From: a virus
Taxonomy: Duplodnaviria > Caudoviricetes
Reading direction: 5' to 3' (one strand)
Virus record (IMG/VR): IMGVR_UViG_3300049472_000168
Location: 74,266 to 138,265 of that record
DNA: 64,000 nucleotides
Position numbers and translations under genes: made by a program. How positions within the stretch are numbered: the stretch's first letter is position 1; every line of letters starts with the position of its first letter. The notes beneath the pieces were generated by a model. The model worked only from the letters and a program-made list of their open reading frames with translations, searched no databases and was not told the DNA's origin. This document shows, in pieces, positions 1 through 64,000 of this stretch.

Positions 1-338
1 TCCGGCCTGTCCTTCGGCTTGAAAAGCCGGGAGTAGCCCTCGACTCTTGATAACGCCCTGAAGACATCAAAGGCCGATCTCTTCAGGTCTGAACCCAGCA
101 TAGATTGTAGATTAATAACTTGGGATCTGAACTCGATATCTGATTTCAGGTAAACCATGACATGCAGTCTAGGACTATTTGGAGTCGAGGACTTCGAGTG
201 CCAGACCACGAGATGATCGATATCGATAATTCCGAGTTCAGAAGCAAATCTGATCTGAGAATTGAAGGTTTTGATGGCTTCTTCGACCCTAGCTTTATCG
301 GCCTCTAAACTGTAGTTCTGGTATTTTTCATTGGTCAT
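1..338 (-). CDS. hypothetical protein, runs off the window edge (MTNEKYQNYSLE...QSMLGSDLKR...)
   Basis: Manually read open frame from ATG 338 to the window start; abuts the stop of ORF 339..584. Confidence 0.6.
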   Translation of the reverse strand, partial: MTNEKYQNYSLEADKARVEEAIKTFNSQIRFASELGIIDIDHLVVWHSKSSTPNSPRLHVMVYLKSDIEFRSQVINLQSMLGSDLKRSAFDVFRALSRVEGYSRLFKPKDRP

Positions 339-584
339 TTAATTATTCCTTATTCCTTGCAGAGCGAGCAGTCGGTCGTGATAAAATATCTTTCTGTCAG
401 CTAGGGTGCAGTCTGGATTCTGGAGCAGGACCCAACCTTCGGAGGTCTGGACGTAAGTGGAGCCGTCTGAGCTATAGGCGAAAAGCTCGTAAGGTCCCAG
501 AGGCTTAACATTTCTGGTCCAACGCTTGTAGTCCTCGCCACGGATACAAAAAGGAAATCGGTCCGTGATATGAATAAAACTCAT
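339..584 (-). CDS. hypothetical protein
   Basis: ORF tightly packed in a - strand operon. Confidence 0.6.
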   Translation of the reverse strand: MSFIHITDRFPFCIRGEDYKRWTRNVKPLGPYELFAYSSDGSTYVQTSEGWVLLQNPDCTLADRKIFYHDRLLALQGIRNN

Positions 585-712
585 CGACGATACCTAGATT
601 TGAATAGTTCCCATCCGGATTCCCAGGAATCAGCTTTTACCGCAGCATCCACTATATCAATAGTGGTAGGAATCGCAAGAATAATCAGGATGACGAGTCC
701 CAAGGTTTTCAT
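581..712 (-). CDS. small membrane protein (MKTLGLVILIILAIPTT...)
   Basis: Manual translation; ATGA overlaps with both neighbours. Confidence 0.5.
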   Translation of the reverse strand: MKTLGLVILIILAIPTTIDIVDAAVKADSWESGWELFKSRYRR

Positions 713-1002
713 GTTTTGATCTCACCAGTTATCCAGTCAATTCTTGTTTTTTTTGCCGTAGGTATCAATTACAGCATTGACATAAACCAGGCTGGCTTCG
801 GCATAGAGCCTGAGGCCTTCGGCCAAGAGTATTCTTCCTTCGATCCAGAGCTTATCGCCTTCGATTGCCGAAGCGTTGAAGTCAACCCAGAGTTTTTCGG
901 CTTCGGTCTTGAGTTTATGGCCTTCGCCACAAATCCTTTTGCTTTCAGCATAGATTTTTTGTATTGGTCCCAGGCCGCTTCAATTTTTGGATGTTTTTCC
1001 AT
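709..1002 (-). pseudogene. heptad-repeat (EGxKL) family copy 1, frameshifted at two poly-A tracts
   Basis: N-terminus MEKHPKIEAAWDQYK, middle AEGxKL heptads in a second frame, C-terminus IDWITGEIKT back in the first frame; shifts at A6 (955-960) and A8 (747-754). Confidence 0.7.
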
Positions 1003-1008
1003 TTGTTT

Positions 1009-1037
1009 AATATATCGGAAATCCAGAACAGAGTCAA
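1009..1037 (-). promoter_or_regulatory. sigma70-type early promoter, leaderless
   Basis: TTGACT-N17-TATATT-N6-ATG(1002). Confidence 0.8.
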
Positions 1038-1432
1038 CTCTCGATCAGACCTAGAGCAGATTTCTTTTTTTCGACTTCTGCCAGATTTTTGATTCCCTTT
1101 GGATGTGGGGTCTTGAACCCCCAGAAGATTCCAGTAAAGCAGCCTAACCCGACCTCTACACAGGCCAGGAGCCATCCTAGATGGCCTCCGAAATAGATCG
1201 TAGGTATCGCTGCCAGTAATCCAACAGCAGATGTCAATCCCAGCTTGAGTTCAACAGATCTCAGATATCTGGGGTAGTCAGGAGAGACATCATTTACACA
1301 TCTATCGCAGAGGGTCCAAGTATGGGGTTTTTCTGGATCCAAGGAACGCAGGTCTCTGGCATCGCTGTAGCCACAGATTTCACATCGTATCTTGTAGATC
1401 TGGTTCCATGTCTCAATTTTTACGTGTTTCAT
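1034..1432 (-). CDS. Zn-finger plus two-TM membrane protein
   Basis: CEIC...CDRC followed by two hydrophobic segments. Confidence 0.6.
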   Translation of the reverse strand: MKHVKIETWNQIYKIRCEICGYSDARDLRSLDPEKPHTWTLCDRCVNDVSPDYPRYLRSVELKLGLTSAVGLLAAIPTIYFGGHLGWLLACVEVGLGCFTGIFWGFKTPHPKGIKNLAEVEKKKSALGLIES

Positions 1433-2909
1433 GTTTCCCTTCCACCCAGGTCAGGTGGGATTTGGCACGAGTGATTCCGACGTATGCAATATTCTGCTCC
1501 TCATTCACATCAGGACCCCAGCTATGCTTGAAGGTGTGTTGAATCAGGTAGACACGGTCCCATTCAAGCCCCTTCGCCTTGTGAACCGAACTCAGAACAA
1601 CAGCAGGCCTCGGATTGTTGTCGGAGTCCTCGAACAATGAGGACAGTCTAGTACCGATTTCAGATGTAGAGGTTGACACCTCGGCAAGGGCTTTCAAGGT
1701 CTGGGCCTGGTCCTCGATCAAGTTGATCTTGTCCCGGTACTGATCCGAATCCGGGTTGCCATGGGTTTTGCTGATCTTATTTGCTGCCCAGGTATCCAGA
1801 GCCAGGATATAGCTTTCGATTTCCTTGGCATTGATTTTGCCGTGGATGGCCCCAAGAGTCTTCCCGATATCCCGGCCCTCGATGTAGGCTCGCTTGCCGC
1901 TACGGATGAACTCCAGACACAGCGTCATCAGAGGGGCATTTTTGCGACTAACAATGGCCTCTCCAGGCTTTGCTGTGATCGAGACCTTAGAGATATCGAG
2001 ACTATCTACAGTACCATCCGGAGCCGAATCCGCTGCGCGATAATCAGGGACCAAGATCTTAGCCAAATTAACCACCGCCTTAGGGCATCGATAGGTCGTG
2101 GTCAGAGGAAAGACCTTCGCCTTCAACGTGGCCTTGAGGCGCTCCATGCCACGGACATCGGCTCCACGGAAGCTGTAGATGGCTTGGCGAGGGTCACCGA
2201 TCAAAACGATGCGGCCACGGGGCTTGCAGGCCCTCTGGGCCATGAGAAGCTGCGTCGAATTCATGTCCTGGGCCTCATCGACGACGACCAAGTCAAACCA
2301 CGGTCGCACCCACTTCATAACAACTGGCAACCAGAGCTGGTCGTCAAAGCTGATTCGGCCCCGAGGGTCTTGCTTCTTCGAGGCTTCCAGAACCTTGGCA
2401 GCAATGACGCAACACATCTCGGTGGTCCAGCCTTCGCGTTCTGCGTTTCCTTCTGGTTCCAATCCACGAGCATTGGCCATGTTGACCAGGTCCTGGTATG
2501 ACGCAAAGGCGCAGGTGTTCTTTGCGAAGCTGACGATATCCTTGATGACAACCGTTGGCTTCGTATTGAAGCGACGGAAGCCATCGGATTTAAGGGCCTC
2601 CTCGATTCGGTCAAAATCGATGGAGTCATCAGGTTTGGCATTCTTCCAGTTCTGGAGAACAAAGCGGTAGCCGAGACCGTTCAGAGACAGAACCTGAGTC
2701 TTGGGGTCTTTGATCTTGAGCTTGGCTTCATTTACATTTTTTCGGTTGAATGCGAGGTAGACCTTTTTCTCTTCAGGAGCCAGGCCCATACCTTCTTTTA
2801 CGGTAGTCGTCTTGCCGGTACCAGCACGGGCCTCGACCATGAAATGGGAGGTTCCTGTTCGGAATTCCTCGAAAATGGCGTTTTGCTCATCAGACCACAT
2901 CGTTTTCAT
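1413..2909 (-). CDS. UvrD/Rep-like superfamily 1 DNA helicase
   Basis: ARAGTGKTT (motif I), VDEAQD (II), GDPRQAIYSFRGA (III), TYRCP, SVHKAKGLEW (V), YVGITRAK (VI). Confidence 0.95.
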   Translation of the reverse strand: MKTMWSDEQNAIFEEFRTGTSHFMVEARAGTGKTTTVKEGMGLAPEEKKVYLAFNRKNVNEAKLKIKDPKTQVLSLNGLGYRFVLQNWKNAKPDDSIDFDRIEEALKSDGFRRFNTKPTVVIKDIVSFAKNTCAFASYQDLVNMANARGLEPEGNAEREGWTTEMCCVIAAKVLEASKKQDPRGRISFDDQLWLPVVMKWVRPWFDLVVVDEAQDMNSTQLLMAQRACKPRGRIVLIGDPRQAIYSFRGADVRGMERLKATLKAKVFPLTTTYRCPKAVVNLAKILVPDYRAADSAPDGTVDSLDISKVSITAKPGEAIVSRKNAPLMTLCLEFIRSGKRAYIEGRDIGKTLGAIHGKINAKEIESYILALDTWAANKISKTHGNPDSDQYRDKINLIEDQAQTLKALAEVSTSTSEIGTRLSSLFEDSDNNPRPAVVLSSVHKAKGLEWDRVYLIQHTFKHSWGPDVNEEQNIAYVGITRAKSHLTWVEGKHETRKN

Positions 2910-2915
2910 GAAATA

Positions 2916-2944
2916 ATTATATCGATTCTACCGAATGTTGTCAA
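2916..2944 (-). promoter_or_regulatory. sigma70 consensus promoter, leaderless
   Basis: TTGACA-N17-TATAAT-N6-ATG(2909). Confidence 0.9.
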
Positions 2945-2959
2945 CAATAAATGGGCCCC

Positions 2960-2965
2960 AATCTT
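2960..2965 (+). promoter_or_regulatory. AATCTT putative late promoter element
   Basis: AATCTT-N6-ATG(2972); recurs before + strand genes. Confidence 0.65.
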
Positions 2966-2971
2966 TTAGGC

Positions 2972-3271
2972 ATGAATATTCCTAGTGGTCAGGTGTCATA
3001 TCGTAAGAAGATAGGTAGATCTGCGTCTGGAGATGTCTTCGGTATCGGAACTATAGGCGGATTGCACCTCGTCGTAGCGGCTAGGTCTGGGTCCAAAATG
3101 GAAACCCTCGGCGCAGGTAGCCATCCCGGTATTGCCAGGCATCTTGCTAAAAAGTTCGATACCACAGTTGAATTTACCGAACTCAATAAATCCGAAACTT
3201 TAGAACTGCGTCATTTCGAGGATTTATTGCCGGGGTACGAAGAACTCACCCTACAGCTTCGCAATGGATAA
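2972..3271 (+). CDS. hypothetical virion-associated protein
   Basis: Start chosen at the ATG after AATCTT; contains LNKSE motif; overlaps next gene. Confidence 0.6.
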   Translation: MNIPSGQVSYRKKIGRSASGDVFGIGTIGGLHLVVAARSGSKMETLGAGSHPGIARHLAKKFDTTVEFTELNKSETLELRHFEDLLPGYEELTLQLRNG

Positions 3272-4100
3272 AGTCAAGACTGAGATCCAAGATGTCCTGA
3301 CGATGGATATCCCGTCAGGGCTATCTAGCGCATTTGATATCGATGCGTTTGACGACGCCATCGAGGCCCACGGGGTCAGGTTTGTCCATTACCGTGGGAT
3401 GCGTAACCCCGTAGGGATGATCGATAAATTCGATTCCAGACGACCTGATGCCGATCATAGTGGCGCCTCCAACGGATTGATTTATACCAAAGCCGGATGT
3501 TTCAGCGCCTTATTCACCGGCAATTCCAAGACTCTGAGGTCTATGGAAGGTGGCTACATCAATGCGGCAACAGCCCAGTTGACACCGACCCGGAAATACA
3601 GGAACTGTGAAGATTTTGTTTACTTGGCCCCGATGGACAGGCTCTACCTCGAAGAGGAAACCGTATTAGTTAGTCACCAGCAACTGGTAGATGCCCATGA
3701 GACCGGGGTCGATAAATTGAAGTTCCCTGCTGAACGGGTCCAGGACATCGTAGACGCCACCAATACCAGATATAGTTCCTCTGACTACGTACTGGAAAAT
3801 GGTCAGATCCGATGGACAACCCAGAACAGGCCGGGAACCAACCCAGAGACCGGCAAAGGCAAGGTCTATGCGGTTAGATACCTTTACCGCCCGTTTTGGT
3901 ATATCGATAGACTGATTCACGAGGTCAGGGTCTCTCAGCAGGAGAATCCAATTACAGGAGAAACCAGAGCGGTAAGAATGCCGCAATCCGCTGTTGTCCA
4001 GCGGGAATACGTGTATGAATCGGAGCCCCAAGATCCTGAGGCTCCAGAATCTCCACGACAACAGAAGTCCCCTCGTTCAGGAGGCTTCGGTCCACGATAA
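3264..4100 (+). CDS. putative head-tail connector/neck protein
   Basis: FDDAIEAHGVRFVHYRGM N-terminus and YAVRYLYRP segment resemble myovirus neck proteins; + strand structural context. Confidence 0.5.
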   Translation: MDKVKTEIQDVLTMDIPSGLSSAFDIDAFDDAIEAHGVRFVHYRGMRNPVGMIDKFDSRRPDADHSGASNGLIYTKAGCFSALFTGNSKTLRSMEGGYINAATAQLTPTRKYRNCEDFVYLAPMDRLYLEEETVLVSHQQLVDAHETGVDKLKFPAERVQDIVDATNTRYSSSDYVLENGQIRWTTQNRPGTNPETGKGKVYAVRYLYRPFWYIDRLIHEVRVSQQENPITGETRAVRMPQSAVVQREYVYESEPQDPEAPESPRQQKSPRSGGFGPR

Positions 4101-4879
4101 TGACAGACAAAGATAAATTCTTGGCCGCCACCATCGGGCTCAGAGGTCTGAGTGCTTTAGAGACTTTGTCCAAGGCGTCACCAGACCTCGAAGCCTATTT
4201 GCCGGTCAGAACAGTTATTTCTTGGATCCAAGAGGTCCAGGACTGGTCTGGTCCGATTCCTGGTACCGATTCCGTTGCTGACTTCAAGAAATCCTTAGGG
4301 GCCTGGTACGGCACCGTTGGAGTCGGAGATTCTAGTTACCTCCTCGATAGCTCCGATATCGGTTCAGTGGCTGCGGCTATTTGTTGCAGTATCGGGGCGG
4401 CCCCGGGTAGACCCGAACTCAGGGATATCGATATCGCTAGACTAGGCAAAACCATTGATGCCTTGGTTAAGGCCACGTCTGGAGCCAAAGGACTAGCCGC
4501 CGCTCCTCTGGGACACACCGACAAAATTCCTCCGACTCTGAAGGCCCCTGATACCGATAACAAAAAATCTGACAAAAAGAAACCAAAGAAACCCGTGATT
4601 CCAAAACCACAGGCCCCAAAGGTTCCTCTAGACCTGACCGCTGAGGTCGAAGTCGCCAAGACCCCAAAGATGAAGCTGACTCTGTCCGAGGCTAAAACCA
4701 GGTGTCAGCTCTGCAATATCCCCCAGTTTGTTTCCAATAAATTTGTCGGCTGCTACTGCTTCAGAGACCTAGCCAAATCCGTACGGACTACCGAGATCCC
4801 CGGAGGCCTAGAAATTACACTAAAGGGCTGGGACGAGGACGCCACGATTACTTTGAGAGAGGCCCTAAAACATGAGTAA
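4100..4879 (+). CDS. hypothetical protein with K/P-rich linker and C-terminal Zn ribbon
   Basis: CQLC...CYCF; several LxK[AS] motifs. Confidence 0.7.
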   Translation: MTDKDKFLAATIGLRGLSALETLSKASPDLEAYLPVRTVISWIQEVQDWSGPIPGTDSVADFKKSLGAWYGTVGVGDSSYLLDSSDIGSVAAAICCSIGAAPGRPELRDIDIARLGKTIDALVKATSGAKGLAAAPLGHTDKIPPTLKAPDTDNKKSDKKKPKKPVIPKPQAPKVPLDLTAEVEVAKTPKMKLTLSEAKTRCQLCNIPQFVSNKFVGCYCFRDLAKSVRTTEIPGGLEITLKGWDEDATITLREALKHE

Positions 4880-5348
4880 TGACACGGCTTTGGTGTGGAA
4901 CAAGAGATTTCCGATTCTAGATGAATCGCATCAACACGACCTGGATGCCAGGGCGGCGGTGAACGAGTTCAAGAACAGGCTTCCTCGACAGGTTGCCGAG
5001 GAACGAGCCCACAAGGATTATATGAGGGAGCACGCCATTGCGGCAGCGGCCCATCATCTTCTTGGTGTCAGGGCTAGTCATGCCAGTGGCCACGACGAAG
5101 CCGCAGCGAAGCATGGCGAGGCTTATGCTGGAGCAATGAAGGCAGCGGGGCTAGACCCTTTCGGTGCTCCCCATGAGGATATCTTGAATCATATCAAGGC
5201 GAATAAGCCCGAAGTCTACAGCTTTAAGGCACATCCGGCAGATCAGCTCTTTACCCCAGAACACAGGGAACCGGACGAAGCCGATACCCATATCCAGAAA
5301 CTGCTGGAGGGGCTAGGGTCTCTACGACAGAGACTTACCTCTAAATAG
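4872..5348 (+). CDS. hypothetical helical His/Ala-rich protein
   Basis: ORF overlapping the upstream gene. Confidence 0.7.
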   Translation: MSNDTALVWNKRFPILDESHQHDLDARAAVNEFKNRLPRQVAEERAHKDYMREHAIAAAAHHLLGVRASHASGHDEAAAKHGEAYAGAMKAAGLDPFGAPHEDILNHIKANKPEVYSFKAHPADQLFTPEHREPDEADTHIQKLLEGLGSLRQRLTSK

Positions 5349-5556
5349 AGGGCATCTCTTGATATCAAGGTCCGTGGTTATCTGATATTTGCCACCGACC
5401 AAATCGATATTAGCAGACATCTTTTTTCCACAGACCCGACACCTGCAACAGACTATGCCTTGTTGCGGTTGGGATCTAACGAATTCGACAAAGACCGAAT
5501 CATCGACGACATGACCGAACTCTAAGGTCTGAGACATGATGAGGTCTCTGATGTAT

Positions 5557-5967
5557 TCAGGAGACTTTTTCACTTTGTCGGGCTTCCGCTTTGATCTGGG
5601 TGTCAACCATCCATTCGCCGCAGTACTTCACGATGTCTGCCATGGCTTCAATCATAAGTGCTCTTGAAGCAAAGACATCGGTTTCGACAACCTTGCCCAT
5701 GACGTTGTCACAGACAGCCCTAATGCTGGATGCCTGTCTATTGGCTTCTTTTAGGACCCAGCTCGGATTCTTTCCGATGACGCAACAGATCACAGATGCC
5801 GTATCTCGTTGGAATTCCTCTAGTCTGTAGTCTATCTTTTCGTTCAGCGCAATCATGATTTCGAGGTAATCCTTTTTAAACCCCTCCTGTTTTGAGGCCG
5901 GAATTTCTGCTGCCAGTCGTTCGGCATTGGCTTCAAGGATTTTGACTTTTTCTGGGTCTAGTGGCAT
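5557..5967 (-). CDS. hypothetical protein
   Basis: GGAG SD before ATG 5967; TTGACA box near 6008-6013. Confidence 0.6.
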   Translation of the reverse strand: MPLDPEKVKILEANAERLAAEIPASKQEGFKKDYLEIMIALNEKIDYRLEEFQRDTASVICCVIGKNPSWVLKEANRQASSIRAVCDNVMGKVVETDVFASRALMIEAMADIVKYCGEWMVDTQIKAEARQSEKVS

Positions 5968-6041
5968 CTGGCTCCTGTTATAGAACATACCAAATAATCG
6001 CGTAGTGTGTCAAGTGGTGTACGGCTTGATGAGGAGGGCGA

Positions 6042-6278
6042 TCATTTCCAGACGCCTCCGGTTGTGAGTTCAATTTTGTCGTCTGTCTCCCTGAAGAATC
6101 CAATATTGGGGTCATTTGTATAGGTCGGGAGGTTTGGATCCAGATTAGCAGGTTCTACATACCAGAAGACCGGTCCCCAAGGGGTTGGAATGTACTTAGG
6201 AGCGGGGGTAGGAGCAGGGGCGACTTTGCCCGCAACAAAAACCGCAGCCAGCCGACTGAAAAGACTTCGACGATTCAT
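6042..6278 (-). CDS. small protein with Tat-like N-terminus (MNRRSLF)
   Basis: RRxLF motif followed by a hydrophobic stretch. Confidence 0.5.
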   Translation of the reverse strand: MNRRSLFSRLAAVFVAGKVAPAPTPAPKYIPTPWGPVFWYVEPANLDPNLPTYTNDPNIGFFRETDDKIELTTGGVWK

Positions 6279-6517
6279 AGCATTTCCTCCGGCAATATCG
6301 CCCTTGCCACCGCAACCAGCGTATCGATAGCTTTATCGAGAGTAGCGGAATTCTCCCTACATCTGTAGATATTGCAATCGGCCTTGGTTTTCTTGTACTG
6401 CATGGCTCGTGATAAAAGTTCGTAACGTACAGCTTCGCGTTCAGAACGAGGTCTTTTCAGGATTTCTCTGAATTCATCGACTCCGTATTCTTCTTGTTCT
6501 GGTGTTAACTGATCCAT
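6275..6517 (-). CDS. hypothetical protein
   Basis: Operonic ORF. Confidence 0.55.
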   Translation of the reverse strand: MDQLTPEQEEYGVDEFREILKRPRSEREAVRYELLSRAMQYKKTKADCNIYRCRENSATLDKAIDTLVAVARAILPEEML

Positions 6518-6519
6518 GG

Positions 6520-7728
6520 CTACCCCTGATAATCTCTAATTGCCTTGCCGATTGGGAGATAAGGAATATTGTCGGAGGTCATCCTCTTGTAGGTGACTGT
6601 AAGCTGCTTGCCCTTCCACAGTTCTGGCTTCTCCAGAAGCTCCCTGCGATATGCATAGGTACCTTTTAGTCTTGGATAGAACTCTTTGCCTTCTGAGGTC
6701 ACACAAGTAAAGGTCCCTGCGGTTCCAGCATCTTTGCCTCTGCCCTCGTTGACACCAACGATCTTGAATTCGTCATCCTGGAACGGCTTCATCTTTTGGA
6801 GGTTCTTCGACCTCTTGTCACATTCGTAGGGAGCCGCAGAATTACGGGCCATGGCCCCTTCGTATTCTTGGTCCAAAAAGTTGTCATAGAATTTCACTAG
6901 AGTTTCTAGGTCCTGGACTCTGTGAGTTCTGACGAGCTGGACAATGTCGTCGTCGCTGGGCAGGATGTGAGTTGAGGTGCGACGAGGAATAATATCAATC
7001 AAGGCCGCAAATCTTGACTTAAATGGAGTCGTCTCAGTTACGACGTGGTTCTCAGTCGAGATGTCGATACAGTCATAGACGTGGTACTGCATCACCTTGT
7101 AAAGCCCCTCGGCATCAGGAGCATCCTTACGTAGAATCGAGATCAAATCCTCGAAGCTATTTCGGTAGTCGTGGTTGTAGAGTTCGCCATCCAGGACAAC
7201 TATGCCACCAGGAAATCTGGCTTCCAGCTCCGCAACGATATGAGGAACCGTTTTGATCGGCTTCCTCGTCCTGGACCACAACGTACATTTGCCGTTGTCA
7301 ATAACAGCGATGCACCTCATACCATCTAACTTGGGCTGGACGTAACAAGGAAACTCGATGCGCTTCTCCAGTTCGTCATCCTTAGGGAACGACTTGTTCG
7401 GAGCCAGCATGGGGGCGTAGCCGCCCAGAATCACGGTATCATCGACTTTGTCCGATACCGCGTCATCGATATTCTCGACGTAGCCTTTCTTCTTCTGCTT
7501 TAACCAGCGGGATTGTGCTTCGTTGGCGGCTTGTTCTTCTGCTGATGTCGAATTCTTTTTATTTAGGTTTTTGCCTGTAGTAATGGTTTCCTTGAGATAC
7601 TGCTTCTTGCCGTCGATGTGACCGAATTCGACGTGAATCGTGGAGTCTGTGACCCAAATCTTCCACTCCTGAATAGCCGAGGTCTGGGTTTTTTGGAATA
7701 GAACAGGGAATGACAATTTCATCAGCAA
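6520..7728 (-). CDS. ATP-dependent DNA ligase with WGR-like N-terminal domain
   Basis: PMLA, QPKLDGMRC (motif I), LDGELY, YHVYD, EGAMAR, LQKMK and C-terminal OB fold. Confidence 0.93.
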   Translation of the reverse strand: MLMKLSFPVLFQKTQTSAIQEWKIWVTDSTIHVEFGHIDGKKQYLKETITTGKNLNKKNSTSAEEQAANEAQSRWLKQKKKGYVENIDDAVSDKVDDTVILGGYAPMLAPNKSFPKDDELEKRIEFPCYVQPKLDGMRCIAVIDNGKCTLWSRTRKPIKTVPHIVAELEARFPGGIVVLDGELYNHDYRNSFEDLISILRKDAPDAEGLYKVMQYHVYDCIDISTENHVVTETTPFKSRFAALIDIIPRRTSTHILPSDDDIVQLVRTHRVQDLETLVKFYDNFLDQEYEGAMARNSAAPYECDKRSKNLQKMKPFQDDEFKIVGVNEGRGKDAGTAGTFTCVTSEGKEFYPRLKGTYAYRRELLEKPELWKGKQLTVTYKRMTSDNIPYLPIGKAIRDYQG

Positions 7729-8000
7729 TTACCTTTGCATTGGACAGAATTGAAACCGACATAGGCCGGTCCTTTACACTTCGGACATGTATGTGGAAAC
7801 TCAGGATCGACTGTGGATGTCGGACTCATATCGACATCAATCTTGATGAATTTAATAGGGGTAGGGAGGGATATCTTGTACCAACCCTTCTCCATAGCAT
7901 CGATGAGGTCCTGCATTGTGTTGATTGCCATTTTAGGTCTTTCTAAGAATTTGCCACCACTGTAGGTATATATTTTGTATGGGACGCCAGAGATTAGCAT
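7722..8000 (-). CDS. small Zn-ribbon protein
   Basis: CPKC...C..C. Confidence 0.5.
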   Translation of the reverse strand: MLISGVPYKIYTYSGGKFLERPKMAINTMQDLIDAMEKGWYKISLPTPIKFIKIDVDMSPTSTVDPEFPHTCPKCKGPAYVGFNSVQCKGNC

Positions 8001-8009
8001 TGTGGGTCT

Positions 8010-8612
8010 TTATTCCCGAAAGGATACGTCTACAACAAAGATACAACGGATATCAACAGGCAGCTCAAGATACCATTCATCAAATCTGTCCAGTAGGGCT
8101 GTGGCTTCTAGATCTCCGAGTGATGTCGGAATGCTTATCCTAAGTTCCCTGCCGCCTTGTACGATCTCAAGCTTGGGTCTTTCCTGTAATTCAAACAACG
8201 AGTAAATCCGTTTTGCAGCTTCAAAAAGGGCGTCCAGTAGTTTGTCGTTCGGGAAAAACCCCCACAAATCCCTGATATCGGATGGGGCGATGTTGTAGAA
8301 GTACCAAAACTCATGGAATTGACGTAAGCTAAGGGCTAAGGTACCGTTTGTAGTCAGGGTTACGGGATCTTTGGTGATGAACCCTCCGTCATAATTAGGA
8401 ACGATATACTCTTCTTTAGGAGGACTCAGGCACCCAATGGACGCCACAAGAGTCGCCTCGTATTCATCAGGAGACATAAAATCAACCCAAGGCCTTTTGA
8501 ATTTTTCCTTGACCAACTCTGCTCCTTGCCTGATGTGTTCCTCGGTTAGAGCGACTCCCTCCATTGGCTTGGGGTCTGTTGTCGTCCTGTCTATTCCTGA
8601 AAAATCATCCAT
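8010..8612 (-). CDS. hypothetical protein
   Basis: 200-aa operonic ORF. Confidence 0.6.
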   Translation of the reverse strand: MDDFSGIDRTTTDPKPMEGVALTEEHIRQGAELVKEKFKRPWVDFMSPDEYEATLVASIGCLSPPKEEYIVPNYDGGFITKDPVTLTTNGTLALSLRQFHEFWYFYNIAPSDIRDLWGFFPNDKLLDALFEAAKRIYSLFELQERPKLEIVQGGRELRISIPTSLGDLEATALLDRFDEWYLELPVDIRCIFVVDVSFRE

Positions 8613-9343
8613 GTTTCACCTGCTCGAATGTTACTTCACCGGTCCTCAGATCCTCGATATAAGCTGTTAACCTGCCGCCGAAGCAGCATCCTGTATCGAT
8701 ACCAAAGGTGTTGTTTGAAATAACAGGATTCTCCAGGCTACCGACGTTGTGGCCATAGACCACTCTACCAATGTTATTGGTTTCTGTCCAGAATACTGAG
8801 TCCTTTGGCTGCTCGAAATCCTCTCCCAAGCTGGCAGGAACCCAGACTCCATTCTTCTGTTTTAGATATCTGTTATGGACTAGGTTGATGACTTTTTGAT
8901 CCAGAGGGTCCTTGGGCAGAAACCCGGCATGAGTAATCCAGGTGCCGTTGACATTTATTACGCCGTGGCCGTTGCCCATCCATTCGATGTGTTCTGGAGT
9001 CAGGCCAAAATGCATCCTATTAAATTCGGTCCCTCTCCAAAAAACACCAGTTCTACGGTATCTGACATGCTTCATGTCGTGATTCCCGACGCAGAACAAC
9101 GTGCTTCCTGGAGGTCTATTAGACTCCATTTCCATCAGCAAACTGATGACTTCGGCAGATTTTGGACCCCTATCGACGTAGTCTCCTGCAAAAACGACCA
9201 AATCAGTATCAGCCACTACGAGATTGGTGATGAGATCGATGGTTTCGATTAAGCCAGCCATGGATATCCCCTATCACTATAAGTCTGGAGTATTCCTGGG
9301 CCCCTACATATTTGACTACTGGTGGTGAATTAAAAGAGGTCAA
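8605..9343 (-). pseudogene. calcineurin-like metallophosphoesterase (Ser/Thr phosphatase/ApaH-like), frameshifted after the GDIHG motif
   Basis: GDYVDRG, GNHD, THAG, VYGH and IDTGC lie in ORF 8605..9261; LIVIGDIHG lies in another frame starting at TTG 9343; an apparent extra G near 9254. Confidence 0.85.
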
Positions 9344-9346
9344 TCA

Positions 9347-9694
9347 TTATTCTCCACGAAGATAGTCGTCATAGCTGTAGTCTTCTTCGAGGTACTGATG
9401 ACGGTCTACAGCTTCCATCTGGGTCTTGAAATCTTCAAGATTGCTGGAGTCCAGGCTCCAGCGGGTTTCATCTAGGGCTGAGACAACCTCTCTCTTGAAA
9501 TTTTCGGCGTAGAGGTCGGCAAAACTAGGCCCGAACTCGGCGGTCAGGATAGACCTAGAGAGGTGTTCCGGCTCGGACCCGTTGTAGCCCCAATCAAAAG
9601 GCTCCCCGCGCTCCATAGGTGTCAAAGGCCTCCCATTGATGGTTACGACTGCTTTGCCGTAGATCCTGCGACCGGTATAAGTATTCGATGACAT
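9347..9694 (-). CDS. hypothetical protein (DUF6166-like)
   Basis: FDWGYNGSEPEHLSRSIL motif. Confidence 0.6.
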   Translation of the reverse strand: MSSNTYTGRRIYGKAVVTINGRPLTPMERGEPFDWGYNGSEPEHLSRSILTAEFGPSFADLYAENFKREVVSALDETRWSLDSSNLEDFKTQMEAVDRHQYLEEDYSYDDYLRGE

Positions 9695-9700
9695 GATTCA

Positions 9701-9729
9701 TAAATACCACGATTTATTAATGAAGTCAA
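9701..9729 (-). promoter_or_regulatory. sigma70-type promoter, leaderless
   Basis: TTGACT-N17-TATTTA-N6-ATG(9694). Confidence 0.7.
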
Positions 9730-9737
9730 GGGATACC

Positions 9738-9743
9738 AATCTT
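9738..9743 (+). promoter_or_regulatory. AATCTT putative late element
   Basis: AATCTT-N7-ATG(9751). Confidence 0.6.
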
Positions 9744-9750
9744 TCCTGGG

Positions 9751-10386
9751 ATGGATCTAAGAAAAATCATTGTATATGCGCTGCTAGACCCCAGAGATAG
9801 CACGATGCGTTATATTGGTAAGACCAAGCAGAGACTCAAGACAAGGATATGTCGGCACCAAAGAGACGCTCTGATGAAAATTGATGATAGGTGGGAGGAT
9901 ACAACCCATCGGGCCAATTGGCTTAGAACTATCTATAAGGAAGATCTGACTCCTGAGGTGTTAGAGCTTGAGACAGTAGAAGAACAAGAAGGGAACGAAT
10001 CAGAAAGATTTTGGATCTCTTATTTTAGAGGTATTGGATGTGACCTCACCAACTCTACAGAGGGAGGTGATGGCGGTATCATCAGTCGGGTTTCGCTTGT
10101 GTCGGATGAGGAAATATGTGCTCTCTATTCTTCAGGGGTGAAAAACAGTAAGGCTATCGCCAAGAATTTGCATACCTGCGCAAAAAGAGTAGTGAAGGTC
10201 CTTCGGAGGAACAATATATCCCTCTGTACGATTGGAAAGAGGATCAAAGATGATCTAGGGAATGAGTTCCGTTCCATAACTGAAGCGTCTGTTAAATAAT
10301 ATGGAGTTTCGATGGGTGCTGTAAGTAATGTATTGAGAGGTTATAATAAGACCTCTGCTGGGAGAAAGTTTAGCTATGTCGATTAA
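9751..10386 (+). CDS. GIY-YIG homing endonuclease; C-terminal NUMOD1-like HTH interrupted by an in-frame TAA (10297-10299)
   Basis: IVYALLDPR...RYIGKT...R..RH, E..WI...LTN...GG; frame continues after TAA as YGVSMGAVSNVLRGYNKTSAGRKFSYVD. Confidence 0.8.
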
Positions 10387-13300
10387 TATTTTTCTTTCTT
10401 TCGATGGCGATCACATTGGTAGGATGGTTGGTCGGGCCAGACTTTCCGACGAAGTCGAAGAGGTAAGAAGAATAGATCATGCGATCAAAATGGGTAATGA
10501 GGTGTTTAGATCGTGGGCTGTGACTAGCGGTGGCTCTATTACTGAAATTAGTGGCGATGAGGGTACCATCGAGATCCCCGCCGATGTCTTGGAAGACCTC
10601 CCCAGCATCTGCCATACCTATAAAACAGCCGTTGGAGCCACGGTAAGCGTTGGGTTAGGTAAGACCCTTTCTGAATCCGCAAAAAGTCTTATGGCGGCAA
10701 AGCTCAGGGGTGGTTCCAGGGCTGTATTCTATGGCCCCGATGTCGAAGAGACCATATCTGCCCGCAAGGAGCCGACAGAGGCCGAGAAGATCCAAGACGA
10801 ATACCTCAACAAAGCTGAAGGTTCGGCTCAGGTCAGTCCCGATGCCATCGGAGGGTCCCCACACGAATCCTCGGAGCATACCGAAGCCGAAACCGCTAGA
10901 GCCGTTGCCGAAGGTGCCCCTCCCCAACAGGACTATGAGACTAGTTTTCATAGTGCCGCGACGCATCAGGAAACCAAGGACAGGGCCAGGAATCTACAGA
11001 ATTCAGAGGACATGTCCCAACTCAAGGCCAAGGTCGCAGCTTCCCTGGAGTCTTTGCGTCAGCAGTTGCCGGTTCTGAACCAGTTGAAATCGGCTTACCC
11101 CGACAGCTACAAGGCGGTTACTTCCTTGGTTCAGTCCGTCATCGGGCTGTCCAGAGGAATCCAGGCTGCTGATGAGCAGCTAGAAAACGTCCAGAAATCG
11201 GAGAGACCCCGATTTGCCGATATCAAGCCTAAAAAAAAAGAGGAAAACGAGTTCGACTATAGCCACCTGTTGCCGCCTCAGATCCAATCGCAGGGTTACA
11301 AGATTAGAGTAAAAATGAAGTCGTCTGTAACCGGTAATCCCGGAGATAGCTTTCTCTCCAGTACCGTAATTTCTCCTAGCGGTTCGCCCAAGGGCAGAGT
11401 ATCGGGATATTTCTATAACGGAGCCGTAGAGCCTCATTCAGGACTAGATCTTGACCTCCAAGGTAAAGGTATAGGAAAGGCCTTATACGAGGCCCTCTAT
11501 GCCCATGCAAAAAACAAGCATGGTGTCAATACGGTAAGGGGTGAAGGTGCCAGCAAATCAGCCCATCATGTCCATTTGTCCTTGGCCAAGAAGTATGGAT
11601 TCAAGATAAAATCACAGGACCCCGATGAAGATGTGGGTCCAGATGTTCCCTATCATTACCAGATCAAATCAGAACTCCAAAAAACAGAGGACATCGGTCT
11701 TCATGACGTAGGTCCAGAGGAATTTTCTGCTGCTATAGCTCCTAGCTTCCGGGGCCATGGAGCCGAAAATCTGACACAGCATCCGGTGGAGCATTATAGA
11801 AAAGCGAAAAAGCTCGTAATCAGTTCAGATGGTCATTCCGGATACGCCATATTCGACGACGGCGAATTCGGCAACCTATTCTCCAGGGTCAAAGGCAGAG
11901 GCGACGCCTTAGTTTCCCATGCCTCTGCAAACCACCCAGGAGCCCATCTCAATGTCCTGGATAGCCCACACCTAGTCGGACTCTATTCTAGACATGGGGC
12001 AGTTGAAACCCACAGGGAACCGAACTGGACCCCAGGTGGGCCCGATGTCGTCCATATGAAGTTTGGTAACTTGCAGAAAGCGATTCCAAAGAAACACTGG
12101 GTAGAGAATACCGGAGGCTTCGGGAATCCTCTTCGGATTCCAGTATCCAGCAATCCAGACCGCAAGGCCTGGGACCAGGAGTTCCTTCGTGGTGTAGAAG
12201 ATAGGTTTCCTGGTGTAAAGGAACTCAGGGATATCGATATCGACAAAATCGTCGGAGGAAATAGCAGAGGGGTAGCGAATAAAGACAGATTCCAGCTTTA
12301 TTCCAAAATAGCGGGGTCCGATAGACTTCCTCCTGTGGTTGTCAGGCCTCTAGGAGATAAGTACGAACTCCTCGACGGCACCCACAGAACTGAAGCCGCT
12401 AAAGCAAAAAAGCTGAAGACGATTCCTGGTGTCGTGATGAAGGCCGATTTGGAGAAGGCCTTTGATTTAAAGCCTATAGGCTCCCCGGAACCCGGAGAGC
12501 ATCGAGGCTACAAATTTAATGCCCACGACTATACCCATCTCCTTCCTCAAGGAATGGAAGGACATAAGCTCAAGGTAACATCCTACGAGCCTACCGATGA
12601 AGACCCCGGAATCATCAGGGCTTCACTACTAAATCACAACGATGAAGAAGTAGGCCGCGTCTCTGGATTCAAATCCAGCAAAGGTGATAACGCCATAGAA
12701 CCCCACAGTTTCGTTGATGAAAAATACAGAGGCAAAGGATTTGGGAAGCTATTATACAGCATTCTCTATTCTCATGCTCTCGGAGAGGGTTACAATAGGG
12801 TATCGGGAGACTACCACAGTGAGTCTGCTCATAGGGTTCATGATGCTTTAGCCAGACAGCATGGTTTTACGATTGAAGGTGCCGAAAAAAGGAAACTTCA
12901 GGTCTCGAAGCCCTATTCCCCGTATAGCTACGATCTGGGTAAGGAACAACTCTCAGATACCGAGGATGAAGTAGGTCACGTTCCTGTATTTAGTTCAACA
13001 GATCCCTTGGACGAGCTTCATCCAGTATTTTTTCACCACAACGATTTAGTCAAAGGTGCGATGCAGAGGCTGTATCCTATAGATCCTAGAAAGATCAAGC
13101 AACAAGAGATCGGCACCAGATGGGATAAATTCAACAACAAGGTACTCCCTGCCACTACGGAGGATTTCATTGGTCAACGAATGTCGGGACATGATAGTGC
13201 CCGCGAAGCACTAGCAGAACAAGGCAACTCGCCAGCTTTGGAGCCCGCCAGACAGAGGGCGCTTCACCGACTTCACGGACTGACCCAGGTCAGAAAAAAC

Positions 13301-14554
13301 AGCAACGGGAAAAGAGAGTTTTTGTTGCATCGCGGCTACGGACCCGACGAAGATTCTATAGCAAATGGGGTCAAAAATAAATACAGCAATTCGACCTCTT
13401 CCTCTTCTTGGACTCCTCATCTAGAGGTAGCAAATAAATTCTCGGACTGGAGTAAAGGTGGAGGCGGAGTGTCGGCATGGATACCAGAAGACTCCATTCG
13501 TTTCTCTATGCCTCAATTAGGCGGAATCGACAACAAAGACCAGGTTCCGAATCAGACAAAATATGAGCACGAAATAATCGTGGCTCCAGGGGAATATGAC
13601 AAACATATCGTTGTAAGAAAAGCAGAAGATCTCGAAAAGGCCAGCTTCAAGGACATCAAGTCCCAGAACTCAGCGATTAAACCTGAGGCACCCGATGGTC
13701 CGAGGTCGCAGTTCTTCGATTATACCCATCTCCTGCCTCAAGCCTACCAGAAAACACACAGCCTGGAAGTCTTCCATTCCAAAACGGCCCCTTCCTACAT
13801 GAAGAGGGGTCGTCTTATCGCGGTTCTTCGCAGCAAGTCGGATCCCGGATATCCAGCCCATGGAGTTGTTGTCCCCAGTCTCAAAGACCCCGAACTAGGC
13901 TACGTCGATGTCGCCGGAAGCTACTCCAATGGAGACGGCAACGGAGTCGAAGGTCTAGTCCATGGCATCCTGGGCGAAGAGGTTCCTCGCCAAAAAACGA
14001 TGACTCCCCACAGCTTCCTTAAGGAAAAACACCACGGCAAAGGTGTAGGTAAGGCCATGTACGAAGCCCTCTATGCCAGAGCTATGGCTCAAGGCATCGA
14101 TCAGATCCACGGCGGCGTCCATAGTCCTCAAGCCTCTGCCGTTCACCAGTCATTGGCCCAGAAGTACGGATTCAAGGTCGAAGGCGGGAAAAAAGTCCCG
14201 TTCGGTCATGATAGATATAAATATACTATCAAAGACGAGATCAAAGACTTCCATCTCGAACCCCATCCCGACAACGACCCGGTCTTTGTCGTAAAGTCTG
14301 AACTCGCCCCAGAACAATCCGTACCGGAATCCAGTGACCTCGATAAGATCGCTTTGGATTCGGCTCATGCCAAGAAGAATCTCAAGCTACCTCCTGGAAC
14401 TCTCCTCAACGGAAAGCTGAAGGTCCAGCATAACGACGGGACCAAAGGATGGAAGGGCGTCAGGGCAGGCCTCATCGCTTCCCAAGAATCACACACACCT
14501 TTGCTAGGCAGCAATTCTCATCCGGTATCGTCTAGAGAGCCTAGCTCGAAATAA
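10376..14554 (+). CDS. polyvalent multi-enzyme protein: mCpol-like cyclase/polymerase, GNAT-like x4, ParB-like, ADP-ribosyltransferase-like
   Basis: N-terminal FDGDHIG...SGDEG; three internal repeats DY[ST]HLLP...PHS...GKG.GK.LY; LPPVVVR...YELLDGTHR; LLHRGY...SSW...YEHEII. Confidence 0.8.
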   Translation: MSINIFLSFDGDHIGRMVGRARLSDEVEEVRRIDHAIKMGNEVFRSWAVTSGGSITEISGDEGTIEIPADVLEDLPSICHTYKTAVGATVSVGLGKTLSESAKSLMAAKLRGGSRAVFYGPDVEETISARKEPTEAEKIQDEYLNKAEGSAQVSPDAIGGSPHESSEHTEAETARAVAEGAPPQQDYETSFHSAATHQETKDRARNLQNSEDMSQLKAKVAASLESLRQQLPVLNQLKSAYPDSYKAVTSLVQSVIGLSRGIQAADEQLENVQKSERPRFADIKPKKKEENEFDYSHLLPPQIQSQGYKIRVKMKSSVTGNPGDSFLSSTVISPSGSPKGRVSGYFYNGAVEPHSGLDLDLQGKGIGKALYEALYAHAKNKHGVNTVRGEGASKSAHHVHLSLAKKYGFKIKSQDPDEDVGPDVPYHYQIKSELQKTEDIGLHDVGPEEFSAAIAPSFRGHGAENLTQHPVEHYRKAKKLVISSDGHSGYAIFDDGEFGNLFSRVKGRGDALVSHASANHPGAHLNVLDSPHLVGLYSRHGAVETHREPNWTPGGPDVVHMKFGNLQKAIPKKHWVENTGGFGNPLRIPVSSNPDRKAWDQEFLRGVEDRFPGVKELRDIDIDKIVGGNSRGVANKDRFQLYSKIAGSDRLPPVVVRPLGDKYELLDGTHRTEAAKAKKLKTIPGVVMKADLEKAFDLKPIGSPEPGEHRGYKFNAHDYTHLLPQGMEGHKLKVTSYEPTDEDPGIIRASLLNHNDEEVGRVSGFKSSKGDNAIEPHSFVDEKYRGKGFGKLLYSILYSHALGEGYNRVSGDYHSESAHRVHDALARQHGFTIEGAEKRKLQVSKPYSPYSYDLGKEQLSDTEDEVGHVPVFSSTDPLDELHPVFFHHNDLVKGAMQRLYPIDPRKIKQQEIGTRWDKFNNKVLPATTEDFIGQRMSGHDSAREALAEQGNSPALEPARQRALHRLHGLTQVRKNSNGKREFLLHRGYGPDEDSIANGVKNKYSNSTSSSSWTPHLEVANKFSDWSKGGGGVSAWIPEDSIRFSMPQLGGIDNKDQVPNQTKYEHEIIVAPGEYDKHIVVRKAEDLEKASFKDIKSQNSAIKPEAPDGPRSQFFDYTHLLPQAYQKTHSLEVFHSKTAPSYMKRGRLIAVLRSKSDPGYPAHGVVVPSLKDPELGYVDVAGSYSNGDGNGVEGLVHGILGEEVPRQKTMTPHSFLKEKHHGKGVGKAMYEALYARAMAQGIDQIHGGVHSPQASAVHQSLAQKYGFKVEGGKKVPFGHDRYKYTIKDEIKDFHLEPHPDNDPVFVVKSELAPEQSVPESSDLDKIALDSAHAKKNLKLPPGTLLNGKLKVQHNDGTKGWKGVRAGLIASQESHTPLLGSNSHPVSSREPSSK

Positions 14555-14613
14555 TTCGCCAGAAACGACGATTTACATCCATGGCTCTATAGATATTCGC
14601 CATATCAGGCGAC

Positions 14614-14982
14614 TTAGCTCTCATGCGAAAGAGACCTAGCACAGACCTTGGCCAGATCCAGCCCCAATGCTGTCGGCACGAATCTGGCCACGATACCACT
14701 GTTGGGATCAAAATGGGGATCCAGAAAGCCTTTACTTAGGGCCTCAGCCAAACTTTCTCTGGTCATAACCAAGATCTTGACCCCTTCGTAGTTCTTGCAA
14801 TTTGGATACAGAACTTGCACGACAACATATCCCGTGTCTCGGTCTCCGAACCAGACGGTACCAATGATCTTAAAGTCATAGGGATCCGGATTCCCAGAAA
14901 TAACCGGAGTCGTATCCGACTCAGACCTACTGCTAGACATAATTCCCATTCCCATGTTGTTTTTTCCTCGCGCCTCCGACAA
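14614..14982 (-). CDS. hypothetical phage protein (true start probably downstream of the tRNA)
   Basis: YPNCKNYEGVKILV...LDPHF segment. Confidence 0.6.
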   Translation of the reverse strand: MSEARGKNNMGMGIMSSSRSESDTTPVISGNPDPYDFKIIGTVWFGDRDTGYVVVQVLYPNCKNYEGVKILVMTRESLAEALSKGFLDPHFDPNSGIVARFVPTALGLDLAKVCARSLSHES

Positions 14983-15044
14983 GGGTCGAACTTGTAACCC
15001 CCGGCTTAGAAGGCCGGTGCTCTATCCAGTTGAGCTACGGAAGC
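14971..15044 (-). tRNA. tRNA-Arg(TCT)
   Basis: Cloverleaf; anticodon arm CCGGC-CTTCTAA-GCCGG; GTTCGA T-loop. Confidence 0.9.
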
Positions 15045-15236
15045 AAAGGCCGGTCAAAGAATCGATTCCAACCGGCCCGTATATACTGCATCGTCGCAGA
15101 GTGGAATGATTCCGCACCCACTAACGGTCCTAAACACCAGAGGCTGGGGTGGTGTCTAGATCTAATTATCCCAACATTCATAAGTGGCTCCTAGCCGACT
15201 ACCTTCAGGAGGGACATCGGCATCAGACCTCTTAGG

Positions 15237-15464
15237 TGGAGAAGGTGGACTTGCACCACAACTTTAGAGAATTCCAAGAGACCTCTAATATTCTCCCAGA
15301 AAACAATCCAATCCAGACATGGGTCGATTCGGTTGATTGCTCCGAACAATGGATATCTGTTGAGGTAATCGGTCTCATCAGGATGTCCGCCATGTCTCCG
15401 GCACTCTGCCGGTTCATCTCCATATGATCGGATTACGTTCACTCTATCCGATCTACTCTTCTCC
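15237..15464 (-). ncRNA. candidate structured RNA with tRNA-like ends
   Basis: GGAGAAG/CTTCTCC-A closing stem, T-arm-like GTGG-TGCAAGT-CCAC, and several perfect internal hairpins. Confidence 0.5.
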
Positions 15465-15511
15465 CTGAACGCTATGACAGGAACTGAATCCTGACTACCT
15501 AGAAGAGTTTT

Positions 15512-15583
15512 GAGCCCGCTAGAGAAATCGAACCTCTGTCACCTGTTTACAAAACAGGGGCTCTGCCATTGAGCTAAGCGGGC
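15512..15583 (-). tRNA. tRNA-Thr(TGT)
   Basis: CCTGT-TTTGTAA-ACAGG anticodon arm. Confidence 0.88.
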
Positions 15584-15589
15584 TTATAG

Positions 15590-15662
15590 AGCTACTGGAG
15601 CGGATCGAACGCCCTCCCTAGACATTACCAATGTCTTGTTCACCCATATGAACTTCAGTAGC
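15590..15662 (-). tRNA. tRNA-Thr(GGT)
   Basis: AGACA-TTGGTAA-TGTCT anticodon arm; GTTCGAT T-loop. Confidence 0.8.
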
Positions 15663-15694
15663 AAATTACGCCTTATATTTTTGAACACGATTTG

Positions 15695-15766
15695 AGCACC
15701 GTGCGAGATTTGAACTCGCGTGAGACTGCTTGGAAGGCAGCCGCCTGGCCTCTAGGCTAACGGTGC
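15695..15766 (-). tRNA. tRNA-Gly(TCC)
   Basis: CTGC-CTTCCAA-GCAG anticodon arm; GTTCAAAT T-loop. Confidence 0.85.
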
Positions 15767-15775
15767 AATTTTTGT

Positions 15776-15846
15776 TGGGCCAGCGAGCTATGCTCTCGCC
15801 ACCTCTCGCTTATCAAGCGAGTGCTCTTCTGAATGAGCTATGGCCC
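15776..15846 (-). tRNA. tRNA-Ile(GAT) with atypical T-loop
   Basis: CTCGC-TTGATAA-GCGAG; T-loop AGCATAG. Confidence 0.7.
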
Positions 15847-15958
15847 AATATATGGGGTCTTGTCCCCTTTTTATTCAGTCGCTCCCGAATCGTTCTCGAT
15901 CAGGGTCGAACCGATCCTTGATTAACACCACATATCGTCGTTTGTTGTCCATGAATCA

Positions 15959-15987
15959 AATATAAATCAAATCCCTAAAAATGTCAA
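15959..15987 (-). promoter_or_regulatory. sigma70 promoter upstream of the tRNA cluster
   Basis: TTGACA-N17-TATATT. Confidence 0.8.
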
Positions 15988-16283
15988 TCCTTGATTTGAA
16001 GAATTTTTATTTCAAGTTCTCTGATATCCTCGTAGGCCTTATCCATGACCCCTACAGAATAGGCTACGGACCTCTTCGCCTTTGTTGTTGCATCGATGTA
16101 GAATCCTTTCCTGAAGGACTCCTGAGCCTCGCCCCGAAGCATCTCTCCACTAGGACACGGCTTAGTCCTGGGAACGCCGTAGGGCAGCATCATTTCTGAT
16201 CTGATTGCGATGTCAATGGCTTCTGCTGCGATTTGTTTAGCTTCCATTGGTCCTTTTCGAGATCTTATATCTGATCTCAGCAT
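15984..16283 (-). CDS. hypothetical protein
   Basis: Operonic ORF. Confidence 0.5.
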   Translation of the reverse strand: MLRSDIRSRKGPMEAKQIAAEAIDIAIRSEMMLPYGVPRTKPCPSGEMLRGEAQESFRKGFYIDATTKAKRSVAYSVGVMDKAYEDIRELEIKILQIKD

Positions 16284-16443
16284 TCTTCATACCGGGGTCT
16301 GGATGTGTTTTGACCCATTGCTTGACTAAATCTATAGCATCTCCAACGCTAGGTGCCCAGTCCGACAGTTGAACTCTTGTCTTAGCTCCCGTAATTACAA
16401 ATTCTACCAGCAACCGACCCAACCTGCCTTGCTTATGGTCCAT
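16237..16443 (-). CDS. hypothetical protein
   Basis: Operonic ORF. Confidence 0.5.
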   Translation of the reverse strand: MDHKQGRLGRLLVEFVITGAKTRVQLSDWAPSVGDAIDLVKQWVKTHPDPGMKNAEIRYKISKRTNGS

Positions 16444-16458
16444 GGCTTTGCTATTTCT

Positions 16459-16497
16459 AAAAAAGAACCCCGCCAGAACTGTTCTGACGAGGTCTCT
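16459..16497 (-). terminator. intrinsic terminator
   Basis: Minus-strand hairpin ACCTCGTCAGAAC-A-GTTCTGGCGGGGT (with G-U pairs) followed by a T-run, after ORF 16500..16670. Confidence 0.6.
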
Positions 16498-16499
16498 CT

Positions 16500-16670
16500 T
16501 TACTGAGCCGCCTTGAGGTCGCGGGCACGATATTCCGTATCCCCGACTACGAAATATGTCGTCGGTCGGCCCTTGTTTCCGGTCTTGTGGATTCGGACTC
16601 CGCTTACAACAGCGGTAGTTCCATTAGGGGTCTTTACTGTGATACCTTGTTTTACGTCTTGTGTTCGCAT
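16500..16670 (-). CDS. small basic SH3/KOW-like protein
   Basis: MRTQDVKQGITVKTP...; AAGGA SD. Confidence 0.6.
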   Translation of the reverse strand: MRTQDVKQGITVKTPNGTTAVVSGVRIHKTGNKGRPTTYFVVGDTEYRARDLKAAQ

Positions 16671-16671
16671 G

Positions 16672-16845
16672 TTATTCCTTTTCTTTTGTTTCGATCTCAC
16701 CAGTCATCCAGTCAATCTCTAAGTCCTTACCATAACCATAGGTATCGATTACGGCAATAATATAAGGCCTTCGGTCGAGTCTGCCTTTGGCCAGGAGCTG
16801 CTTGTATTGGTTCCAGGCTGCTTCTAGTTTTGGATGTTTCGCCAT
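16672..16845 (-). CDS. heptad-repeat family copy 2 (57 aa, intact, heptads largely deleted)
   Basis: MAKHPKLEAAWNQYKQLLAKG...AVIDTYG...IDWMTGEIE; absent from the ORF track. Confidence 0.75.
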   Translation of the reverse strand: MAKHPKLEAAWNQYKQLLAKGRLDRRPYIIAVIDTYGYGKDLEIDWMTGEIETKEKE

Positions 16846-16854
16846 TTGTTTTAA

Positions 16855-16887
16855 AATATATCGAAAAGGTCCAGGGATGTCAATCTT
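16855..16887. promoter_or_regulatory. overlapping divergent promoters: minus sigma70 and plus AATCTT
   Basis: Minus TTGACA-N17-TATATT; plus AATCTT 16882-16887 shares bases with the -35 box (tgtcAATCTT). Confidence 0.75.
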
Positions 16888-16895
16888 TTAATTAA

Positions 16896-17747
16896 ATGTT
16901 CAGCATCAATCTCGACCTTTCTCAGATCCAGGAGTTATCGAAAGACATCCAGACCTCCCTGGAAGCAGCAGCAAAACAGGCTGGAGAAGAGCTGGCACAG
17001 CGCACCAGAGCCAAAGCCATTGAGCTAGCCTCAGAACGGCTGAATTCGAGGCGTAAGAAATTTATCGATGCCTTAAGTCTAAATTTCGAGGAGGGCGTCT
17101 GGGTCCTTAAACTAGATGAATCCATGGCTTGGATCGATGACGGCATCGAACCCCATAACATGATAGAGAACCTCCTGAAATCGCCAAAGGCGAAGAGATC
17201 GAAGGACGGGTCATCATACCTCGTGGTTCCATTTGACCACAGCCCAGGACACGGAGCCACTAATTCGACCCCGGCCCAGCTAGACCTAGTCGATACAGTC
17301 AAAGCCGAGATGAAGCGTAGAAAGATTCCTTGGGCCACTGTTGAGAGAGATTCTCAGGGCAGACCCAAAACAGGAAAACTTCACAGTTTCCATATCAAGA
17401 ATACCCCCCTAAAAACCGGGGAAGGTCCTGGTCAGGGCTGGGGGCCTAAAGGCGATGTCAAGCAGGGTCCGAATCAGGCCCAGATCAAAGGTGGCAAATC
17501 CAAACCAGGTGGAGGCGGTATCCCTTTCCTTCAAGGGGTATCGGTTTATCAGACACCGGATGGTGGCGGCGGCACCAAGAGGTCTGTGATGACCTTTAGG
17601 GTCGTCAGTTCTAAACAAAGTTCGCCTCGATGGGACCACCCCGGCCTCCAGCCGACCCATCTTTTTTTGGATACAGAAAAATGGATGTGGGAAGAATTCA
17701 AGAAGATGGAACCAGAAATTATCCAGTCCGTTTTAGACAAGCTCTAG
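16896..17747 (+). CDS. putative neck/tail-completion protein (HK97 gp10-like region)
   Basis: N-terminal helical segment, YLVVPF and C-terminal TFRVVSS...WDHPG typical of myovirus neck proteins. Confidence 0.55.
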   Translation: MFSINLDLSQIQELSKDIQTSLEAAAKQAGEELAQRTRAKAIELASERLNSRRKKFIDALSLNFEEGVWVLKLDESMAWIDDGIEPHNMIENLLKSPKAKRSKDGSSYLVVPFDHSPGHGATNSTPAQLDLVDTVKAEMKRRKIPWATVERDSQGRPKTGKLHSFHIKNTPLKTGEGPGQGWGPKGDVKQGPNQAQIKGGKSKPGGGGIPFLQGVSVYQTPDGGGGTKRSVMTFRVVSSKQSSPRWDHPGLQPTHLFLDTEKWMWEEFKKMEPEIIQSVLDKL

Positions 17748-17763
17748 AATCAATCTTCTAGAC

Positions 17764-18078
17764 ATGAATTTTGTAGATCTCAATCCGCAGTTCCTAGGTA
17801 CCGGTGGTGAAGGGGTCTTTAATTCCTCCGATGGTAGCCCGGTACCGTATAGACCGGATATCGGTGTCAGATTCGACTGTCCCTGTGGTTGTGACAGCCC
17901 CGTAGTCATTCTGTTCCAGAACCCTCCGGATGGCGGTCCCTGTTGCGATGCGACACGGCAGCACTGGACCCGAACCGGAACTTCTTTTGAGGACATGTCG
18001 CTGACCCCAAGTATCCAGAGAATCCAGCCATGTCGATGGCACGGCTACATCACTGCTGGTAAGGTCATTACCTGCTAG
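17764..18078 (+). CDS. Cys/His-rich protein (DUF6527-like)
   Basis: FDCPCGC...W...SLTPSI....CRWHGYIT; own AATCTT-N6-ATG. Confidence 0.6.
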   Translation: MNFVDLNPQFLGTGGEGVFNSSDGSPVPYRPDIGVRFDCPCGCDSPVVILFQNPPDGGPCCDATRQHWTRTGTSFEDMSLTPSIQRIQPCRWHGYITAGKVITC

Positions 18079-18662
18079 TGGCCATAGTTGAATCCGAATA
18101 AATAGGTCTGTCCGTTTATTTTTACTTCGGAGTCAAAACTGCCACAACATCCTCTTTGTTGCGCTTTGCGATATCTCCTGCGGTCTGGAGAATTGCTCTT
18201 CAGGGCCCATCTCCAGTTATCGACGCATTTCTTGTCTGCTGATGCGTCTAGGATTGCTGCTTCGATTTGGTGTCCAATCTCAAACCCGTATTGATTTATT
18301 GGAGAACTCAGCCTTCTCCTGTGGACAGCATCCCTGGCATCAAATCTGGCCTGTTTTACAATAGACCTCGCCAGGGCCTTATTTTTTGAGTCAATGACTT
18401 GGAGAGGCTTCCTCATCGAGCCGATGCCCTTTTCCTCCATGTCCTTAAAGACCTGTTTCCAGTACTGCTTATCATAAGAGCCGAAAAATAGCGATTTCAG
18501 GTAATTCCGTACCTCAAGCCTACAGGTATTGAAATGCTCGCCCTCCGGCATCTCGCCACAGGCGCAGATTTCCACAGCTCCCTCTCCTGGTCGAAAGAAT
18601 CCTGCCCAGCCCGGAAGGATTCTAGGATCTGAAGGATGCATGAATCTGTAATTATGTCTCAT
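18075..18662 (-). CDS. hypothetical protein
   Basis: C-terminal GCCGSFD...FGFNYGH. Confidence 0.6.
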   Translation of the reverse strand: MRHNYRFMHPSDPRILPGWAGFFRPGEGAVEICACGEMPEGEHFNTCRLEVRNYLKSLFFGSYDKQYWKQVFKDMEEKGIGSMRKPLQVIDSKNKALARSIVKQARFDARDAVHRRRLSSPINQYGFEIGHQIEAAILDASADKKCVDNWRWALKSNSPDRRRYRKAQQRGCCGSFDSEVKINGQTYLFGFNYGH

Positions 18663-18954
18663 TTCCTGCTCGACGCCTGGTGCGCTCGTTCTGAATGGTC
18701 TTCAGGTTGTAATAGATCGTCCGGATATCTTCTTCCATGGCTCCAAGACTCAACATACGCTCGGTATGCTCGTCTTCGGCGGCAGCGAAAGCCTCATTTC
18801 CCAGGGGATAATAATCCCTAACATGAGGAGCACATTGACGCAGGGCCTTCTCCAGATTCCGGATGGCATCCAGGGCGTCTGAATAGGTCTCTGTCAAATA
18901 ATCCAGACCGCTTCCGTTGAGGTGAATCGCTGGCATCGTTGGTGTTTTGCTCAT
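18652..18954 (-). CDS. hypothetical protein
   Basis: Start set by promoter TTGACG-N17-TATTTA-N7-ATG. Confidence 0.65.
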   Translation of the reverse strand: MSKTPTMPAIHLNGSGLDYLTETYSDALDAIRNLEKALRQCAPHVRDYYPLGNEAFAAAEDEHTERMLSLGAMEEDIRTIYYNLKTIQNERTRRRAGNET

Positions 18955-18961
18955 GCATTTA

Positions 18962-19002
18962 TAAATACCAGGGTTTCGGGCTGGCGTCAAGACCTTAATC
19001 TT
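18962..19002. promoter_or_regulatory. divergent sigma70 (minus) and AATCTT (plus) cassette
   Basis: Minus -35 at 18985-18990 and -10 at 18962-18967; AATCTT 18997-19002. Confidence 0.65.
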
Positions 19003-19052
19003 ACAGGCTGGAAGGAAATCCCTTTTGAGGGGGATTCAAAAGGAGAACAACC

Positions 19053-19460
19053 ATGGCGAACGCGATTTATACGGCAGCAAAAAAGGCACTTCTGGACGGC
19101 GATATTGACCTCTTGGTCAACGATATCAAGGCCGTATTGGTAGATACCAACGATTACACCCATAACATCGCTACCAACGATTTTCTCGATGATATCAGTG
19201 CTGGTGTAGTCGCGACCTCGGCCAATCTCGCAAACAAGACCTCTACAGGTGGAGTCTTCGATGCCGATGATGTCGTTTTTTCGACCGTTACCGGGGATGT
19301 CTGCGAGGCCGTTGTTCTCTATGTTGATACCGGGGTGGCTTCTACTTCTAGACTGATTGCCTTTTTCGATACCGGAGTAGGATTGCCGGTGACTCCTGGT
19401 GGCGGCAATATCACGATTACGTGGTCCAATGGGGCCAACAAGATTTTCTCGTTGACATAA
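19053..19460 (+). CDS. phage structural protein (tail-associated)
   Basis: GGVFDADDV.F...GLPVTPGGGNITITW pattern; GGAG SD. Confidence 0.65.
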   Translation: MANAIYTAAKKALLDGDIDLLVNDIKAVLVDTNDYTHNIATNDFLDDISAGVVATSANLANKTSTGGVFDADDVVFSTVTGDVCEAVVLYVDTGVASTSRLIAFFDTGVGLPVTPGGGNITITWSNGANKIFSLT

Positions 19461-19479
19461 TCCCTTTGGGGTCCAATAA

Positions 19480-20019
19480 ATGCCCACTCGTACTTATGCT
19501 ATTTATGTTGGCCGTAAAAGTAACGGAAGCATCGTCTATTCGTCTTTTACGCAGCCAACACCTACGGCTGAACAGGCCCTCACTTCAGTAGTGAGACGAC
19601 TCGGCGGGGCCCCCGAGGACTACGCCGTAGTCCTGCTTACGGATGAGACCTTATTTAATAGGATTAGCGCCAAAGAACTCGTCACTCTCCGAGTACAGGA
19701 GACCAACGGAACCTGGGACCTGGTTGCTGACTTTAGTCAAGAAGACAATGTTGTTGTTCTGAGTCCGAGTTTTTCTAGCAATATGATCCAGTACGGGAAT
19801 AACGTTACTATAACTGTAACTGCCTCTAGGTCAGTAAATGTGTCTGCTAAGATCCCGATCAATACTCCAATCGGGAATGCTTTGCTTCATCTAGATTTCG
19901 TCGATGGAATTGCGACTAGAACCATCAATCTTTCCCATTTCGGTAGATGGATTATTCCTGCCTCTAGAACAAATACTTGGAAAATTACTGAGGACGCTAC
20001 AGTAAACGCGTTTATCTAA
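19480..20019 (+). CDS. putative structural protein
   Basis: Beta-rich ORF in a + strand island. Confidence 0.55.
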   Translation: MPTRTYAIYVGRKSNGSIVYSSFTQPTPTAEQALTSVVRRLGGAPEDYAVVLLTDETLFNRISAKELVTLRVQETNGTWDLVADFSQEDNVVVLSPSFSSNMIQYGNNVTITVTASRSVNVSAKIPINTPIGNALLHLDFVDGIATRTINLSHFGRWIIPASRTNTWKITEDATVNAFI

Positions 20020-20022
20020 AAC

Positions 20023-22737
20023 GTGGCAATTGTTTCAATACAGCGAGGATTCTCTTCTCTAACAGAGTCTCCTGACAACGTAGCAGTACATGCACTTTCG
20101 TCTGTTACCCTCGCAAATACAGTAGTATTCTGGCAGCTTAGGGCTGACTCCTACAATCCAAGAGCAAGAGCAGCAATAGTTCGTCTTACAGATGTAGACG
20201 AGCTTACGGTCGAAATCTTTGGTGCTTCAGGCGTAGACACCACGATTCAGTGGTGGGTTGTAGAGTTTGACGATGTCACGGTACAGGCAGCAGTATATGC
20301 GGCATCAGGCAGTAACACATCGCAAACCGAAACAATAAGCACTGTAGACCTAGACGAATCGTTCCCGATATCGTCAAATATATCGTCCTTGACTAGCTGG
20401 TCTTACGGTGAAGGTATTCGCGTACTGCTACCGTCAACTACGCAGATAAGATGGCGAGCGGCTTGGTTTCTAGATGGACGTAATTTAAGCTATCAGGTCG
20501 TCTCATGGCCAGGGGCATCGGTACAACATGCTTTATTGGGGCTCAACGACGCAAGCACAGATAGCGACACCGCCTCGATAACTGCTGTAGATCTAGACCG
20601 AACATTCGTTATCTCTTCGTCATATATCGAAGCGGCTGTAGGTGTTACAGCGGGTAGCGATGTCCCATTGGTGTCATTTGACGACACCGACACGATCAGG
20701 ATTCAGCGTCCCTCTGGTGGGTCTACTGCGTTTTACGACGATGGATCTGAAAAGGGTTGGGGTGCAGAAATCGTCGAATTGCCGACCGGATATACTGTTC
20801 AGTATATATCCGGAACAATTGCAAACGGAGATTTATCAGAAGACGTATCGATTACAGCGGTCGATCCAGACTCAGTCGTTATCGGTGCCGGTCTCTGGAG
20901 CTGGGCAAGCGGGCACAGCTCATCTGGCGATGCCGGTGATTCTTGGAGCACGGCAACACTATTTGATACCGATACACTTAGAGTTGAGCGTGATTCGTCT
21001 GGCACAGATGCTAGTTATGCATTCTTCGTTATTTCACAGGATAGCGCAGATCTCGTAGTTGAACCCAACGGCATAGCCCAAGGAACAGCTCTGGGAGATC
21101 CTTCGGTAGCTCTAGATCTGTCTCCAGGCAGTATTAGTCAGAGCATCGCTCTGGGTAGCCCGTCTGTAGTTCTCGATCTGTCTCCAAGCAGTATAACTCA
21201 AGGAGTAGTTCTAGGGGACCCGTCAGTAGCTCTGGATCTGTCTCCAGGCAGTATCGCTCAAGGAACCGCTCTAGGAAGCCCTTCGGTGTCTCTAGCCCTG
21301 TCTCCGGACAGCATTGGTCAGGGAATAGCTTTAGGTAACCCTGGGGTCAGTCTCGAAATTTCCCCAGAGGGAATCGGCCAAGGAACAGCCTTAGGTAGTC
21401 CGTCGATATCCCTAGACATATCTCCTGCTAGTATCGTTCAGGGCATCGGCCTGGGTAGCCCTTCCATAGCGGCAGGACTAAATATTTCTCCAGACAGCAT
21501 TGGTCAGGGAATCGTCCTAGGCAGCCCCTCGGCAGGACTAAGTGTTTCTCCAAATAGCATCGTTCAATCAATCAATCTGGGAGAACCCACAGTAGTTGGA
21601 CCCGGAGGAATCTCTCTAGGAAGCATCCAGATTCAGATCGTCCTAGGCAGTCCCGAAGTCTCTGCCCAGGTAGCTTTTAGTTCTCAGCAAAATAATGAAC
21701 TTCCCCGTAGACCTAATCTATTGGTCAGGGCTCTACAGCCTCTACCTAAATCCATGACCGAAGCCAGAGGAATCCATCAGTCCGACGTAATAATGAGGAC
21801 AGCTCTGGTAATGGCGATAGCCGACTTGAGAGCCAGACCTTGGCTGCTTGAATACGTCTTTGCCTCATTGATTGACGATTTAGAGACGGCTCATATCTAT
21901 GGCGAAAAAGAACGCCAAAAAGCCAAGGAATGGTTTCTTAACACCGACATCCCTGTAGTCATGGATTACAGGATGGATGACATCGAAGGGACCTGTATAT
22001 CGATATCGCTAGTGGAATCCTCTGAGGCCGAAGTGACTCTAGCCGATGTCCACTATATCCCGACCGAAGAGACCGAGGCAGTATGGCCTCCTTTGACCTC
22101 GGAATTTACTCCGACCTCATATTATGCGACCACAGGGATAATTGGGATCCCAACAGAAATCGGGGACGGCCTCGTCATTTCTCCTGGCATGGTTCTGGTC
22201 GATTCCAGTGGCAAACACCACGAAATCCTCGGAGTCTCGGATCGATATACGATTCAGATAGCTCCAACTGTCGCCAATTTTACGTCATCTCTGATTAAAT
22301 CTTCAAAACCACGACTCATTACGTCTATAGAATCTGTCTCGATGCGGGAATCCTACAGAATAGGCTGCCACGCCCATGGCGAACCATTCTTCTTGACCTG
22401 GCTCCATGCCATTGTTGTGTTTATTCTGTTGAAGTACAAAGAAGCTCTCCTGGAGGCCAGGGGATTTGAGAGGTCTACCATTTCGTCGGCCCCATTCTCT
22501 AAGAACGAAGCCTTTGGTCAAGAAAACGTCTGGACCCGATTTATTACTATCAACGGATATGTCCGTCAGTACTGGCCCAAGGCTAGCGGCGAAAGAATCC
22601 TAAGTGTCGGTGCCGATGGCGGCATCAAGTATTCCAGAACCGGGGAACTAGCAGAGGTCTTTGTACCTCAAGACGGCTTCGAGGATGGCGAGGCACCCTG
22701 GATGAGCCAAGACGGTGTCGGAATTATTGTCAAATAG
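20023..22737 (+). CDS. fusion: repeated beta-domains + 20-aa repeat stalk + putative tail-terminator/neck domain
   Basis: WWVVEF/YQVVSW/AEIVE repeats; ten P..I.Q...LG.P repeats; C-terminal globular domain from Met at 21754. Confidence 0.65.
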   Translation: MAIVSIQRGFSSLTESPDNVAVHALSSVTLANTVVFWQLRADSYNPRARAAIVRLTDVDELTVEIFGASGVDTTIQWWVVEFDDVTVQAAVYAASGSNTSQTETISTVDLDESFPISSNISSLTSWSYGEGIRVLLPSTTQIRWRAAWFLDGRNLSYQVVSWPGASVQHALLGLNDASTDSDTASITAVDLDRTFVISSSYIEAAVGVTAGSDVPLVSFDDTDTIRIQRPSGGSTAFYDDGSEKGWGAEIVELPTGYTVQYISGTIANGDLSEDVSITAVDPDSVVIGAGLWSWASGHSSSGDAGDSWSTATLFDTDTLRVERDSSGTDASYAFFVISQDSADLVVEPNGIAQGTALGDPSVALDLSPGSISQSIALGSPSVVLDLSPSSITQGVVLGDPSVALDLSPGSIAQGTALGSPSVSLALSPDSIGQGIALGNPGVSLEISPEGIGQGTALGSPSISLDISPASIVQGIGLGSPSIAAGLNISPDSIGQGIVLGSPSAGLSVSPNSIVQSINLGEPTVVGPGGISLGSIQIQIVLGSPEVSAQVAFSSQQNNELPRRPNLLVRALQPLPKSMTEARGIHQSDVIMRTALVMAIADLRARPWLLEYVFASLIDDLETAHIYGEKERQKAKEWFLNTDIPVVMDYRMDDIEGTCISISLVESSEAEVTLADVHYIPTEETEAVWPPLTSEFTPTSYYATTGIIGIPTEIGDGLVISPGMVLVDSSGKHHEILGVSDRYTIQIAPTVANFTSSLIKSSKPRLITSIESVSMRESYRIGCHAHGEPFFLTWLHAIVVFILLKYKEALLEARGFERSTISSAPFSKNEAFGQENVWTRFITINGYVRQYWPKASGERILSVGADGGIKYSRTGELAEVFVPQDGFEDGEAPWMSQDGVGIIVK
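21064..21660 (+). repeat. ~10 degenerate 60-bp (20-aa) coding tandem repeats
   Basis: PxSIxQGxxLGxPSVxLxxS units. Confidence 0.9.
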
Positions 22738-22748
22738 AAGAGGAAACC

Positions 22749-22982
22749 ATGAAAGCAGTTATAGAAGGTATCAGTTGTGAGGGGACCCCAGAGGAAATCG
22801 CTGAAATCGTAAGGCTTCTGAAGGATCCCCAAACATTTCAGGTTCCCCAGGTCCCTTTTATTCCTCAATTCACCTACATATGCAGTCACGATTTCCCTCA
22901 GATATGGCATGGCGTGATTCCTCCGGTCTGTTCCAAGTGTGGACTACAGGCGCAGTCCTCCTCACTAACCTTTACTGTTTAG
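22749..22982 (+). CDS. small Zn-binding protein
   Basis: AGGA SD; CSH...CSKC. Confidence 0.55.
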   Translation: MKAVIEGISCEGTPEEIAEIVRLLKDPQTFQVPQVPFIPQFTYICSHDFPQIWHGVIPPVCSKCGLQAQSSSLTFTV

Positions 22983-22984
22983 CA

Positions 22985-24886
22985 ATGGCACATAACAGTT
23001 ACGCTTGGCATGATGGTCATACCTCGTTCCATCTCGGAATGAAGAAGACAGATCATCCCAACACCATGGCTCATGGGCCCATAGGAAATGACCAGGCCGC
23101 TGGGGTGGGGTCGAAAGACTACGGCAGGATGGCGGCACCTTATGGTACTGTGACGAAGGGCGTCAAAACCAACCTCAAGTTTTATCCTTTGGAAGGCAAG
23201 CACCAAGAAGCCTCGAAGCAGGTAACAGATCATGGCTACCAGGTTTATTATGCCGGTGGCCCCCATGGGAAGCCAGACCTAGCTACTAAGAACTACAATA
23301 CTAAAAATTTGATGATATATGACCCCAGTGCTGGATCTGGAGGCGACTTCGGGGACACCTCCTATACCGACGCCTGGCGTAAGACCCATGAACTGGCCCA
23401 TGCTTTGACTTATGGAGATGTCAACAGTCTCTATGGCGAAGGTCGAAGGATCGGAGCATTAGGCAAACACAGGACCCCGAGAGAAGCCAAAAGAGCGGTT
23501 CATTGGGAATGGCTAGTTGCCCACAAACAGCGAGAACTGGCTAAGCAACTAGGTGTCCATATCAGTGATGCTGATTTTAATCGAGAAACCAATACGGTTA
23601 TGCATGATGCCGTTCATCGTGCTATCACGGGCAAGTTCAGCGAACCCGGAGACGAAGGATTTAGTCCTCACCCTCACAAGGTTCCTCTGGAAACAGCTCT
23701 AGGTATGATTGACCAAGAATCGAAAAGACTCGGACTCAGGCATGACGACGATCTATTGCAGAAGTCCGAATTAGTCAAATTTTGTAGCCCTGACACAGAA
23801 CTTAATCTTTCCGTTACTACTGGGAGTCACATGGACGCCAAAACACTTAAATCCGAACTAGCTAAATCACTTCGCAGCGTTGTTGAGGCCCATGCCAAGA
23901 CTACTACTGGACTCATCGCATCAGAATCCAGAGGTCTCGAAAAACTCAATAAATCTGATATCGAGAAATGCGGAGAAATCGAGAAATCCGATGTCGAGCC
24001 CGCAGAGTCTTCGAGCTGTCCCGGATGTGGTGGTGAATCCCACGAACTCGGCCCCATGGGTCGGAGGAAGCATTTTATGTGTAAGGGCTGCGGCCTGACC
24101 CACAGCAGAGGGGAAGAGACTCCCTCTAAGGAAGTCAAGAAAGAAGAGCTTCCTGCTGTTAAGGCTGCTGATGAGAAGCCACGAGATGGCGCCGTGATGC
24201 CTGATGACAAAAAGTCTAAGGTTGTCGATGCCGAAGGTGCCGGTGGTGATGTCTCTAAAGGCAAGATGGCTAAGAGGGAGACCGCATTCGTCAAGAAGCC
24301 CGCTGCTGATGACATCCAGGCTCCGATTAGCGGTGGTGAAAAGAAAGCTGCCGGTATCGGATTCCTTAACGGCCTGATTTCAAAGTTTCATGGTGCCGGA
24401 GACAAGACCTGGGCTAAGACTGGTCAGACAGCCCCTAGTCCCGGTGCAGTGGCAAGACGAACTGGTTCCAGAATGGCTCTTGCAGAGATGCCTCATCAGA
24501 ACGATGGTGCCAAGATGCAATCCAACGGGACCACTGTCCCAATGGGCAAGACAACTGCCGAAGAAGCCAACAAGGAAATCAAGGGCTTCAAGTCTATCTT
24601 CAATAATCCTACGGCTTTCCCCAAGGGTAAAATGTCCTTTACCGGTGGCCATACTTCAGTGGCTGGAGCCGACAAGGAAATTCGAGGCTTCAAGTCGCTG
24701 AATCTGAAGCCTCCGATGGTCAAGGATGAGATCCCAGCAGCTCCAAAGGCTCCCTCAGCCAAAGCGACGAAGCCCCCTAAGGTCGCCCCTGTTCCGACTC
24801 CGAAGACCCCTAAAGTCGAAGGCCCCAAGGCTCCTGGAGCCACGGCAAAGGCTGAAAAGAAGTCCGACAAGAAGTCGAAGAAATAA
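22985..24886 (+). CDS. putative internal head protein: HExxH domain plus K-motif-rich disordered C-terminal half
   Basis: THELAH; CPGC/CKGC Zn ribbon; many xxK[SAE] motifs; internal AATCTT, SD and ATG at 23804-23833. Confidence 0.65.
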   Translation: MAHNSYAWHDGHTSFHLGMKKTDHPNTMAHGPIGNDQAAGVGSKDYGRMAAPYGTVTKGVKTNLKFYPLEGKHQEASKQVTDHGYQVYYAGGPHGKPDLATKNYNTKNLMIYDPSAGSGGDFGDTSYTDAWRKTHELAHALTYGDVNSLYGEGRRIGALGKHRTPREAKRAVHWEWLVAHKQRELAKQLGVHISDADFNRETNTVMHDAVHRAITGKFSEPGDEGFSPHPHKVPLETALGMIDQESKRLGLRHDDDLLQKSELVKFCSPDTELNLSVTTGSHMDAKTLKSELAKSLRSVVEAHAKTTTGLIASESRGLEKLNKSDIEKCGEIEKSDVEPAESSSCPGCGGESHELGPMGRRKHFMCKGCGLTHSRGEETPSKEVKKEELPAVKAADEKPRDGAVMPDDKKSKVVDAEGAGGDVSKGKMAKRETAFVKKPAADDIQAPISGGEKKAAGIGFLNGLISKFHGAGDKTWAKTGQTAPSPGAVARRTGSRMALAEMPHQNDGAKMQSNGTTVPMGKTTAEEANKEIKGFKSIFNNPTAFPKGKMSFTGGHTSVAGADKEIRGFKSLNLKPPMVKDEIPAAPKAPSAKATKPPKVAPVPTPKTPKVEGPKAPGATAKAEKKSDKKSKK

Positions 24887-24919
24887 TTTTAACTTAAGCA
24901 GATCAAAGGATAACGCACT

Positions 24920-27427
24920 ATGGCACAACAATTCGCTACCGACTCCGGAGTTCTAACGATTCCTGGAGCCTATCCCATCGTCAAGGTCCAGAACAACCCC
25001 AGTGGCTTGGCCACAACTGGCGTCCTCATGGTTGTTGGTGAGGCCGATTCAGGCCCCAGCTATGCCGAGGAATCAGACCTGAGCCTGAACGCTTTCGGTC
25101 CGGATCAAATCGGTGATGTCGTCGCCAAGTATCGCTCAGGCCCCATTGTCGATGCCTTCAGAGGTGCTGTTGCTGCATCCAATGATACCGGAATCACAGG
25201 TAGCTTCGGTAGGTTCCTGGTTGCTAAAACCAATACCTCGGCTAAAGCTACTGGAACAATTCCTGCTATCGGTGGTGGAACCTACGCCAATATCAGCGAT
25301 AAGTCAACTGGTAAGTCTGGTAACTTGATTTCCAGAGTTCTGACCTCGGCTACGACTGAGGTAGTTCCTTCTACTGGTAATATCGTTCTCTGTCCTCCTC
25401 AGGTCAGCACTGATGTTGCCTTCCGCGTCAACGGTGGAGCCGAAGTTACGGCTTCGTTCTCGGCTGCGAATAGCCCGACAACGATGGCCGCTGCCATCAG
25501 CGCATTGGCCGGTGTTGTTGCTACGGGTGGTGTTGATAGGCTTACCGTTAATGCCGTTGCCGGTTCTTTGACGGTTGCAGTTGTCAGCGGTTATGCCGTT
25601 ACTTTCACCATCACTGGCGCAACATATAACGTGCTGCCTTCAGTTGGTGATATCCTTTATGTCCCCACGGGTAGCCCCCTGGCTACTGCTAATGAGGGTA
25701 CTTATGTAGTCACCGCTGCTGCTGGTACCGTTATTTCGGCTCGCAAGCTACTCGATGCTGCCGGTGCCGGTTCTGCTCTGACGGCTCCTACCGCTGAGGG
25801 TCCGATTGCCATCGCGGCAACAACCGACCTGAAGTGCTACAGCCCTGTGGTTATTTCTAACGAGGCCGGTGTTGTTGTTCCGGGTCTTGGAAAGTCGCTG
25901 GAAGTTGCAAATACCAGCACTGGAAATTTCGGGTCCATTGCTTATGTCTTTACCTCAGCAACTGCCAGCCCTCCGGCTGCTAATGCTACCTTCGTTTCCA
26001 CCTCTGTGGTTCCTACGGTCATCACGTCTTCGGCTGAGTACGGTGTCAGCATTAATACTGCAAAACAATCCGACAACATCTCTGAAACCGTCACGGTCCA
26101 GGGCCAGGTCTGGTTGACTCTTGGTTATACGGGCACCACGGCATCGGCTGTGATCTCGGCTGGTGTCATGACGATCACGGTTACGGGTGGAGCCGGGGCG
26201 TCTCAGACCATCACGCTGGCTGACTACCCCACAATCGCAGACCTCTGCCAATACCTCAACTCCTTGACCGGATACACTGCGGCTCCTGCCACAACAGCTC
26301 TGGGTCAGAAGGCCTCTACATCCTTGGACGCCGGGACCTACACCATCGCTACCAAGCATGGTGCCAAGACCGGAAGAATCAAGGCAGATGGTTACCGGTT
26401 CTTGACTGAAGTCAATTCTGGAAACATCCTCGTCGATATCTCTGCGGTTATCCCTGCAACAGCCCTGGTCGGTCTCCCCGATGTGGCTTCGCTGGCTTTC
26501 CTCAGCGGTGGTGCCAGAGGTGCAACGACTGATGCTGCCGTTCTGGGGGCTCTGGATGCGCTCAAGGCGTGTCGAGGCAACTTCGTTATTCCTCTATTCA
26601 GCCGAGACGCATCATTCGATATTACTGATGGCATCACGGATGCGGCGTCAACCTACACCATCGACAGCATCAATACAAATGCCAGGGCTCACGTCCTGGA
26701 GATGTCGCAGATGAAGAAGAGGCGTCCGCGTCAGGCCTTTGTGAGCTGTCGCGACACCTTCACCAATGCCAAGAACAAGGCCGGTAACATGGCGTCCTCC
26801 AGAGTCTACATGGGCTTCCAGGATGTCAAGGACACGAACTCTGCTGGTGTTCTGACTCAGTTCCAGCCCTGGATGCAGGCAGTCAAGGCTGCTGGTATGC
26901 AGGCCGCTGGGTTCTATCGTCCGATTGTTAACAAATTGGTTAATGTATCGGGGGTCTTGCATCCTGGTGGTGGTTTCAATGACCAGTTGGATTCCAACAT
27001 CGAAGATGCCTTGAAGGCTGGTCTGAATCCTGCGGTTCGTGCCGAATCCGGTGGCTACCGCTGGATCAGTGATCAAACCACCTACACCAGAGATGATAAC
27101 TTCGTCTTCAACTCGGTCCAGGCCGTATATGTCTCCGACATCATTGCTCAGACCGTGGCTCAGCGAATGGAACTGGCCTTCGTCGGTCAGTCTGTGGCTG
27201 ATGTCAGCAGTGTTGTTGCCAAAGCCGCTCTGGACCGCATCATGGGCGATATCCTGAGACTGAAACTGACAGCACCTTCTGATGATGGCGCCCTTGGTGG
27301 CTACAAGAATGCCTCGATTAAGATCAACGGACCATCAATGGTTGTGAGCCTGGAAGCGAAGCTCGCTGGCGCGCTTTACTTCATACCAATCACCTTCTTG
27401 GTGACGCCAGTCCAGCAATCAGCTTAA
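24920..27427 (+). CDS. contractile tail sheath protein
   Basis: N-terminal IPGAY...VGEADSGP; C-terminal sheath core ending LYFIPITFLV; 835 aa. Confidence 0.88.
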   Translation: MAQQFATDSGVLTIPGAYPIVKVQNNPSGLATTGVLMVVGEADSGPSYAEESDLSLNAFGPDQIGDVVAKYRSGPIVDAFRGAVAASNDTGITGSFGRFLVAKTNTSAKATGTIPAIGGGTYANISDKSTGKSGNLISRVLTSATTEVVPSTGNIVLCPPQVSTDVAFRVNGGAEVTASFSAANSPTTMAAAISALAGVVATGGVDRLTVNAVAGSLTVAVVSGYAVTFTITGATYNVLPSVGDILYVPTGSPLATANEGTYVVTAAAGTVISARKLLDAAGAGSALTAPTAEGPIAIAATTDLKCYSPVVISNEAGVVVPGLGKSLEVANTSTGNFGSIAYVFTSATASPPAANATFVSTSVVPTVITSSAEYGVSINTAKQSDNISETVTVQGQVWLTLGYTGTTASAVISAGVMTITVTGGAGASQTITLADYPTIADLCQYLNSLTGYTAAPATTALGQKASTSLDAGTYTIATKHGAKTGRIKADGYRFLTEVNSGNILVDISAVIPATALVGLPDVASLAFLSGGARGATTDAAVLGALDALKACRGNFVIPLFSRDASFDITDGITDAASTYTIDSINTNARAHVLEMSQMKKRRPRQAFVSCRDTFTNAKNKAGNMASSRVYMGFQDVKDTNSAGVLTQFQPWMQAVKAAGMQAAGFYRPIVNKLVNVSGVLHPGGGFNDQLDSNIEDALKAGLNPAVRAESGGYRWISDQTTYTRDDNFVFNSVQAVYVSDIIAQTVAQRMELAFVGQSVADVSSVVAKAALDRIMGDILRLKLTAPSDDGALGGYKNASIKINGPSMVVSLEAKLAGALYFIPITFLVTPVQQSA

Positions 27428-27445
27428 ATATCTGTAATCATTAAC

Positions 27446-27473
27446 GAAAGCCCAGGTTTTACCCTGGGCTTTC
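27446..27473. terminator. bidirectional hairpin terminator between convergent genes
   Basis: GAAAGCCCAGG-TTTTAC-CCTGGGCTTTC. Confidence 0.75.
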
Positions 27474-27477
27474 TGCT

Positions 27478-27699
27478 TTAGTCCTCGAAGGCTTCCCGAA
27501 ACGACTTCATGGAACGAAGCAAATCGGAAGTCTTGTTCAGACGCTTTCGCGTCAGGAAGAATTCTCGCGAGCTTTCAAAGACGTTGTCTCCGTTTTGCTG
27601 CATCTGTAGCAGGTCGTCGGCAAGCTTGTCCCGGAGGAGGACCAAAGAATTCCGGAAAGGGTCGAAATTTGGAAGATTTGTCATTTTTTGTTTCTCCAA
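27478..27699 (-). CDS. hypothetical protein
   Basis: Operonic ORF. Confidence 0.45.
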   Translation of the reverse strand: MEKQKMTNLPNFDPFRNSLVLLRDKLADDLLQMQQNGDNVFESSREFFLTRKRLNKTSDLLRSMKSFREAFED

Positions 27700-27880
27700 T
27701 CACAATGCACTTGTCTGAGTATTTTCCTTTAGCCAGATAAGCAGGCGCTCCCTGGGCCTTCAGCGATGAGCATTTTAAGGCCTCATCCTCGTTGTTGATA
27801 TTGGTAGTGCAGAACCCAACGAAGAAAGAAAAGAGCAAGATCCAAGAGATAACACATATCACCCACCAGATGTTTTTCAT
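27575..27880 (-). CDS. membrane-anchored hypothetical protein
   Basis: N-terminal TM; promoter TTGACT-N17-TATATT-N6-ATG (27887-27915). Confidence 0.55.
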   Translation of the reverse strand: MKNIWWVICVISWILLFSFFVGFCTTNINNEDEALKCSSLKAQGAPAYLAKGKYSDKCIVIGETKNDKSSKFRPFPEFFGPPPGQACRRPATDAAKRRQRL

Positions 27881-27898
27881 TTGATTAATATATCCGAT

Positions 27899-28240
27899 CT
27901 ACTTGCTGAAGTCAAGGATTTCTTCTGACCCATCATTCCGAAACAATGTGGCCTCGATGTCTTGGCCGCCAAATACGTCTTCGCAGTATTTCTGGGGACT
28001 CTCCCAGCCCTTGACACCTTTGGAGTAGAGGTCAAATACACTGCCTCCGAGCACGGGGACCTGGTGATATTTCCAGATCTGAGATGGGTCGTAGTTAGGG
28101 AAGATGAGACCTCCTCCCCTTGCTTCGACATATAATACGGCTTGGTCTTCGACCTCGTCGTAACAGACCAAAACCTCGTTGGCTAGTTCGCCACAGAAAC
28201 CGTCGTAATCCTCTGGTCTCAAGTGTTTTATTTTATCCAT
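27899..28240 (-). CDS. hypothetical protein
   Basis: GAGG SD; acidic ORF. Confidence 0.6.
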   Translation of the reverse strand: MDKIKHLRPEDYDGFCGELANEVLVCYDEVEDQAVLYVEARGGGLIFPNYDPSQIWKYHQVPVLGGSVFDLYSKGVKGWESPQKYCEDVFGGQDIEATLFRNDGSEEILDFSK

Positions 28241-28278
28241 GGCCTCACGATATCACCTAAACCCAATCTTGTCTAGGC

Positions 28279-28629
28279 ATGGCTCAGACTCTTAATATCA
28301 CAGTAGATCAGGGTTCGGACTACGAGCAAATCTTGACCTTCAAAGACTCCACAGGAACCCCCATCAATATCACGGGATGGACTTTTGCGGGTCAAGCCAG
28401 AACCAGTATCGAAGCCGCGAGTCCTAGCGTTACCTTTGATTTTACCCTTTTGGCGCAAAGCGGCGCAACCCTGGGCCAGGTCGTCTGGACGGTCCCCGCA
28501 GCCGAAACCGAACCCCTGGGAACCTCGCAAGTGGTCTTGGTCTATGATGTAGAACGAATCGATGCGTCAGCTAAGGTCTTAAGAATTCTTCAGGGTACTA
28601 TGACGATTAATCCGGAGGTTACTCGTTAA
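28279..28629 (+). CDS. Ig-like structural protein (BppU N-terminal-like)
   Basis: VDQGSD...PINITGW...YDVE...RILQG...PEVTR; AATCTT-N8-ATG. Confidence 0.7.
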   Translation: MAQTLNITVDQGSDYEQILTFKDSTGTPINITGWTFAGQARTSIEAASPSVTFDFTLLAQSGATLGQVVWTVPAAETEPLGTSQVVLVYDVERIDASAKVLRILQGTMTINPEVTR

Positions 28630-29196
28630 ATGCCGACTGACTGCACCCCAGTCGATGTCATTCAACAACCCGTAGAACTCGAAGTCCTACAGGTACAGAA
28701 TCCTATTGACATCCTCCAGACTTCTACTGAAATCGATATTGAGGCCTCGACTAGTCCTATCGATGTTGTCCAGACCTCCACTCCTATCGATGTTGTCCAG
28801 ACCACTGTTCCTCTTGATATCTCACAGTCTCTGAGTCCTATTGAAGTCGTCCAGACCTCGACAGGAATCGAGATAACTGAGGTCCAGAATCCGATTGAAC
28901 TCATCCAGAGCACGCCTCAGATTGAGATTCAACAGACCTCTCCTGTCATCGATGTCTCGACTCCAGGTGTCCAGGGTGTTCCTGGTCTAGGTTCGCCTTG
29001 GATCACATATGCCATGTTGTGGGATACGGCCCCTACGGTTGCAGGCAGCGTTGCTGCCGGAACCGTCTTTACTTACACCCTAGATGGAAATACTCGTTAC
29101 CGCTTGGTACCGGAACCTTACGATCCTAGTGATGACGCCTTTTATGGCAGCTTCGCCGGGATGGTGTTGTCAGATCTTATCGTAGCCAGAGCCTAA
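28630..29196 (+). CDS. structural protein with 9-aa tandem repeats
   Basis: ~11 PI[DE][VI]xQT[ST]x units. Confidence 0.7.
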   Translation: MPTDCTPVDVIQQPVELEVLQVQNPIDILQTSTEIDIEASTSPIDVVQTSTPIDVVQTTVPLDISQSLSPIEVVQTSTGIEITEVQNPIELIQSTPQIEIQQTSPVIDVSTPGVQGVPGLGSPWITYAMLWDTAPTVAGSVAAGTVFTYTLDGNTRYRLVPEPYDPSDDAFYGSFAGMVLSDLIVARA

Positions 29197-29208
29197 GGAA
29201 AATTATAG

Positions 29209-30900
29209 ATGTCTATTAATACAGATTTTGAGATTCAGAACGACAAAGATATCCGATATATTGGTGCCGCCCATGGTGCATCTGGAGCAGGTTACTACAC
29301 TGTTCTGGAGTTCCATAGATGGTTGCAAGATTTGGCAGATGATGCGTCTTCGGCTGGGGATGATTTTCTGGATATCACGCGAGATACCCCCTCCGATAAG
29401 TCGTTCGACACCATTATCAATTTGATCAATGGATTCAATGTTGATGATACGGCGGCGGAACACCTATATGGCGGATCCATTCTGCAAACCAACGGAGATG
29501 TAATCTACGACGGTGTTCAGATCGTTGCTAATGCCGGTGTCCATGTTGAAATCGTTCAGAACGGCGCAATTATTGCGAATGATTTCTGGAACTCGGTTCC
29601 ATTTGGATCAAGTAACAAAGGCTTGAATCCCGATGTTGCGACTGGTACGGCAGCTCGATTTATGATTAAAGTCCGGACTGGAGCGGCTGATATCGATGGG
29701 CGTCGTCTATTGTTCCAAACCAGAGAATGGGGATTTACCTACTCTGAATTCAGGGTTCCAGGAACAGGCCGTGGTATCAACGTCGTACCTCTGACCTATG
29801 CAGTTGACCTAAATAATCAGACTGTCATCGGTACCATTGCTGCTATTGGCGATATCGCAAACGGCACCGAGGGCTACAACGGTATAGATGTCAATAATGA
29901 TGGCTCCAATGAGTTCTATTACTCAGAGTGGGATCGTGGTGCGAACTCGATAAATACATTCTACGAAAGAATGAAATGGCTGACCCGACGAGGATCGGCT
30001 TCAACAATCTACGGCCTCAATGGTGAGTTGTTCCGTGGCATCACACACGAAATCAATATAGATACCCCTACTGGTACTTTCGATGCCAGCGAAAACGTGT
30101 CTTGGTCTGGTGGTACCGGCAGGATGCTGGCAATTAATAGCCCTACGGCAGGAACCAAGATGTGGATCCAGCTACTTACCGGTGTTGCCCCGACCGACAA
30201 CCAGACTATCACTGGCGGCACTTCATCTGCAACCTGTCTGGTTAACGTCACAGTCACGGACCGCACTCTATCATTTCCGTTCTGTGGCGTTTCTACCGGT
30301 ACCAGCCTCATCGGCGCGTTCGGTTTCGGTGTCGAAGCTCTTGATCTGTCTGCAAACGATAAGGTTTTCGACCTAACAAATACTCAGCGCCAGGCTCCGA
30401 ACTACGTATCCTTCACGGTACAAGGAATCGTAAGCGGCGAGGACTATGTCCTGGTTGCCCCTGCTAGCGGCGGCGTCATCGATCTAGACTTCTTTACTCT
30501 TAATGGAGCCCTGACCGGAGCCGCTGTAACTAGCGTAGTCGTCAATGAGGCTATTCCGGGCGACACCCCGGCCACAGGAACGCTCCGTATTCTAAGGGCA
30601 AGCGGTGCTTATTCACGGCATCCTTACAGTGCGTATAATGCGGGTACAAAGACCTTTACAATTACTAGCCATGATTTTTCGTCTAATAATGCCGCTGATG
30701 ATGCCAACTGTTATCCTAGCTATATCGACAAACTCGCAGCTGCTACCAGCGAAGCCTTCACAACGGTCTATGTCTCTGATCGGTCTTTGTATGTCCGTGT
30801 CCGAGACGGTGGCGTGACACCAATTAAAACATTTGAATCTACCGGTACCCTTGGTTCCGCAGGCGGCAGCGCAACAGCAGTACGTACTAGCGACGCATAA
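29209..30900 (+). CDS. virion structural protein
   Basis: 563 aa, G/T/S/A-rich beta composition; AAGGA SD. Confidence 0.65.
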   Translation: MSINTDFEIQNDKDIRYIGAAHGASGAGYYTVLEFHRWLQDLADDASSAGDDFLDITRDTPSDKSFDTIINLINGFNVDDTAAEHLYGGSILQTNGDVIYDGVQIVANAGVHVEIVQNGAIIANDFWNSVPFGSSNKGLNPDVATGTAARFMIKVRTGAADIDGRRLLFQTREWGFTYSEFRVPGTGRGINVVPLTYAVDLNNQTVIGTIAAIGDIANGTEGYNGIDVNNDGSNEFYYSEWDRGANSINTFYERMKWLTRRGSASTIYGLNGELFRGITHEINIDTPTGTFDASENVSWSGGTGRMLAINSPTAGTKMWIQLLTGVAPTDNQTITGGTSSATCLVNVTVTDRTLSFPFCGVSTGTSLIGAFGFGVEALDLSANDKVFDLTNTQRQAPNYVSFTVQGIVSGEDYVLVAPASGGVIDLDFFTLNGALTGAAVTSVVVNEAIPGDTPATGTLRILRASGAYSRHPYSAYNAGTKTFTITSHDFSSNNAADDANCYPSYIDKLAAATSEAFTTVYVSDRSLYVRVRDGGVTPIKTFESTGTLGSAGGSATAVRTSDA

Positions 30901-30912
30901 TACGGAGATGGA

Positions 30913-33747
30913 ATGGCCAATCAAACCGTTAGTGCTAACGCAAATTTTGACGACGCAGGAATCAGCGGTCTAGCTAACGGCGAAGATATCACCATCAATA
31001 CTGGCGCCACATTAACTATTAACAGTGATGTCAGATGGGGTCAGCAAGCAGCCGTTATCGGGGCTATCACGATTGATAGTAGTACAGGAGGCACCTGTAC
31101 GATTGACGGTACCGATGTCTGGTGGATTCCGTTTGATGCCTCGTCTGGAAACGTGCCGACCCTGGGGACGGCGGGAACCGAAGATTGTACGGGCAGCGTC
31201 GCTGGGTCCGGTGAATTCCTCGGCATCTGGACGGCGCTCGGCGTGGCTCCTTCGGCTTCTGGCGGTGCGATGCCAGGGACGGGATTCCTCAAGTTAAGGC
31301 AGCGTTCGGTCGCGTTCGCCGATAACGAGGTCATTACGTTGCCAGGCGGCGCAACCTGTACCGTCAACAGCACGACCGGTGGCCAGCGCGGGTGGATTCA
31401 TGTTGTAGGGGAAGAAGCCGCGACAATCACTGTTCCTCGTGTCGGTCGATTCGAGTCTTTGGGTGATTGGTTTGAATTAGGTACTACCAATGGATCTGAT
31501 GATCAGACGTTTCAGTTTTATGTTGCTGATCAGTGTCCTGCTATCCAGGTAGAAACTGGTTCTGGGACCGGTATTTACGAATGGTGGGTTTGCGCCGGTA
31601 CGACAAGATGGGCGCAAGCTAATTTGCGTGTAGCTACAGATGCTCGTGGCAAGATGTTCGGATGTTCTACGGCTGGAGTCATAACAATTGCAACTAGAGT
31701 AGGGAACGACTCAGGTTTCAAGCCTGTGTCTGGTTGCAAGGTGAGGGTTCCGAATATTCACTACTCATCAAGCACTTCGGCAAACTGGGCCACAAATTTA
31801 CGCAATACAACATTGGCTACGAGATGGGATTTTACCACTACGTCAGCAGGAGATATCGAATTAGATAAGTCGTCTCTTAATATCTATGCATCTTTTTCGC
31901 AGCCCTATGCCGTTGTGGTTACTGATTGCGGCTTCCTGGATCAGCTTCTGATTTCCGAGTGTGCGACGGAGCCCGTACTGACTAGGGCAGTAGTTGGTCT
32001 TTCGGCAGCGATTGATACCGCACCGATAAGCATAGCGTCATGCTTTTCTGGCGTCACAATGGACGGGTGCGTGGCCCTTAAGTACGAAGCGGAAAGCGCA
32101 GATACCGGAACTACGGTAACCGACTGTGACGATGTCACGATCACAGGCGGCATTTATTACACGTTCGGCGACAATACTGCGGCAACCCTGAACCGTGGCG
32201 CTGGTAGCACCGGCGCACTGACGCTTACCCGTGTGACAAATAGCGTGCTCAACGATGTTGCTGTTATCGGCGCATCGTGCAGGATTGTCTCGTGCATCAA
32301 TGTTCAGATCAACGACCTGGTTTTCGGGCATCAGGTCGAGGGGCAGACGACCAACAGCACGAACCCTGTTTCGGCTATCGACATCAGCGGTGCTTCGGCG
32401 GACATCGTTGTCGATGGGTACGGCGGGAACTTCGCAGCGATAGCGAACATTCACCCCTACAACGCAATTGTTGCTATCGCTGCATCCTATGATTGTACGG
32501 TTCAGAATATCGGAACCCCTGCTTCTCCCTATGATTGTGGTAGCGCGAACGCATGTGCCGGTGGTGTCGCCCTGGGCGGTAACGGTTCTGGTCATAAAAT
32601 CAAGAGAGTCTACACCACGAATGCCAGAACAGGCGGTGCCACCGACACGAACTCGGATGCGAGGATCGAATACGTCAACGTTTGGGGCGACGGAGCGGAT
32701 ACGGGCTTTGTATTGAATGCCCTGAACTCAACCGCCAAGGGGCTGCGCTCGACAAACCCAACAACCGGTGCCACGGCAGTTTATGGTACCCATTTCTACG
32801 ATACATTTGTGAGTACGACTGAAGCCAGACTCGTATTTTTGGCCAATGAACCAACCGATCTAAGTGGTACCAAACTACAGACAACCGCAGGAACAGCGGT
32901 TTATACCTCGACGGGTCAGGTGAAGCTACTGGCCGTCAATGATGCAATCGTTTGGGAAATGGACTACTTCTGTCTCGGGTGGACGGCGCTGAATAACGCT
33001 TCGCCAACGTTCAGCGGAACCAACTCGGCAAATCACACCATAGATTATCAGATCGATACCGGATCCGGCTGGTCCAGTTGGAAGACTGCAAACGGTACCA
33101 ATCTGTCGGGAGAGACTATAAGCTCTACCACTGGATTCAGGCTCAAGCTGCGGGCAACCTGCAACAGCGCCAGCACAACAAATGCAATTATTAATATCAG
33201 GATCACAGGGACCACAACTTCTGGTGCCCAACAGGAACAATATCCTCTGCAAACCGTTCCAGTTTCGGTAACTACATTAGATGCAGCTAGTTCCTCTGAT
33301 ATCGAATCGGCTCGGATTCTCCTCAGAGCATCTACAGGCAGCACTGTTACGATTACTAGGGCCAGCAGCACGGCTACCGTTACTCATACGGCACATGGAT
33401 TCCGGAATGGCAAAAAAGTTGTTATATCGGGAGCAGTTGAAGGCGAATATAACGGGATCAAAACCATAACGGTTGTTGACGCCAACACCTACACCTATAC
33501 CGTGAGCGGAACTCCAGCTACCCCAGCAACGGGAACAATTACGTCGTATCGTGTCATTCTAGACGGAGCCACGGATTCCAACGGATTGCTAACAGACCCC
33601 GAAGTCGAATTGATTGGGTCCAGCCTTGCGGTATCGGGTACGGCAAGAAAAGGAACAGCGGCACCATACTATAAACCAACACCGTTGTCCGGAACCGTGT
33701 CTACCTCTGGTCTTTCCATTACGTCGTATCTGGTCGGAGACGCATAA
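30913..33747 (+). CDS. tail spike/fibre-like protein with beta-helix region and C-terminal FCCH-like domain
   Basis: Pectin-lyase-like stretch; TATVTHTAHGF..GKKVVISGA...YNG...ITVVDANTYTY. Confidence 0.6.
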   Translation: MANQTVSANANFDDAGISGLANGEDITINTGATLTINSDVRWGQQAAVIGAITIDSSTGGTCTIDGTDVWWIPFDASSGNVPTLGTAGTEDCTGSVAGSGEFLGIWTALGVAPSASGGAMPGTGFLKLRQRSVAFADNEVITLPGGATCTVNSTTGGQRGWIHVVGEEAATITVPRVGRFESLGDWFELGTTNGSDDQTFQFYVADQCPAIQVETGSGTGIYEWWVCAGTTRWAQANLRVATDARGKMFGCSTAGVITIATRVGNDSGFKPVSGCKVRVPNIHYSSSTSANWATNLRNTTLATRWDFTTTSAGDIELDKSSLNIYASFSQPYAVVVTDCGFLDQLLISECATEPVLTRAVVGLSAAIDTAPISIASCFSGVTMDGCVALKYEAESADTGTTVTDCDDVTITGGIYYTFGDNTAATLNRGAGSTGALTLTRVTNSVLNDVAVIGASCRIVSCINVQINDLVFGHQVEGQTTNSTNPVSAIDISGASADIVVDGYGGNFAAIANIHPYNAIVAIAASYDCTVQNIGTPASPYDCGSANACAGGVALGGNGSGHKIKRVYTTNARTGGATDTNSDARIEYVNVWGDGADTGFVLNALNSTAKGLRSTNPTTGATAVYGTHFYDTFVSTTEARLVFLANEPTDLSGTKLQTTAGTAVYTSTGQVKLLAVNDAIVWEMDYFCLGWTALNNASPTFSGTNSANHTIDYQIDTGSGWSSWKTANGTNLSGETISSTTGFRLKLRATCNSASTTNAIINIRITGTTTSGAQQEQYPLQTVPVSVTTLDAASSSDIESARILLRASTGSTVTITRASSTATVTHTAHGFRNGKKVVISGAVEGEYNGIKTITVVDANTYTYTVSGTPATPATGTITSYRVILDGATDSNGLLTDPEVELIGSSLAVSGTARKGTAAPYYKPTPLSGTVSTSGLSITSYLVGDA

Positions 33748-34281
33748 ATGGCGATTTCGATGAATTGGCTGACTCAAAGAATTACGATACCTCAATCAGA
33801 CCTTGTCCTGGTCTCAGGGGTTCTCTACGATCTTGATGTCAATGCGTTAAGGCTTCAACTGAAGGACCTGGAGGATGGCGAAGGTATCGTTTTCCCCGAT
33901 ACCCATCGGCATAATACCGAAGTCACGCTTTCTGGAGTCACCTATGCCAGAACCTTCGAGATGATTAATGGCTACACCATCGAATTCCAGAATACCGGAA
34001 CACCTTATACAGTGAGATGTACGGGGGCCAATCACAACCTGGCCGATGTCTTTGTCCCCGGAGCCTCGGGGGTCAGCCTAATCATCGGCAACTCAGCAGG
34101 CTTGATTGTTGCTGGCGGTGGTGGAGGTGGCGGCTACACCCCGGCCCAAATCGCCGATGCCGTCTGGGATGAGACAAAATCGACACATACGACGCCAGGC
34201 AGCATGGGCGATGCCTTTGAAATCATCAATGAAGGCATCAAGAAGGCGTCGATTCTGGTTCCTCATCTTGAGGATGTCTAG
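33748..34281 (+). CDS. structural protein
   Basis: Abuts the upstream gene; IADAVWDE...PGSMG motif seen in fibre-associated proteins. Confidence 0.6.
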   Translation: MAISMNWLTQRITIPQSDLVLVSGVLYDLDVNALRLQLKDLEDGEGIVFPDTHRHNTEVTLSGVTYARTFEMINGYTIEFQNTGTPYTVRCTGANHNLADVFVPGASGVSLIIGNSAGLIVAGGGGGGGYTPAQIADAVWDETKSTHTTPGSMGDAFEIINEGIKKASILVPHLEDV

Positions 34282-34286
34282 AGTAT

Positions 34287-34784
34287 TTAATATTTCTTGC
34301 CGTTGTCCTTCAATCGGTTTTCGATCTTATGATCTTCTCGCGTAGCGTTGTATTCCATCTTCTCCAAGATGGCCCCTAGCAGGTCATAATTCTGATAGGC
34401 ACAGTAATCGAGGATTCGAATAACCGTATCGGCCATCTCGACTTCGGCCATGCGCCTGTGAGGCAGTTTGTCGTCCATCAGGTTTTTCCGCTCGCCTTCG
34501 AGGGCTTCGGATAGCTCCGAATGGATAAGTGCGATCATCTCTCCCTTGTTGCGCTCAAGCCTACCGCCGGTTTTCAGGTCGGTGTACCAACCAGCCTTGA
34601 CGGAGGCGTGATGGCAGGCATCGAGAAGGTCTTGGAACTTAACATCTTTGGTCATATCAATTGTCTCCATTTCGTAGCTGTAACAAACATAATCAATCTG
34701 TGGTCCTGTCGCACCAAAGCTTTTGAAGCTACGCACTGGCGTTGCTGGTAATTGGCTGGTACGAACAAAAACTCTACTCTCCAT
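34287..34784 (-). CDS. MazG-like NTP pyrophosphohydrolase
   Basis: ALIHSELSEALEG...EMADTVIRILD...KMEYN. Confidence 0.85.
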   Translation of the reverse strand: MESRVFVRTSQLPATPVRSFKSFGATGPQIDYVCYSYEMETIDMTKDVKFQDLLDACHHASVKAGWYTDLKTGGRLERNKGEMIALIHSELSEALEGERKNLMDDKLPHRRMAEVEMADTVIRILDYCAYQNYDLLGAILEKMEYNATREDHKIENRLKDNGKKY

Positions 34785-35037
34785 TTACTTCGGAGTCCGG
34801 AAAAAGCCGACATCGGAGTCCATAGACGTGATCATGTCTGTCGTAGGCCATTGATTTGGCGGAATCCTCAGACAGCGCCTCGACTACTTTTTGTATCGGA
34901 TATGTGAACCCAATGGCACCGATCTTGCGACCATGGAATTGTAGGACGTATTTCCTCTTCTTGGTGGGGCCTCCGATCATCGTGAGATCGGTCCCCGCCT
35001 TGAAGGCGTCTTCAGTTGCATCGATTCCTGATTTCAT
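34774..35037 (-). CDS. hypothetical protein
   Basis: Operonic ORF with SD. Confidence 0.5.
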   Translation of the reverse strand: MKSGIDATEDAFKAGTDLTMIGGPTKKRKYVLQFHGRKIGAIGFTYPIQKVVEALSEDSAKSMAYDRHDHVYGLRCRLFPDSEVNGE

Positions 35038-35527
35038 CGTGGATTCCTTGCAGCATATTCCAATGCTAGTTCGCGGGTTTCAAATGTTGCTACTAGACGG
35101 TAGTCTTTGGTGTAGAGCTGCCAATGAATTTTCTTTACCCTACCGACCCGAACAGCCACTGGGTCCATCAAGTATCCATGAATTGCGGTAGTTCTCGTCA
35201 TTTAATCCTATCCATGTCCGGTCGAGTCCAAGGGTGCGTCCGTCTTCCGACGTGCAGTCATATTCTCCTAGATCATCTGGACCCGACACAACAGTATTTT
35301 TTTCTATCAAACTTAGCTACCCATTTGGTGCCGATCAGATAATCAACGAAAGGAATGGGGGAGGCAGTTCCTTACCCTGCTCCACTGGTTCGATTTGGTA
35401 CTTGTAGTCGAGATCTGATCTCAATTGTGTTTGAATAAATTCCTGGGCTTTTTCATAATCCCTGAACCAACACATTAGAGTAGTATCATCATCTTCATCG
35501 CAGAGATTCCTAATCACGACATAGATC

Positions 35528-35740
35528 TTATTCATCGTAGGCCTCTTTGAGATTCTCGTACTCAAGCAAAGTATCTTCGATTTTTGCCGGAAGCAGATCA
35601 CAAGGTTTGCTATCTAGGCCCAGGATAGGATACATACCCGCCTGGACACGTCGTTTAACAACCTCCAGATGATGAATCGCCTTGTCCAGGAGATCGCGGG
35701 TTTCCCTTAGCTCCATCTGGTTTTCAAGTTCAGTTTTCAT
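35528..35740 (-). CDS. hypothetical protein
   Basis: ATGA overlap with upstream gene. Confidence 0.5.
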   Translation of the reverse strand: MKTELENQMELRETRDLLDKAIHHLEVVKRRVQAGMYPILGLDSKPCDLLPAKIEDTLLEYENLKEAYDE

Positions 35741-36024
35741 CGGTAAGCCATTCCGTAAGGAGTCACTGCTGATGCCCAGGTCTCAGGTTGATAGAGGTTT
35801 CCTCGGGCTCCCTTGGCAGGAGCCTTCCAGGTTGCTGCCTTCAAGATGTCTCCTGACTCCACATCTACGAAGCCGAAGACGGACCGAGACGATACATCGG
35901 TACAGACGATCTTGTGATATTTTCTGCCCTTCTCGACAACAAGGGTCTTCTTGAACGGGGTCTGGATACCTTTGGTATCGACGACATCCTGACAGAAAGC
36001 TACGAATTCCTGAAGTGTTTCCAT
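35737..36024 (-). CDS. conserved phage hypothetical protein
   Basis: KYHKIV...SVFGFVD..GDILKAATWKAPAKGARGN; promoter TTGACA-N17-TATATT-N6-ATG (36031-36059). Confidence 0.75.
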   Translation of the reverse strand: METLQEFVAFCQDVVDTKGIQTPFKKTLVVEKGRKYHKIVCTDVSSRSVFGFVDVESGDILKAATWKAPAKGARGNLYQPETWASAVTPYGMAYR

Positions 36025-36061
36025 TTATTTAATATATCCGAAGTCCGAGAGAATGTCAATA

Positions 36062-36328
36062 TTATTCAATAAATAAATGATAGACCAGTTTCTGGGGGCC
36101 AATTACCGTACCGATGTAGGTATGACCTGGATCTTCGTCTCCGGTATAGACTACATGGATTTGACGCACTTTTACGTAGGAGTGGTCTACTCTGGCCCAA
36201 ATCGCTAGATTGTATTCATCCCCGGGATCTACTCCTACGGATAAGACAGTGTCGAGTTTCTCCGGTAGCAGCATGGGATGAATCCCTGGGTACATCGGAA
36301 GCGTATATTTGTAGATTTTAGTCATCAT
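36062..36328 (-). CDS. conserved phage hypothetical protein
   Basis: KIYKY.L...IWARVD...YIGTV....VYHLF. Confidence 0.65.
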   Translation of the reverse strand: MMTKIYKYTLPMYPGIHPMLLPEKLDTVLSVGVDPGDEYNLAIWARVDHSYVKVRQIHVVYTGDEDPGHTYIGTVIGPQKLVYHLFIE

Positions 36329-36659
36329 TGTTGTTTAGCCTCAATTGCTCTTCTAAAAACGGGCCTTTGACTCGGTCCCACTTGGCGATGCAGGCCGGGT
36401 GGATTTCAAAAGTTCGGGGGTCATGGCCCAAGAAATCTCGTAGCTCGTCGTGACCAAATCCCCCACGCGCCGCAAGGCGCTCTGCACTTTGGCCTGGATA
36501 CAGGGCCGCATAGACGTGCCACGCCTCGATATGCTCCTCCCAGGTGATTGAGCCTGGTGGCAACGCCTTCAGGTATCGTCCGCCCCAACCTAGCTTGTCC
36601 AGCTCCCAGCCCTGGTCGCCCTGTACCGGTGCGCGCCGGATATCTTCCTTAATTGTCAT
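36318..36659 (-). CDS. hypothetical protein
   Basis: QSAERLAARGGFG motif. Confidence 0.6.
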   Translation of the reverse strand: MTIKEDIRRAPVQGDQGWELDKLGWGGRYLKALPPGSITWEEHIEAWHVYAALYPGQSAERLAARGGFGHDELRDFLGHDPRTFEIHPACIAKWDRVKGPFLEEQLRLNNNDD

Positions 36660-36692
36660 TTATTCCCAAAATACAGGATTATGAACCAGAAG

Positions 36693-38147
36693 TCAAATAG
36701 AAATTTTCCATTTCGTTGTTCCCAGATCCCAGATCCTGGAATATCCGGCAGCTATAGCTAGTTCTCGTTCTGTTTTGTTAGGGTCTCCTCCAAACCTCTT
36801 AAGTAAGATGTCCTTCCTCAAGGTAAAGCGGTGATATCTCTTCTGGGATTTTACGTAGTGGTAGGACTGCGGAGATCTACTGACCTCAACAAATCCAGAA
36901 GCAGCATAGACATCGCCTCGACTCCATCTATTGTCTGAATAGGAGAATACCTCAGTAGCTCCTGTCTTGGCTTTGAAGGCTTTTAGGATTCTACTCAGCC
37001 CTCCTGGTATCGAATGGTTCGGCTTGGAACAAAACCTAGACAATTCCCATTCATTTGGCTTGATTCCTCGGCTTGGATTGCCTCTAGCAAACGTAGCTAT
37101 AGCCACCAGGTTCCCGACGTACGATAGTCCGATATGGATTCCAGGTCTCGACTTCTGAAGATGCCAGTTTCCCACAACTTCTCTGGCTTTCTCAGGAGAG
37201 ATTTCGACAACTTCGCACTTCCTGGCCCCTATAGAAACCTCGTTTTGGCCAAGAATAGATCGCAACCTGGCCTTTACCTTCTCTTCAGATTGCAGCCATT
37301 CATCTTCAAAGATGACGATAAGTCTACCTCCTGTGCTGGCTATTTTGTCTGCTTTGGTCTTGATCCTAGTCTTGGCATCAGCTCCCAGGGCTTTTTCGCT
37401 GTGCCAGTAGAGACCATCATATTCTATGGCGATTTTACGGTCAGGGACCCAGATATCCACCTCCAGAGGAGGAATTATTTTACGACTCCTGGAATAGGCT
37501 TCGACTCCAAGACTTCTAATGTAATCGTATATCTTAGTCTCCGCCTTTGACGCTTCGCATCCACAGCTCCTCCAGATACCGGACAAAAATCCGTTTATTT
37601 TGGGATAAAACTTGTCACCACAACTACATATTACCTCTATTTTTTGGTGGACACCAGAAATCGGTCCAGTTCTGCTAGAGTCCTGAACCTTACACCCACC
37701 AGAAGCCGCTATATCATATAAATCCTCGTAAGTATATGTTGATGTCTTGACCTTCCCGTCCCTGGGTAGACATCCGCAACTTTTTACATACCCATGAACC
37801 AATCGATAGACCTCAGGGGAAAATTCGACACCACACCGACAAATGAGCCTGATTCGGTCATCGGCCTTCAGGTGCCGGGAAAAATCTACAACTACAAACC
37901 CTTTAGCGATAGCGGCTTCTTTGATTTTTTCTGGTGTGTTGAGTCCTGGCTTCCCTTTATTGCAAGAACAACAACGCTGTCCTTTTAGAATTGTCCAGGC
38001 CATAGCATTAAAGTTACCGCCGCACTTCTCACAGATCGCTGTTACCTTAGTTTTGGTTGTTACTTTGTGGGGCAAATCAACAAACTCTAGGTCCGTCAGG
38101 AGTAGTTTTTCAGTAACAGTAAGAGCGGTAATCTTTTTATTGTCCAT
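36693..38147 (-). CDS. Hef-like homing endonuclease: Zn-ribbon repeats + Vsr/PD-(D/E)xK nuclease + GNAT-like C-terminal domain
   Basis: C.CG...SCGC repeats; EVDIWVP..KIAIEYDGLYWHS; WELSRFCS...SYSDNRW...Y...GF. Confidence 0.8.
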   Translation of the reverse strand: MDNKKITALTVTEKLLLTDLEFVDLPHKVTTKTKVTAICEKCGGNFNAMAWTILKGQRCCSCNKGKPGLNTPEKIKEAAIAKGFVVVDFSRHLKADDRIRLICRCGVEFSPEVYRLVHGYVKSCGCLPRDGKVKTSTYTYEDLYDIAASGGCKVQDSSRTGPISGVHQKIEVICSCGDKFYPKINGFLSGIWRSCGCEASKAETKIYDYIRSLGVEAYSRSRKIIPPLEVDIWVPDRKIAIEYDGLYWHSEKALGADAKTRIKTKADKIASTGGRLIVIFEDEWLQSEEKVKARLRSILGQNEVSIGARKCEVVEISPEKAREVVGNWHLQKSRPGIHIGLSYVGNLVAIATFARGNPSRGIKPNEWELSRFCSKPNHSIPGGLSRILKAFKAKTGATEVFSYSDNRWSRGDVYAASGFVEVSRSPQSYHYVKSQKRYHRFTLRKDILLKRFGGDPNKTERELAIAAGYSRIWDLGTTKWKISI

Positions 38148-38165
38148 AAAAGAAAGGTTCTCTAG

Positions 38166-38642
38166 ATGTCTGCATCAAATATAGTACATGGAGCAAGAGC
38201 CAAAGTCTTGATTAATAACAAGCTGATTGGTTTCTTCTCGAATGTTAGCTTCGGCCTAACCTACGAGGCTCAGCCCGCGTATGTCTTAGGTAAGTTTGCA
38301 CCTGCTTCTATAGATTATGTCGCCCAAGACGTGGTCCAGATCACAGCCTCTGGCTGGAAAGTAGCCGGGGCTGGTTGGCATGATGGTGCAGGTCTTCCTA
38401 AGCTCCAAGATTTGCTGACTGCTGACTACATGGACTTCCTTGTTATGGACCGCGTCAGCAATGCCCAGCTGGCCCATATCAAAAATGTCAGGGCAACTTC
38501 AGCTTCTGGCGGATTCTCCAATAGGCAGCTGTCTGAATCCACCTTCACCTTCATGGGCATCTATATCAGCGATGACTCCGCAAGTGGTGGAAACGAAGAG
38601 GATGCCACGGCGAACCTGGGTACCGAAATCGGCGGGTCCTAA
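38166..38642 (+). CDS. putative tail tube protein
   Basis: HGARAKV.I....IG...VS...Y...PAYVLG pattern of myovirus tube proteins; AATCTT at 38130. Confidence 0.65.
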   Translation: MSASNIVHGARAKVLINNKLIGFFSNVSFGLTYEAQPAYVLGKFAPASIDYVAQDVVQITASGWKVAGAGWHDGAGLPKLQDLLTADYMDFLVMDRVSNAQLAHIKNVRATSASGGFSNRQLSESTFTFMGIYISDDSASGGNEEDATANLGTEIGGS

Positions 38643-38890
38643 TCGCGTCGGGTAGTTCCAGGAATCATCCAGTCCTCAAGTGAAGAAGACCACCCCAAAA
38701 GGGTGGTCTTCTTCGCTTTTCTGATGTGTCCGGACTCCAGGACGAGTTCGATGAACTGTGGCGAGACCTGGTATTTTTCAACTACTTTGTGGGCATTGCC
38801 GTAGTTAAAAACAGTGTAGTCACCAATCCTAAAGTCCTGAGCCGGTTTGGCCTGGACATAACCTATACCTTGGAGATGAATCATTGGCAT
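38639..38890 (-). CDS. hypothetical protein
   Basis: Promoter TTGACA-N17-TACATT-N6-ATG (38897-38925). Confidence 0.7.
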   Translation of the reverse strand: MPMIHLQGIGYVQAKPAQDFRIGDYTVFNYGNAHKVVEKYQVSPQFIELVLESGHIRKAKKTTLLGWSSSLEDWMIPGTTRRD

Positions 38891-38925
38891 TTATTAAATG
38901 TACCAGATCGGTCTCCGGATGTCAA

Positions 38926-39540
38926 CTAGGCATAAGGGAACTTGTGGGCTTTCATCCAGTCGTGGTGTGCATGTTCGTCATCAGGAAGCTGAGGAAAGTT
39001 CTGGAGCAGGACAAAATGCCCCAGTTCGTGGCCTAGAGTAGATATGACGGCTTCATAGGTTTCCTGCTTCTTATGGATTAAGATCTCGGTACCGTCACAG
39101 GTACCTCTGGCGGTGCCACCATTAATCCTAGGAATCGGGTCAGTTACAAATCGGATCTTCTTTTTCTTGTACTTGGGTCCAAACGGATTCGGGACATGGT
39201 AATTATCCCTGAACCAGGTCGCAACTTCGGCTTCGACCTTGTCGATATCGTAGAAAAAAGGAAGTATTCCTGTTTTCTGGGAATCTCTTGAGATCTCGAA
39301 GTCAAAAAGGGCACTGTATCCTACGATACTATCCTTGTAGTCCTGTCGGAGCCTGAAGAAGCGGTAAACGATGTAGCAGGCCGCTACCCAGGTCGATGCC
39401 AGGACGATCAGAGGAGGAACCCAGTTCTCCATCCCTCTGATCGCAATTGCCCCAGCTACCGCAGCGGCTGTAAATCCAGCAGCCATCAAAACGAATAGCT
39501 GAACTGCGGAATCTCGGATATCAAATGTCTTAAATCTCAT
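38926..39540 (-). CDS. membrane-anchored HExxH zinc metallopeptidase-like protein
   Basis: Two N-terminal TMs; LGHELGH...H. Confidence 0.65.
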   Translation of the reverse strand: MRFKTFDIRDSAVQLFVLMAAGFTAAAVAGAIAIRGMENWVPPLIVLASTWVAACYIVYRFFRLRQDYKDSIVGYSALFDFEISRDSQKTGILPFFYDIDKVEAEVATWFRDNYHVPNPFGPKYKKKKIRFVTDPIPRINGGTARGTCDGTEILIHKKQETYEAVISTLGHELGHFVLLQNFPQLPDDEHAHHDWMKAHKFPYA

Positions 39541-39571
39541 GTTCTTCTTTCTTTGTTAGTTATGACGCAGG

Positions 39572-39644
39572 TGGCCTAGGCTGCGGTCGAACCAGCAACC
39601 TTCTGCTTTTCAAACAGACGCTCTACCAATTGAGCTACCATGCC
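39572..39644 (-). tRNA. tRNA-Phe(GAA)
   Basis: TCTGT-TTGAAAA-GCAGA anticodon arm. Confidence 0.85.
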
Positions 39645-39652
39645 TGAATATT

Positions 39653-39880
39653 TTAAAACCTACTACCTCTAATGATTCCTACTAGCCGCTCGATGTCGGA
39701 TTCGTCTGCTGCCTGAAGAATAGAATCAGGCCTGGCGTTAGGATTTACGACCTCAATAGCTTCGATGAAGGAAGTGATGATCTCCTCTGTTTTGACCTGG
39801 TCTTCCCTGTCGTCTTCGTCAACACATTCATTAACACTGAAAACTCGTCCTTTGGATTTACTGAAGTATACGGGTGTCAT
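39653..39880 (-). CDS. hypothetical protein
   Basis: TTGACA box at 39911-39916 upstream. Confidence 0.55.
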   Translation of the reverse strand: MTPVYFSKSKGRVFSVNECVDEDDREDQVKTEEIITSFIEAIEVVNPNARPDSILQAADESDIERLVGIIRGSRF

Positions 39881-39932
39881 CTATAGGATTTAATCATATC
39901 TGTAAAGAGGTGTCAAGCCCAATCTTTACGGG

Positions 39933-42900
39933 GTGTCGGATATTCCAGAAAACCTACGAGACTATCTCCACGGCATCGCGCTGCGTCCCAATGTTATTCT
40001 GACTCCAGCCGGGGTCGATGGACCCGATGACGAGCCGTGTCTTAGAACTCTAGGACCGAACCAGGGCCAGAGCTTCCCTGGATATATCGAAGGGTTGCCC
40101 CAAAAGCTGAATCCAGATAACGAGGACATCCTTGCCATTATGGATTCAGAGGATGGGTTACTCAAAAAAATCAATTTAGGAGATTTAGGTGGGGGGTCGA
40201 TTGAGGGTGGTTCCAGGGCTGACTGGACCGGTACTAGATTCTATGCTGTAGATAACGTCCTGGGTGATGACGAAAATTTGGGTTACTCCGATGTTGACAT
40301 GCTATCGGCTGGAGCCGTAGCTGTCAAGACGCCTGAAAGATTAGCCGAGATTATTCCTCCTATAGGGGATCCTAGTCACGTCTTGGTCATCGCCTTAAAG
40401 GGTCGAACCGGCCAGTACGTTGGGCCCGACGGTTCTACGATTGCGAATTTTGTCAAGGCGCTGTATGGGTATGGCAACATCGTTGTCCGCAGCACGGCAG
40501 ATTTCAGCAACGATGCCACCGACGAAAGACTCCTGGGCTCCGAAACTGTCCTTGGCCCCTACACCGTTGACACCGGGGCTACGACATCATCGATCCCCGT
40601 GGTAGGTGGAGGACTCCCAACAGACAAGTCGCCCTATGCCTACAGGATCAGATTCACATCTGGAGCCCTGGTAGGGACAACGCACTACCACTGGGAAAAT
40701 AACACATCCAGCGTGATCACCCCTGGCACCAACACGACCGTGGCGGCAACGGCTGGTGACACCTTTGTTGTTGAGAAGCCTAGCGTTGAACTCGGGACAT
40801 TCCAGGTATACATATCGAACTCATCGGCAAATCCTGGGGACTTCAGTGTCGCTGGTATCGAATGTCAGACGAAGCTGTCGTTAACCGGTTCAGGTGGGAC
40901 AGTTAGGGTTGCATTTATCAATATTGTCGGGAGTGCCACCACTCGCATCGTTGGATTCAGGAACTTAAACTGTTCAAAGGATTATCTGTCACCTTCGGGA
41001 TCGTCGAGATCGCCCGGCACGGGGATGCGTGTTGATTCAACGGGATCGGTTATTTTTGAACAGAACGACCGTGTAGCTGTCCTCAGTCATTCATCGTTCC
41101 GAGGCACGGGAAATTTCAATCTATTTGCAAACTCCATTACGTCTGCAACGCATGGCGCCCTTTATTTAGACAAAACTACTAAAAAAATCGTCTGCTACGG
41201 TAATGGTAATGCGGGCTCTGTTGCGACCTCTGCACATGACGGAATTCTCGGAAACAAAGGCTCATCCACGACAAGACCGATCCGACTCGGTGGCACCGGA
41301 TCGAATCATTGGCAAGGTAGCTTCGGTATCTGGGGTCTTGTCCTCGAAGATTCCCAGTTCGTCTACTGGACCGGCACCCAACTCGGCCTAATTATCAACA
41401 ATGTCACCGGAACAACTTCCGCACCGTACCCATTCAATTTTGAGGGTCTCTATGGCTCTACCATCCGTATGGGTATCGAAGCCGCAAACACTGCGGTTGG
41501 AACAGGTGACCCAGGTGTGTCGGTCGCTGGCCACAATCCTCTCCGATGGGATGATCTGACAAAAACCAATGTCATTGATGTCAACGGCAACAACTTCATC
41601 GGAACCGGTCTGAATATTGTCACGACATCTGTTGCTGTTTCAAATCAAAGCGCAACGAACTACGAAGTCGGAGATATAGTTCGCGGTAACGGCGTGGCGA
41701 ATCAAACGACACGGGCATATGCCACGTCGCTTGCTGATGCCGAGTTCCTCGGTGTCGCGATAGCAAAATCAACGAACGGTTCAACAGCTCTTATCACAAA
41801 CGGTCCCTTCGCAGTCTGCAATTTTGACAGTGCTCCGACTCCTGGAGCAATAGCTTATTTGTCAACGACACCGAAGATGTTGACTACGACAATTCCACTA
41901 AATACAGGAACCAATCATGTTCTTCCTGTCGGGCGTGTAATCACAGTTGTTAGCGGCACACTCGCAAAGGTGGCGATACAGGCTTCGGCGGTAGCTGCGA
42001 TTCCAGCATTTGACGCTCGCACATCTTATTCGGCCAACTGGCCTATGTCGAAGGTTCGTTTCTACCTGATCGACCCCGTGGCTGGTGATGATACCAGGAT
42101 CGGATACTACGACGGCGATCCACTTGAAGTCCTCAATGCCGCAACGATGACTTCATTGGCTCTAAAGACTTACGAGGAATTCTACGACAGAATTCCCAAA
42201 CAGGGTAATGGTCGTGCCGTGGTTGTTTTGATTAAGGGAGATCAAAGCATAACGACGACTCCAATCGTCGCGTATAAACGAGACGGAATAACAATGGATT
42301 CCATCAATATAGATGGGTTCATTGGATATTCGTATATGGCGATTCGTTGCAGTAATTTTACCAATGACTCAAACGATGTAATAGATCTTTGTGGCTATAC
42401 TCCAGCAGCGTTAAATGGTCCCAATGGAGACAACTCATGGACACTCGGTTCATACACTGCTCCAACCATGACAATTGCAGCTGGTACCATGCCAGTAGAC
42501 ACATCATTTACTGGGGCCAAAGTTCAATGGAAGGGTAACATCACCTCTGGTTTGCGAACTCTGGGCACATCATTACAATGTGTGCAAACCTCCACTACGG
42601 CTGAGTTAGCTAGCTCTACTACAACTTTACCAGCACCCAATGATGAATTCTTTTTGAGAAAACCATCTGTTAGGTTTGCAGGAATCATAGGCAAAGCAGA
42701 AGGTGGAGCTTCCACTGTAACAGGAACACGAGCCCCAAATCCAGTACAGGTGTGTGGTTTTGATATTCAGCTTCAAACTACCAATACTTCTATTGATCAT
42801 GCAGGATCTGTTGGGTTTATTTTTGTTGATATAAGTAACGTCGTATCTACAACTGGAGTAAGTCTACTTTTTGCTGATGGGATCGTGGGTCTTTCGGGTG

Positions 42901-45900
42901 TTTACAGGAGAGAAGACAAGACTACAGCTGCTACTATTCGCAATGTTTTAACGATCTCAGCAAATACTCCAGAAAATACTGGCTCTACTCTATTCTTTAG
43001 AAACTCATCATTTGCTGCATCAGCTCCTGGTTTTATTTTTGCAAAGTCTAGACTTAACGTAAGTGGAGCTATTGTTAGCGATTCCCTACCCTTTTTCTTT
43101 TATTCGAGCACCATACATGGTCCGTTAATAATTGAGGGGGGACAAATCACTTCGCTGGGTGGTAGCTCCTCTACCAATAGGTTGCTTGCTCGCGGTGGTC
43201 CGCTAAACAGTCGCCCTTGTGTTGGTATCAGATATGGCGCAACTATTGGATTTAACTATATACATTGTGGCCCATATGGTGGCTGGGGCATAGAGGTCTC
43301 TACCGGCGATAGCGATGGAAACATTATAGGACCATGTACTGTTACCGGCATGACAAATGTGACAGGTACTGTGCCAGGTGGTTATGGACTAAGCTTTATT
43401 GGTAGCCAAATCCGTGGTTCATACGGAGCCACTGCATTGATTGGGTCAGGCAACACTGTAACCGGTATCAATGCTGATGTTAGGATGTGCCATTTCGATC
43501 TTACCTGGGCACAAGCCACAGCAGAAGAGCGAATAGATACACAGGGTAATAAAATTATTCCTACCGTAACTGGTGTTACCAATAGGATTCAAAGAGTAGC
43601 AACTGGTTCATGGCTTCGTCTGCCAGAGACTATAACCGATCCTACAGAGGTCCCGACCACAGGAATGGTAGATGTCTGGTTTAATGCCACAACTGACATA
43701 GAGCAGGTTTCTATTAGGGATTCCTCGAATGATGTATTTCGACTCCCTATGATGAGTACTGGGGCGGCGACTCGTGTCCCTTTTTACGGAAATAATAGTA
43801 GGCTGGACTCCTCCCCAAACCTCACCTTTGATGGTAACTATTTAGATCTAATTTCCTCCCCTACAGTGGCCTCTGCTGGAGGTGCGGTATGGGATGGGAT
43901 GTCGGTTGGAGGCACCCTAACTCTAACAGGAACCACACTTACATCAGCCCTTTCTCTGACTGCACTTGCGGCTCCAACAATTACGGCAGGAAGCGCAGTT
44001 ACGGTAACTGATGCAGCAACGCTCAATATTGCAGGAGCCCCAGTAGCAGCAGGATCTGCAGTTCTAACAAATTCATGGGCACTAAGAGTCGCATCGGGTA
44101 ACACCTTTTTAGGAGGAAATCTCCGATTTTCTGGCAGTGGATCTGCAGCAACAGCTCTTATCCAGATTGCCAATACTGCGAATACCGGTATATACGGATC
44201 TGCCTCGACTGTTAACATAACAGCGGCAGGTTCCAACAGCTTCACCGTTGGACAATACAGTGTCCATTCACACCAGTTCCATCAGTTTGCCAACGGTACA
44301 GGGGCAAGCTCACCTGCTATTACTTGGATCACGTTTGGCCCAGATTCCAGGGCTGGGCTTTTCTACGAGACTGGTGGAAATCTAAAGATATCGTCATCTG
44401 CAACAACCACAGGTGGAACCGAACGAGGAACTCTAACCGATGGCGTCGGTAATTTTGTATGGGGTACCGGAGCACTAACTACCAGTACCGCTGATGGCTA
44501 CGTCTACATCACTTCGATGCCTGGCACCCCTACGGGATCGGCAGCCAATACAGCATATACGGGTCGAAATCCCCTTGTCATAGATTCAACAAATAATTTA
44601 CTATACTTCAAGAACGGCGGCATCTGGTACGCAGCAACGGGAGTCTCGGGCACAGGAGTCAACACCCGCGTTGCCCATTGGACCGGAACCGGTTCCCTTG
44701 GCAGCACGTCTACATTTACTTTCGCATCAGGAACCCTGAGTACGCCTAATATCAGCGTAACTGGAGTCATCACTGGGGCCACATTAATCAGCAGTACAAA
44801 TTATAGCGTCACAGCCTATGGCACCATTGGCGCCCCAAATATCACGGCAAATGCCGACAACCAGACCGGACTGTCGTGGCTGTCTGCGGGTGTCATGGCT
44901 CTGGGGACCTCGAATGTCGAGAGACAACGCTGGGATGCTAATGGCAACGTCATCATCGGAACCGGCGCCCTTGCAACAAATGCAGCAAACGGCTACTTCT
45001 ATACCCCAACCGTGGGTGGGACACCAACGGTAAATCCTACCTCATATTCGGGTCGGACACCAATTATCGTCGATACCGTCAATGACCGACTATATTACCA
45101 CAACACGACGTGGAAAGCTGTCGGAAACGTCAGCGGCACCGGAGTTGCGAATAGGGTCGCATACTGGAGTTCAACCAGTAATCTCTCGAACTCTGCAAAT
45201 CTCCTCTTCGACGGAACATATCTCGGTATTCCCGATGGATCCGCAGCAAATCCGGGGATGTACCTAGTTGGTGCGACTACCACCGGTATCTGGAGAGTTG
45301 CTGCGAATAGTATCGGATTCTCAACCAACGGTGTCAACAGATTTGCGATTTACACCAATGCTGTTGAATCGTCGTTGCCGATCTGGGTGGCCAACGGCCT
45401 CGTAGGTAGCCCCAGCTACAGTTTCTCGAATTCGACCGGGACCGGGATGTACCTCGTATCGGGTGACTATTTGGGACTAACAACCGGTGGTAATATCCGG
45501 CTATACTCCACAAATAGCAATGCTGGGGCGACGCTAGTCTTCCATGCTGAAGGTGGTATCAGGGTTCCACTTGGTTCGGCAGGGACGCCTTCGATTCGGA
45601 ACCTTACGGCAACGAACACGGGTGTTTTCTTCCCCGACTCCGACATGGTTGGATTCAGTAACAACGGGGTCGAGTCCGGAAGATTCAACAATAATGGGAA
45701 CCTACAACTAGGCTCAACGGCATCTGACATCACCGGATACAAACTACAGGTGACGGGCAGGTCGATATTTACGATGGCGCAGGATTTGTGGTCTAAAATG
45801 ATCATGACTGAGAACGGGTCAGGCGGCGATGTCGTAGTTGACATCCTTAAGTTCTACGTCAACGACACCTACAGCACTCCGACAGAGCGACACGGCGGAA

Positions 45901-46232
45901 ACATTGGCGTCCAGATGAGGTATCCCGAGGGAATACCGGAGGTGGCTGGTCTTGTTATCACTGGCAACTCTAGGATTCGCTTGGTTGGAACTACCTACAT
46001 TGATGGGGATTTGTACCCTTACAGTGATGACACCTACGACATCGGATATTCATCTGGTCGGTGGAACGATCTGTATATTAACTCCATAGACTTCGGAACC
46101 CCTAGTAAACAAGCCAACGGGACCGTTGCCGTAACACTTACTTCCCTGGGTCCTTCTGGAGCGAATACTACAGTAGTCGAGTGGCTAAAAATAACTCTCG
46201 ACGGAAATACCCGATATATCCCATGCTGGTAA
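39933..46232 (+). CDS. giant tail fibre/adhesin-like protein (2099 aa)
   Basis: G/T/S/N-rich; duplicated RFY.[VI]D.V.GDD modules; repeated GTGV..RVA.W and G....P....TG.[YFW] units; AATCTT-N6-GTG. Confidence 0.75.
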   Translation: MSDIPENLRDYLHGIALRPNVILTPAGVDGPDDEPCLRTLGPNQGQSFPGYIEGLPQKLNPDNEDILAIMDSEDGLLKKINLGDLGGGSIEGGSRADWTGTRFYAVDNVLGDDENLGYSDVDMLSAGAVAVKTPERLAEIIPPIGDPSHVLVIALKGRTGQYVGPDGSTIANFVKALYGYGNIVVRSTADFSNDATDERLLGSETVLGPYTVDTGATTSSIPVVGGGLPTDKSPYAYRIRFTSGALVGTTHYHWENNTSSVITPGTNTTVAATAGDTFVVEKPSVELGTFQVYISNSSANPGDFSVAGIECQTKLSLTGSGGTVRVAFINIVGSATTRIVGFRNLNCSKDYLSPSGSSRSPGTGMRVDSTGSVIFEQNDRVAVLSHSSFRGTGNFNLFANSITSATHGALYLDKTTKKIVCYGNGNAGSVATSAHDGILGNKGSSTTRPIRLGGTGSNHWQGSFGIWGLVLEDSQFVYWTGTQLGLIINNVTGTTSAPYPFNFEGLYGSTIRMGIEAANTAVGTGDPGVSVAGHNPLRWDDLTKTNVIDVNGNNFIGTGLNIVTTSVAVSNQSATNYEVGDIVRGNGVANQTTRAYATSLADAEFLGVAIAKSTNGSTALITNGPFAVCNFDSAPTPGAIAYLSTTPKMLTTTIPLNTGTNHVLPVGRVITVVSGTLAKVAIQASAVAAIPAFDARTSYSANWPMSKVRFYLIDPVAGDDTRIGYYDGDPLEVLNAATMTSLALKTYEEFYDRIPKQGNGRAVVVLIKGDQSITTTPIVAYKRDGITMDSINIDGFIGYSYMAIRCSNFTNDSNDVIDLCGYTPAALNGPNGDNSWTLGSYTAPTMTIAAGTMPVDTSFTGAKVQWKGNITSGLRTLGTSLQCVQTSTTAELASSTTTLPAPNDEFFLRKPSVRFAGIIGKAEGGASTVTGTRAPNPVQVCGFDIQLQTTNTSIDHAGSVGFIFVDISNVVSTTGVSLLFADGIVGLSGVYRREDKTTAATIRNVLTISANTPENTGSTLFFRNSSFAASAPGFIFAKSRLNVSGAIVSDSLPFFFYSSTIHGPLIIEGGQITSLGGSSSTNRLLARGGPLNSRPCVGIRYGATIGFNYIHCGPYGGWGIEVSTGDSDGNIIGPCTVTGMTNVTGTVPGGYGLSFIGSQIRGSYGATALIGSGNTVTGINADVRMCHFDLTWAQATAEERIDTQGNKIIPTVTGVTNRIQRVATGSWLRLPETITDPTEVPTTGMVDVWFNATTDIEQVSIRDSSNDVFRLPMMSTGAATRVPFYGNNSRLDSSPNLTFDGNYLDLISSPTVASAGGAVWDGMSVGGTLTLTGTTLTSALSLTALAAPTITAGSAVTVTDAATLNIAGAPVAAGSAVLTNSWALRVASGNTFLGGNLRFSGSGSAATALIQIANTANTGIYGSASTVNITAAGSNSFTVGQYSVHSHQFHQFANGTGASSPAITWITFGPDSRAGLFYETGGNLKISSSATTTGGTERGTLTDGVGNFVWGTGALTTSTADGYVYITSMPGTPTGSAANTAYTGRNPLVIDSTNNLLYFKNGGIWYAATGVSGTGVNTRVAHWTGTGSLGSTSTFTFASGTLSTPNISVTGVITGATLISSTNYSVTAYGTIGAPNITANADNQTGLSWLSAGVMALGTSNVERQRWDANGNVIIGTGALATNAANGYFYTPTVGGTPTVNPTSYSGRTPIIVDTVNDRLYYHNTTWKAVGNVSGTGVANRVAYWSSTSNLSNSANLLFDGTYLGIPDGSAANPGMYLVGATTTGIWRVAANSIGFSTNGVNRFAIYTNAVESSLPIWVANGLVGSPSYSFSNSTGTGMYLVSGDYLGLTTGGNIRLYSTNSNAGATLVFHAEGGIRVPLGSAGTPSIRNLTATNTGVFFPDSDMVGFSNNGVESGRFNNNGNLQLGSTASDITGYKLQVTGRSIFTMAQDLWSKMIMTENGSGGDVVVDILKFYVNDTYSTPTERHGGNIGVQMRYPEGIPEVAGLVITGNSRIRLVGTTYIDGDLYPYSDDTYDIGYSSGRWNDLYINSIDFGTPSKQANGTVAVTLTSLGPSGANTTVVEWLKITLDGNTRYIPCW

Positions 46233-46248
46233 AGCATAACAGGAACAA

Positions 46249-46683
46249 ATGACCATTACACTAAGAAATGCAAGACAACGAACCGCAGCAACCACTGTAG
46301 AAATCCGAGAATATCACCGAATCCTTCCAGCAAATGGAAGAGGCGACGATTCCTGGACAATCGTTGTTTCTGTCGGTGGTGTCGGAATCCCCCTTACCGT
46401 CAAGAGACAACCAAATCAGGATGTCAGGCAACCTGTTCTGGATGGCGAGGGTAACCAAGTCACAGACATCAACGGTCCAGTGTTTGAGACTGTTTCGCAG
46501 CCTCAACCCGATCTCGTTGATCGATTGACAACGACAGGAGAAATCGGACGCGAAACCATTGAGGTCGAAGGAGCATTTGACGCCTTCCAGGATGCAATCG
46601 GTGCCAGAGGAAATATTGAAGTCTTGATGAAGTCCGCAATGCTTGTGGTAGGAATGATTCCGGCATCGCTTGACCCGGCTTAG
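46249..46683 (+). CDS. fibre-associated protein, paralog 1
   Basis: Follows the fibre gene; similar to the next ORF. Confidence 0.6.
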   Translation: MTITLRNARQRTAATTVEIREYHRILPANGRGDDSWTIVVSVGGVGIPLTVKRQPNQDVRQPVLDGEGNQVTDINGPVFETVSQPQPDLVDRLTTTGEIGRETIEVEGAFDAFQDAIGARGNIEVLMKSAMLVVGMIPASLDPA

Positions 46684-46687
46684 TCCA

Positions 46688-47053
46688 ATGATTCAACTAC
46701 AAACCCCGATATCAGGTGTCTCAGAAATCGAAGTAGTCGGTGCTGAGAGAACCCAGGAATCCTGGGAACTAGATCTAAAACTAGGAATTGCGGTCCTACA
46801 TATAACCATTAAATCGCAGCCACCGAATCGTAGAGTCAAAAGAAATGAAGACGGCACTTCAAAGGCTGACGAAGGGGGTGCTCTCGAAATCGAGGAAATT
46901 CCGCAGCCCGATATTGTCGATATCCTCAGATCTGACTATATCGGAATCGAAACAGTTGAAGTCGACGGAATCCTAGAACTTTTCGATTTAATCGAATCTG
47001 AAGAGGGTGTCGAGGCCGCCTTGATTCAATCCGGAATCATTCCAGAATCATAA
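46688..47053 (+). CDS. fibre-associated protein, paralog 2
   Basis: Shares SW...QP..QPD.VD.L...IG.ET.EV.G with the previous ORF. Confidence 0.6.
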   Translation: MIQLQTPISGVSEIEVVGAERTQESWELDLKLGIAVLHITIKSQPPNRRVKRNEDGTSKADEGGALEIEEIPQPDIVDILRSDYIGIETVEVDGILELFDLIESEEGVEAALIQSGIIPES

Positions 47054-47101
47054 TCTTTCCTCTTGGCTATCAATCGAGATAGTCGTTTCAAAAGAGGAAA
47101 T

Positions 47102-47476
47102 ATGTCAGAGAACACGATTAAAGTAGAGGTCAGCGGCAGAGAGGCCTGGAACCTCATGGTCCATGTCAAATCGGGTGCTTATAGCCCCAGCGGTCACGAG
47201 GAATTCCAGCAACTACGCGAAACCCTTGCGGTTTTTGGTATGCTGGATGCCTATGAAGATCTGCTCCAGGGCATGTCCCAGGAAGAGGCCGCAGGTCTTG
47301 CTCAGAAGCTCAGCGTTAGAGACAAGAAAGTTCTTGAACTGCCGCGTCGAATCATCAATTTCTTCCTCGAAAAGGTCAGTGCAGGCAAGATGCATCCTGA
47401 ACTTGCCATCGTCCTGAGCCCCTTAATTGAGAGGCTCAAAGACGCTAAACGTGGGGAATACAAAGCGCCGGAATAA
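47102..47476 (+). CDS. hypothetical protein
   Basis: AATCTT 47052; GAGG SD. Confidence 0.6.
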   Translation: MSENTIKVEVSGREAWNLMVHVKSGAYSPSGHEEFQQLRETLAVFGMLDAYEDLLQGMSQEEAAGLAQKLSVRDKKVLELPRRIINFFLEKVSAGKMHPELAIVLSPLIERLKDAKRGEYKAPE

Positions 47477-47817
47477 TGGAACCCGAACCTGGATTTCCCC
47501 AGAGAGTCTTTGATACCGCTTTGGAGCGGCATCCGGTCTTTGAGGAATTCCAGGAGTCCCTAGCCGAAGTCATCGCCTACACCATAGACGAGACCTCGGC
47601 AGAGGCCAAGGTTGCGCTAACCAACAACCTGGTACAGCATCTGGGGGAGTTCTGGAGTCTTGAGCTAAGACGAAATTCGGACCCAGCATTTCAGGCAGCG
47701 GTTAAGGCAGTGATTCAGTCTACACTGAATTGCATCGCTCAGATCGCTATTGTTGCCGAGATGGACCCCAGCTCAGAACTGGAAGACGCAATTTCAGAAC
47801 CGAAAGGGACCGCCTAG
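47476..47817 (+). CDS. hypothetical protein
   Basis: TAATG coupling. Confidence 0.6.
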   Translation: MEPEPGFPQRVFDTALERHPVFEEFQESLAEVIAYTIDETSAEAKVALTNNLVQHLGEFWSLELRRNSDPAFQAAVKAVIQSTLNCIAQIAIVAEMDPSSELEDAISEPKGTA

Positions 47818-48042
47818 ATGCCAAAGAAAAATCTTGCCCCAAGACAGAAGCCTAGACCTCGGAAAAAGACAGCAGAGGTTGTTGTCGAGGTCCCCGTTTT
47901 CTTTTTGATCAGTCTAGACGACATCAAGAGGATAAATGACTTAGCCGTATCTAAAGGCTTCGGCGATGACTTAGCCGTATCTAAAGGCTTCGGCGATGAC
48001 TTAGCGGCTCTGGGGATCAGTGTTGAGCCCTTATCTGACTAA
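47818..48042 (+). CDS. small basic protein containing a 10-aa duplication
   Basis: DLAVSKGFGD x2. Confidence 0.5.
   Translation: MPKKNLAPRQKPRPRKKTAEVVVEVPVFFLISLDDIKRINDLAVSKGFGDDLAVSKGFGDDLAALGISVEPLSD
47936..48005 (+). repeat. perfect 30-bp tandem duplication (2.3 copies)
   Basis: ATGACTTAGCCGTATCTAAAGGCTTCGGCG x2 + ATGACTTAGC. Confidence 0.95.
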
Positions 48043-48073
48043 ATTGTCGTAAAAGTCAGAAAAACGGGATCGA

Positions 48074-48406
48074 TCACTTGGCGAGCTTCGCAAACGTTTT
48101 CTTGTGCTTGGTGAGTACCTTGTTGATCGTGTACTCCCGGTCGTTCGGCAACGCGGCTGCGATATCGTAGCGAACAACAACCCCGACGCAGTGAACGGGG
48201 CCCTGAATCGTCGCGTTCTTGGCGTTCGCTCTCAGCCACAGTACGACTTCCCAGATCGAGACTATCGAAGGACCACAGAATCCACGCTCCCTTGCCGCTG
48301 CTCTGAGCTGTTCCCCATATGTCCATGGGAATTCCGCCATTGCTATTACGGTCTGGTCTGAGTATTTGAGGTGTTTGTCCATGTTCCTAGATCCCGAGAT
48401 TGTCAT
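48074..48406 (-). CDS. hypothetical protein
   Basis: Operonic ORF. Confidence 0.5.
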   Translation of the reverse strand: MTISGSRNMDKHLKYSDQTVIAMAEFPWTYGEQLRAAARERGFCGPSIVSIWEVVLWLRANAKNATIQGPVHCVGVVVRYDIAAALPNDREYTINKVLTKHKKTFAKLAK

Positions 48407-48668
48407 AGATTTTGATAGACGAAGTGTTCCAAGGACCCCTAAAGGGAGCCGCTGTCTCGTCTGGACCTTTTGGTTTGATCCCTAGAGCCAGTTCTGTTCC
48501 CAAACCTGCGGTCTCAGAAGAATCTAGGGAATGTCGTGGTTTTGCGTTTTTGCTTTGCATCTGATTGGTACAGAAAAGCAAAGAAAAAGACAAAAGATCT
48601 TTCATCCTTTTACTGATATCCATGTCGTATGGCCTCCTACAGAAACCTACTCCTGATACCTGGTGATG

Positions 48669-49268
48669 TCAAGTAGATCTCAAGCTATCCCTCAGCTTTT
48701 TAATCCAGACATTACGCTTGGCATAGGTCTTTTCTTCCTTCTTCAAGGAGTCTTTGGCATATTTTAGTGATTGGCGAAGTTCCCGGAGCCTAGATTTCTT
48801 CCATTTATAGAACGGAGGAAACAGGTCTCGCTTCAGATAATAGTCCTCGTGGCTACAATCGAAATCAATTGATGTTTTCAATTGCTCCTGCATGAATTTC
48901 TTCATCCCGACATGGTCTCTGGATGGTGGAGTCCAGGAATCGACCATTACGAGCATCCTTTCATAGGCTGCTCGCTGGTTTCTCATCTTCCGGAGACCTT
49001 CTACTACCTCTTCCATCCGACGCTTTCGTTCTTTTAGATAGAGGCGCTTCAAGGAGTCGTCATCGGCAGACTTGAATTGTTCCAATTCCTTTTCTGTCTC
49101 TTGGACCCGTCTAGGATAGTATCCGTCAGGAGACAAGTTATCTGGGATCTGGGCATCAAGGGGGGCATCTCGCATATCGACCAAGGCTCCAAATGCCCTG
49201 GCGCATTTCACTGCAAAATCCTCGAATGATGTATTTGATGTGATATCTGCTGTGTATCCTGTTGGCAT
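48669..49268 (-). CDS. conserved phage hypothetical protein (MPTGYT family)
   Basis: MPTGYTA...F...CARAFGA...W.PP...H..MK.FM.EQL. Confidence 0.75.
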   Translation of the reverse strand: MPTGYTADITSNTSFEDFAVKCARAFGALVDMRDAPLDAQIPDNLSPDGYYPRRVQETEKELEQFKSADDDSLKRLYLKERKRRMEEVVEGLRKMRNQRAAYERMLVMVDSWTPPSRDHVGMKKFMQEQLKTSIDFDCSHEDYYLKRDLFPPFYKWKKSRLRELRQSLKYAKDSLKKEEKTYAKRNVWIKKLRDSLRST

Positions 49269-49292
49269 CTTGTTCCTTTATATTTATTGAAG

Positions 49293-49366
49293 TGACCCCG
49301 GCAGGGCTCGAACCTGCTGCCTGAACTTTAGGAAAATTCCGCTCTATCCAGATGAGCTACGAGGTC
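49293..49366 (-). tRNA. tRNA-Arg(CCT)
   Basis: Anticodon loop TTCCTAA; GGTTCGAG T-arm. Confidence 0.82.
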
Positions 49367-49379
49367 TTCTGTTAGGCTC

Positions 49380-49646
49380 TCAGTCCCAAGAACTGACTGT
49401 GAATCGATACGGATTTCTTCGTGACTCCCAGTTGCCATCAAGAGTTATGGCCCAGAACCGGTCTTCTGGATTGAAGATGTTGTGGAGGTCCAAGATCTCT
49501 TTCTTCTGTTCTGGGGCAAGCTCTGACCATGACCTATAACCTTGCGCCCTGAGATCTTGAGATTTCCAGTAGGCATCACCCATACGCCTGGAGACATCAT
49601 TGAAGTGGACATCGAACGGGTCTCGGCCTTCTCCTGGTAGTTTCAT
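49380..49646 (-). CDS. hypothetical protein
   Basis: ATGA overlap. Confidence 0.55.
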   Translation of the reverse strand: MKLPGEGRDPFDVHFNDVSRRMGDAYWKSQDLRAQGYRSWSELAPEQKKEILDLHNIFNPEDRFWAITLDGNWESRRNPYRFTVSSWD

Positions 49647-49870
49647 GGAGCGACCTTCTTCACATTTTCAATAATTCTCTTGGCCGCCCAAAGGGGCAAG
49701 GAGAATGACTTACCACTGTCTTTGTCACGTACTCCGAAGTCGGGATCGAATCCGTATACATCAACTCCAAGTATGGATTCTAGTTTGGATGAAATCTTAC
49801 GCCACTCATCAATATATTTTTTAGTGCTAGATGTTAGCTTGCCACTGGGGAGTCTGTGATGTTTATCCAT
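49643..49870 (-). CDS. hypothetical protein
   Basis: Operonic ORF. Confidence 0.55.
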   Translation of the reverse strand: MDKHHRLPSGKLTSSTKKYIDEWRKISSKLESILGVDVYGFDPDFGVRDKDSGKSFSLPLWAAKRIIENVKKVAP

Positions 49871-50215
49871 TTATTCCACCTCAGAGAGAAGACCTTCGTC
49901 GGTTTTGTACATGGCATAGTTGGTCTCGAACCAGGCCTTTACAGCCAAGTCAGTGTTTCGTTGCGAGAAGTAGGTATCAGGACAAGTATATCTAATGTCT
50001 GTCTCCAAGACTTTCTTGATCTCTGTGATGTAGGCGTCAAGGATTCTCTGCTTCTCCGAATCCTTCAGCTTCAGGATGTGCGTAGTATTGAACCGTGACA
50101 GCTTGGGTTCGCCAAGACAGTCAATAGCGTATTCTCGGACACCATCGATATAGACGAGCCCCGGGGCTCCGCTACCATCGGAATAGACCTCATCGATTTC
50201 AATCCTGATTTCCAT
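49871..50215 (-). CDS. hypothetical protein
   Basis: Start set by TTGACA-N17-TATATT-N6-ATG (50222-50250). Confidence 0.65.
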   Translation of the reverse strand: MEIRIEIDEVYSDGSGAPGLVYIDGVREYAIDCLGEPKLSRFNTTHILKLKDSEKQRILDAYITEIKKVLETDIRYTCPDTYFSQRNTDLAVKAWFETNYAMYKTDEGLLSEVE

Positions 50216-50246
50216 TTGATTAATATATCGAAGTACTCTGAAGATG

Positions 50247-50489
50247 TCAACTATTAAATACATCCTCTTCGGTTATGTCAAATGGACTCACCTTGTCCTG
50301 AAGTTCTTGGATCCCAGACGGCGTCAGCTTAATAAATGCCATCTTCAGTGCCTTGATCGTCGCGAAGGCTCCTGGCATCCAGACATCATTTCGACTCCAA
50401 ACATAGGCCTGTTTGCCACCAGTACGGGCCAATGGATAAATCACACCTATCCCGGGCTCTACCATTCCGCGCATTACTGATTTTCCCAT
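50247..50489 (-). CDS. hypothetical protein
   Basis: AAGGA SD. Confidence 0.5.
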   Translation of the reverse strand: MGKSVMRGMVEPGIGVIYPLARTGGKQAYVWSRNDVWMPGAFATIKALKMAFIKLTPSGIQELQDKVSPFDITEEDVFNS

Positions 50490-50505
50490 ATCTTCTTTCC
50501 TTTCG

Positions 50506-50578
50506 TGGGCCCTGTCGGATTTGAACCGACGACCACCGGTTTATGAGACCGACGCTCTAACCGCTGAGCTAAGGGCCC
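50506..50578 (-). tRNA. tRNA with CAT anticodon (Ile2-like, or Met)
   Basis: GGGCCCT acceptor; TCGGT-CTCATAA-ACCGG. Confidence 0.85.
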
Positions 50579-50850
50579 GTTGACTTCTTCAGGAAGTCTA
50601 AGATCTTGTCGATATCTTCTGTAGTCAGGATAACGGCAGGATACCAGGCACCGACATCGGGACCGTTCTGGCGTTTTTGGAGGATGTGGATTCTGCCTCT
50701 TTTATCTGCTTCGACGTATCGGTAGTATCTCACTTTGCCTTCGTGGGAGTCGGGCCCTTTCTTTTCCCATAGCGGGTGTCTGATATTCTCGCGCAGCAAC
50801 ACGGAGTTCTCCGGGAGCTGAATCGGCCTCATATCATATTCTTCATCCAT
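50569..50850 (-). CDS. hypothetical protein
   Basis: Start MDEEY immediately after tRNA-Leu. Confidence 0.5.
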   Translation of the reverse strand: MDEEYDMRPIQLPENSVLLRENIRHPLWEKKGPDSHEGKVRYYRYVEADKRGRIHILQKRQNGPDVGAWYPAVILTTEDIDKILDFLKKSTGP

Positions 50851-50852
50851 CG

Positions 50853-50933
50853 TGGGGACGGAGAGACTCGAACTCTCACGCCGTGAGGCAACGCACTCTA
50901 AATGCGCCGTGGCTACCATTACACCACGTCCCC
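50853..50933 (-). tRNA. tRNA-Leu(TAG)
   Basis: GCGCA-TTTAGAG-TGCGT; long variable arm GCC-TCAC-GGC. Confidence 0.9.
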
Positions 50934-51215
50934 TGGTTGCGCCCACGCCTTGATTTGAACAAGGATCTGCGTCGAGATCTGATCTTTGGTCATAGTCGAT
51001 ACGTTGAATGTCAGGGCGTGATTAAATCTACCCCCTGGGGTATAAAGAAAGAGGTTGCATTGAATGATTCCTGTCTCTTCTGGTGGTCTTGTCTTGACAT
51101 TCGCACTAAGTTTTACAGCGATGTCTCCTGTATTTTTACGAACCGTTCTAATGATTTTACCTATGTCAAGGATAGTGTCCTCTGCTATCTCTGCAATCTC
51201 GAAAGTGCTTTTCAT
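50919..51215 (-). CDS. hypothetical protein
   Basis: GAGG SD. Confidence 0.55.
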   Translation of the reverse strand: MKSTFEIAEIAEDTILDIGKIIRTVRKNTGDIAVKLSANVKTRPPEETGIIQCNLFLYTPGGRFNHALTFNVSTMTKDQISTQILVQIKAWAQPGDVV

Positions 51216-51735
51216 TTTGACCTCTTCAGATACATCCAGATCCAGCGGTAAGATACCGCAATGATTCCAATGGCTGGCAGAATTTCTTGTGGACAGATAT
51301 GCATGGTGTCATCCTGGCATCGGGGTGAGGTCTGGGTCTGAATGACGGCTATACTGGATGTTTTCCGGAGTCCCCGCCATTCTCAAGGCATATGCCAGGT
51401 CTTGGGCCTCGGCCTCGGAGAAGGCTATGGAGAGCGGATTGCCTCCTACCATAATTTTGAGAACCACAGGATTGGGCTTAATTTTTGAGACTGTCCATTT
51501 TACCGACATTTTGACCTCTTCGCGATTTTGGTACCGATCCACCCCGGAAACCAGAAAAGAGTAAATGGAACAAAAAGAAGAGGCCACAGAACCATCATCC
51601 ACATCCTGTCGGTGTAATTTTGTTTTATTGATTCCCACAGAGCAAACCGGCTGAGCATAAGTTCTCGGCCCTTCAGCACCCCTAGACAGAACAGACCCAC
51701 AAAAAGGACACTGAGGTAGATTGCAATATAGATTT

Positions 51736-52032
51736 TCACTCTCGTTGTCCTTTTTGTATTTTATAGCCATTCCTATAGGAATCAAATATCTTGTAATCCT
51801 CCGAGACGAAGTAGTACTGACGACCGATTTCCTTAGGGATTCCGACCAGAATCGCTGCGGCTATGGCTACTGGCCACAGTACAACGAATAGGAAATAGAA
51901 TCCTACCTTGAAGGGTTCCGACTTTGATCTCTTGGTCGGATACCTCCAGGCCGCATCTCGGTAGCCCCAGACCACGGCACCAAACATCAGGATGAGTAGA
52001 GAGATAAAACCGTAAATTGACAAATAAATCAT
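51736..52032 (-). CDS. membrane protein
   Basis: Two TMs with LWP motif; GAGG SD; similar to downstream ORF 51500..51739. Confidence 0.55.
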   Translation of the reverse strand: MIYLSIYGFISLLILMFGAVVWGYRDAAWRYPTKRSKSEPFKVGFYFLFVVLWPVAIAAAILVGIPKEIGRQYYFVSEDYKIFDSYRNGYKIQKGQRE

Positions 52033-52063
52033 TCCTCAAACCTATATTAAATAGCTTCTGATG

Positions 52064-52336
52064 TCAAATGTTTTTGTAACGATCATAGCTGCGAATAGGG
52101 GACTGTCGGTTGGTGTGTTTTGAAACAATGGAGTAAGGAATTCCTCTGCCTTTAATAGCCTCCAACAACAATCCGGCGTCACAGTCTTCTTCGAGGTACG
52201 AAGTCTGCCCATTGATATAGGAATACGAGGAGACTTTATCGGCAATTCCCAGACTGATAAGCAGAGCCGTCTTGACTGCGACCCAACCGTGGCCTGGGTC
52301 TGAGTAGAACTTAAGGACCAGTTGTTTTGTTTTCAT
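52064..52336 (-). CDS. conserved phage hypothetical protein
   Basis: FYSDPGHGWVAV...SSYSY...YLEEDCDA; promoter TTGCTT-N17-TATAAT-N7-ATG. Confidence 0.7.
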   Translation of the reverse strand: MKTKQLVLKFYSDPGHGWVAVKTALLISLGIADKVSSYSYINGQTSYLEEDCDAGLLLEAIKGRGIPYSIVSKHTNRQSPIRSYDRYKNI

Positions 52337-52433
52337 GAGACCAATTATATATCGGAGCCGATCAAAAAGCAAACAAATAATTCAAAATGATACTACCTTG
52401 ACATTTTCTTACTTCCTGATAGCATCAAACATC

Positions 52434-52679
52434 ATGCAGAGCAGAATTATTCTGGACAACTTCGGACTCATCGAAGTCGAAGATATAGGAACCGACCACT
52501 GTAGGGCTCTGGCCAAGGGCGACTACTACTGCGTCCCCCATCCCGTAGGTGGTCATTCCGAGGGTAAATACTACGTCATCACCGACAAGGTATTCCTGGC
52601 CCCAGACATTGGAGAGCCTTACTACCATATCTATGCATCATCTAGTGTCTATATCCATGAAAGTTTCAATAGGCCATGA
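52434..52679 (+). CDS. hypothetical protein
   Basis: Plus-strand TTGACA-N16-TAGCAT upstream (52398-52425). Confidence 0.5.
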   Translation: MQSRIILDNFGLIEVEDIGTDHCRALAKGDYYCVPHPVGGHSEGKYYVITDKVFLAPDIGEPYYHIYASSSVYIHESFNRP

Positions 52680-52921
52680 GCGAACCAAAAATTGTTCAGG
52701 TCTTGGAGGCACCTGAAAATCTGTTCATGCTGTATAGAGGTGGCCACAGGGAGCGAGTCAGGCTCCTGGCCCTGGTCCAGTCCCCAGGAGGCAAGACCAC
52801 AGTGGAAGCTCTAGAGCTGACTCAGGACGGATTCGAGCTGGTTAGCTCTAACCCAGATTTCCAGGGCATCTATTCTCCCGAAGACGGAATACAATCTTCA
52901 AAGGAGGACTCCGACATCTGA
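52676..52921 (+). CDS. hypothetical protein
   Basis: ATGA overlap. Confidence 0.5.
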   Translation: MSEPKIVQVLEAPENLFMLYRGGHRERVRLLALVQSPGGKTTVEALELTQDGFELVSSNPDFQGIYSPEDGIQSSKEDSDI

Positions 52922-53026
52922 GAATGATATCCACTACCCGACATAGACACCTGATTGAATCAGGATACCTGTGTCCTGGGCAGGAGTCTGGCTTTCCTTC
53001 CAACCAAAAACAAAGAGGAGAACCAG

Positions 53027-53728
53027 ATGCGAGCTATTAAAAAATGGGTTGTTTGTTGTCTTGTTGCGGCATTTATTTGGATCGGAGCCCCTGAGGTAGT
53101 TTCTCGGAAATCCGATGATATCACGTTCCAGGTCGAAGCCAGTTGTAAGGCTCCCTGCATCCCGGTCGGTGCCATGGTCGGCCCCATAAATGCCGAGATG
53201 GCCGACGGGCTGGAAAAGTTCCTGGCCTCTGCGAAAAAGTCGAAGGCTGTAGCCGTTGTGATCGGAATCGCCAGCCCCGGAGGCGATTTCATGGCGTCAA
53301 AACGGATTTTTGACACCATTAAGGCCTCTCCAGTTCCGGTTCACTGCTATGTTCAAGGCATGGCGGCTTCTGGAGCTTTCTGGGCTCTTCAGGCCTGTAC
53401 GACCAGGAATGTAGATCCCAAAGCCGTATTGATGGCCCACACCCCAAGGGCAACCTTCCACGGCACCGTAGTAGTCAATAAAGCGGCGGCATACTTTCTA
53501 CTAGAACAACTAATCAGTAGAGAGGCTCAGATGGTTCATGACTTGGCTCCTCGGATGGAGATGGAGGAATCCGCCATGATTCAAAAATTCAACGAGGGCG
53601 ACTGGGTGATGACACCAGAAGAGGCAGTTGCGGCTAAGGCTATTGATAGTATCGAATCCAAGGGATTCGGTAGCTATCTTGAAACCGTGACCTCCAAATA
53701 TAGGAATCAGAAATGGCGCCGCAACTAA
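53027..53728 (+). CDS. ClpP/crotonase-fold serine protease with N-terminal signal or TM
   Basis: IASPGG, GMAASGA, LMAH, MTPEEA...AID; GAGGAG SD; AATCTT at 52893. Confidence 0.8.
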   Translation: MRAIKKWVVCCLVAAFIWIGAPEVVSRKSDDITFQVEASCKAPCIPVGAMVGPINAEMADGLEKFLASAKKSKAVAVVIGIASPGGDFMASKRIFDTIKASPVPVHCYVQGMAASGAFWALQACTTRNVDPKAVLMAHTPRATFHGTVVVNKAAAYFLLEQLISREAQMVHDLAPRMEMEESAMIQKFNEGDWVMTPEEAVAAKAIDSIESKGFGSYLETVTSKYRNQKWRRN

Positions 53729-54114
53729 GACCCAATTCTACCACTGATATCTTGCTCGAAGCCCACGAGGACCGAATCCAGAAGGTCGAAAACGGGTTAT
53801 CAGCAATGAATAACCAGGTCCTGCCAGGTCTGGCAAGACTGGAGCAAATCGTCGTCCACGGCTTCGAGGCCATTCATAACAGATTAGACTACGGCGATTT
53901 GAGATTTACCAGGATAGAAGACGGCATCAAGGAAGTGGAACAGATCCAGACCCAATCCGGCTCCAGGGTCAGCGAGCAGCAGGACACCATCGATGATCTC
54001 AAGAAGGATATGGACGACAGAGCCGAATCCAAAAAGGCCATCAAGCGATGGGTTCTCGGCGCCATAGGTACAGTTGTCACCACTGCCGTAATTGCTTGGC
54101 TAGGTCTCGGATAA
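53713..54114 (+). CDS. coiled-coil protein with C-terminal TM
   Basis: Heptad pattern and terminal hydrophobic helix. Confidence 0.65.
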   Translation: MAPQLRPNSTTDILLEAHEDRIQKVENGLSAMNNQVLPGLARLEQIVVHGFEAIHNRLDYGDLRFTRIEDGIKEVEQIQTQSGSRVSEQQDTIDDLKKDMDDRAESKKAIKRWVLGAIGTVVTTAVIAWLGLG

Positions 54115-54173
54115 ACCGATAGGCAACGTCGGCGGTAGGAGCCCAGAGAGATTCCTGGGCCCAGACCTGACGC

Positions 54174-54368
54174 CTACACCAGTCTAGGATTTTTAAGCCA
54201 GTCATCTGACTCGAATTCATTGGTAGCCAGGAAGGTCTGGAGCTTATCGATATGGAGGCGAAGCTCCGTTTTTCGATTCGGGTCTGATACCTTCTTGTAG
54301 AGTTCCATGGATTCATAGAGGGCAGCAGCCGTCCGGTCTCGGTATTCCTGGTTCATTACGAATCTCAT
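54174..54368 (-). CDS. hypothetical protein
   Basis: TTGACT-N17-TATAAA-N6-ATG (54375-54403). Confidence 0.6.
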   Translation of the reverse strand: MRFVMNQEYRDRTAAALYESMELYKKVSDPNRKTELRLHIDKLQTFLATNEFESDDWLKNPRLV

Positions 54369-54597
54369 TTATCCTTTATATCTGACTCCAGGCCTGAAGT
54401 CAACAATTATTCGGCTGTCGGAAAAACATCAAATTGGCGTCTTTCAAGTTCGTGCAGACACAGTTCTACTGCTTCCTTGGCTTCGGAATCAGACCTCTCT
54501 TCGCCCGACACTTTTCCCAACAGCTCAATTGCTGTTGAGAGAAGTTCTTTCTTGCTCATCTTATTGAGATCGAGGAAGTGTTTTAGGTGAATCATGA

Positions 54598-55395
54598 CTA
54601 GGCCTCCAGCTCGACTGGTCCAGAAACAGCGACTCCGAACAGGGTCTTGGCGCAATCCCGACCGACCCAAACCGAGACCGGAGTCCCATCGGCTTGGTCA
54701 ACGACCAAAGGGATCCAGTTGTTGGTTTTGATGGCATGGCCACAGGCATGGCAGTTAGAGGTCTTGCAGGCAAAGCGGCTCTTGTTGTGGACGGTGCCCT
54801 GAGGCCAAACCAGGCGACCAACCTTGATCCAGGACTTCTTCCCGGCTTTGTCGGTGATTTCTTTTTCGATCCACTCCATGGGGCATACCCGAACCGTACC
54901 CATGTTGGCGACAACACCGAGACGCTCCATCGTAGCGGTTACGGTGGGCGACGCACCGAGGTATGAGATTTGGGGAACCGGACGGGTGGCGTCCAAACGG
55001 TCCATCGCCTCTCGTAGAGGAGCGATATCAGAATAGAATTGCTCGCCGATGTCAACAACTGCCTTCAGCTCTTCTGGGGCCCGATTTCGGATCGCAACGA
55101 AGTTGATGTCGCGAGCAGGACAGGAATAGCGCAACATGAAAGCAACCTCCCAGCCTCGCTCGTTCTGAGGAGTGCGGTAGTCTCCAATCGCTTCCAGAGC
55201 TTTGCCGTGCTTCTTCGCAATCTTGGCGGCTTCATTGGCCTTGCCAAGAGCGGCACGGACCTTAGTCGCAGCTTTAGGCAACCAGTAGCCCTGCTTTTCC
55301 GAAGCCTCAAGGAGGTCCATGGCTTCAATTGCATTGAATAGAGCCTTACCGCTGAACCACTTCAGAACCGATTTGTTTTCTGCTTTGATGTCCAT
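54598..55395 (-). CDS. hypothetical protein with C-terminal Zn finger
   Basis: CHACGH...VGRDCA; promoter TTGACA-N17-TATATT-N6-ATG (55402-55430). Confidence 0.75.
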   Translation of the reverse strand: MDIKAENKSVLKWFSGKALFNAIEAMDLLEASEKQGYWLPKAATKVRAALGKANEAAKIAKKHGKALEAIGDYRTPQNERGWEVAFMLRYSCPARDINFVAIRNRAPEELKAVVDIGEQFYSDIAPLREAMDRLDATRPVPQISYLGASPTVTATMERLGVVANMGTVRVCPMEWIEKEITDKAGKKSWIKVGRLVWPQGTVHNKSRFACKTSNCHACGHAIKTNNWIPLVVDQADGTPVSVWVGRDCAKTLFGVAVSGPVELEA

Positions 55396-55451
55396 TTAAT
55401 TAATATATCGAAGTCCCGAGAGGGTGTCAAAAGAAAAGTAATCTTTTCGAC

Positions 55452-55736
55452 ATGACTCATCGAGAATCAGACGGTGGCAATAAGTCAAGAAAGCTATGGT
55501 TCGCTGCGGGTACCTCTGTACTTATCGTAGTGGCCGGATACGTCGTGCCACCTGCCGTGGTCGGTGAGGTTATTGCTGGTCTGGTTAGCTGCTGTGCCGT
55601 TTATACCGGTGGTAATACCGCTACTCGTTGGGTGCAATCCAGGTTCCAAAAAACAGAGGATATTCCTAAAGAGGATACTCCCAAACCCAAGAAGCACGAG
55701 AAACCAGAAGACCAGCCACCCATTGAGCATGGCTAA
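55452..55736 (+). CDS. holin-like small membrane protein
   Basis: KSRKLW + two TMs + charged C-terminus; AATCTT-N6-ATG. Confidence 0.55.
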   Translation: MTHRESDGGNKSRKLWFAAGTSVLIVVAGYVVPPAVVGEVIAGLVSCCAVYTGGNTATRWVQSRFQKTEDIPKEDTPKPKKHEKPEDQPPIEHG

Positions 55737-56451
55737 GAGGAGAGCAATGATCAATTTAATCAAAGCGATTGCAGCCGAAAAGGTTGTGAGAAAACATAAT
55801 CCGAACTTTGAGATCCAACCCAAGGCCGATTCCAGAGTCCACAAGACTATTGGTAAGCTTTTGAGGGTTTTAGGCAACCCAGACTATCTCGAACAGTATT
55901 GGACAACCCTAGGCAATACCGCTAGCTACCCCACCAATCTGAGCGACGGTTTCGCTGAGGATAGCTGGCAAACTGTTCTACACGAAGGTTGGCATAGCAT
56001 CCAGAACCAGAAATACACCAAGTACCTGACTTCTGCTGCTTACTTAGTCCCTCAGATCTTCGGTATCCTGGCTGTCCTCCTGAACCTAATCGCAGCTGTT
56101 ACTGGATTCTGGAGCCCTTGGCTCCTGGTCGGATTGGTCTTTCTCGCTCCAATACCGGCTCCGTTCCGGGCTCTAATCGAATGGCCAGCATACAAAATCA
56201 GTATCGCTACAGACTTCTGGACTTGGGGCGACATCGAACCAAAGAAATATAAATCCTATGTCGATAAATATGTAGTGGAGGCCTTTGCTGGTCCCGGATA
56301 CTACTGGATGTGGCCTTTTAGGTCTTGGGTGAGGTCTGCTGTGATCCAACACATCGAAGATCTAAGAGCCAATAGAGTTAAAATGACTCCATACCTCCAA
56401 GACTGCAAAGACCTCTGCTTCAAGTTCAAGGGGAAGTCCAATAAAGCCTAA
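55729..56451 (+). CDS. membrane HExxH metallopeptidase-like protein
   Basis: VLHEGWH...E.PAY; two TMs; YYWMWPF. Confidence 0.65.
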   Translation: MAKRRAMINLIKAIAAEKVVRKHNPNFEIQPKADSRVHKTIGKLLRVLGNPDYLEQYWTTLGNTASYPTNLSDGFAEDSWQTVLHEGWHSIQNQKYTKYLTSAAYLVPQIFGILAVLLNLIAAVTGFWSPWLLVGLVFLAPIPAPFRALIEWPAYKISIATDFWTWGDIEPKKYKSYVDKYVVEAFAGPGYYWMWPFRSWVRSAVIQHIEDLRANRVKMTPYLQDCKDLCFKFKGKSNKA

Positions 56452-56585
56452 GCCGGTCGAAGACGACAAGTTCAGGCCCGTCAGGGTCCGCACCTCGACG
56501 TGCCCTAAGTGCAAAACTACGTATTACTCAGAACACGACTCCGGTAATATTATCGAGGGCTACTGTACGTGTTGTAACTACGAGG

Positions 56586-56780
56586 TTACCTATAGGAAGC
56601 CACCGAGGCCTTAGGCAGGATGTAGACTGGATATTCCTTCGGAAAATCCACCCTGCCATCGGTACAGATAATTCTTAGGGAGTCTCCAGCAATTGAGATA
56701 TGCTGGACCTCCCTGAAAGCCTCCTCGAAGGCGTCGAAGAAGATGTCGCCTTCGATTAGATCTGAAGCAGTTCTGATCAT
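56586..56780 (-). CDS. hypothetical protein
   Basis: ATGA overlap. Confidence 0.5.
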   Translation of the reverse strand: MIRTASDLIEGDIFFDAFEEAFREVQHISIAGDSLRIICTDGRVDFPKEYPVYILPKASVASYR

Positions 56781-57172
56781 GAGATTTCAAACAACAACTT
56801 CTCAAGTTCAGAGACCACGATATACTCAATCCTGTACTCAGAATAATTACCGTAGTAATCGTGTTCTGTTTCGGTATTGTCGTGAACCAGCTCAAGAACC
56901 TTCTTGTATTGAAGGTAGGTTATATTAGGTTTGAGATATTCGAGAACAATATCTAGAACCTTCCATTTATTTTTGGGTTCGTCTTCTACGAAGTCCGTGG
57001 CACCTGAGTCGCCATCTTCGTCAAAACAGCTACCACCTGCGGCTCCACCTGTTAGGTACCTCGTATAGATGACAGGAGTCTTGATCTTAATCGGGATACC
57101 GGATGGCTGTACGAAGACCCCCTGTCCGTAGGGGCATTTCTTGTTGATTTCTTCGATCATTGATTTGATCAT
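56777..57172 (-). CDS. hypothetical phage protein
   Basis: TGG..GGSC...L...PNITYLQY...DYYGN. Confidence 0.65.
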   Translation of the reverse strand: MIKSMIEEINKKCPYGQGVFVQPSGIPIKIKTPVIYTRYLTGGAAGGSCFDEDGDSGATDFVEDEPKNKWKVLDIVLEYLKPNITYLQYKKVLELVHDNTETEHDYYGNYSEYRIEYIVVSELEKLLFEIS

Positions 57173-57174
57173 AT

Positions 57175-57384
57175 TTAATCCTCGATATTGATGAGACCCT
57201 CGGTCTGTAGATCAAGCAAGACCTGATGACATTCTGGGCTGCAAACCGGAATCGCAGGTCTCGGGAACCGGTAGGATAGATAGCTAGTGGGTTCGCCGCA
57301 ATTCAGGCAGTCAGCGGTATCAATCGATTTAAAGACATCCTTCTCGATTTCTCGAAACGCCCAGGTGTCTTCGGGGTACTTCAT
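57175..57384 (-). CDS. small Zn-finger protein
   Basis: CLNC...CSPEC. Confidence 0.55.
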   Translation of the reverse strand: MKYPEDTWAFREIEKDVFKSIDTADCLNCGEPTSYLSYRFPRPAIPVCSPECHQVLLDLQTEGLINIED

Positions 57385-57387
57385 GAC

Positions 57388-57600
57388 CTAGACCTGGATC
57401 TCACCAGTCGTCCAGTCGATTTCTGCATCTTTGCCATAGGTCTCGACTACAAAATTTCTATAAACCAAGCGGCCTTCGACATAGAGCTTGCTGCCTTCGG
57501 CCCAGACCTTGTTGCCTTCGTCCTAGACCTTGTCGCCTTCGGCAAAGAGCTGTTGGCATTGATTCCAGGCTGCTTCGATTTTTGGATGTTTCGTCTTCAT
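57388..57600 (-). pseudogene. heptad-repeat family copy 3 with in-frame TAG (57523-57525)
   Basis: MKTKHPKIEAAWNQCQQLFAEGDKV*DEGNKVWAEGSKLYVEG...TYG...IDWTTGEIQV; promoter TTGACA-N17-TATATT-N6-ATG (57607-57635). Confidence 0.75.
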
Positions 57601-57631
57601 TTGTTTAATATATCGGAAAGGTCTGGGGATG

Positions 57632-57928
57632 TCAAGGAGACAGAGAATACCCACCCAATTTGGCACCTACACTGCTCACAAAAGCGGCTGCAAAGGCATC
57701 GAGGTCATCGATCCAAAGAGGAGAGCAATTCTTTCCGTGGAGCTGCCCTTGTATCAGTTCCTGGTATGTCAAAGGGAATGGAATCTGCAATTCCAATGAC
57801 TCAGCCACCTTCACAGCCCATGTACAAGCTAGAGAGCTACGAACAACGATATAGCCTCCGTGTTCAGCACACTTCTTGACTAGCTCTGTGGTTTTACCCT
57901 TACCTCTATCCATAATTACCGCTTGCAT
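57632..57928 (-). CDS. small P-loop-like protein
   Basis: RGKGKTT and LWIDD; GGAGG SD. Confidence 0.6.
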   Translation of the reverse strand: MQAVIMDRGKGKTTELVKKCAEHGGYIVVRSSLACTWAVKVAESLELQIPFPLTYQELIQGQLHGKNCSPLWIDDLDAFAAAFVSSVGAKLGGYSLSP

Positions 57929-57937
57929 CTTGACCTC

Positions 57938-58900
57938 CTAGTGAAACTCGGTACCATTCTTACGGAGAAGATATTCTTCTCCTAGCAGCTTCAAAGCGAT
58001 TCTGTTTTCTGTTGTGGTCTTGACGATGACGCCTTCTTTGATTTGGTCCTTGGCCAGAACCGAATTGCCCTGGGCCAGCTTATAGGTTGCCTCGAAGTCG
58101 TAGGGACCTCTGTAGAGAACGGGAACCACAGGAATGCTCCTGGCTTCGCAGAATGCTACCATTTCATCCCAGGGCAACCAGACCCCTTTGCGATTATCCC
58201 AGATGTCGAAGGCGGCGAAACTTAGATCAACGCCGTAGTTAAGATCCTGGACCTTGCCGTAGACCTCGCCATACAGAGTCAGATCGGGAGGAAGTCTATC
58301 GAAGAAGGGTTTTGTCGCCGCCCACCAGACATTGGAATCCTCGGGCTTCCACCAGGTCCGATGTGAACCGACATGGACGCCATCGGAATCGATCAGAACC
58401 CTGGCGTTGCAACCATGGATCTTTTCGGTAATGATGACTTCGGTTCCGGGAGGAATTATTTCCTTGTACCGCAACAGGTTATCCATGCCATAGACCGGGA
58501 CGTGTCCGCTTGGCGGAGATGCGGTATCGGCATTTCCTCTCAGACTCATCCCCTTCTGAACTTCCTCGAATTTGATGATACCTAGGGCTTCGGCGTAGTC
58601 CTGACCAACAACATAGTCATCAGGAGCCTTGACAAGCATTCCCATCGAGAAAACGCCACGGAGTCTTGCGGCTTTGACCCTGTGGTGGGTCTTGCCTTCT
58701 TTGCCGAGAAAAGCGAATCTCGAATCTGACAAAGGAACAACGGCATCAATTGGGACGTAGAGGGCAACCTCTCCGGGACAGAAGTCTCCAGATCTAACAA
58801 TGACTCTGTATCCAAGGACTTCGACAATACTGAGCCTGTCGGCTCCAGGGTGTGGATTGATGGCTTCGATTTTTACGGCTTCGACTTTGAATTCAGACAT
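57938..58900 (-). CDS. RNA ligase, DRB0094/Rnl2-like with N-terminal OB fold
   Basis: HPGADRL, RLRGVFSMG, TEKIHG (motif I), YGEVYG, FDI, EGVIVK. Confidence 0.9.
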   Translation of the reverse strand: MSEFKVEAVKIEAINPHPGADRLSIVEVLGYRVIVRSGDFCPGEVALYVPIDAVVPLSDSRFAFLGKEGKTHHRVKAARLRGVFSMGMLVKAPDDYVVGQDYAEALGIIKFEEVQKGMSLRGNADTASPPSGHVPVYGMDNLLRYKEIIPPGTEVIITEKIHGCNARVLIDSDGVHVGSHRTWWKPEDSNVWWAATKPFFDRLPPDLTLYGEVYGKVQDLNYGVDLSFAAFDIWDNRKGVWLPWDEMVAFCEARSIPVVPVLYRGPYDFEATYKLAQGNSVLAKDQIKEGVIVKTTTENRIALKLLGEEYLLRKNGTEFH

Positions 58901-59336
58901 CGGTTTTCCTCGACAGGTAAATTGACAGCTTCTGTAGTAATGGCTTCAGTTTGTTGATTCTGGTCCGACCCCTATGGGAGTCGTTTATGATCTGGATCTG
59001 TTCTAGTAAGAGTTCTTCGGATTCAGATAGGTTTCCGAGCAAGATCTTTAGGGTCTGGGCTCCGTCCCAATGCCTGATTCCGGGGGTGCCATCAAAAGAC
59101 TTCCCTTTGAATGGATGTAGCCGGTTTCTGAGACCAGCTCTGTCGATTAAATGACCAATGATGCAGCACGGCTTCCCTTTGGTATCAAAAACAGCCGAAT
59201 CCCTTAGTCTAGGGAGTTTCTTCTCCAGGACTAGGACTAGAGCTGCCTTGGACAGTTTGAGTCGATTTTTCTCGGGATTCATCTGAGGTTCCTTCTCCCA
59301 AAAACTCTGCATCGATACGGGTCTGTTGTTCGGCAT
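58893..59336 (-). CDS. hypothetical protein
   Basis: CCIIGHL...IQIIND. Confidence 0.5.
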   Translation of the reverse strand: MPNNRPVSMQSFWEKEPQMNPEKNRLKLSKAALVLVLEKKLPRLRDSAVFDTKGKPCCIIGHLIDRAGLRNRLHPFKGKSFDGTPGIRHWDGAQTLKILLGNLSESEELLLEQIQIINDSHRGRTRINKLKPLLQKLSIYLSRKTDV

Positions 59337-59521
59337 ATCTATTCAGACTTAGCAGCAAATCAGCCAGTGCAGTCGCCTGTGGACCGCTACGAATCTTCGA
59401 GCTATCTACCATTGCGGTCCAGGTGTCAAAGAATACATCGGCTGCAATAGCTGGACTCCATTCGCTGGTTTCTATAAGCCACCGAACCGCGTGCATCACT
59501 TCGCTAGGCACTTTTTGAATT

Positions 59522-60232
59522 CTACGTCGGCTCATCGGGTTCTTTCAATATATCGGAATTCTGAGAAGGCATCAATGCTTTAATCGCATCCATCTCTTTT
59601 TCCCACCCCAATCCAGGATGGTACTGCCCCAAGGCATAGGTCGTTAGTCTACCGGACCTACCCACTGGCTTGATCCATTCTGCCTGGACCCATGTATTCA
59701 TATTGATCCCGACTCGCTTAAAGTCTTTTGAAGTCAGGACGCCTTTGGATTCAAACAGTCTGCAAATTTCTAGTGCCTTGACTCTCCACGGCGTCAATGA
59801 TTGAGGGCTCTGGACTCCACACGGCCTATCGGTTTCAATCGGAGGCAGCCAGAATTCTGTAGTTGTCCAGACCTTGGACTCACCCCATATCTCGAAGCCT
59901 CCGAAATACTCCCATTCGTCCATAACCTTTCGTTTACGGCAAAAACAAATAACCCCAAGACCAAGGGCATTGGCTACTCTTTTGAATTCCCATGACGCCC
60001 ATGGAACTAAAACAAATCTGGTACCGGGGCCTTTATCTAGACACTGCGCCAGGACTTCGACGTTACCCCTCAGCTTGGCATGGATTCCGACTTGACCCCC
60101 AGAAGGTTCTCTGAGCACCCTCCCAGAAGTTGGAACTACTACCATATCCCAACCTTTAACTTCGGGATAGACCTTATATCCCTGGGGCTTGATCCAGGAG
60201 ATGAACTGCTGGCAAAGTTCTGATTCTAACAT
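59522..60232 (-). CDS. hypothetical protein, possible PD-(D/E)xK-like fold
   Basis: ESELC...VYPEV..WDMV...GIHAKL. Confidence 0.6.
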   Translation of the reverse strand: MLESELCQQFISWIKPQGYKVYPEVKGWDMVVVPTSGRVLREPSGGQVGIHAKLRGNVEVLAQCLDKGPGTRFVLVPWASWEFKRVANALGLGVICFCRKRKVMDEWEYFGGFEIWGESKVWTTTEFWLPPIETDRPCGVQSPQSLTPWRVKALEICRLFESKGVLTSKDFKRVGINMNTWVQAEWIKPVGRSGRLTTYALGQYHPGLGWEKEMDAIKALMPSQNSDILKEPDEPT

Positions 60233-60663
60233 TTTTGAAGTTCCAGGTACATTTTATGGTACTTCTCGATACGCCTGATATCTTTTTCCGTCACTCCTTT
60301 GAGGCGGCGGATATCTGAGTTATGACGCAGGTCGGCCAGCTTTACTTTAATCGCATCTGGATTTGCTTTGATCTTAGCTAGATATTCCTCTTCCGATTCT
60401 CCAGGAACCTTGGTCAGAGCCCTGATTCCGGAAATGACCCGTTCCGAGAACCCCGCAGACTTCAGGTAACTATAGGTAATTCCTCGGTCTTCGACTAGGT
60501 CGTGACCCAAGGCGATTTGTTGGATCTCAACATCGTCTGAACGGACGTAATGCATAACCTTCAAGCAATGAAGGACGTATGGATTCCCGCCTTTGTCGTA
60601 GACGTTATCAAATTCGTTGGCGACCAACGTTATCATTCGATTCAAATTACTCATCGACAGCAT
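60226..60663 (-). CDS. HD-domain phosphohydrolase (RelA/SpoT hydrolase, Mesh1-like)
   Basis: DKGGNPYVLH, LGHDLVED, ALTK, KVKLADLRHN. Confidence 0.85.
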   Translation of the reverse strand: MLSMSNLNRMITLVANEFDNVYDKGGNPYVLHCLKVMHYVRSDDVEIQQIALGHDLVEDRGITYSYLKSAGFSERVISGIRALTKVPGESEEEYLAKIKANPDAIKVKLADLRHNSDIRRLKGVTEKDIRRIEKYHKMYLELQKC

Positions 60664-60665
60664 TA

Positions 60666-60698
60666 TAAATACCACACCTAGATCTGGAACGCAATCTT
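60666..60698. promoter_or_regulatory. overlapping divergent sigma70 (minus) and AATCTT (plus) cassette
   Basis: TTGCGT-N17-TATTTA on minus; AATCTT 60693-60698. Confidence 0.55.
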
Positions 60699-60742
60699 TT
60701 TTAAAGAGGAAACCGGGTCCAAATCGACCCAGAAGAGGAAAT

Positions 60743-61129
60743 ATGATTAATCAGGTTGTGTTCGGTATTGATGTCAAAGGTGAATCCACAGATCGTCGTT
60801 ACGAAGGGGTCTTCGAGGCCAAGACGAAGCTCTCCCATCGAGAATCCCTGAAAGAGGACGAGGTCCGTAGGGCCATCCTGGGGGTCAATAGCACGGAGGC
60901 GTCGGAATACGCTAAATCTGTGGCTGCTGCAATTGCTTACTTGAGTATTAGAGTCCAAAAGGCCCCGAACTGGTTCAAGGACTCAAATAATGGTCTAGAC
61001 CTAGAAGACGGCAACGTCTTGATTGAGGTCAACAATGCTTGTGTCAAAGCTATTGACGAGGCCAGAGCTTCCTTTCTTGAGGCCGCAGAAAAGGCAAAGA
61101 AAGACCTCGAAAAGCACAAGACGGAATAA
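60743..61129 (+). CDS. putative tail assembly chaperone
   Basis: YEG.F..K...L...AYL......AP.WF pattern; position before the tape-measure candidate. Confidence 0.55.
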   Translation: MINQVVFGIDVKGESTDRRYEGVFEAKTKLSHRESLKEDEVRRAILGVNSTEASEYAKSVAAAIAYLSIRVQKAPNWFKDSNNGLDLEDGNVLIEVNNACVKAIDEARASFLEAAEKAKKDLEKHKTE

Positions 61130-61180
61130 TTCACTGAAATCCTTTAGTTCACTGCGTAGTGAACATTCCGATTTGGTGTT

Positions 61181-61711
61181 ATGGACTACTACAAAGCCCT
61201 TAGGACTGTAGCTCTTCAGGAGGTGTTATCTGACACCCCTAGTCAGAGCTACAGCCTGAGGCGCATCTTTCGGTGGTATTCCCAGAAATTCTGTACCCCG
61301 CTGCACGTTGTCAACACTCTGCCAATTCATGATGTTCTGGTGAGCTACTTCGAGTCTCACTACGAAGAGTTCGGAGAAGACAAGATCCAAGAAGAACTCC
61401 GCGAACTCACGATGACTCCGGCTCAGCTTCTCGATGCCGAAATGGCCAAGGCAGCAGAGGCGCTGTCTGAACTCGAATTCTCGAAGTCGATTGAGAAGGA
61501 AATCGCGGAAACCAAGAATAGGCCTGTTGTCAAGAAAACAGTTACTCATAGCAGAGGCGGCATCCCCCTAGAAAAGCCGGTAGAAGTTGAGAAACCGGTG
61601 AAACCTCCAGACGAAATCAAGATGAGCTTCCTCGACATCGAGGAATTCGACAAAATCCTTAGCGCCGATGCCGAGGCTGGTTTCGATTCTTCTGTATCTG
61701 GGCTAAAATAG
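61181..61711 (+). CDS. putative tail assembly chaperone, second part
   Basis: RWYSQKF.TP; follows the chaperone candidate. Confidence 0.5.
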   Translation: MDYYKALRTVALQEVLSDTPSQSYSLRRIFRWYSQKFCTPLHVVNTLPIHDVLVSYFESHYEEFGEDKIQEELRELTMTPAQLLDAEMAKAAEALSELEFSKSIEKEIAETKNRPVVKKTVTHSRGGIPLEKPVEVEKPVKPPDEIKMSFLDIEEFDKILSADAEAGFDSSVSGLK

Positions 61712-61952
61712 CACCAGAGATGACGCCCAGGATATCGGCGGAGATATCTGTAATCCAGCGATTATACCACGGTTCCTTGAAGCCGAACCAGACCTCGACG
61801 GTTAGGGGCTCTATCAGTTCCCAAGCTATTCCGGAACAGATTCCCAAGATAATGGCCGGAACTATTCCAATCCGTGGTCCTAACCCAAAAACCAGTACGC
61901 CCCATCCGATGTAGTGAATCAGTGACCAAACGTCCACTGCGTACTGTGGCAT
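61659..61952 (-). CDS. membrane protein
   Basis: DVWSLIH...AWELIE...DI..D..G; GAGG SD. Confidence 0.6.
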   Translation of the reverse strand: MPQYAVDVWSLIHYIGWGVLVFGLGPRIGIVPAIILGICSGIAWELIEPLTVEVWFGFKEPWYNRWITDISADILGVISGAILAQIQKNRNQPRHRR

Positions 61953-62024
61953 ACCTCAAAGATTGAGTCCGCAAGAATCATGCCAACGTAGTTAGAAGTC
62001 GTGACATTTACTACATCTATCAAT

Positions 62025-62234
62025 TCAGTTCCTAGGATCTCCATGTGGTTTTTCGCACCACATGAAGCCTTCTGGAGTCTCCAGAATATCCCCAGGCTTG
62101 AAATTTATCGCCATTTCGATAAAAACTGTATGGAGGTCTCCCTCGAACTCGCCTAAAAAGGTTTCGGGATCACCTTTAGAAACGATATGAGTAGGGGTCT
62201 TGGACCTGTTTGATTTTCTGAATTTCCATATCAT
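62025..62234 (-). CDS. hypothetical protein
   Basis: Operonic ORF. Confidence 0.45.
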   Translation of the reverse strand: MIWKFRKSNRSKTPTHIVSKGDPETFLGEFEGDLHTVFIEMAINFKPGDILETPEGFMWCEKPHGDPRN

Positions 62235-62243
62235 AATGGATCC

Positions 62244-62564
62244 TTATTCTAAACCTAAATCCAAAATACGAGGGACATCGATTTCTCGTCTGGTACTCTT
62301 GTAGGCATCGATCACTATCGTCTTGCCTAAGATCTGTGTCCAGTAATTCAAGATCGCCAAATCAGGAGCCCACCCCATCCCATAGGCTCCAATCAAAACT
62401 CCTCCATCCTTAACCTCAACTCCTTGTAGTCTGGCATGGAATTCTGCGTCTTTTAGTATCTCGTCTACAACCATTACGAGTCCGTATTTATCGGCAAACT
62501 CCTCACCAGTCATCGGTTTCGGGAGACGATTAATGATAGTTTTCATTGGCACCCACATCTCCAC
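62244..62564 (-). CDS. hypothetical phage protein
   Basis: EVKDGGVL...G.G...AI.NY...I.GK. Confidence 0.55.
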   Translation of the reverse strand: MEMWVPMKTIINRLPKPMTGEEFADKYGLVMVVDEILKDAEFHARLQGVEVKDGGVLIGAYGMGWAPDLAILNYWTQILGKTIVIDAYKSTRREIDVPRILDLGLE

Positions 62565-62769
62565 TGGATAAAGTGACCTTCGTCAAGAGCCGGACGCTTC
62601 CAAGTATATCCGACTCCATTACACTTGACACATTTAGCTCTGGCCTTTGAGACATCGTTTTCTGATATCGAGGCCATCACGGCGGTAGCGATTTCATCAG
62701 GCCTCTGACCCAGCAGGAGTCCTTTTGAGATCTCAGTTTCGATCTTGGCCAGAACGCTTTTATCCCAGG

Positions 62770-62976
62770 TCATTGGCCTCCGACTTTCTTTAAAATCACG
62801 GTCGAGCAAATCGGATTTAACCAGGCAGACTGAGGCTCTCCTTCCATCATCCCATCACCCACGATATCACACATTAGCAATCGAGCCTTCGCTACAGAAG
62901 ACGCCACAACTGTAGCCGCAAGTATGACATCGCTGGGGGCTGGAAATTTCAATTCAAGTTCGTAGATCTTTTTCAT
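62770..62976 (-). CDS. hypothetical protein
   Basis: ATGA overlap. Confidence 0.5.
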   Translation of the reverse strand: MKKIYELELKFPAPSDVILAATVVASSVAKARLLMCDIVGDGMMEGEPQSAWLNPICSTVILKKVGGQ

Positions 62977-63188
62977 TTGATTTCCTTCAGGAGACCGATC
63001 AGGGCTTCTTTTGCTGATTCCAATTTAGAATAAGCATTGGCCTTATCGGTGCGAAGAGACTGGACCTGGGCCTCGGCGATTAGGAGCCTAGTGTTGATGT
63101 CTTGAAGAGATCCAGCCCATTCTGCAATCAGTCTTGTGGTTTTTTCTAGTTTATCCAAGTACTCGTTTTTTGCCATTTTAATCTCCAC
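62973..63188 (-). CDS. small coiled-coil protein
   Basis: Operonic ORF. Confidence 0.5.
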   Translation of the reverse strand: MEIKMAKNEYLDKLEKTTRLIAEWAGSLQDINTRLLIAEAQVQSLRTDKANAYSKLESAKEALIGLLKEIK

Positions 63189-63429
63189 CCCTTACGTAGT
63201 GTTTGATACCGGGCGCACAAAATTCTCCAAGAGCATAGCTTCGAGGGAATGGCCATTTCTTGATTTGCTCAATCATTGCTGTATCTGGCTCGATATCGTA
63301 CTCATAGGCGAAGTGCTTTACGCACATTTCTCTGGCTTCGTCCTCAGAGGAGGCCGCCACCACAACCATGCCGGTGCTATAATTCAAAAGAACGGGATGG
63401 CCCTCGTAGATATAGAGATTCATATACAT
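63178..63429 (-). CDS. hypothetical protein
   Basis: Promoter TTGACA-N17-TATAAC (63438-63466). Confidence 0.6.
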   Translation of the reverse strand: MYMNLYIYEGHPVLLNYSTGMVVVAASSEDEAREMCVKHFAYEYDIEPDTAMIEQIKKWPFPRSYALGEFCAPGIKHYVRGGD

Positions 63430-63494
63430 AATAAACTGTTATATCTGGATTCCCTCCGGATGTCAACATTTAATTTGACCCCAATCTTTATAGG

Positions 63495-64000
63495 GTGTCG
63501 GATAAACAGATAAAAATCGGATTTCTCGTCGATCCACAGCAGGCCGCAACAGCCAAACGCTTGATCGACGACCTCACAAAATCGATGGAAGCCCTGTCCA
63601 AGGCCTCAGCAGGGGTCAGTACGGGCAAATTAGGAGCTGGAGGTGCCGCCCACGCCCAGACCCCAGCGGGTCAACAGCAGAGAGCCGGTGCCGGTGGCAT
63701 CGGTTCCAAGGTCAAAGGTATTCTGGGTTCCTTAGTCGGTGGGGACAGTTCCGAAACCACACGACTCCTCAAAACGACAGAGCGAGGATTCAGCGATATC
63801 CAGAGGTCGGTGAAACAGTTTGTCAGTTCTGCTGAAGCCGATATCAACAGACTGCGTCAATCCGTTGACGGCTTGAATAAGTCAATGGGTGGTGGGTTCG
63901 GTGGTGGTCGTGGTGCTCCTCATCCTTTGGCTGGGTTCAGTGGTCCTGCTGCTCCCGTAGCTACTGGCGGTGGAGGAGGTTCGGGTGGTGGAGGTACAGT
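63495..64000 (+). CDS. N-terminus of putative tape measure protein (partial)
   Basis: AATCTT(63483)-N6-GTG; open frame MSDKQIKIGFLVDPQQAATAKRLIDDLTKSMEALSKA... to the window end; follows the chaperone candidates. Confidence 0.6.
   Translation, partial: MSDKQIKIGFLVDPQQAATAKRLIDDLTKSMEALSKASAGVSTGKLGAGGAAHAQTPAGQQQRAGAGGIGSKVKGILGSLVGGDSSETTRLLKTTERGFSDIQRSVKQFVSSAEADINRLRQSVDGLNKSMGGGFGGGRGAPHPLAGFSGPAAPVATGGGGGSGGGGT

Follow-up and report, generated by a model that had tools for sequence, protein, structure and literature searches.

A candidate prohead-processed enzyme polyprotein in an Mx1-like myophage: the domain junctions of a polyvalent protein share a lysine motif with the capsid propeptide

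How does a tailed phage use a polypeptide that strings several unrelated enzymes together: as one long chain, or as a precursor from which the single enzymes are set free? Polyvalent proteins, which unite unrelated enzyme domains in one phage polypeptide, are encoded among late or structural genes and are predicted to be delivered along with the DNA (Iyer 2017, PMC5512222). The window analysed here, a stretch of 64,000 nucleotides, contains a gene for such a protein, and an earlier note on the sequence had proposed that a Lys-specific head protease recognizes its domain junctions. The contig, a viral record of IMG/VR, is 84% complete and related to the Myxococcus phage Mx1 (OR576727); Mx1 is the closest sequenced phage, and its capsid protein is 56% identical. 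A literature search for phage Mx1 retrieved no paper.

Positions 10376-14554 of the plus strand form a single open reading frame of 1392 amino acids (P0001), and the full-length chain has a mass of 152 kDa. The database gene call (P0002) begins 16 residues downstream of position 10376. The residues D10-G11-D12 lie upstream of that start, and since they are invariant across the family, the start codon at 10376 is supported. The string of modules that the earlier note had read from the letters was recovered throughout, namely an mCpol domain, a helical region, three GNAT repeats, a further GNAT-like unit, a ParB-like unit, an ART-like unit and a C-terminal domain. All of these except the helical region and the C-terminal domain are effector or enzyme units, and the chain accordingly exceeds the at least two unrelated domains of this kind per polypeptide by which a polyvalent protein is recognized. 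The features of the chain are given below, where a slash within a motif marks the junction behind the lysine.

10376-14554, plus strand: polyvalent protein ORF, 1392 aa (P0001), from the reading frame and the invariant D10-G11-D12
10376-10813, plus strand: mCpol palm domain, aa 1-146, ends EYLNK/AE (Pfam PF18182, AF2, Foldseek)
10814-11197, plus strand: disordered acidic stretch and helical region, aa 147-274, ends NVQK/SE (AF2, conservation)
11198-11686, plus strand: GNAT repeat 1, aa 275-431, with the tail IK/SE-LQK/TE to aa 437 (Pfam GNAT, AF2)
11687-12079, plus strand: second, different GNAT-like unit, aa 438-568, ends NLQK/AI (phrog_2563)
12080-12457, plus strand: ParB/Srx-like unit, aa 569-694, ends VMK/AD-LEK/AF (ParB_N, phrog_3264, PDB, motif)
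12458-13054, plus strand: GNAT repeat 2, aa 695-893, tail ends DLVK/GA (Pfam GNAT at aa 752-832)
13055-13639, plus strand: ART-like module with R, S and ExE, aa 894-1088, ends VRK/AE-DLEK/AS (conserved motifs)
13640-14296, plus strand: GNAT repeat 3, aa 1089-1307, ends VVK/SE (Pfam, phrog_1249, AF2, fold matches)
14297-14347, plus strand: spacer, aa 1308-1324, ends DLDK/IA (AF2 pLDDT <50 for aa 1291-1334)
14348-14551, plus strand: small beta C-terminal domain, aa 1325-1392 (conserved in the whole family including Mx1)

The architecture is that of a conserved frame, formed by the N-terminal mCpol domain with the helical region and by a C-terminal beta domain of about 60 residues, with exchangeable enzyme cassettes in between. 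The domain limits were in part borne out by structure prediction. AF2, run on MAFFT alignments of shuffled homologs, was informative for aa 1-433, 1090-1290 and 1335-1392 and yielded confident models for mCpol, GNAT repeats 1 and 3 and the C-terminal domain, but it was uninformative at aa 434-600 and 680-1090, which hold five motif sites. A search of the phage's own proteome for paralogs of the N- or C-terminal modules found none.

The mCpol domain is the best defined part of the frame. Pfam PF18182 matches aa 6-119 with 34.1 bits (cut-off 26.4), the AF2 model reaches a pLDDT of 93-98, and the best Foldseek matches are structures of Panoptes OptS (9pd0, 9mnr), with a TM score of 0.85 and an rmsd of 1.9 A over about 118 aligned columns. 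The predicted model thus adopts the Cas10-palm/GGDEF-like fold seen in OptS. OptS relies on Asp6 and Asp57 (PMC12657218), and the target N-terminus shares with OptS the conserved acidic active-site residues as well as the fold: D10, D12, D61 and E62, together with the DGD and GDE motifs, are invariant in the family alignment. Judged by these residues, the mCpol domain is apparently an active nucleotide cyclase. Unlike OptS, it belongs to a phage gene, forms part of a polyprotein and has no OptE-type effector partner. Behind mCpol, the pLDDT drops below 50 at aa 150-168, and helices are predicted at aa 170-275. At the other end of the frame, the C-terminal domain (aa ~1335-1392; pLDDT 73-90) is modelled as four short strands.

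Among the cassettes, the GNAT units are the most firmly assigned, as PF00583, PF13508 and PF13673 score above cut-off over three stretches and GNAT folds were matched by the confident models of repeats 1 and 3. In repeat 1 the pLDDT is 84-98 and falls below 50 from aa 434, whereas the model of repeat 3 is confident at about aa 1090-1290. The different GNAT-like unit matches phrog_2563 at aa 447-562 (E=1.7e-21), a type labelled acetyltransferase in Streptomyces phage records. In the ParB-like unit, the Pfam ParB_N match at aa 640-691 reaches 21.9 bits and thus stays short of the cut-off of 26.3; the unit also matches phrog_3264 (3e-7) and Spo0J/ParB in the PDB (E=0.006 for Spo0J), and contains DGTHR, a DGxHR motif. 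The ADP-ribosyltransferase assignment made in the earlier note held for the motifs: R (in LLHRG), S (in (S or T)SW, here SSW) and E-x-E (EHE) are conserved in order in 16 module copies, 14 of which start after LxK/G(A or S)M. The assignment did not extend to profile or fold, since the region yielded no Pfam or other family match and no fold match to a known ART, with an AF2 pLDDT <50; the Atlas gave a weak lead to DUF4765 (score 0.92, few shared features). We call the module "ART-like" because the motifs are the sole basis of the name.

Every lysine motif listed in the earlier note was located at the position given for it. In the strict form, [LIVM]-x-K-[ASG], the motif occurs 11 times in the target vs 5.6 times expected, i.e., at about twice the chance level (p~0.02-0.03), and a looser pattern occurs 13 times vs 8.0 expected. 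The counts in three giant proteins were not significantly above background. As the count is weak, we used position and conservation as evidence instead. Nine of the 11 strict copies coincide with homology breakpoints, and the median breakpoint density is 18 at motif lysines vs 2 at other lysines (MWU p=3.5e-4, permutation p=3e-4). Thus, the enrichment at linkers that had been anticipated is evident in the position of the motif (p~3e-4), but barely in its raw count. BLAST HSP ends, for instance, accumulate at aa 276-280, just past K274, and around GNAT repeat 2 the HSPs start at aa 691-720 and end at aa 856-865. Both copies off the breakpoints reside in GKGxGKA loops within folded GNAT cores; the others, where AF2 is informative, are found at domain edges or in low-confidence linkers, so that the concern that motifs might lie inside folded domains applies to these two.

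Conservation singles out the same residues. In 150 representatives with differing payloads, P3 (Leu or Val), P1 (Lys) and P1' (Ala, Ser or Gly) are conserved at the junctions and P2 is variable, and across the family, which spans more than 250 related clusters with differing payloads, P3 and P1 are conserved. The lysine is kept in 112/148 homologs at the end of mCpol (K146), in 71/115 at the end of the helical region (K274), in 64/69 at the tail of GNAT repeat 1 (K431) and in 53/69 at the end of the spacer (K1324). The codons at the motif sites vary freely, and therefore the constraint acts at the protein level. The idea that the junctions are conserved DNA linkers for recombination was ruled out for the same reason.

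The motif recurs in the proteins that build the head. At the N-terminus of the capsid protein, a variable propeptide leads into ALIK/ALEAG, which aligns with ALNK/ALEAG of SPO1, and an invariant LxK/ALEAG follows a variable propeptide in all five complete relatives examined. The site resembles the HK97 cut (FNK/S) and also lines up with the point at which the mature chain of a Twort-like capsid starts (VVK/S); for this capsid, a deposited chain of 439 residues begins directly after the VVK of the 463-residue chain; this cut is deduced from the lengths of the deposited chains rather than from a published cleavage report. A literature search for published Twort-like or SPO1 capsid cleavage sites returned none that was usable. 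The scaffold of this phage carries 8 motif copies vs 1.7 expected (p=4e-4), and the scaffolds of the five complete relatives carry 4-9 copies each; hence, the target's junction motif is present at the capsid propeptide junction as well as in the scaffold. A PSSM trained solely on junctions from other phages and then scored on the proteins of this phage placed its top sites at the portal ends, in the scaffold and in a 2167-aa NUDIX polyvalent protein, with an enrichment in the head set of p=1e-4 to 3e-3.

A candidate for the prohead protease that the earlier note had expected elsewhere in the genome is a protease-like domain in the head module. A search of the genome with the Pfam S78 and S77 profiles gave no match. 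The candidate comprises aa 1-190 of a 1240-aa head protein, is 37% identical to the "putative prohead protease" of Mx1 and shows conserved WEH and SIEG motifs, and its Atlas features fall among S78/S77 clusters. A PDB sequence search with the domain found nothing, and its near-length homologs bear no Pfam annotation. The domain is fused to about 1000 further residues including a GGDEF domain, and the capsid site recurs in the candidate as IKK/AIEAGSLDGAPS. A second protease paralog, catalytically dead, is encoded elsewhere in the genome.

The genomic surroundings of the target were compared with those of its relatives, for which the following two neighbours serve as landmarks.

16896-17747, plus strand: 283-aa gene, directly follows the family gene in the related loci examined (conserved synteny)
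24920-27427, plus strand: tail sheath, 835 aa (homology to the Mx1 tail sheath, conserved order)

Among the related loci listed, the family gene sits on the structural strand, with NUDIX/kinase polyvalent genes on one side and the genes for tail sheath and tube on the other, a late or structural gene context that also holds for the target. By the location of the tail sheath gene, the target belongs to the late structural block. A 904-aa protein was considered as the sheath and rejected in favour of the 835-aa protein. The 283-aa downstream gene carries two high-scoring PSSM sites. In the contig, about 25 kb separate the target gene from that of the capsid.

Known systems offer partial precedents. 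HK97 comes closest: its mature capsid chain starts after TFNK/S, which like the target junctions combines a cut behind Lys with a hydrophobic P3 and Ser or Ala at P1', and its delta domain contains the further words LIQK/A, LTK/S and LIK/S. The candidate protease presents its His and Ser motifs in an order comparable to HK97 gp4. Yet the candidate, with its roughly 1000 extra residues including GGDEF, escapes Pfam S78, and the HK97 substrates are the capsid protein (gp5) and the protease itself rather than enzyme polyproteins. T4 Alt is a packaged ART, and the T4 protease cuts after L/I-x-E, the phiKZ protease after S/A/G-x-E. The analogy to T4 and phiKZ drawn in the earlier note is apt insofar as head-packaged enzymes or cargo are trimmed by a prohead protease at a short motif in T4, phiKZ and SPN3US, akin to what is proposed for the target; it is imperfect because the T4 and phiKZ enzymes cut after Glu. 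Capsid-targeted internal proteins of the T4 type lose an N-terminal targeting sequence at L/I-x-E to the gp21 (S77) protease; the target sites end in Lys, and no S77 match was obtained. In addition, the T4, phiKZ and SPN3US proteases mostly trim N-terminal propeptides and do not cut strings of enzymes at each domain junction. SPN3US gp53 is cut at three or more motif copies (PMC10052503).

The polyvalent proteins collected by Iyer 2017 (PMC5512222) have a repertoire which includes GNAT, ParB-like, ART, NUDIX, PBECR and GGDEF domains. For these proteins, self-processing by an embedded zincin-like peptidase or no processing was proposed, while the target is without an embedded peptidase and differs by its regular junction motif matching the capsid site and by its fixed N- and C-terminal frame around swappable cassettes; in the text of that paper (PMC5512222) the word "linker" is absent and "prohead" occurs once. 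A reduced version of the frame is found in Mx1, where a 468-aa hypothetical protein in the same gene order consists of the same N-terminal module, PVQK/SE, FDK/AS and the C-terminal domain, with almost no payload and with mCpol motifs that look degenerate (SIDH and LGAVG vs DGDH and GDEG). The Mx1 records state no function for this protein and designate the 1239-aa protein "putative prohead protease".

Since the junctions share the motif of the capsid cut site, it is probable that the head protease divides the chain within the head and so separates the enzymes. We favour, with guarded confidence, the reading that the prohead protease processes the target, a polyprotein that would travel in the capsid. 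For the Lys-specific head protease of the earlier note, the capsid, the scaffold, the PSSM and the protease-like domain provide independent support at the level of sequence, against a motif count barely above chance. That weak count is what a single uncleaved polyvalent chain would predict, in which L-x-K-A/S is a linker or domain-cap word travelling with the cassettes and its likeness to the capsid site is coincidental. Each GNAT repeat bears the word at its start, as duplication would predict, some sites terminate helices or strands and do not lie in free loops, and polyvalent proteins of the N4 vRNAP type are packaged uncut (PMC5512222). We nevertheless regard an uncleaved chain as rather unlikely: the word bounds unrelated modules (the end of mCpol, the end of the helical region, the start of the ART-like module, the edges of the ParB-like unit and the C-terminal domain), P1 and P3 are conserved whereas P2 and the adjoining linker residues vary, and a matrix built from the junctions recovers sites in the scaffold, at both portal ends and in the second polyvalent protein.

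Cleavage might also occur on a protein that is not virion cargo, if the enzymes acted late in the producing cell or were processed in the cytoplasm by a phage or host protease. The distance of about 25 kb to the capsid gene, the dead protease paralog, which hints at a more complex protease biology, and the failure to identify a capsid-targeting signal in the target point in this direction. Against it, the family gene keeps its place among the structural genes and shares the strand of sheath and tube, and a frame that is conserved at both termini while the payload varies suits an incorporation signal; moreover, prohead proteases of the HK97 and T4 type act inside assembled proheads. On balance we judge it quite improbable. 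Finally, the conserved lysines could be modification or regulatory sites, targets of GNAT self-acetylation or of ADP-ribosylation, in a chain that combines several GNAT units with an ART-like unit and given that Lys is the usual GNAT acceptor. This appears very improbable, as the motif is also present in GNAT-free proteins (scaffold, portal, capsid propeptide and the 468-aa homolog of Mx1) and the homologous capsid site of the Twort-like phage is the mature N-terminus.

[quoted passage not shown] The freed enzymes would remain in the head, enter the next host with the DNA and there acetylate, ADP-ribosylate or signal against host systems. A more far-reaching and unlikely version would make the protein a standardised cargo rack, in which the frame loads the chain into the prohead and the protease sites serve as universal connectors, so that whichever anti-defence enzyme is inserted would come free after cleavage; the constant first unit, an active mCpol, would be injected and produce decoy cyclic nucleotides, by which Panoptes-type guard effectors stay off while other phage tools deplete immune signals.

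If the processed polyprotein is real, tailed phages would use a strategy like that of RNA virus polyproteins and deliver a set of enzymes along with the genome. The protease of the capsid would then also set every enzyme free, and cassettes could be exchanged at will through a short conserved connector. The phage-borne mCpol cyclase, the repeated GNATs and the new ART-like module would be candidate counter-defence enzymes of the first minutes of infection. The junction motif would furthermore provide a sequence rule for locating virion-delivered effectors and their boundaries across a family of more than 250 clusters, a rule open to direct testing, since Mx1 is a Myxococcus phage in culture.

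The target is a single ORF in a viral contig of 138,265 bp (IMG/VR; CheckV completeness estimate 84%), whose final 64 kb form the window. Among sequenced phages the contig is closest to Myxococcus phage Mx1, the two capsid proteins being 56% identical. The database gene call begins 16 residues downstream of an upstream ATG, which we take to be the true start, since D10-G11-D12 is invariant in its family.

Features discussed (genome coordinates refer to the whole contig; L002, L004 and L005 are stretches of the same record outside the window)
Window 10376-14554, plus strand: target ORF, 1392 aa
Window 22880-24886, plus strand: 668-aa uncharacterised protein, lying among the structural genes and upstream of the sheath gene
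Window 36693-38147, minus strand: 484-aa HNH/homing-endonuclease-like protein among structural genes, with a Mom-like match (phrog_559, 1e-89)
Genome 11941-12402 (L002:11941-12402), minus strand: 154-aa paralog, 56% identical to the prohead-protease domain
Genome 52327-56049 (L004:15327-19046), plus strand: 1240-aa head protein between the portal/MuF genes and the scaffold
Genome 56734-57210, plus strand: 158-aa protein, true gene opposite an antisense artefact
Genome 57241-58125, plus strand: 294-aa scaffold-like protein, true gene upstream of the capsid gene
Genome 63317-69820 (L005:7317-13817), plus strand: 2167-aa polyvalent protein (NUDIX-PBECR5-PI3/4-kinase-like); EDLHK↓AE-type sites follow its NUDIX domain and occur elsewhere in it too (the arrow marks a putative cut)

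The mCpol domain (aa 6-119) is confirmed by a Pfam match above cut-off, a confident model (pLDDT 93-98) and its fold, the top PDB matches being Panoptes OptS (TM 0.85, 1.9 A). In the predicted model it is followed by a disordered acidic stretch and then a helical region to aa 275. One special GNAT repeat occurs in three copies, supported by Pfam and GNAT fold matches; repeats 1 and 3 are also modelled with confidence. Residues 447-562 match phrog_2563, labelled “acetyltransferase” in Streptomyces phage records. The ParB-like unit scores under the Pfam cut-off, while PHROGs, PDB Spo0J matches and “DGTHR” favour the assignment. A small beta domain common to the whole family makes up the final ~60 residues. 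The ORF, the domain matches and the motif coordinates bear out the string of modules with a motif at the junctions that the earlier note had described, and every motif word was found in its place. The proposed domain limits fared well in that, where models are informative, the sites are predicted at domain edges, but the ART-like unit gained no fold support.

Neither a profile nor a fold match was found to support ART for this unit, whose R (LLHRG), S (SSW) and E-x-E (EHE) are kept in 16/16 copies found in homologs. Some homologs (P0049, P0114, P0098, P0136) carry two to four copies per protein, nearly every one preceded by L-x-K↓G(A/S)M; the unit appears to represent a so far undescribed family of modules that tends to repeat.

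The motif is only weakly enriched by number in the target, with 11 matches to [LIVM]-x-K-[ASG] where chance predicts 5.6 (p~0.03) and 13 to a looser pattern where it predicts 8.0. The positional signal is clear. When the target was compared with 150 family representatives, BLAST alignment starts and ends coincided with motif sites, the median breakpoint density being 18 at motif lysines and 2 at other lysines (p=3.5e-4; permutation p=3e-4). The enrichment of the motif at linkers thus holds for placement but hardly for raw number, and the only two exceptions to placement are “GKGxGKA” loops within GNAT cores. In the predicted model, K146 ends the last mCpol helix, with a disordered stretch beyond, K274 closes helix 242-275, K431 and K436 sit at the sharp drop in confidence that follows GNAT repeat 1, K1088 immediately precedes the confidently modelled GNAT repeat 3, and K1307 and K1324 fall within a low-confidence spacer preceding the C-terminal domain.

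The family comprises 1682 cluster representatives at E<1e-3 (253 at E<1e-30), which have the N-terminal module and the C-terminal domain in common and differ in the payload between them; the shortest members are this frame without payload, and the 468-aa Mx1 protein is a nearly bare frame. Conservation at the junctions falls on P1 (Lys), P3 (Leu/Val) and P1' (Ala/Ser/Gly), with P2 variable. Some lysines are well kept (K146 112/148, K431 64/69, K1088 28/33, K1324 53/69, K893 12/14), others less so (K436 9/40, K1307 20/54, K689 14/30). The sites use different codons, and therefore the constraint acts on the protein. Among the related IMG/VR loci listed, gene order is the same and all genes lie on one strand: NUDIX/kinase polyvalent genes, family gene, a 283-aa gene, homologs of the 904-aa and 668-aa proteins, tail sheath and tube, with the capsid gene 10 kb upstream in one locus. 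This neighbourhood fits late expression alongside virion proteins.

The search for a prohead protease gave no match to Pfam S78 or S77 in the genome, but did reveal a protease-like domain in the 1240-aa head protein, which is likely the prohead protease. Across ~820 aa the 1240-aa protein shares 37% identity with an Mx1 protein annotated “putative prohead protease”. Language-model features group its first 200 aa with S78 and S77 clusters, and the motifs “N(W/Y/F)EH” and “(F/Y)SIEG(S/A)T” are conserved in its homologs. Within it, IKK↓AIEAGSLDGAPSSRTQGAALQRED (IKK↓AIEAGSLDGAPS...) nearly repeats the N-terminal arm of the capsid protein, and relatives have this copy too. A GGDEF domain occupies its C-terminus, so that two nucleotide cyclases, GGDEF here and mCpol in the target, sit on putative head cargo. 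The 154-aa paralog has lost both putative catalytic residues by substitution (WEH to WEY, FSIEGS to FGIGGF), and it reads as a dead pseudo-protease; its minus-strand region is probably early.

The same site recurs in head proteins. Relatives of the capsid protein include SPO1 Gp6.1 and a Twort-like capsid deposited at two lengths, 463 aa (5LII) and 439 aa (9ROW). The 439-aa chain starts exactly after “VVK”, in a column that aligns with ALNK↓ALEAG of SPO1 and ALIK↓ALEAG of this phage. In five complete relatives (168-182 kb) a propeptide varying in length and sequence precedes an invariant L-x-K↓ALEAG. The motif is found 8 times in the 294-aa scaffold, where 1.7 copies would be expected (p=4e-4), and 4-9 times in each of the relatives' scaffolds. 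The scaffold gene was missed by automatic longest-ORF calling; the longest ORF (genome 56728-57714, minus strand) is an Arg/Ser/Leu-rich antisense artefact, the true genes being those for the 158-aa protein and the scaffold. A weight matrix trained solely on junction sites from other phages' homologs and applied to this proteome placed its top sites outside the target in the 2167-aa protein (AEDLHK↓AE immediately past the NUDIX domain, and PEDLHK↓AE), the portal (both ends) and the scaffold, with enrichment in a pre-defined head set (p=1e-4 to 3e-3 over four thresholds). In Mx1, two separate proteins, a “NUDIX hydrolase” and a “kinase”, correspond to the 2167-aa protein. With 10 loose motif copies where 3.8 are expected (p=0.006), and several high-scoring matrix sites as well, the 668-aa protein may be another substrate. 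HK97 provides a precedent for head cutting at Lys sites: the N-terminus of mature gp5 chains is residue 104, at the cut in TFNK↓S, a site resembling those of this phage, and the delta domain contains LIQK↓A, LTK↓S and LIK↓S.

The main rival holds that the target is an uncleaved polyvalent protein and the motif words are conserved linkers. The Lys-specific head protease that the earlier note had proposed gains partial support: the weak raw count in the target speaks against it, the same site at the capsid propeptide junction, in the scaffold and in the portal speaks for it. We regard the uncleaved protein as the less likely reading. The fuller reading, that the target would be cut by the head protease, packaged and injected, we judge, from sequence comparisons, to have a somewhat better than even chance. 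For polyvalent proteins, self-processing by embedded peptidases or no processing has been proposed, with no junction motif described (PMC5512222); because of this, the reading of a prohead-protease-type site as the connector between the modules of such a protein appears to be new.
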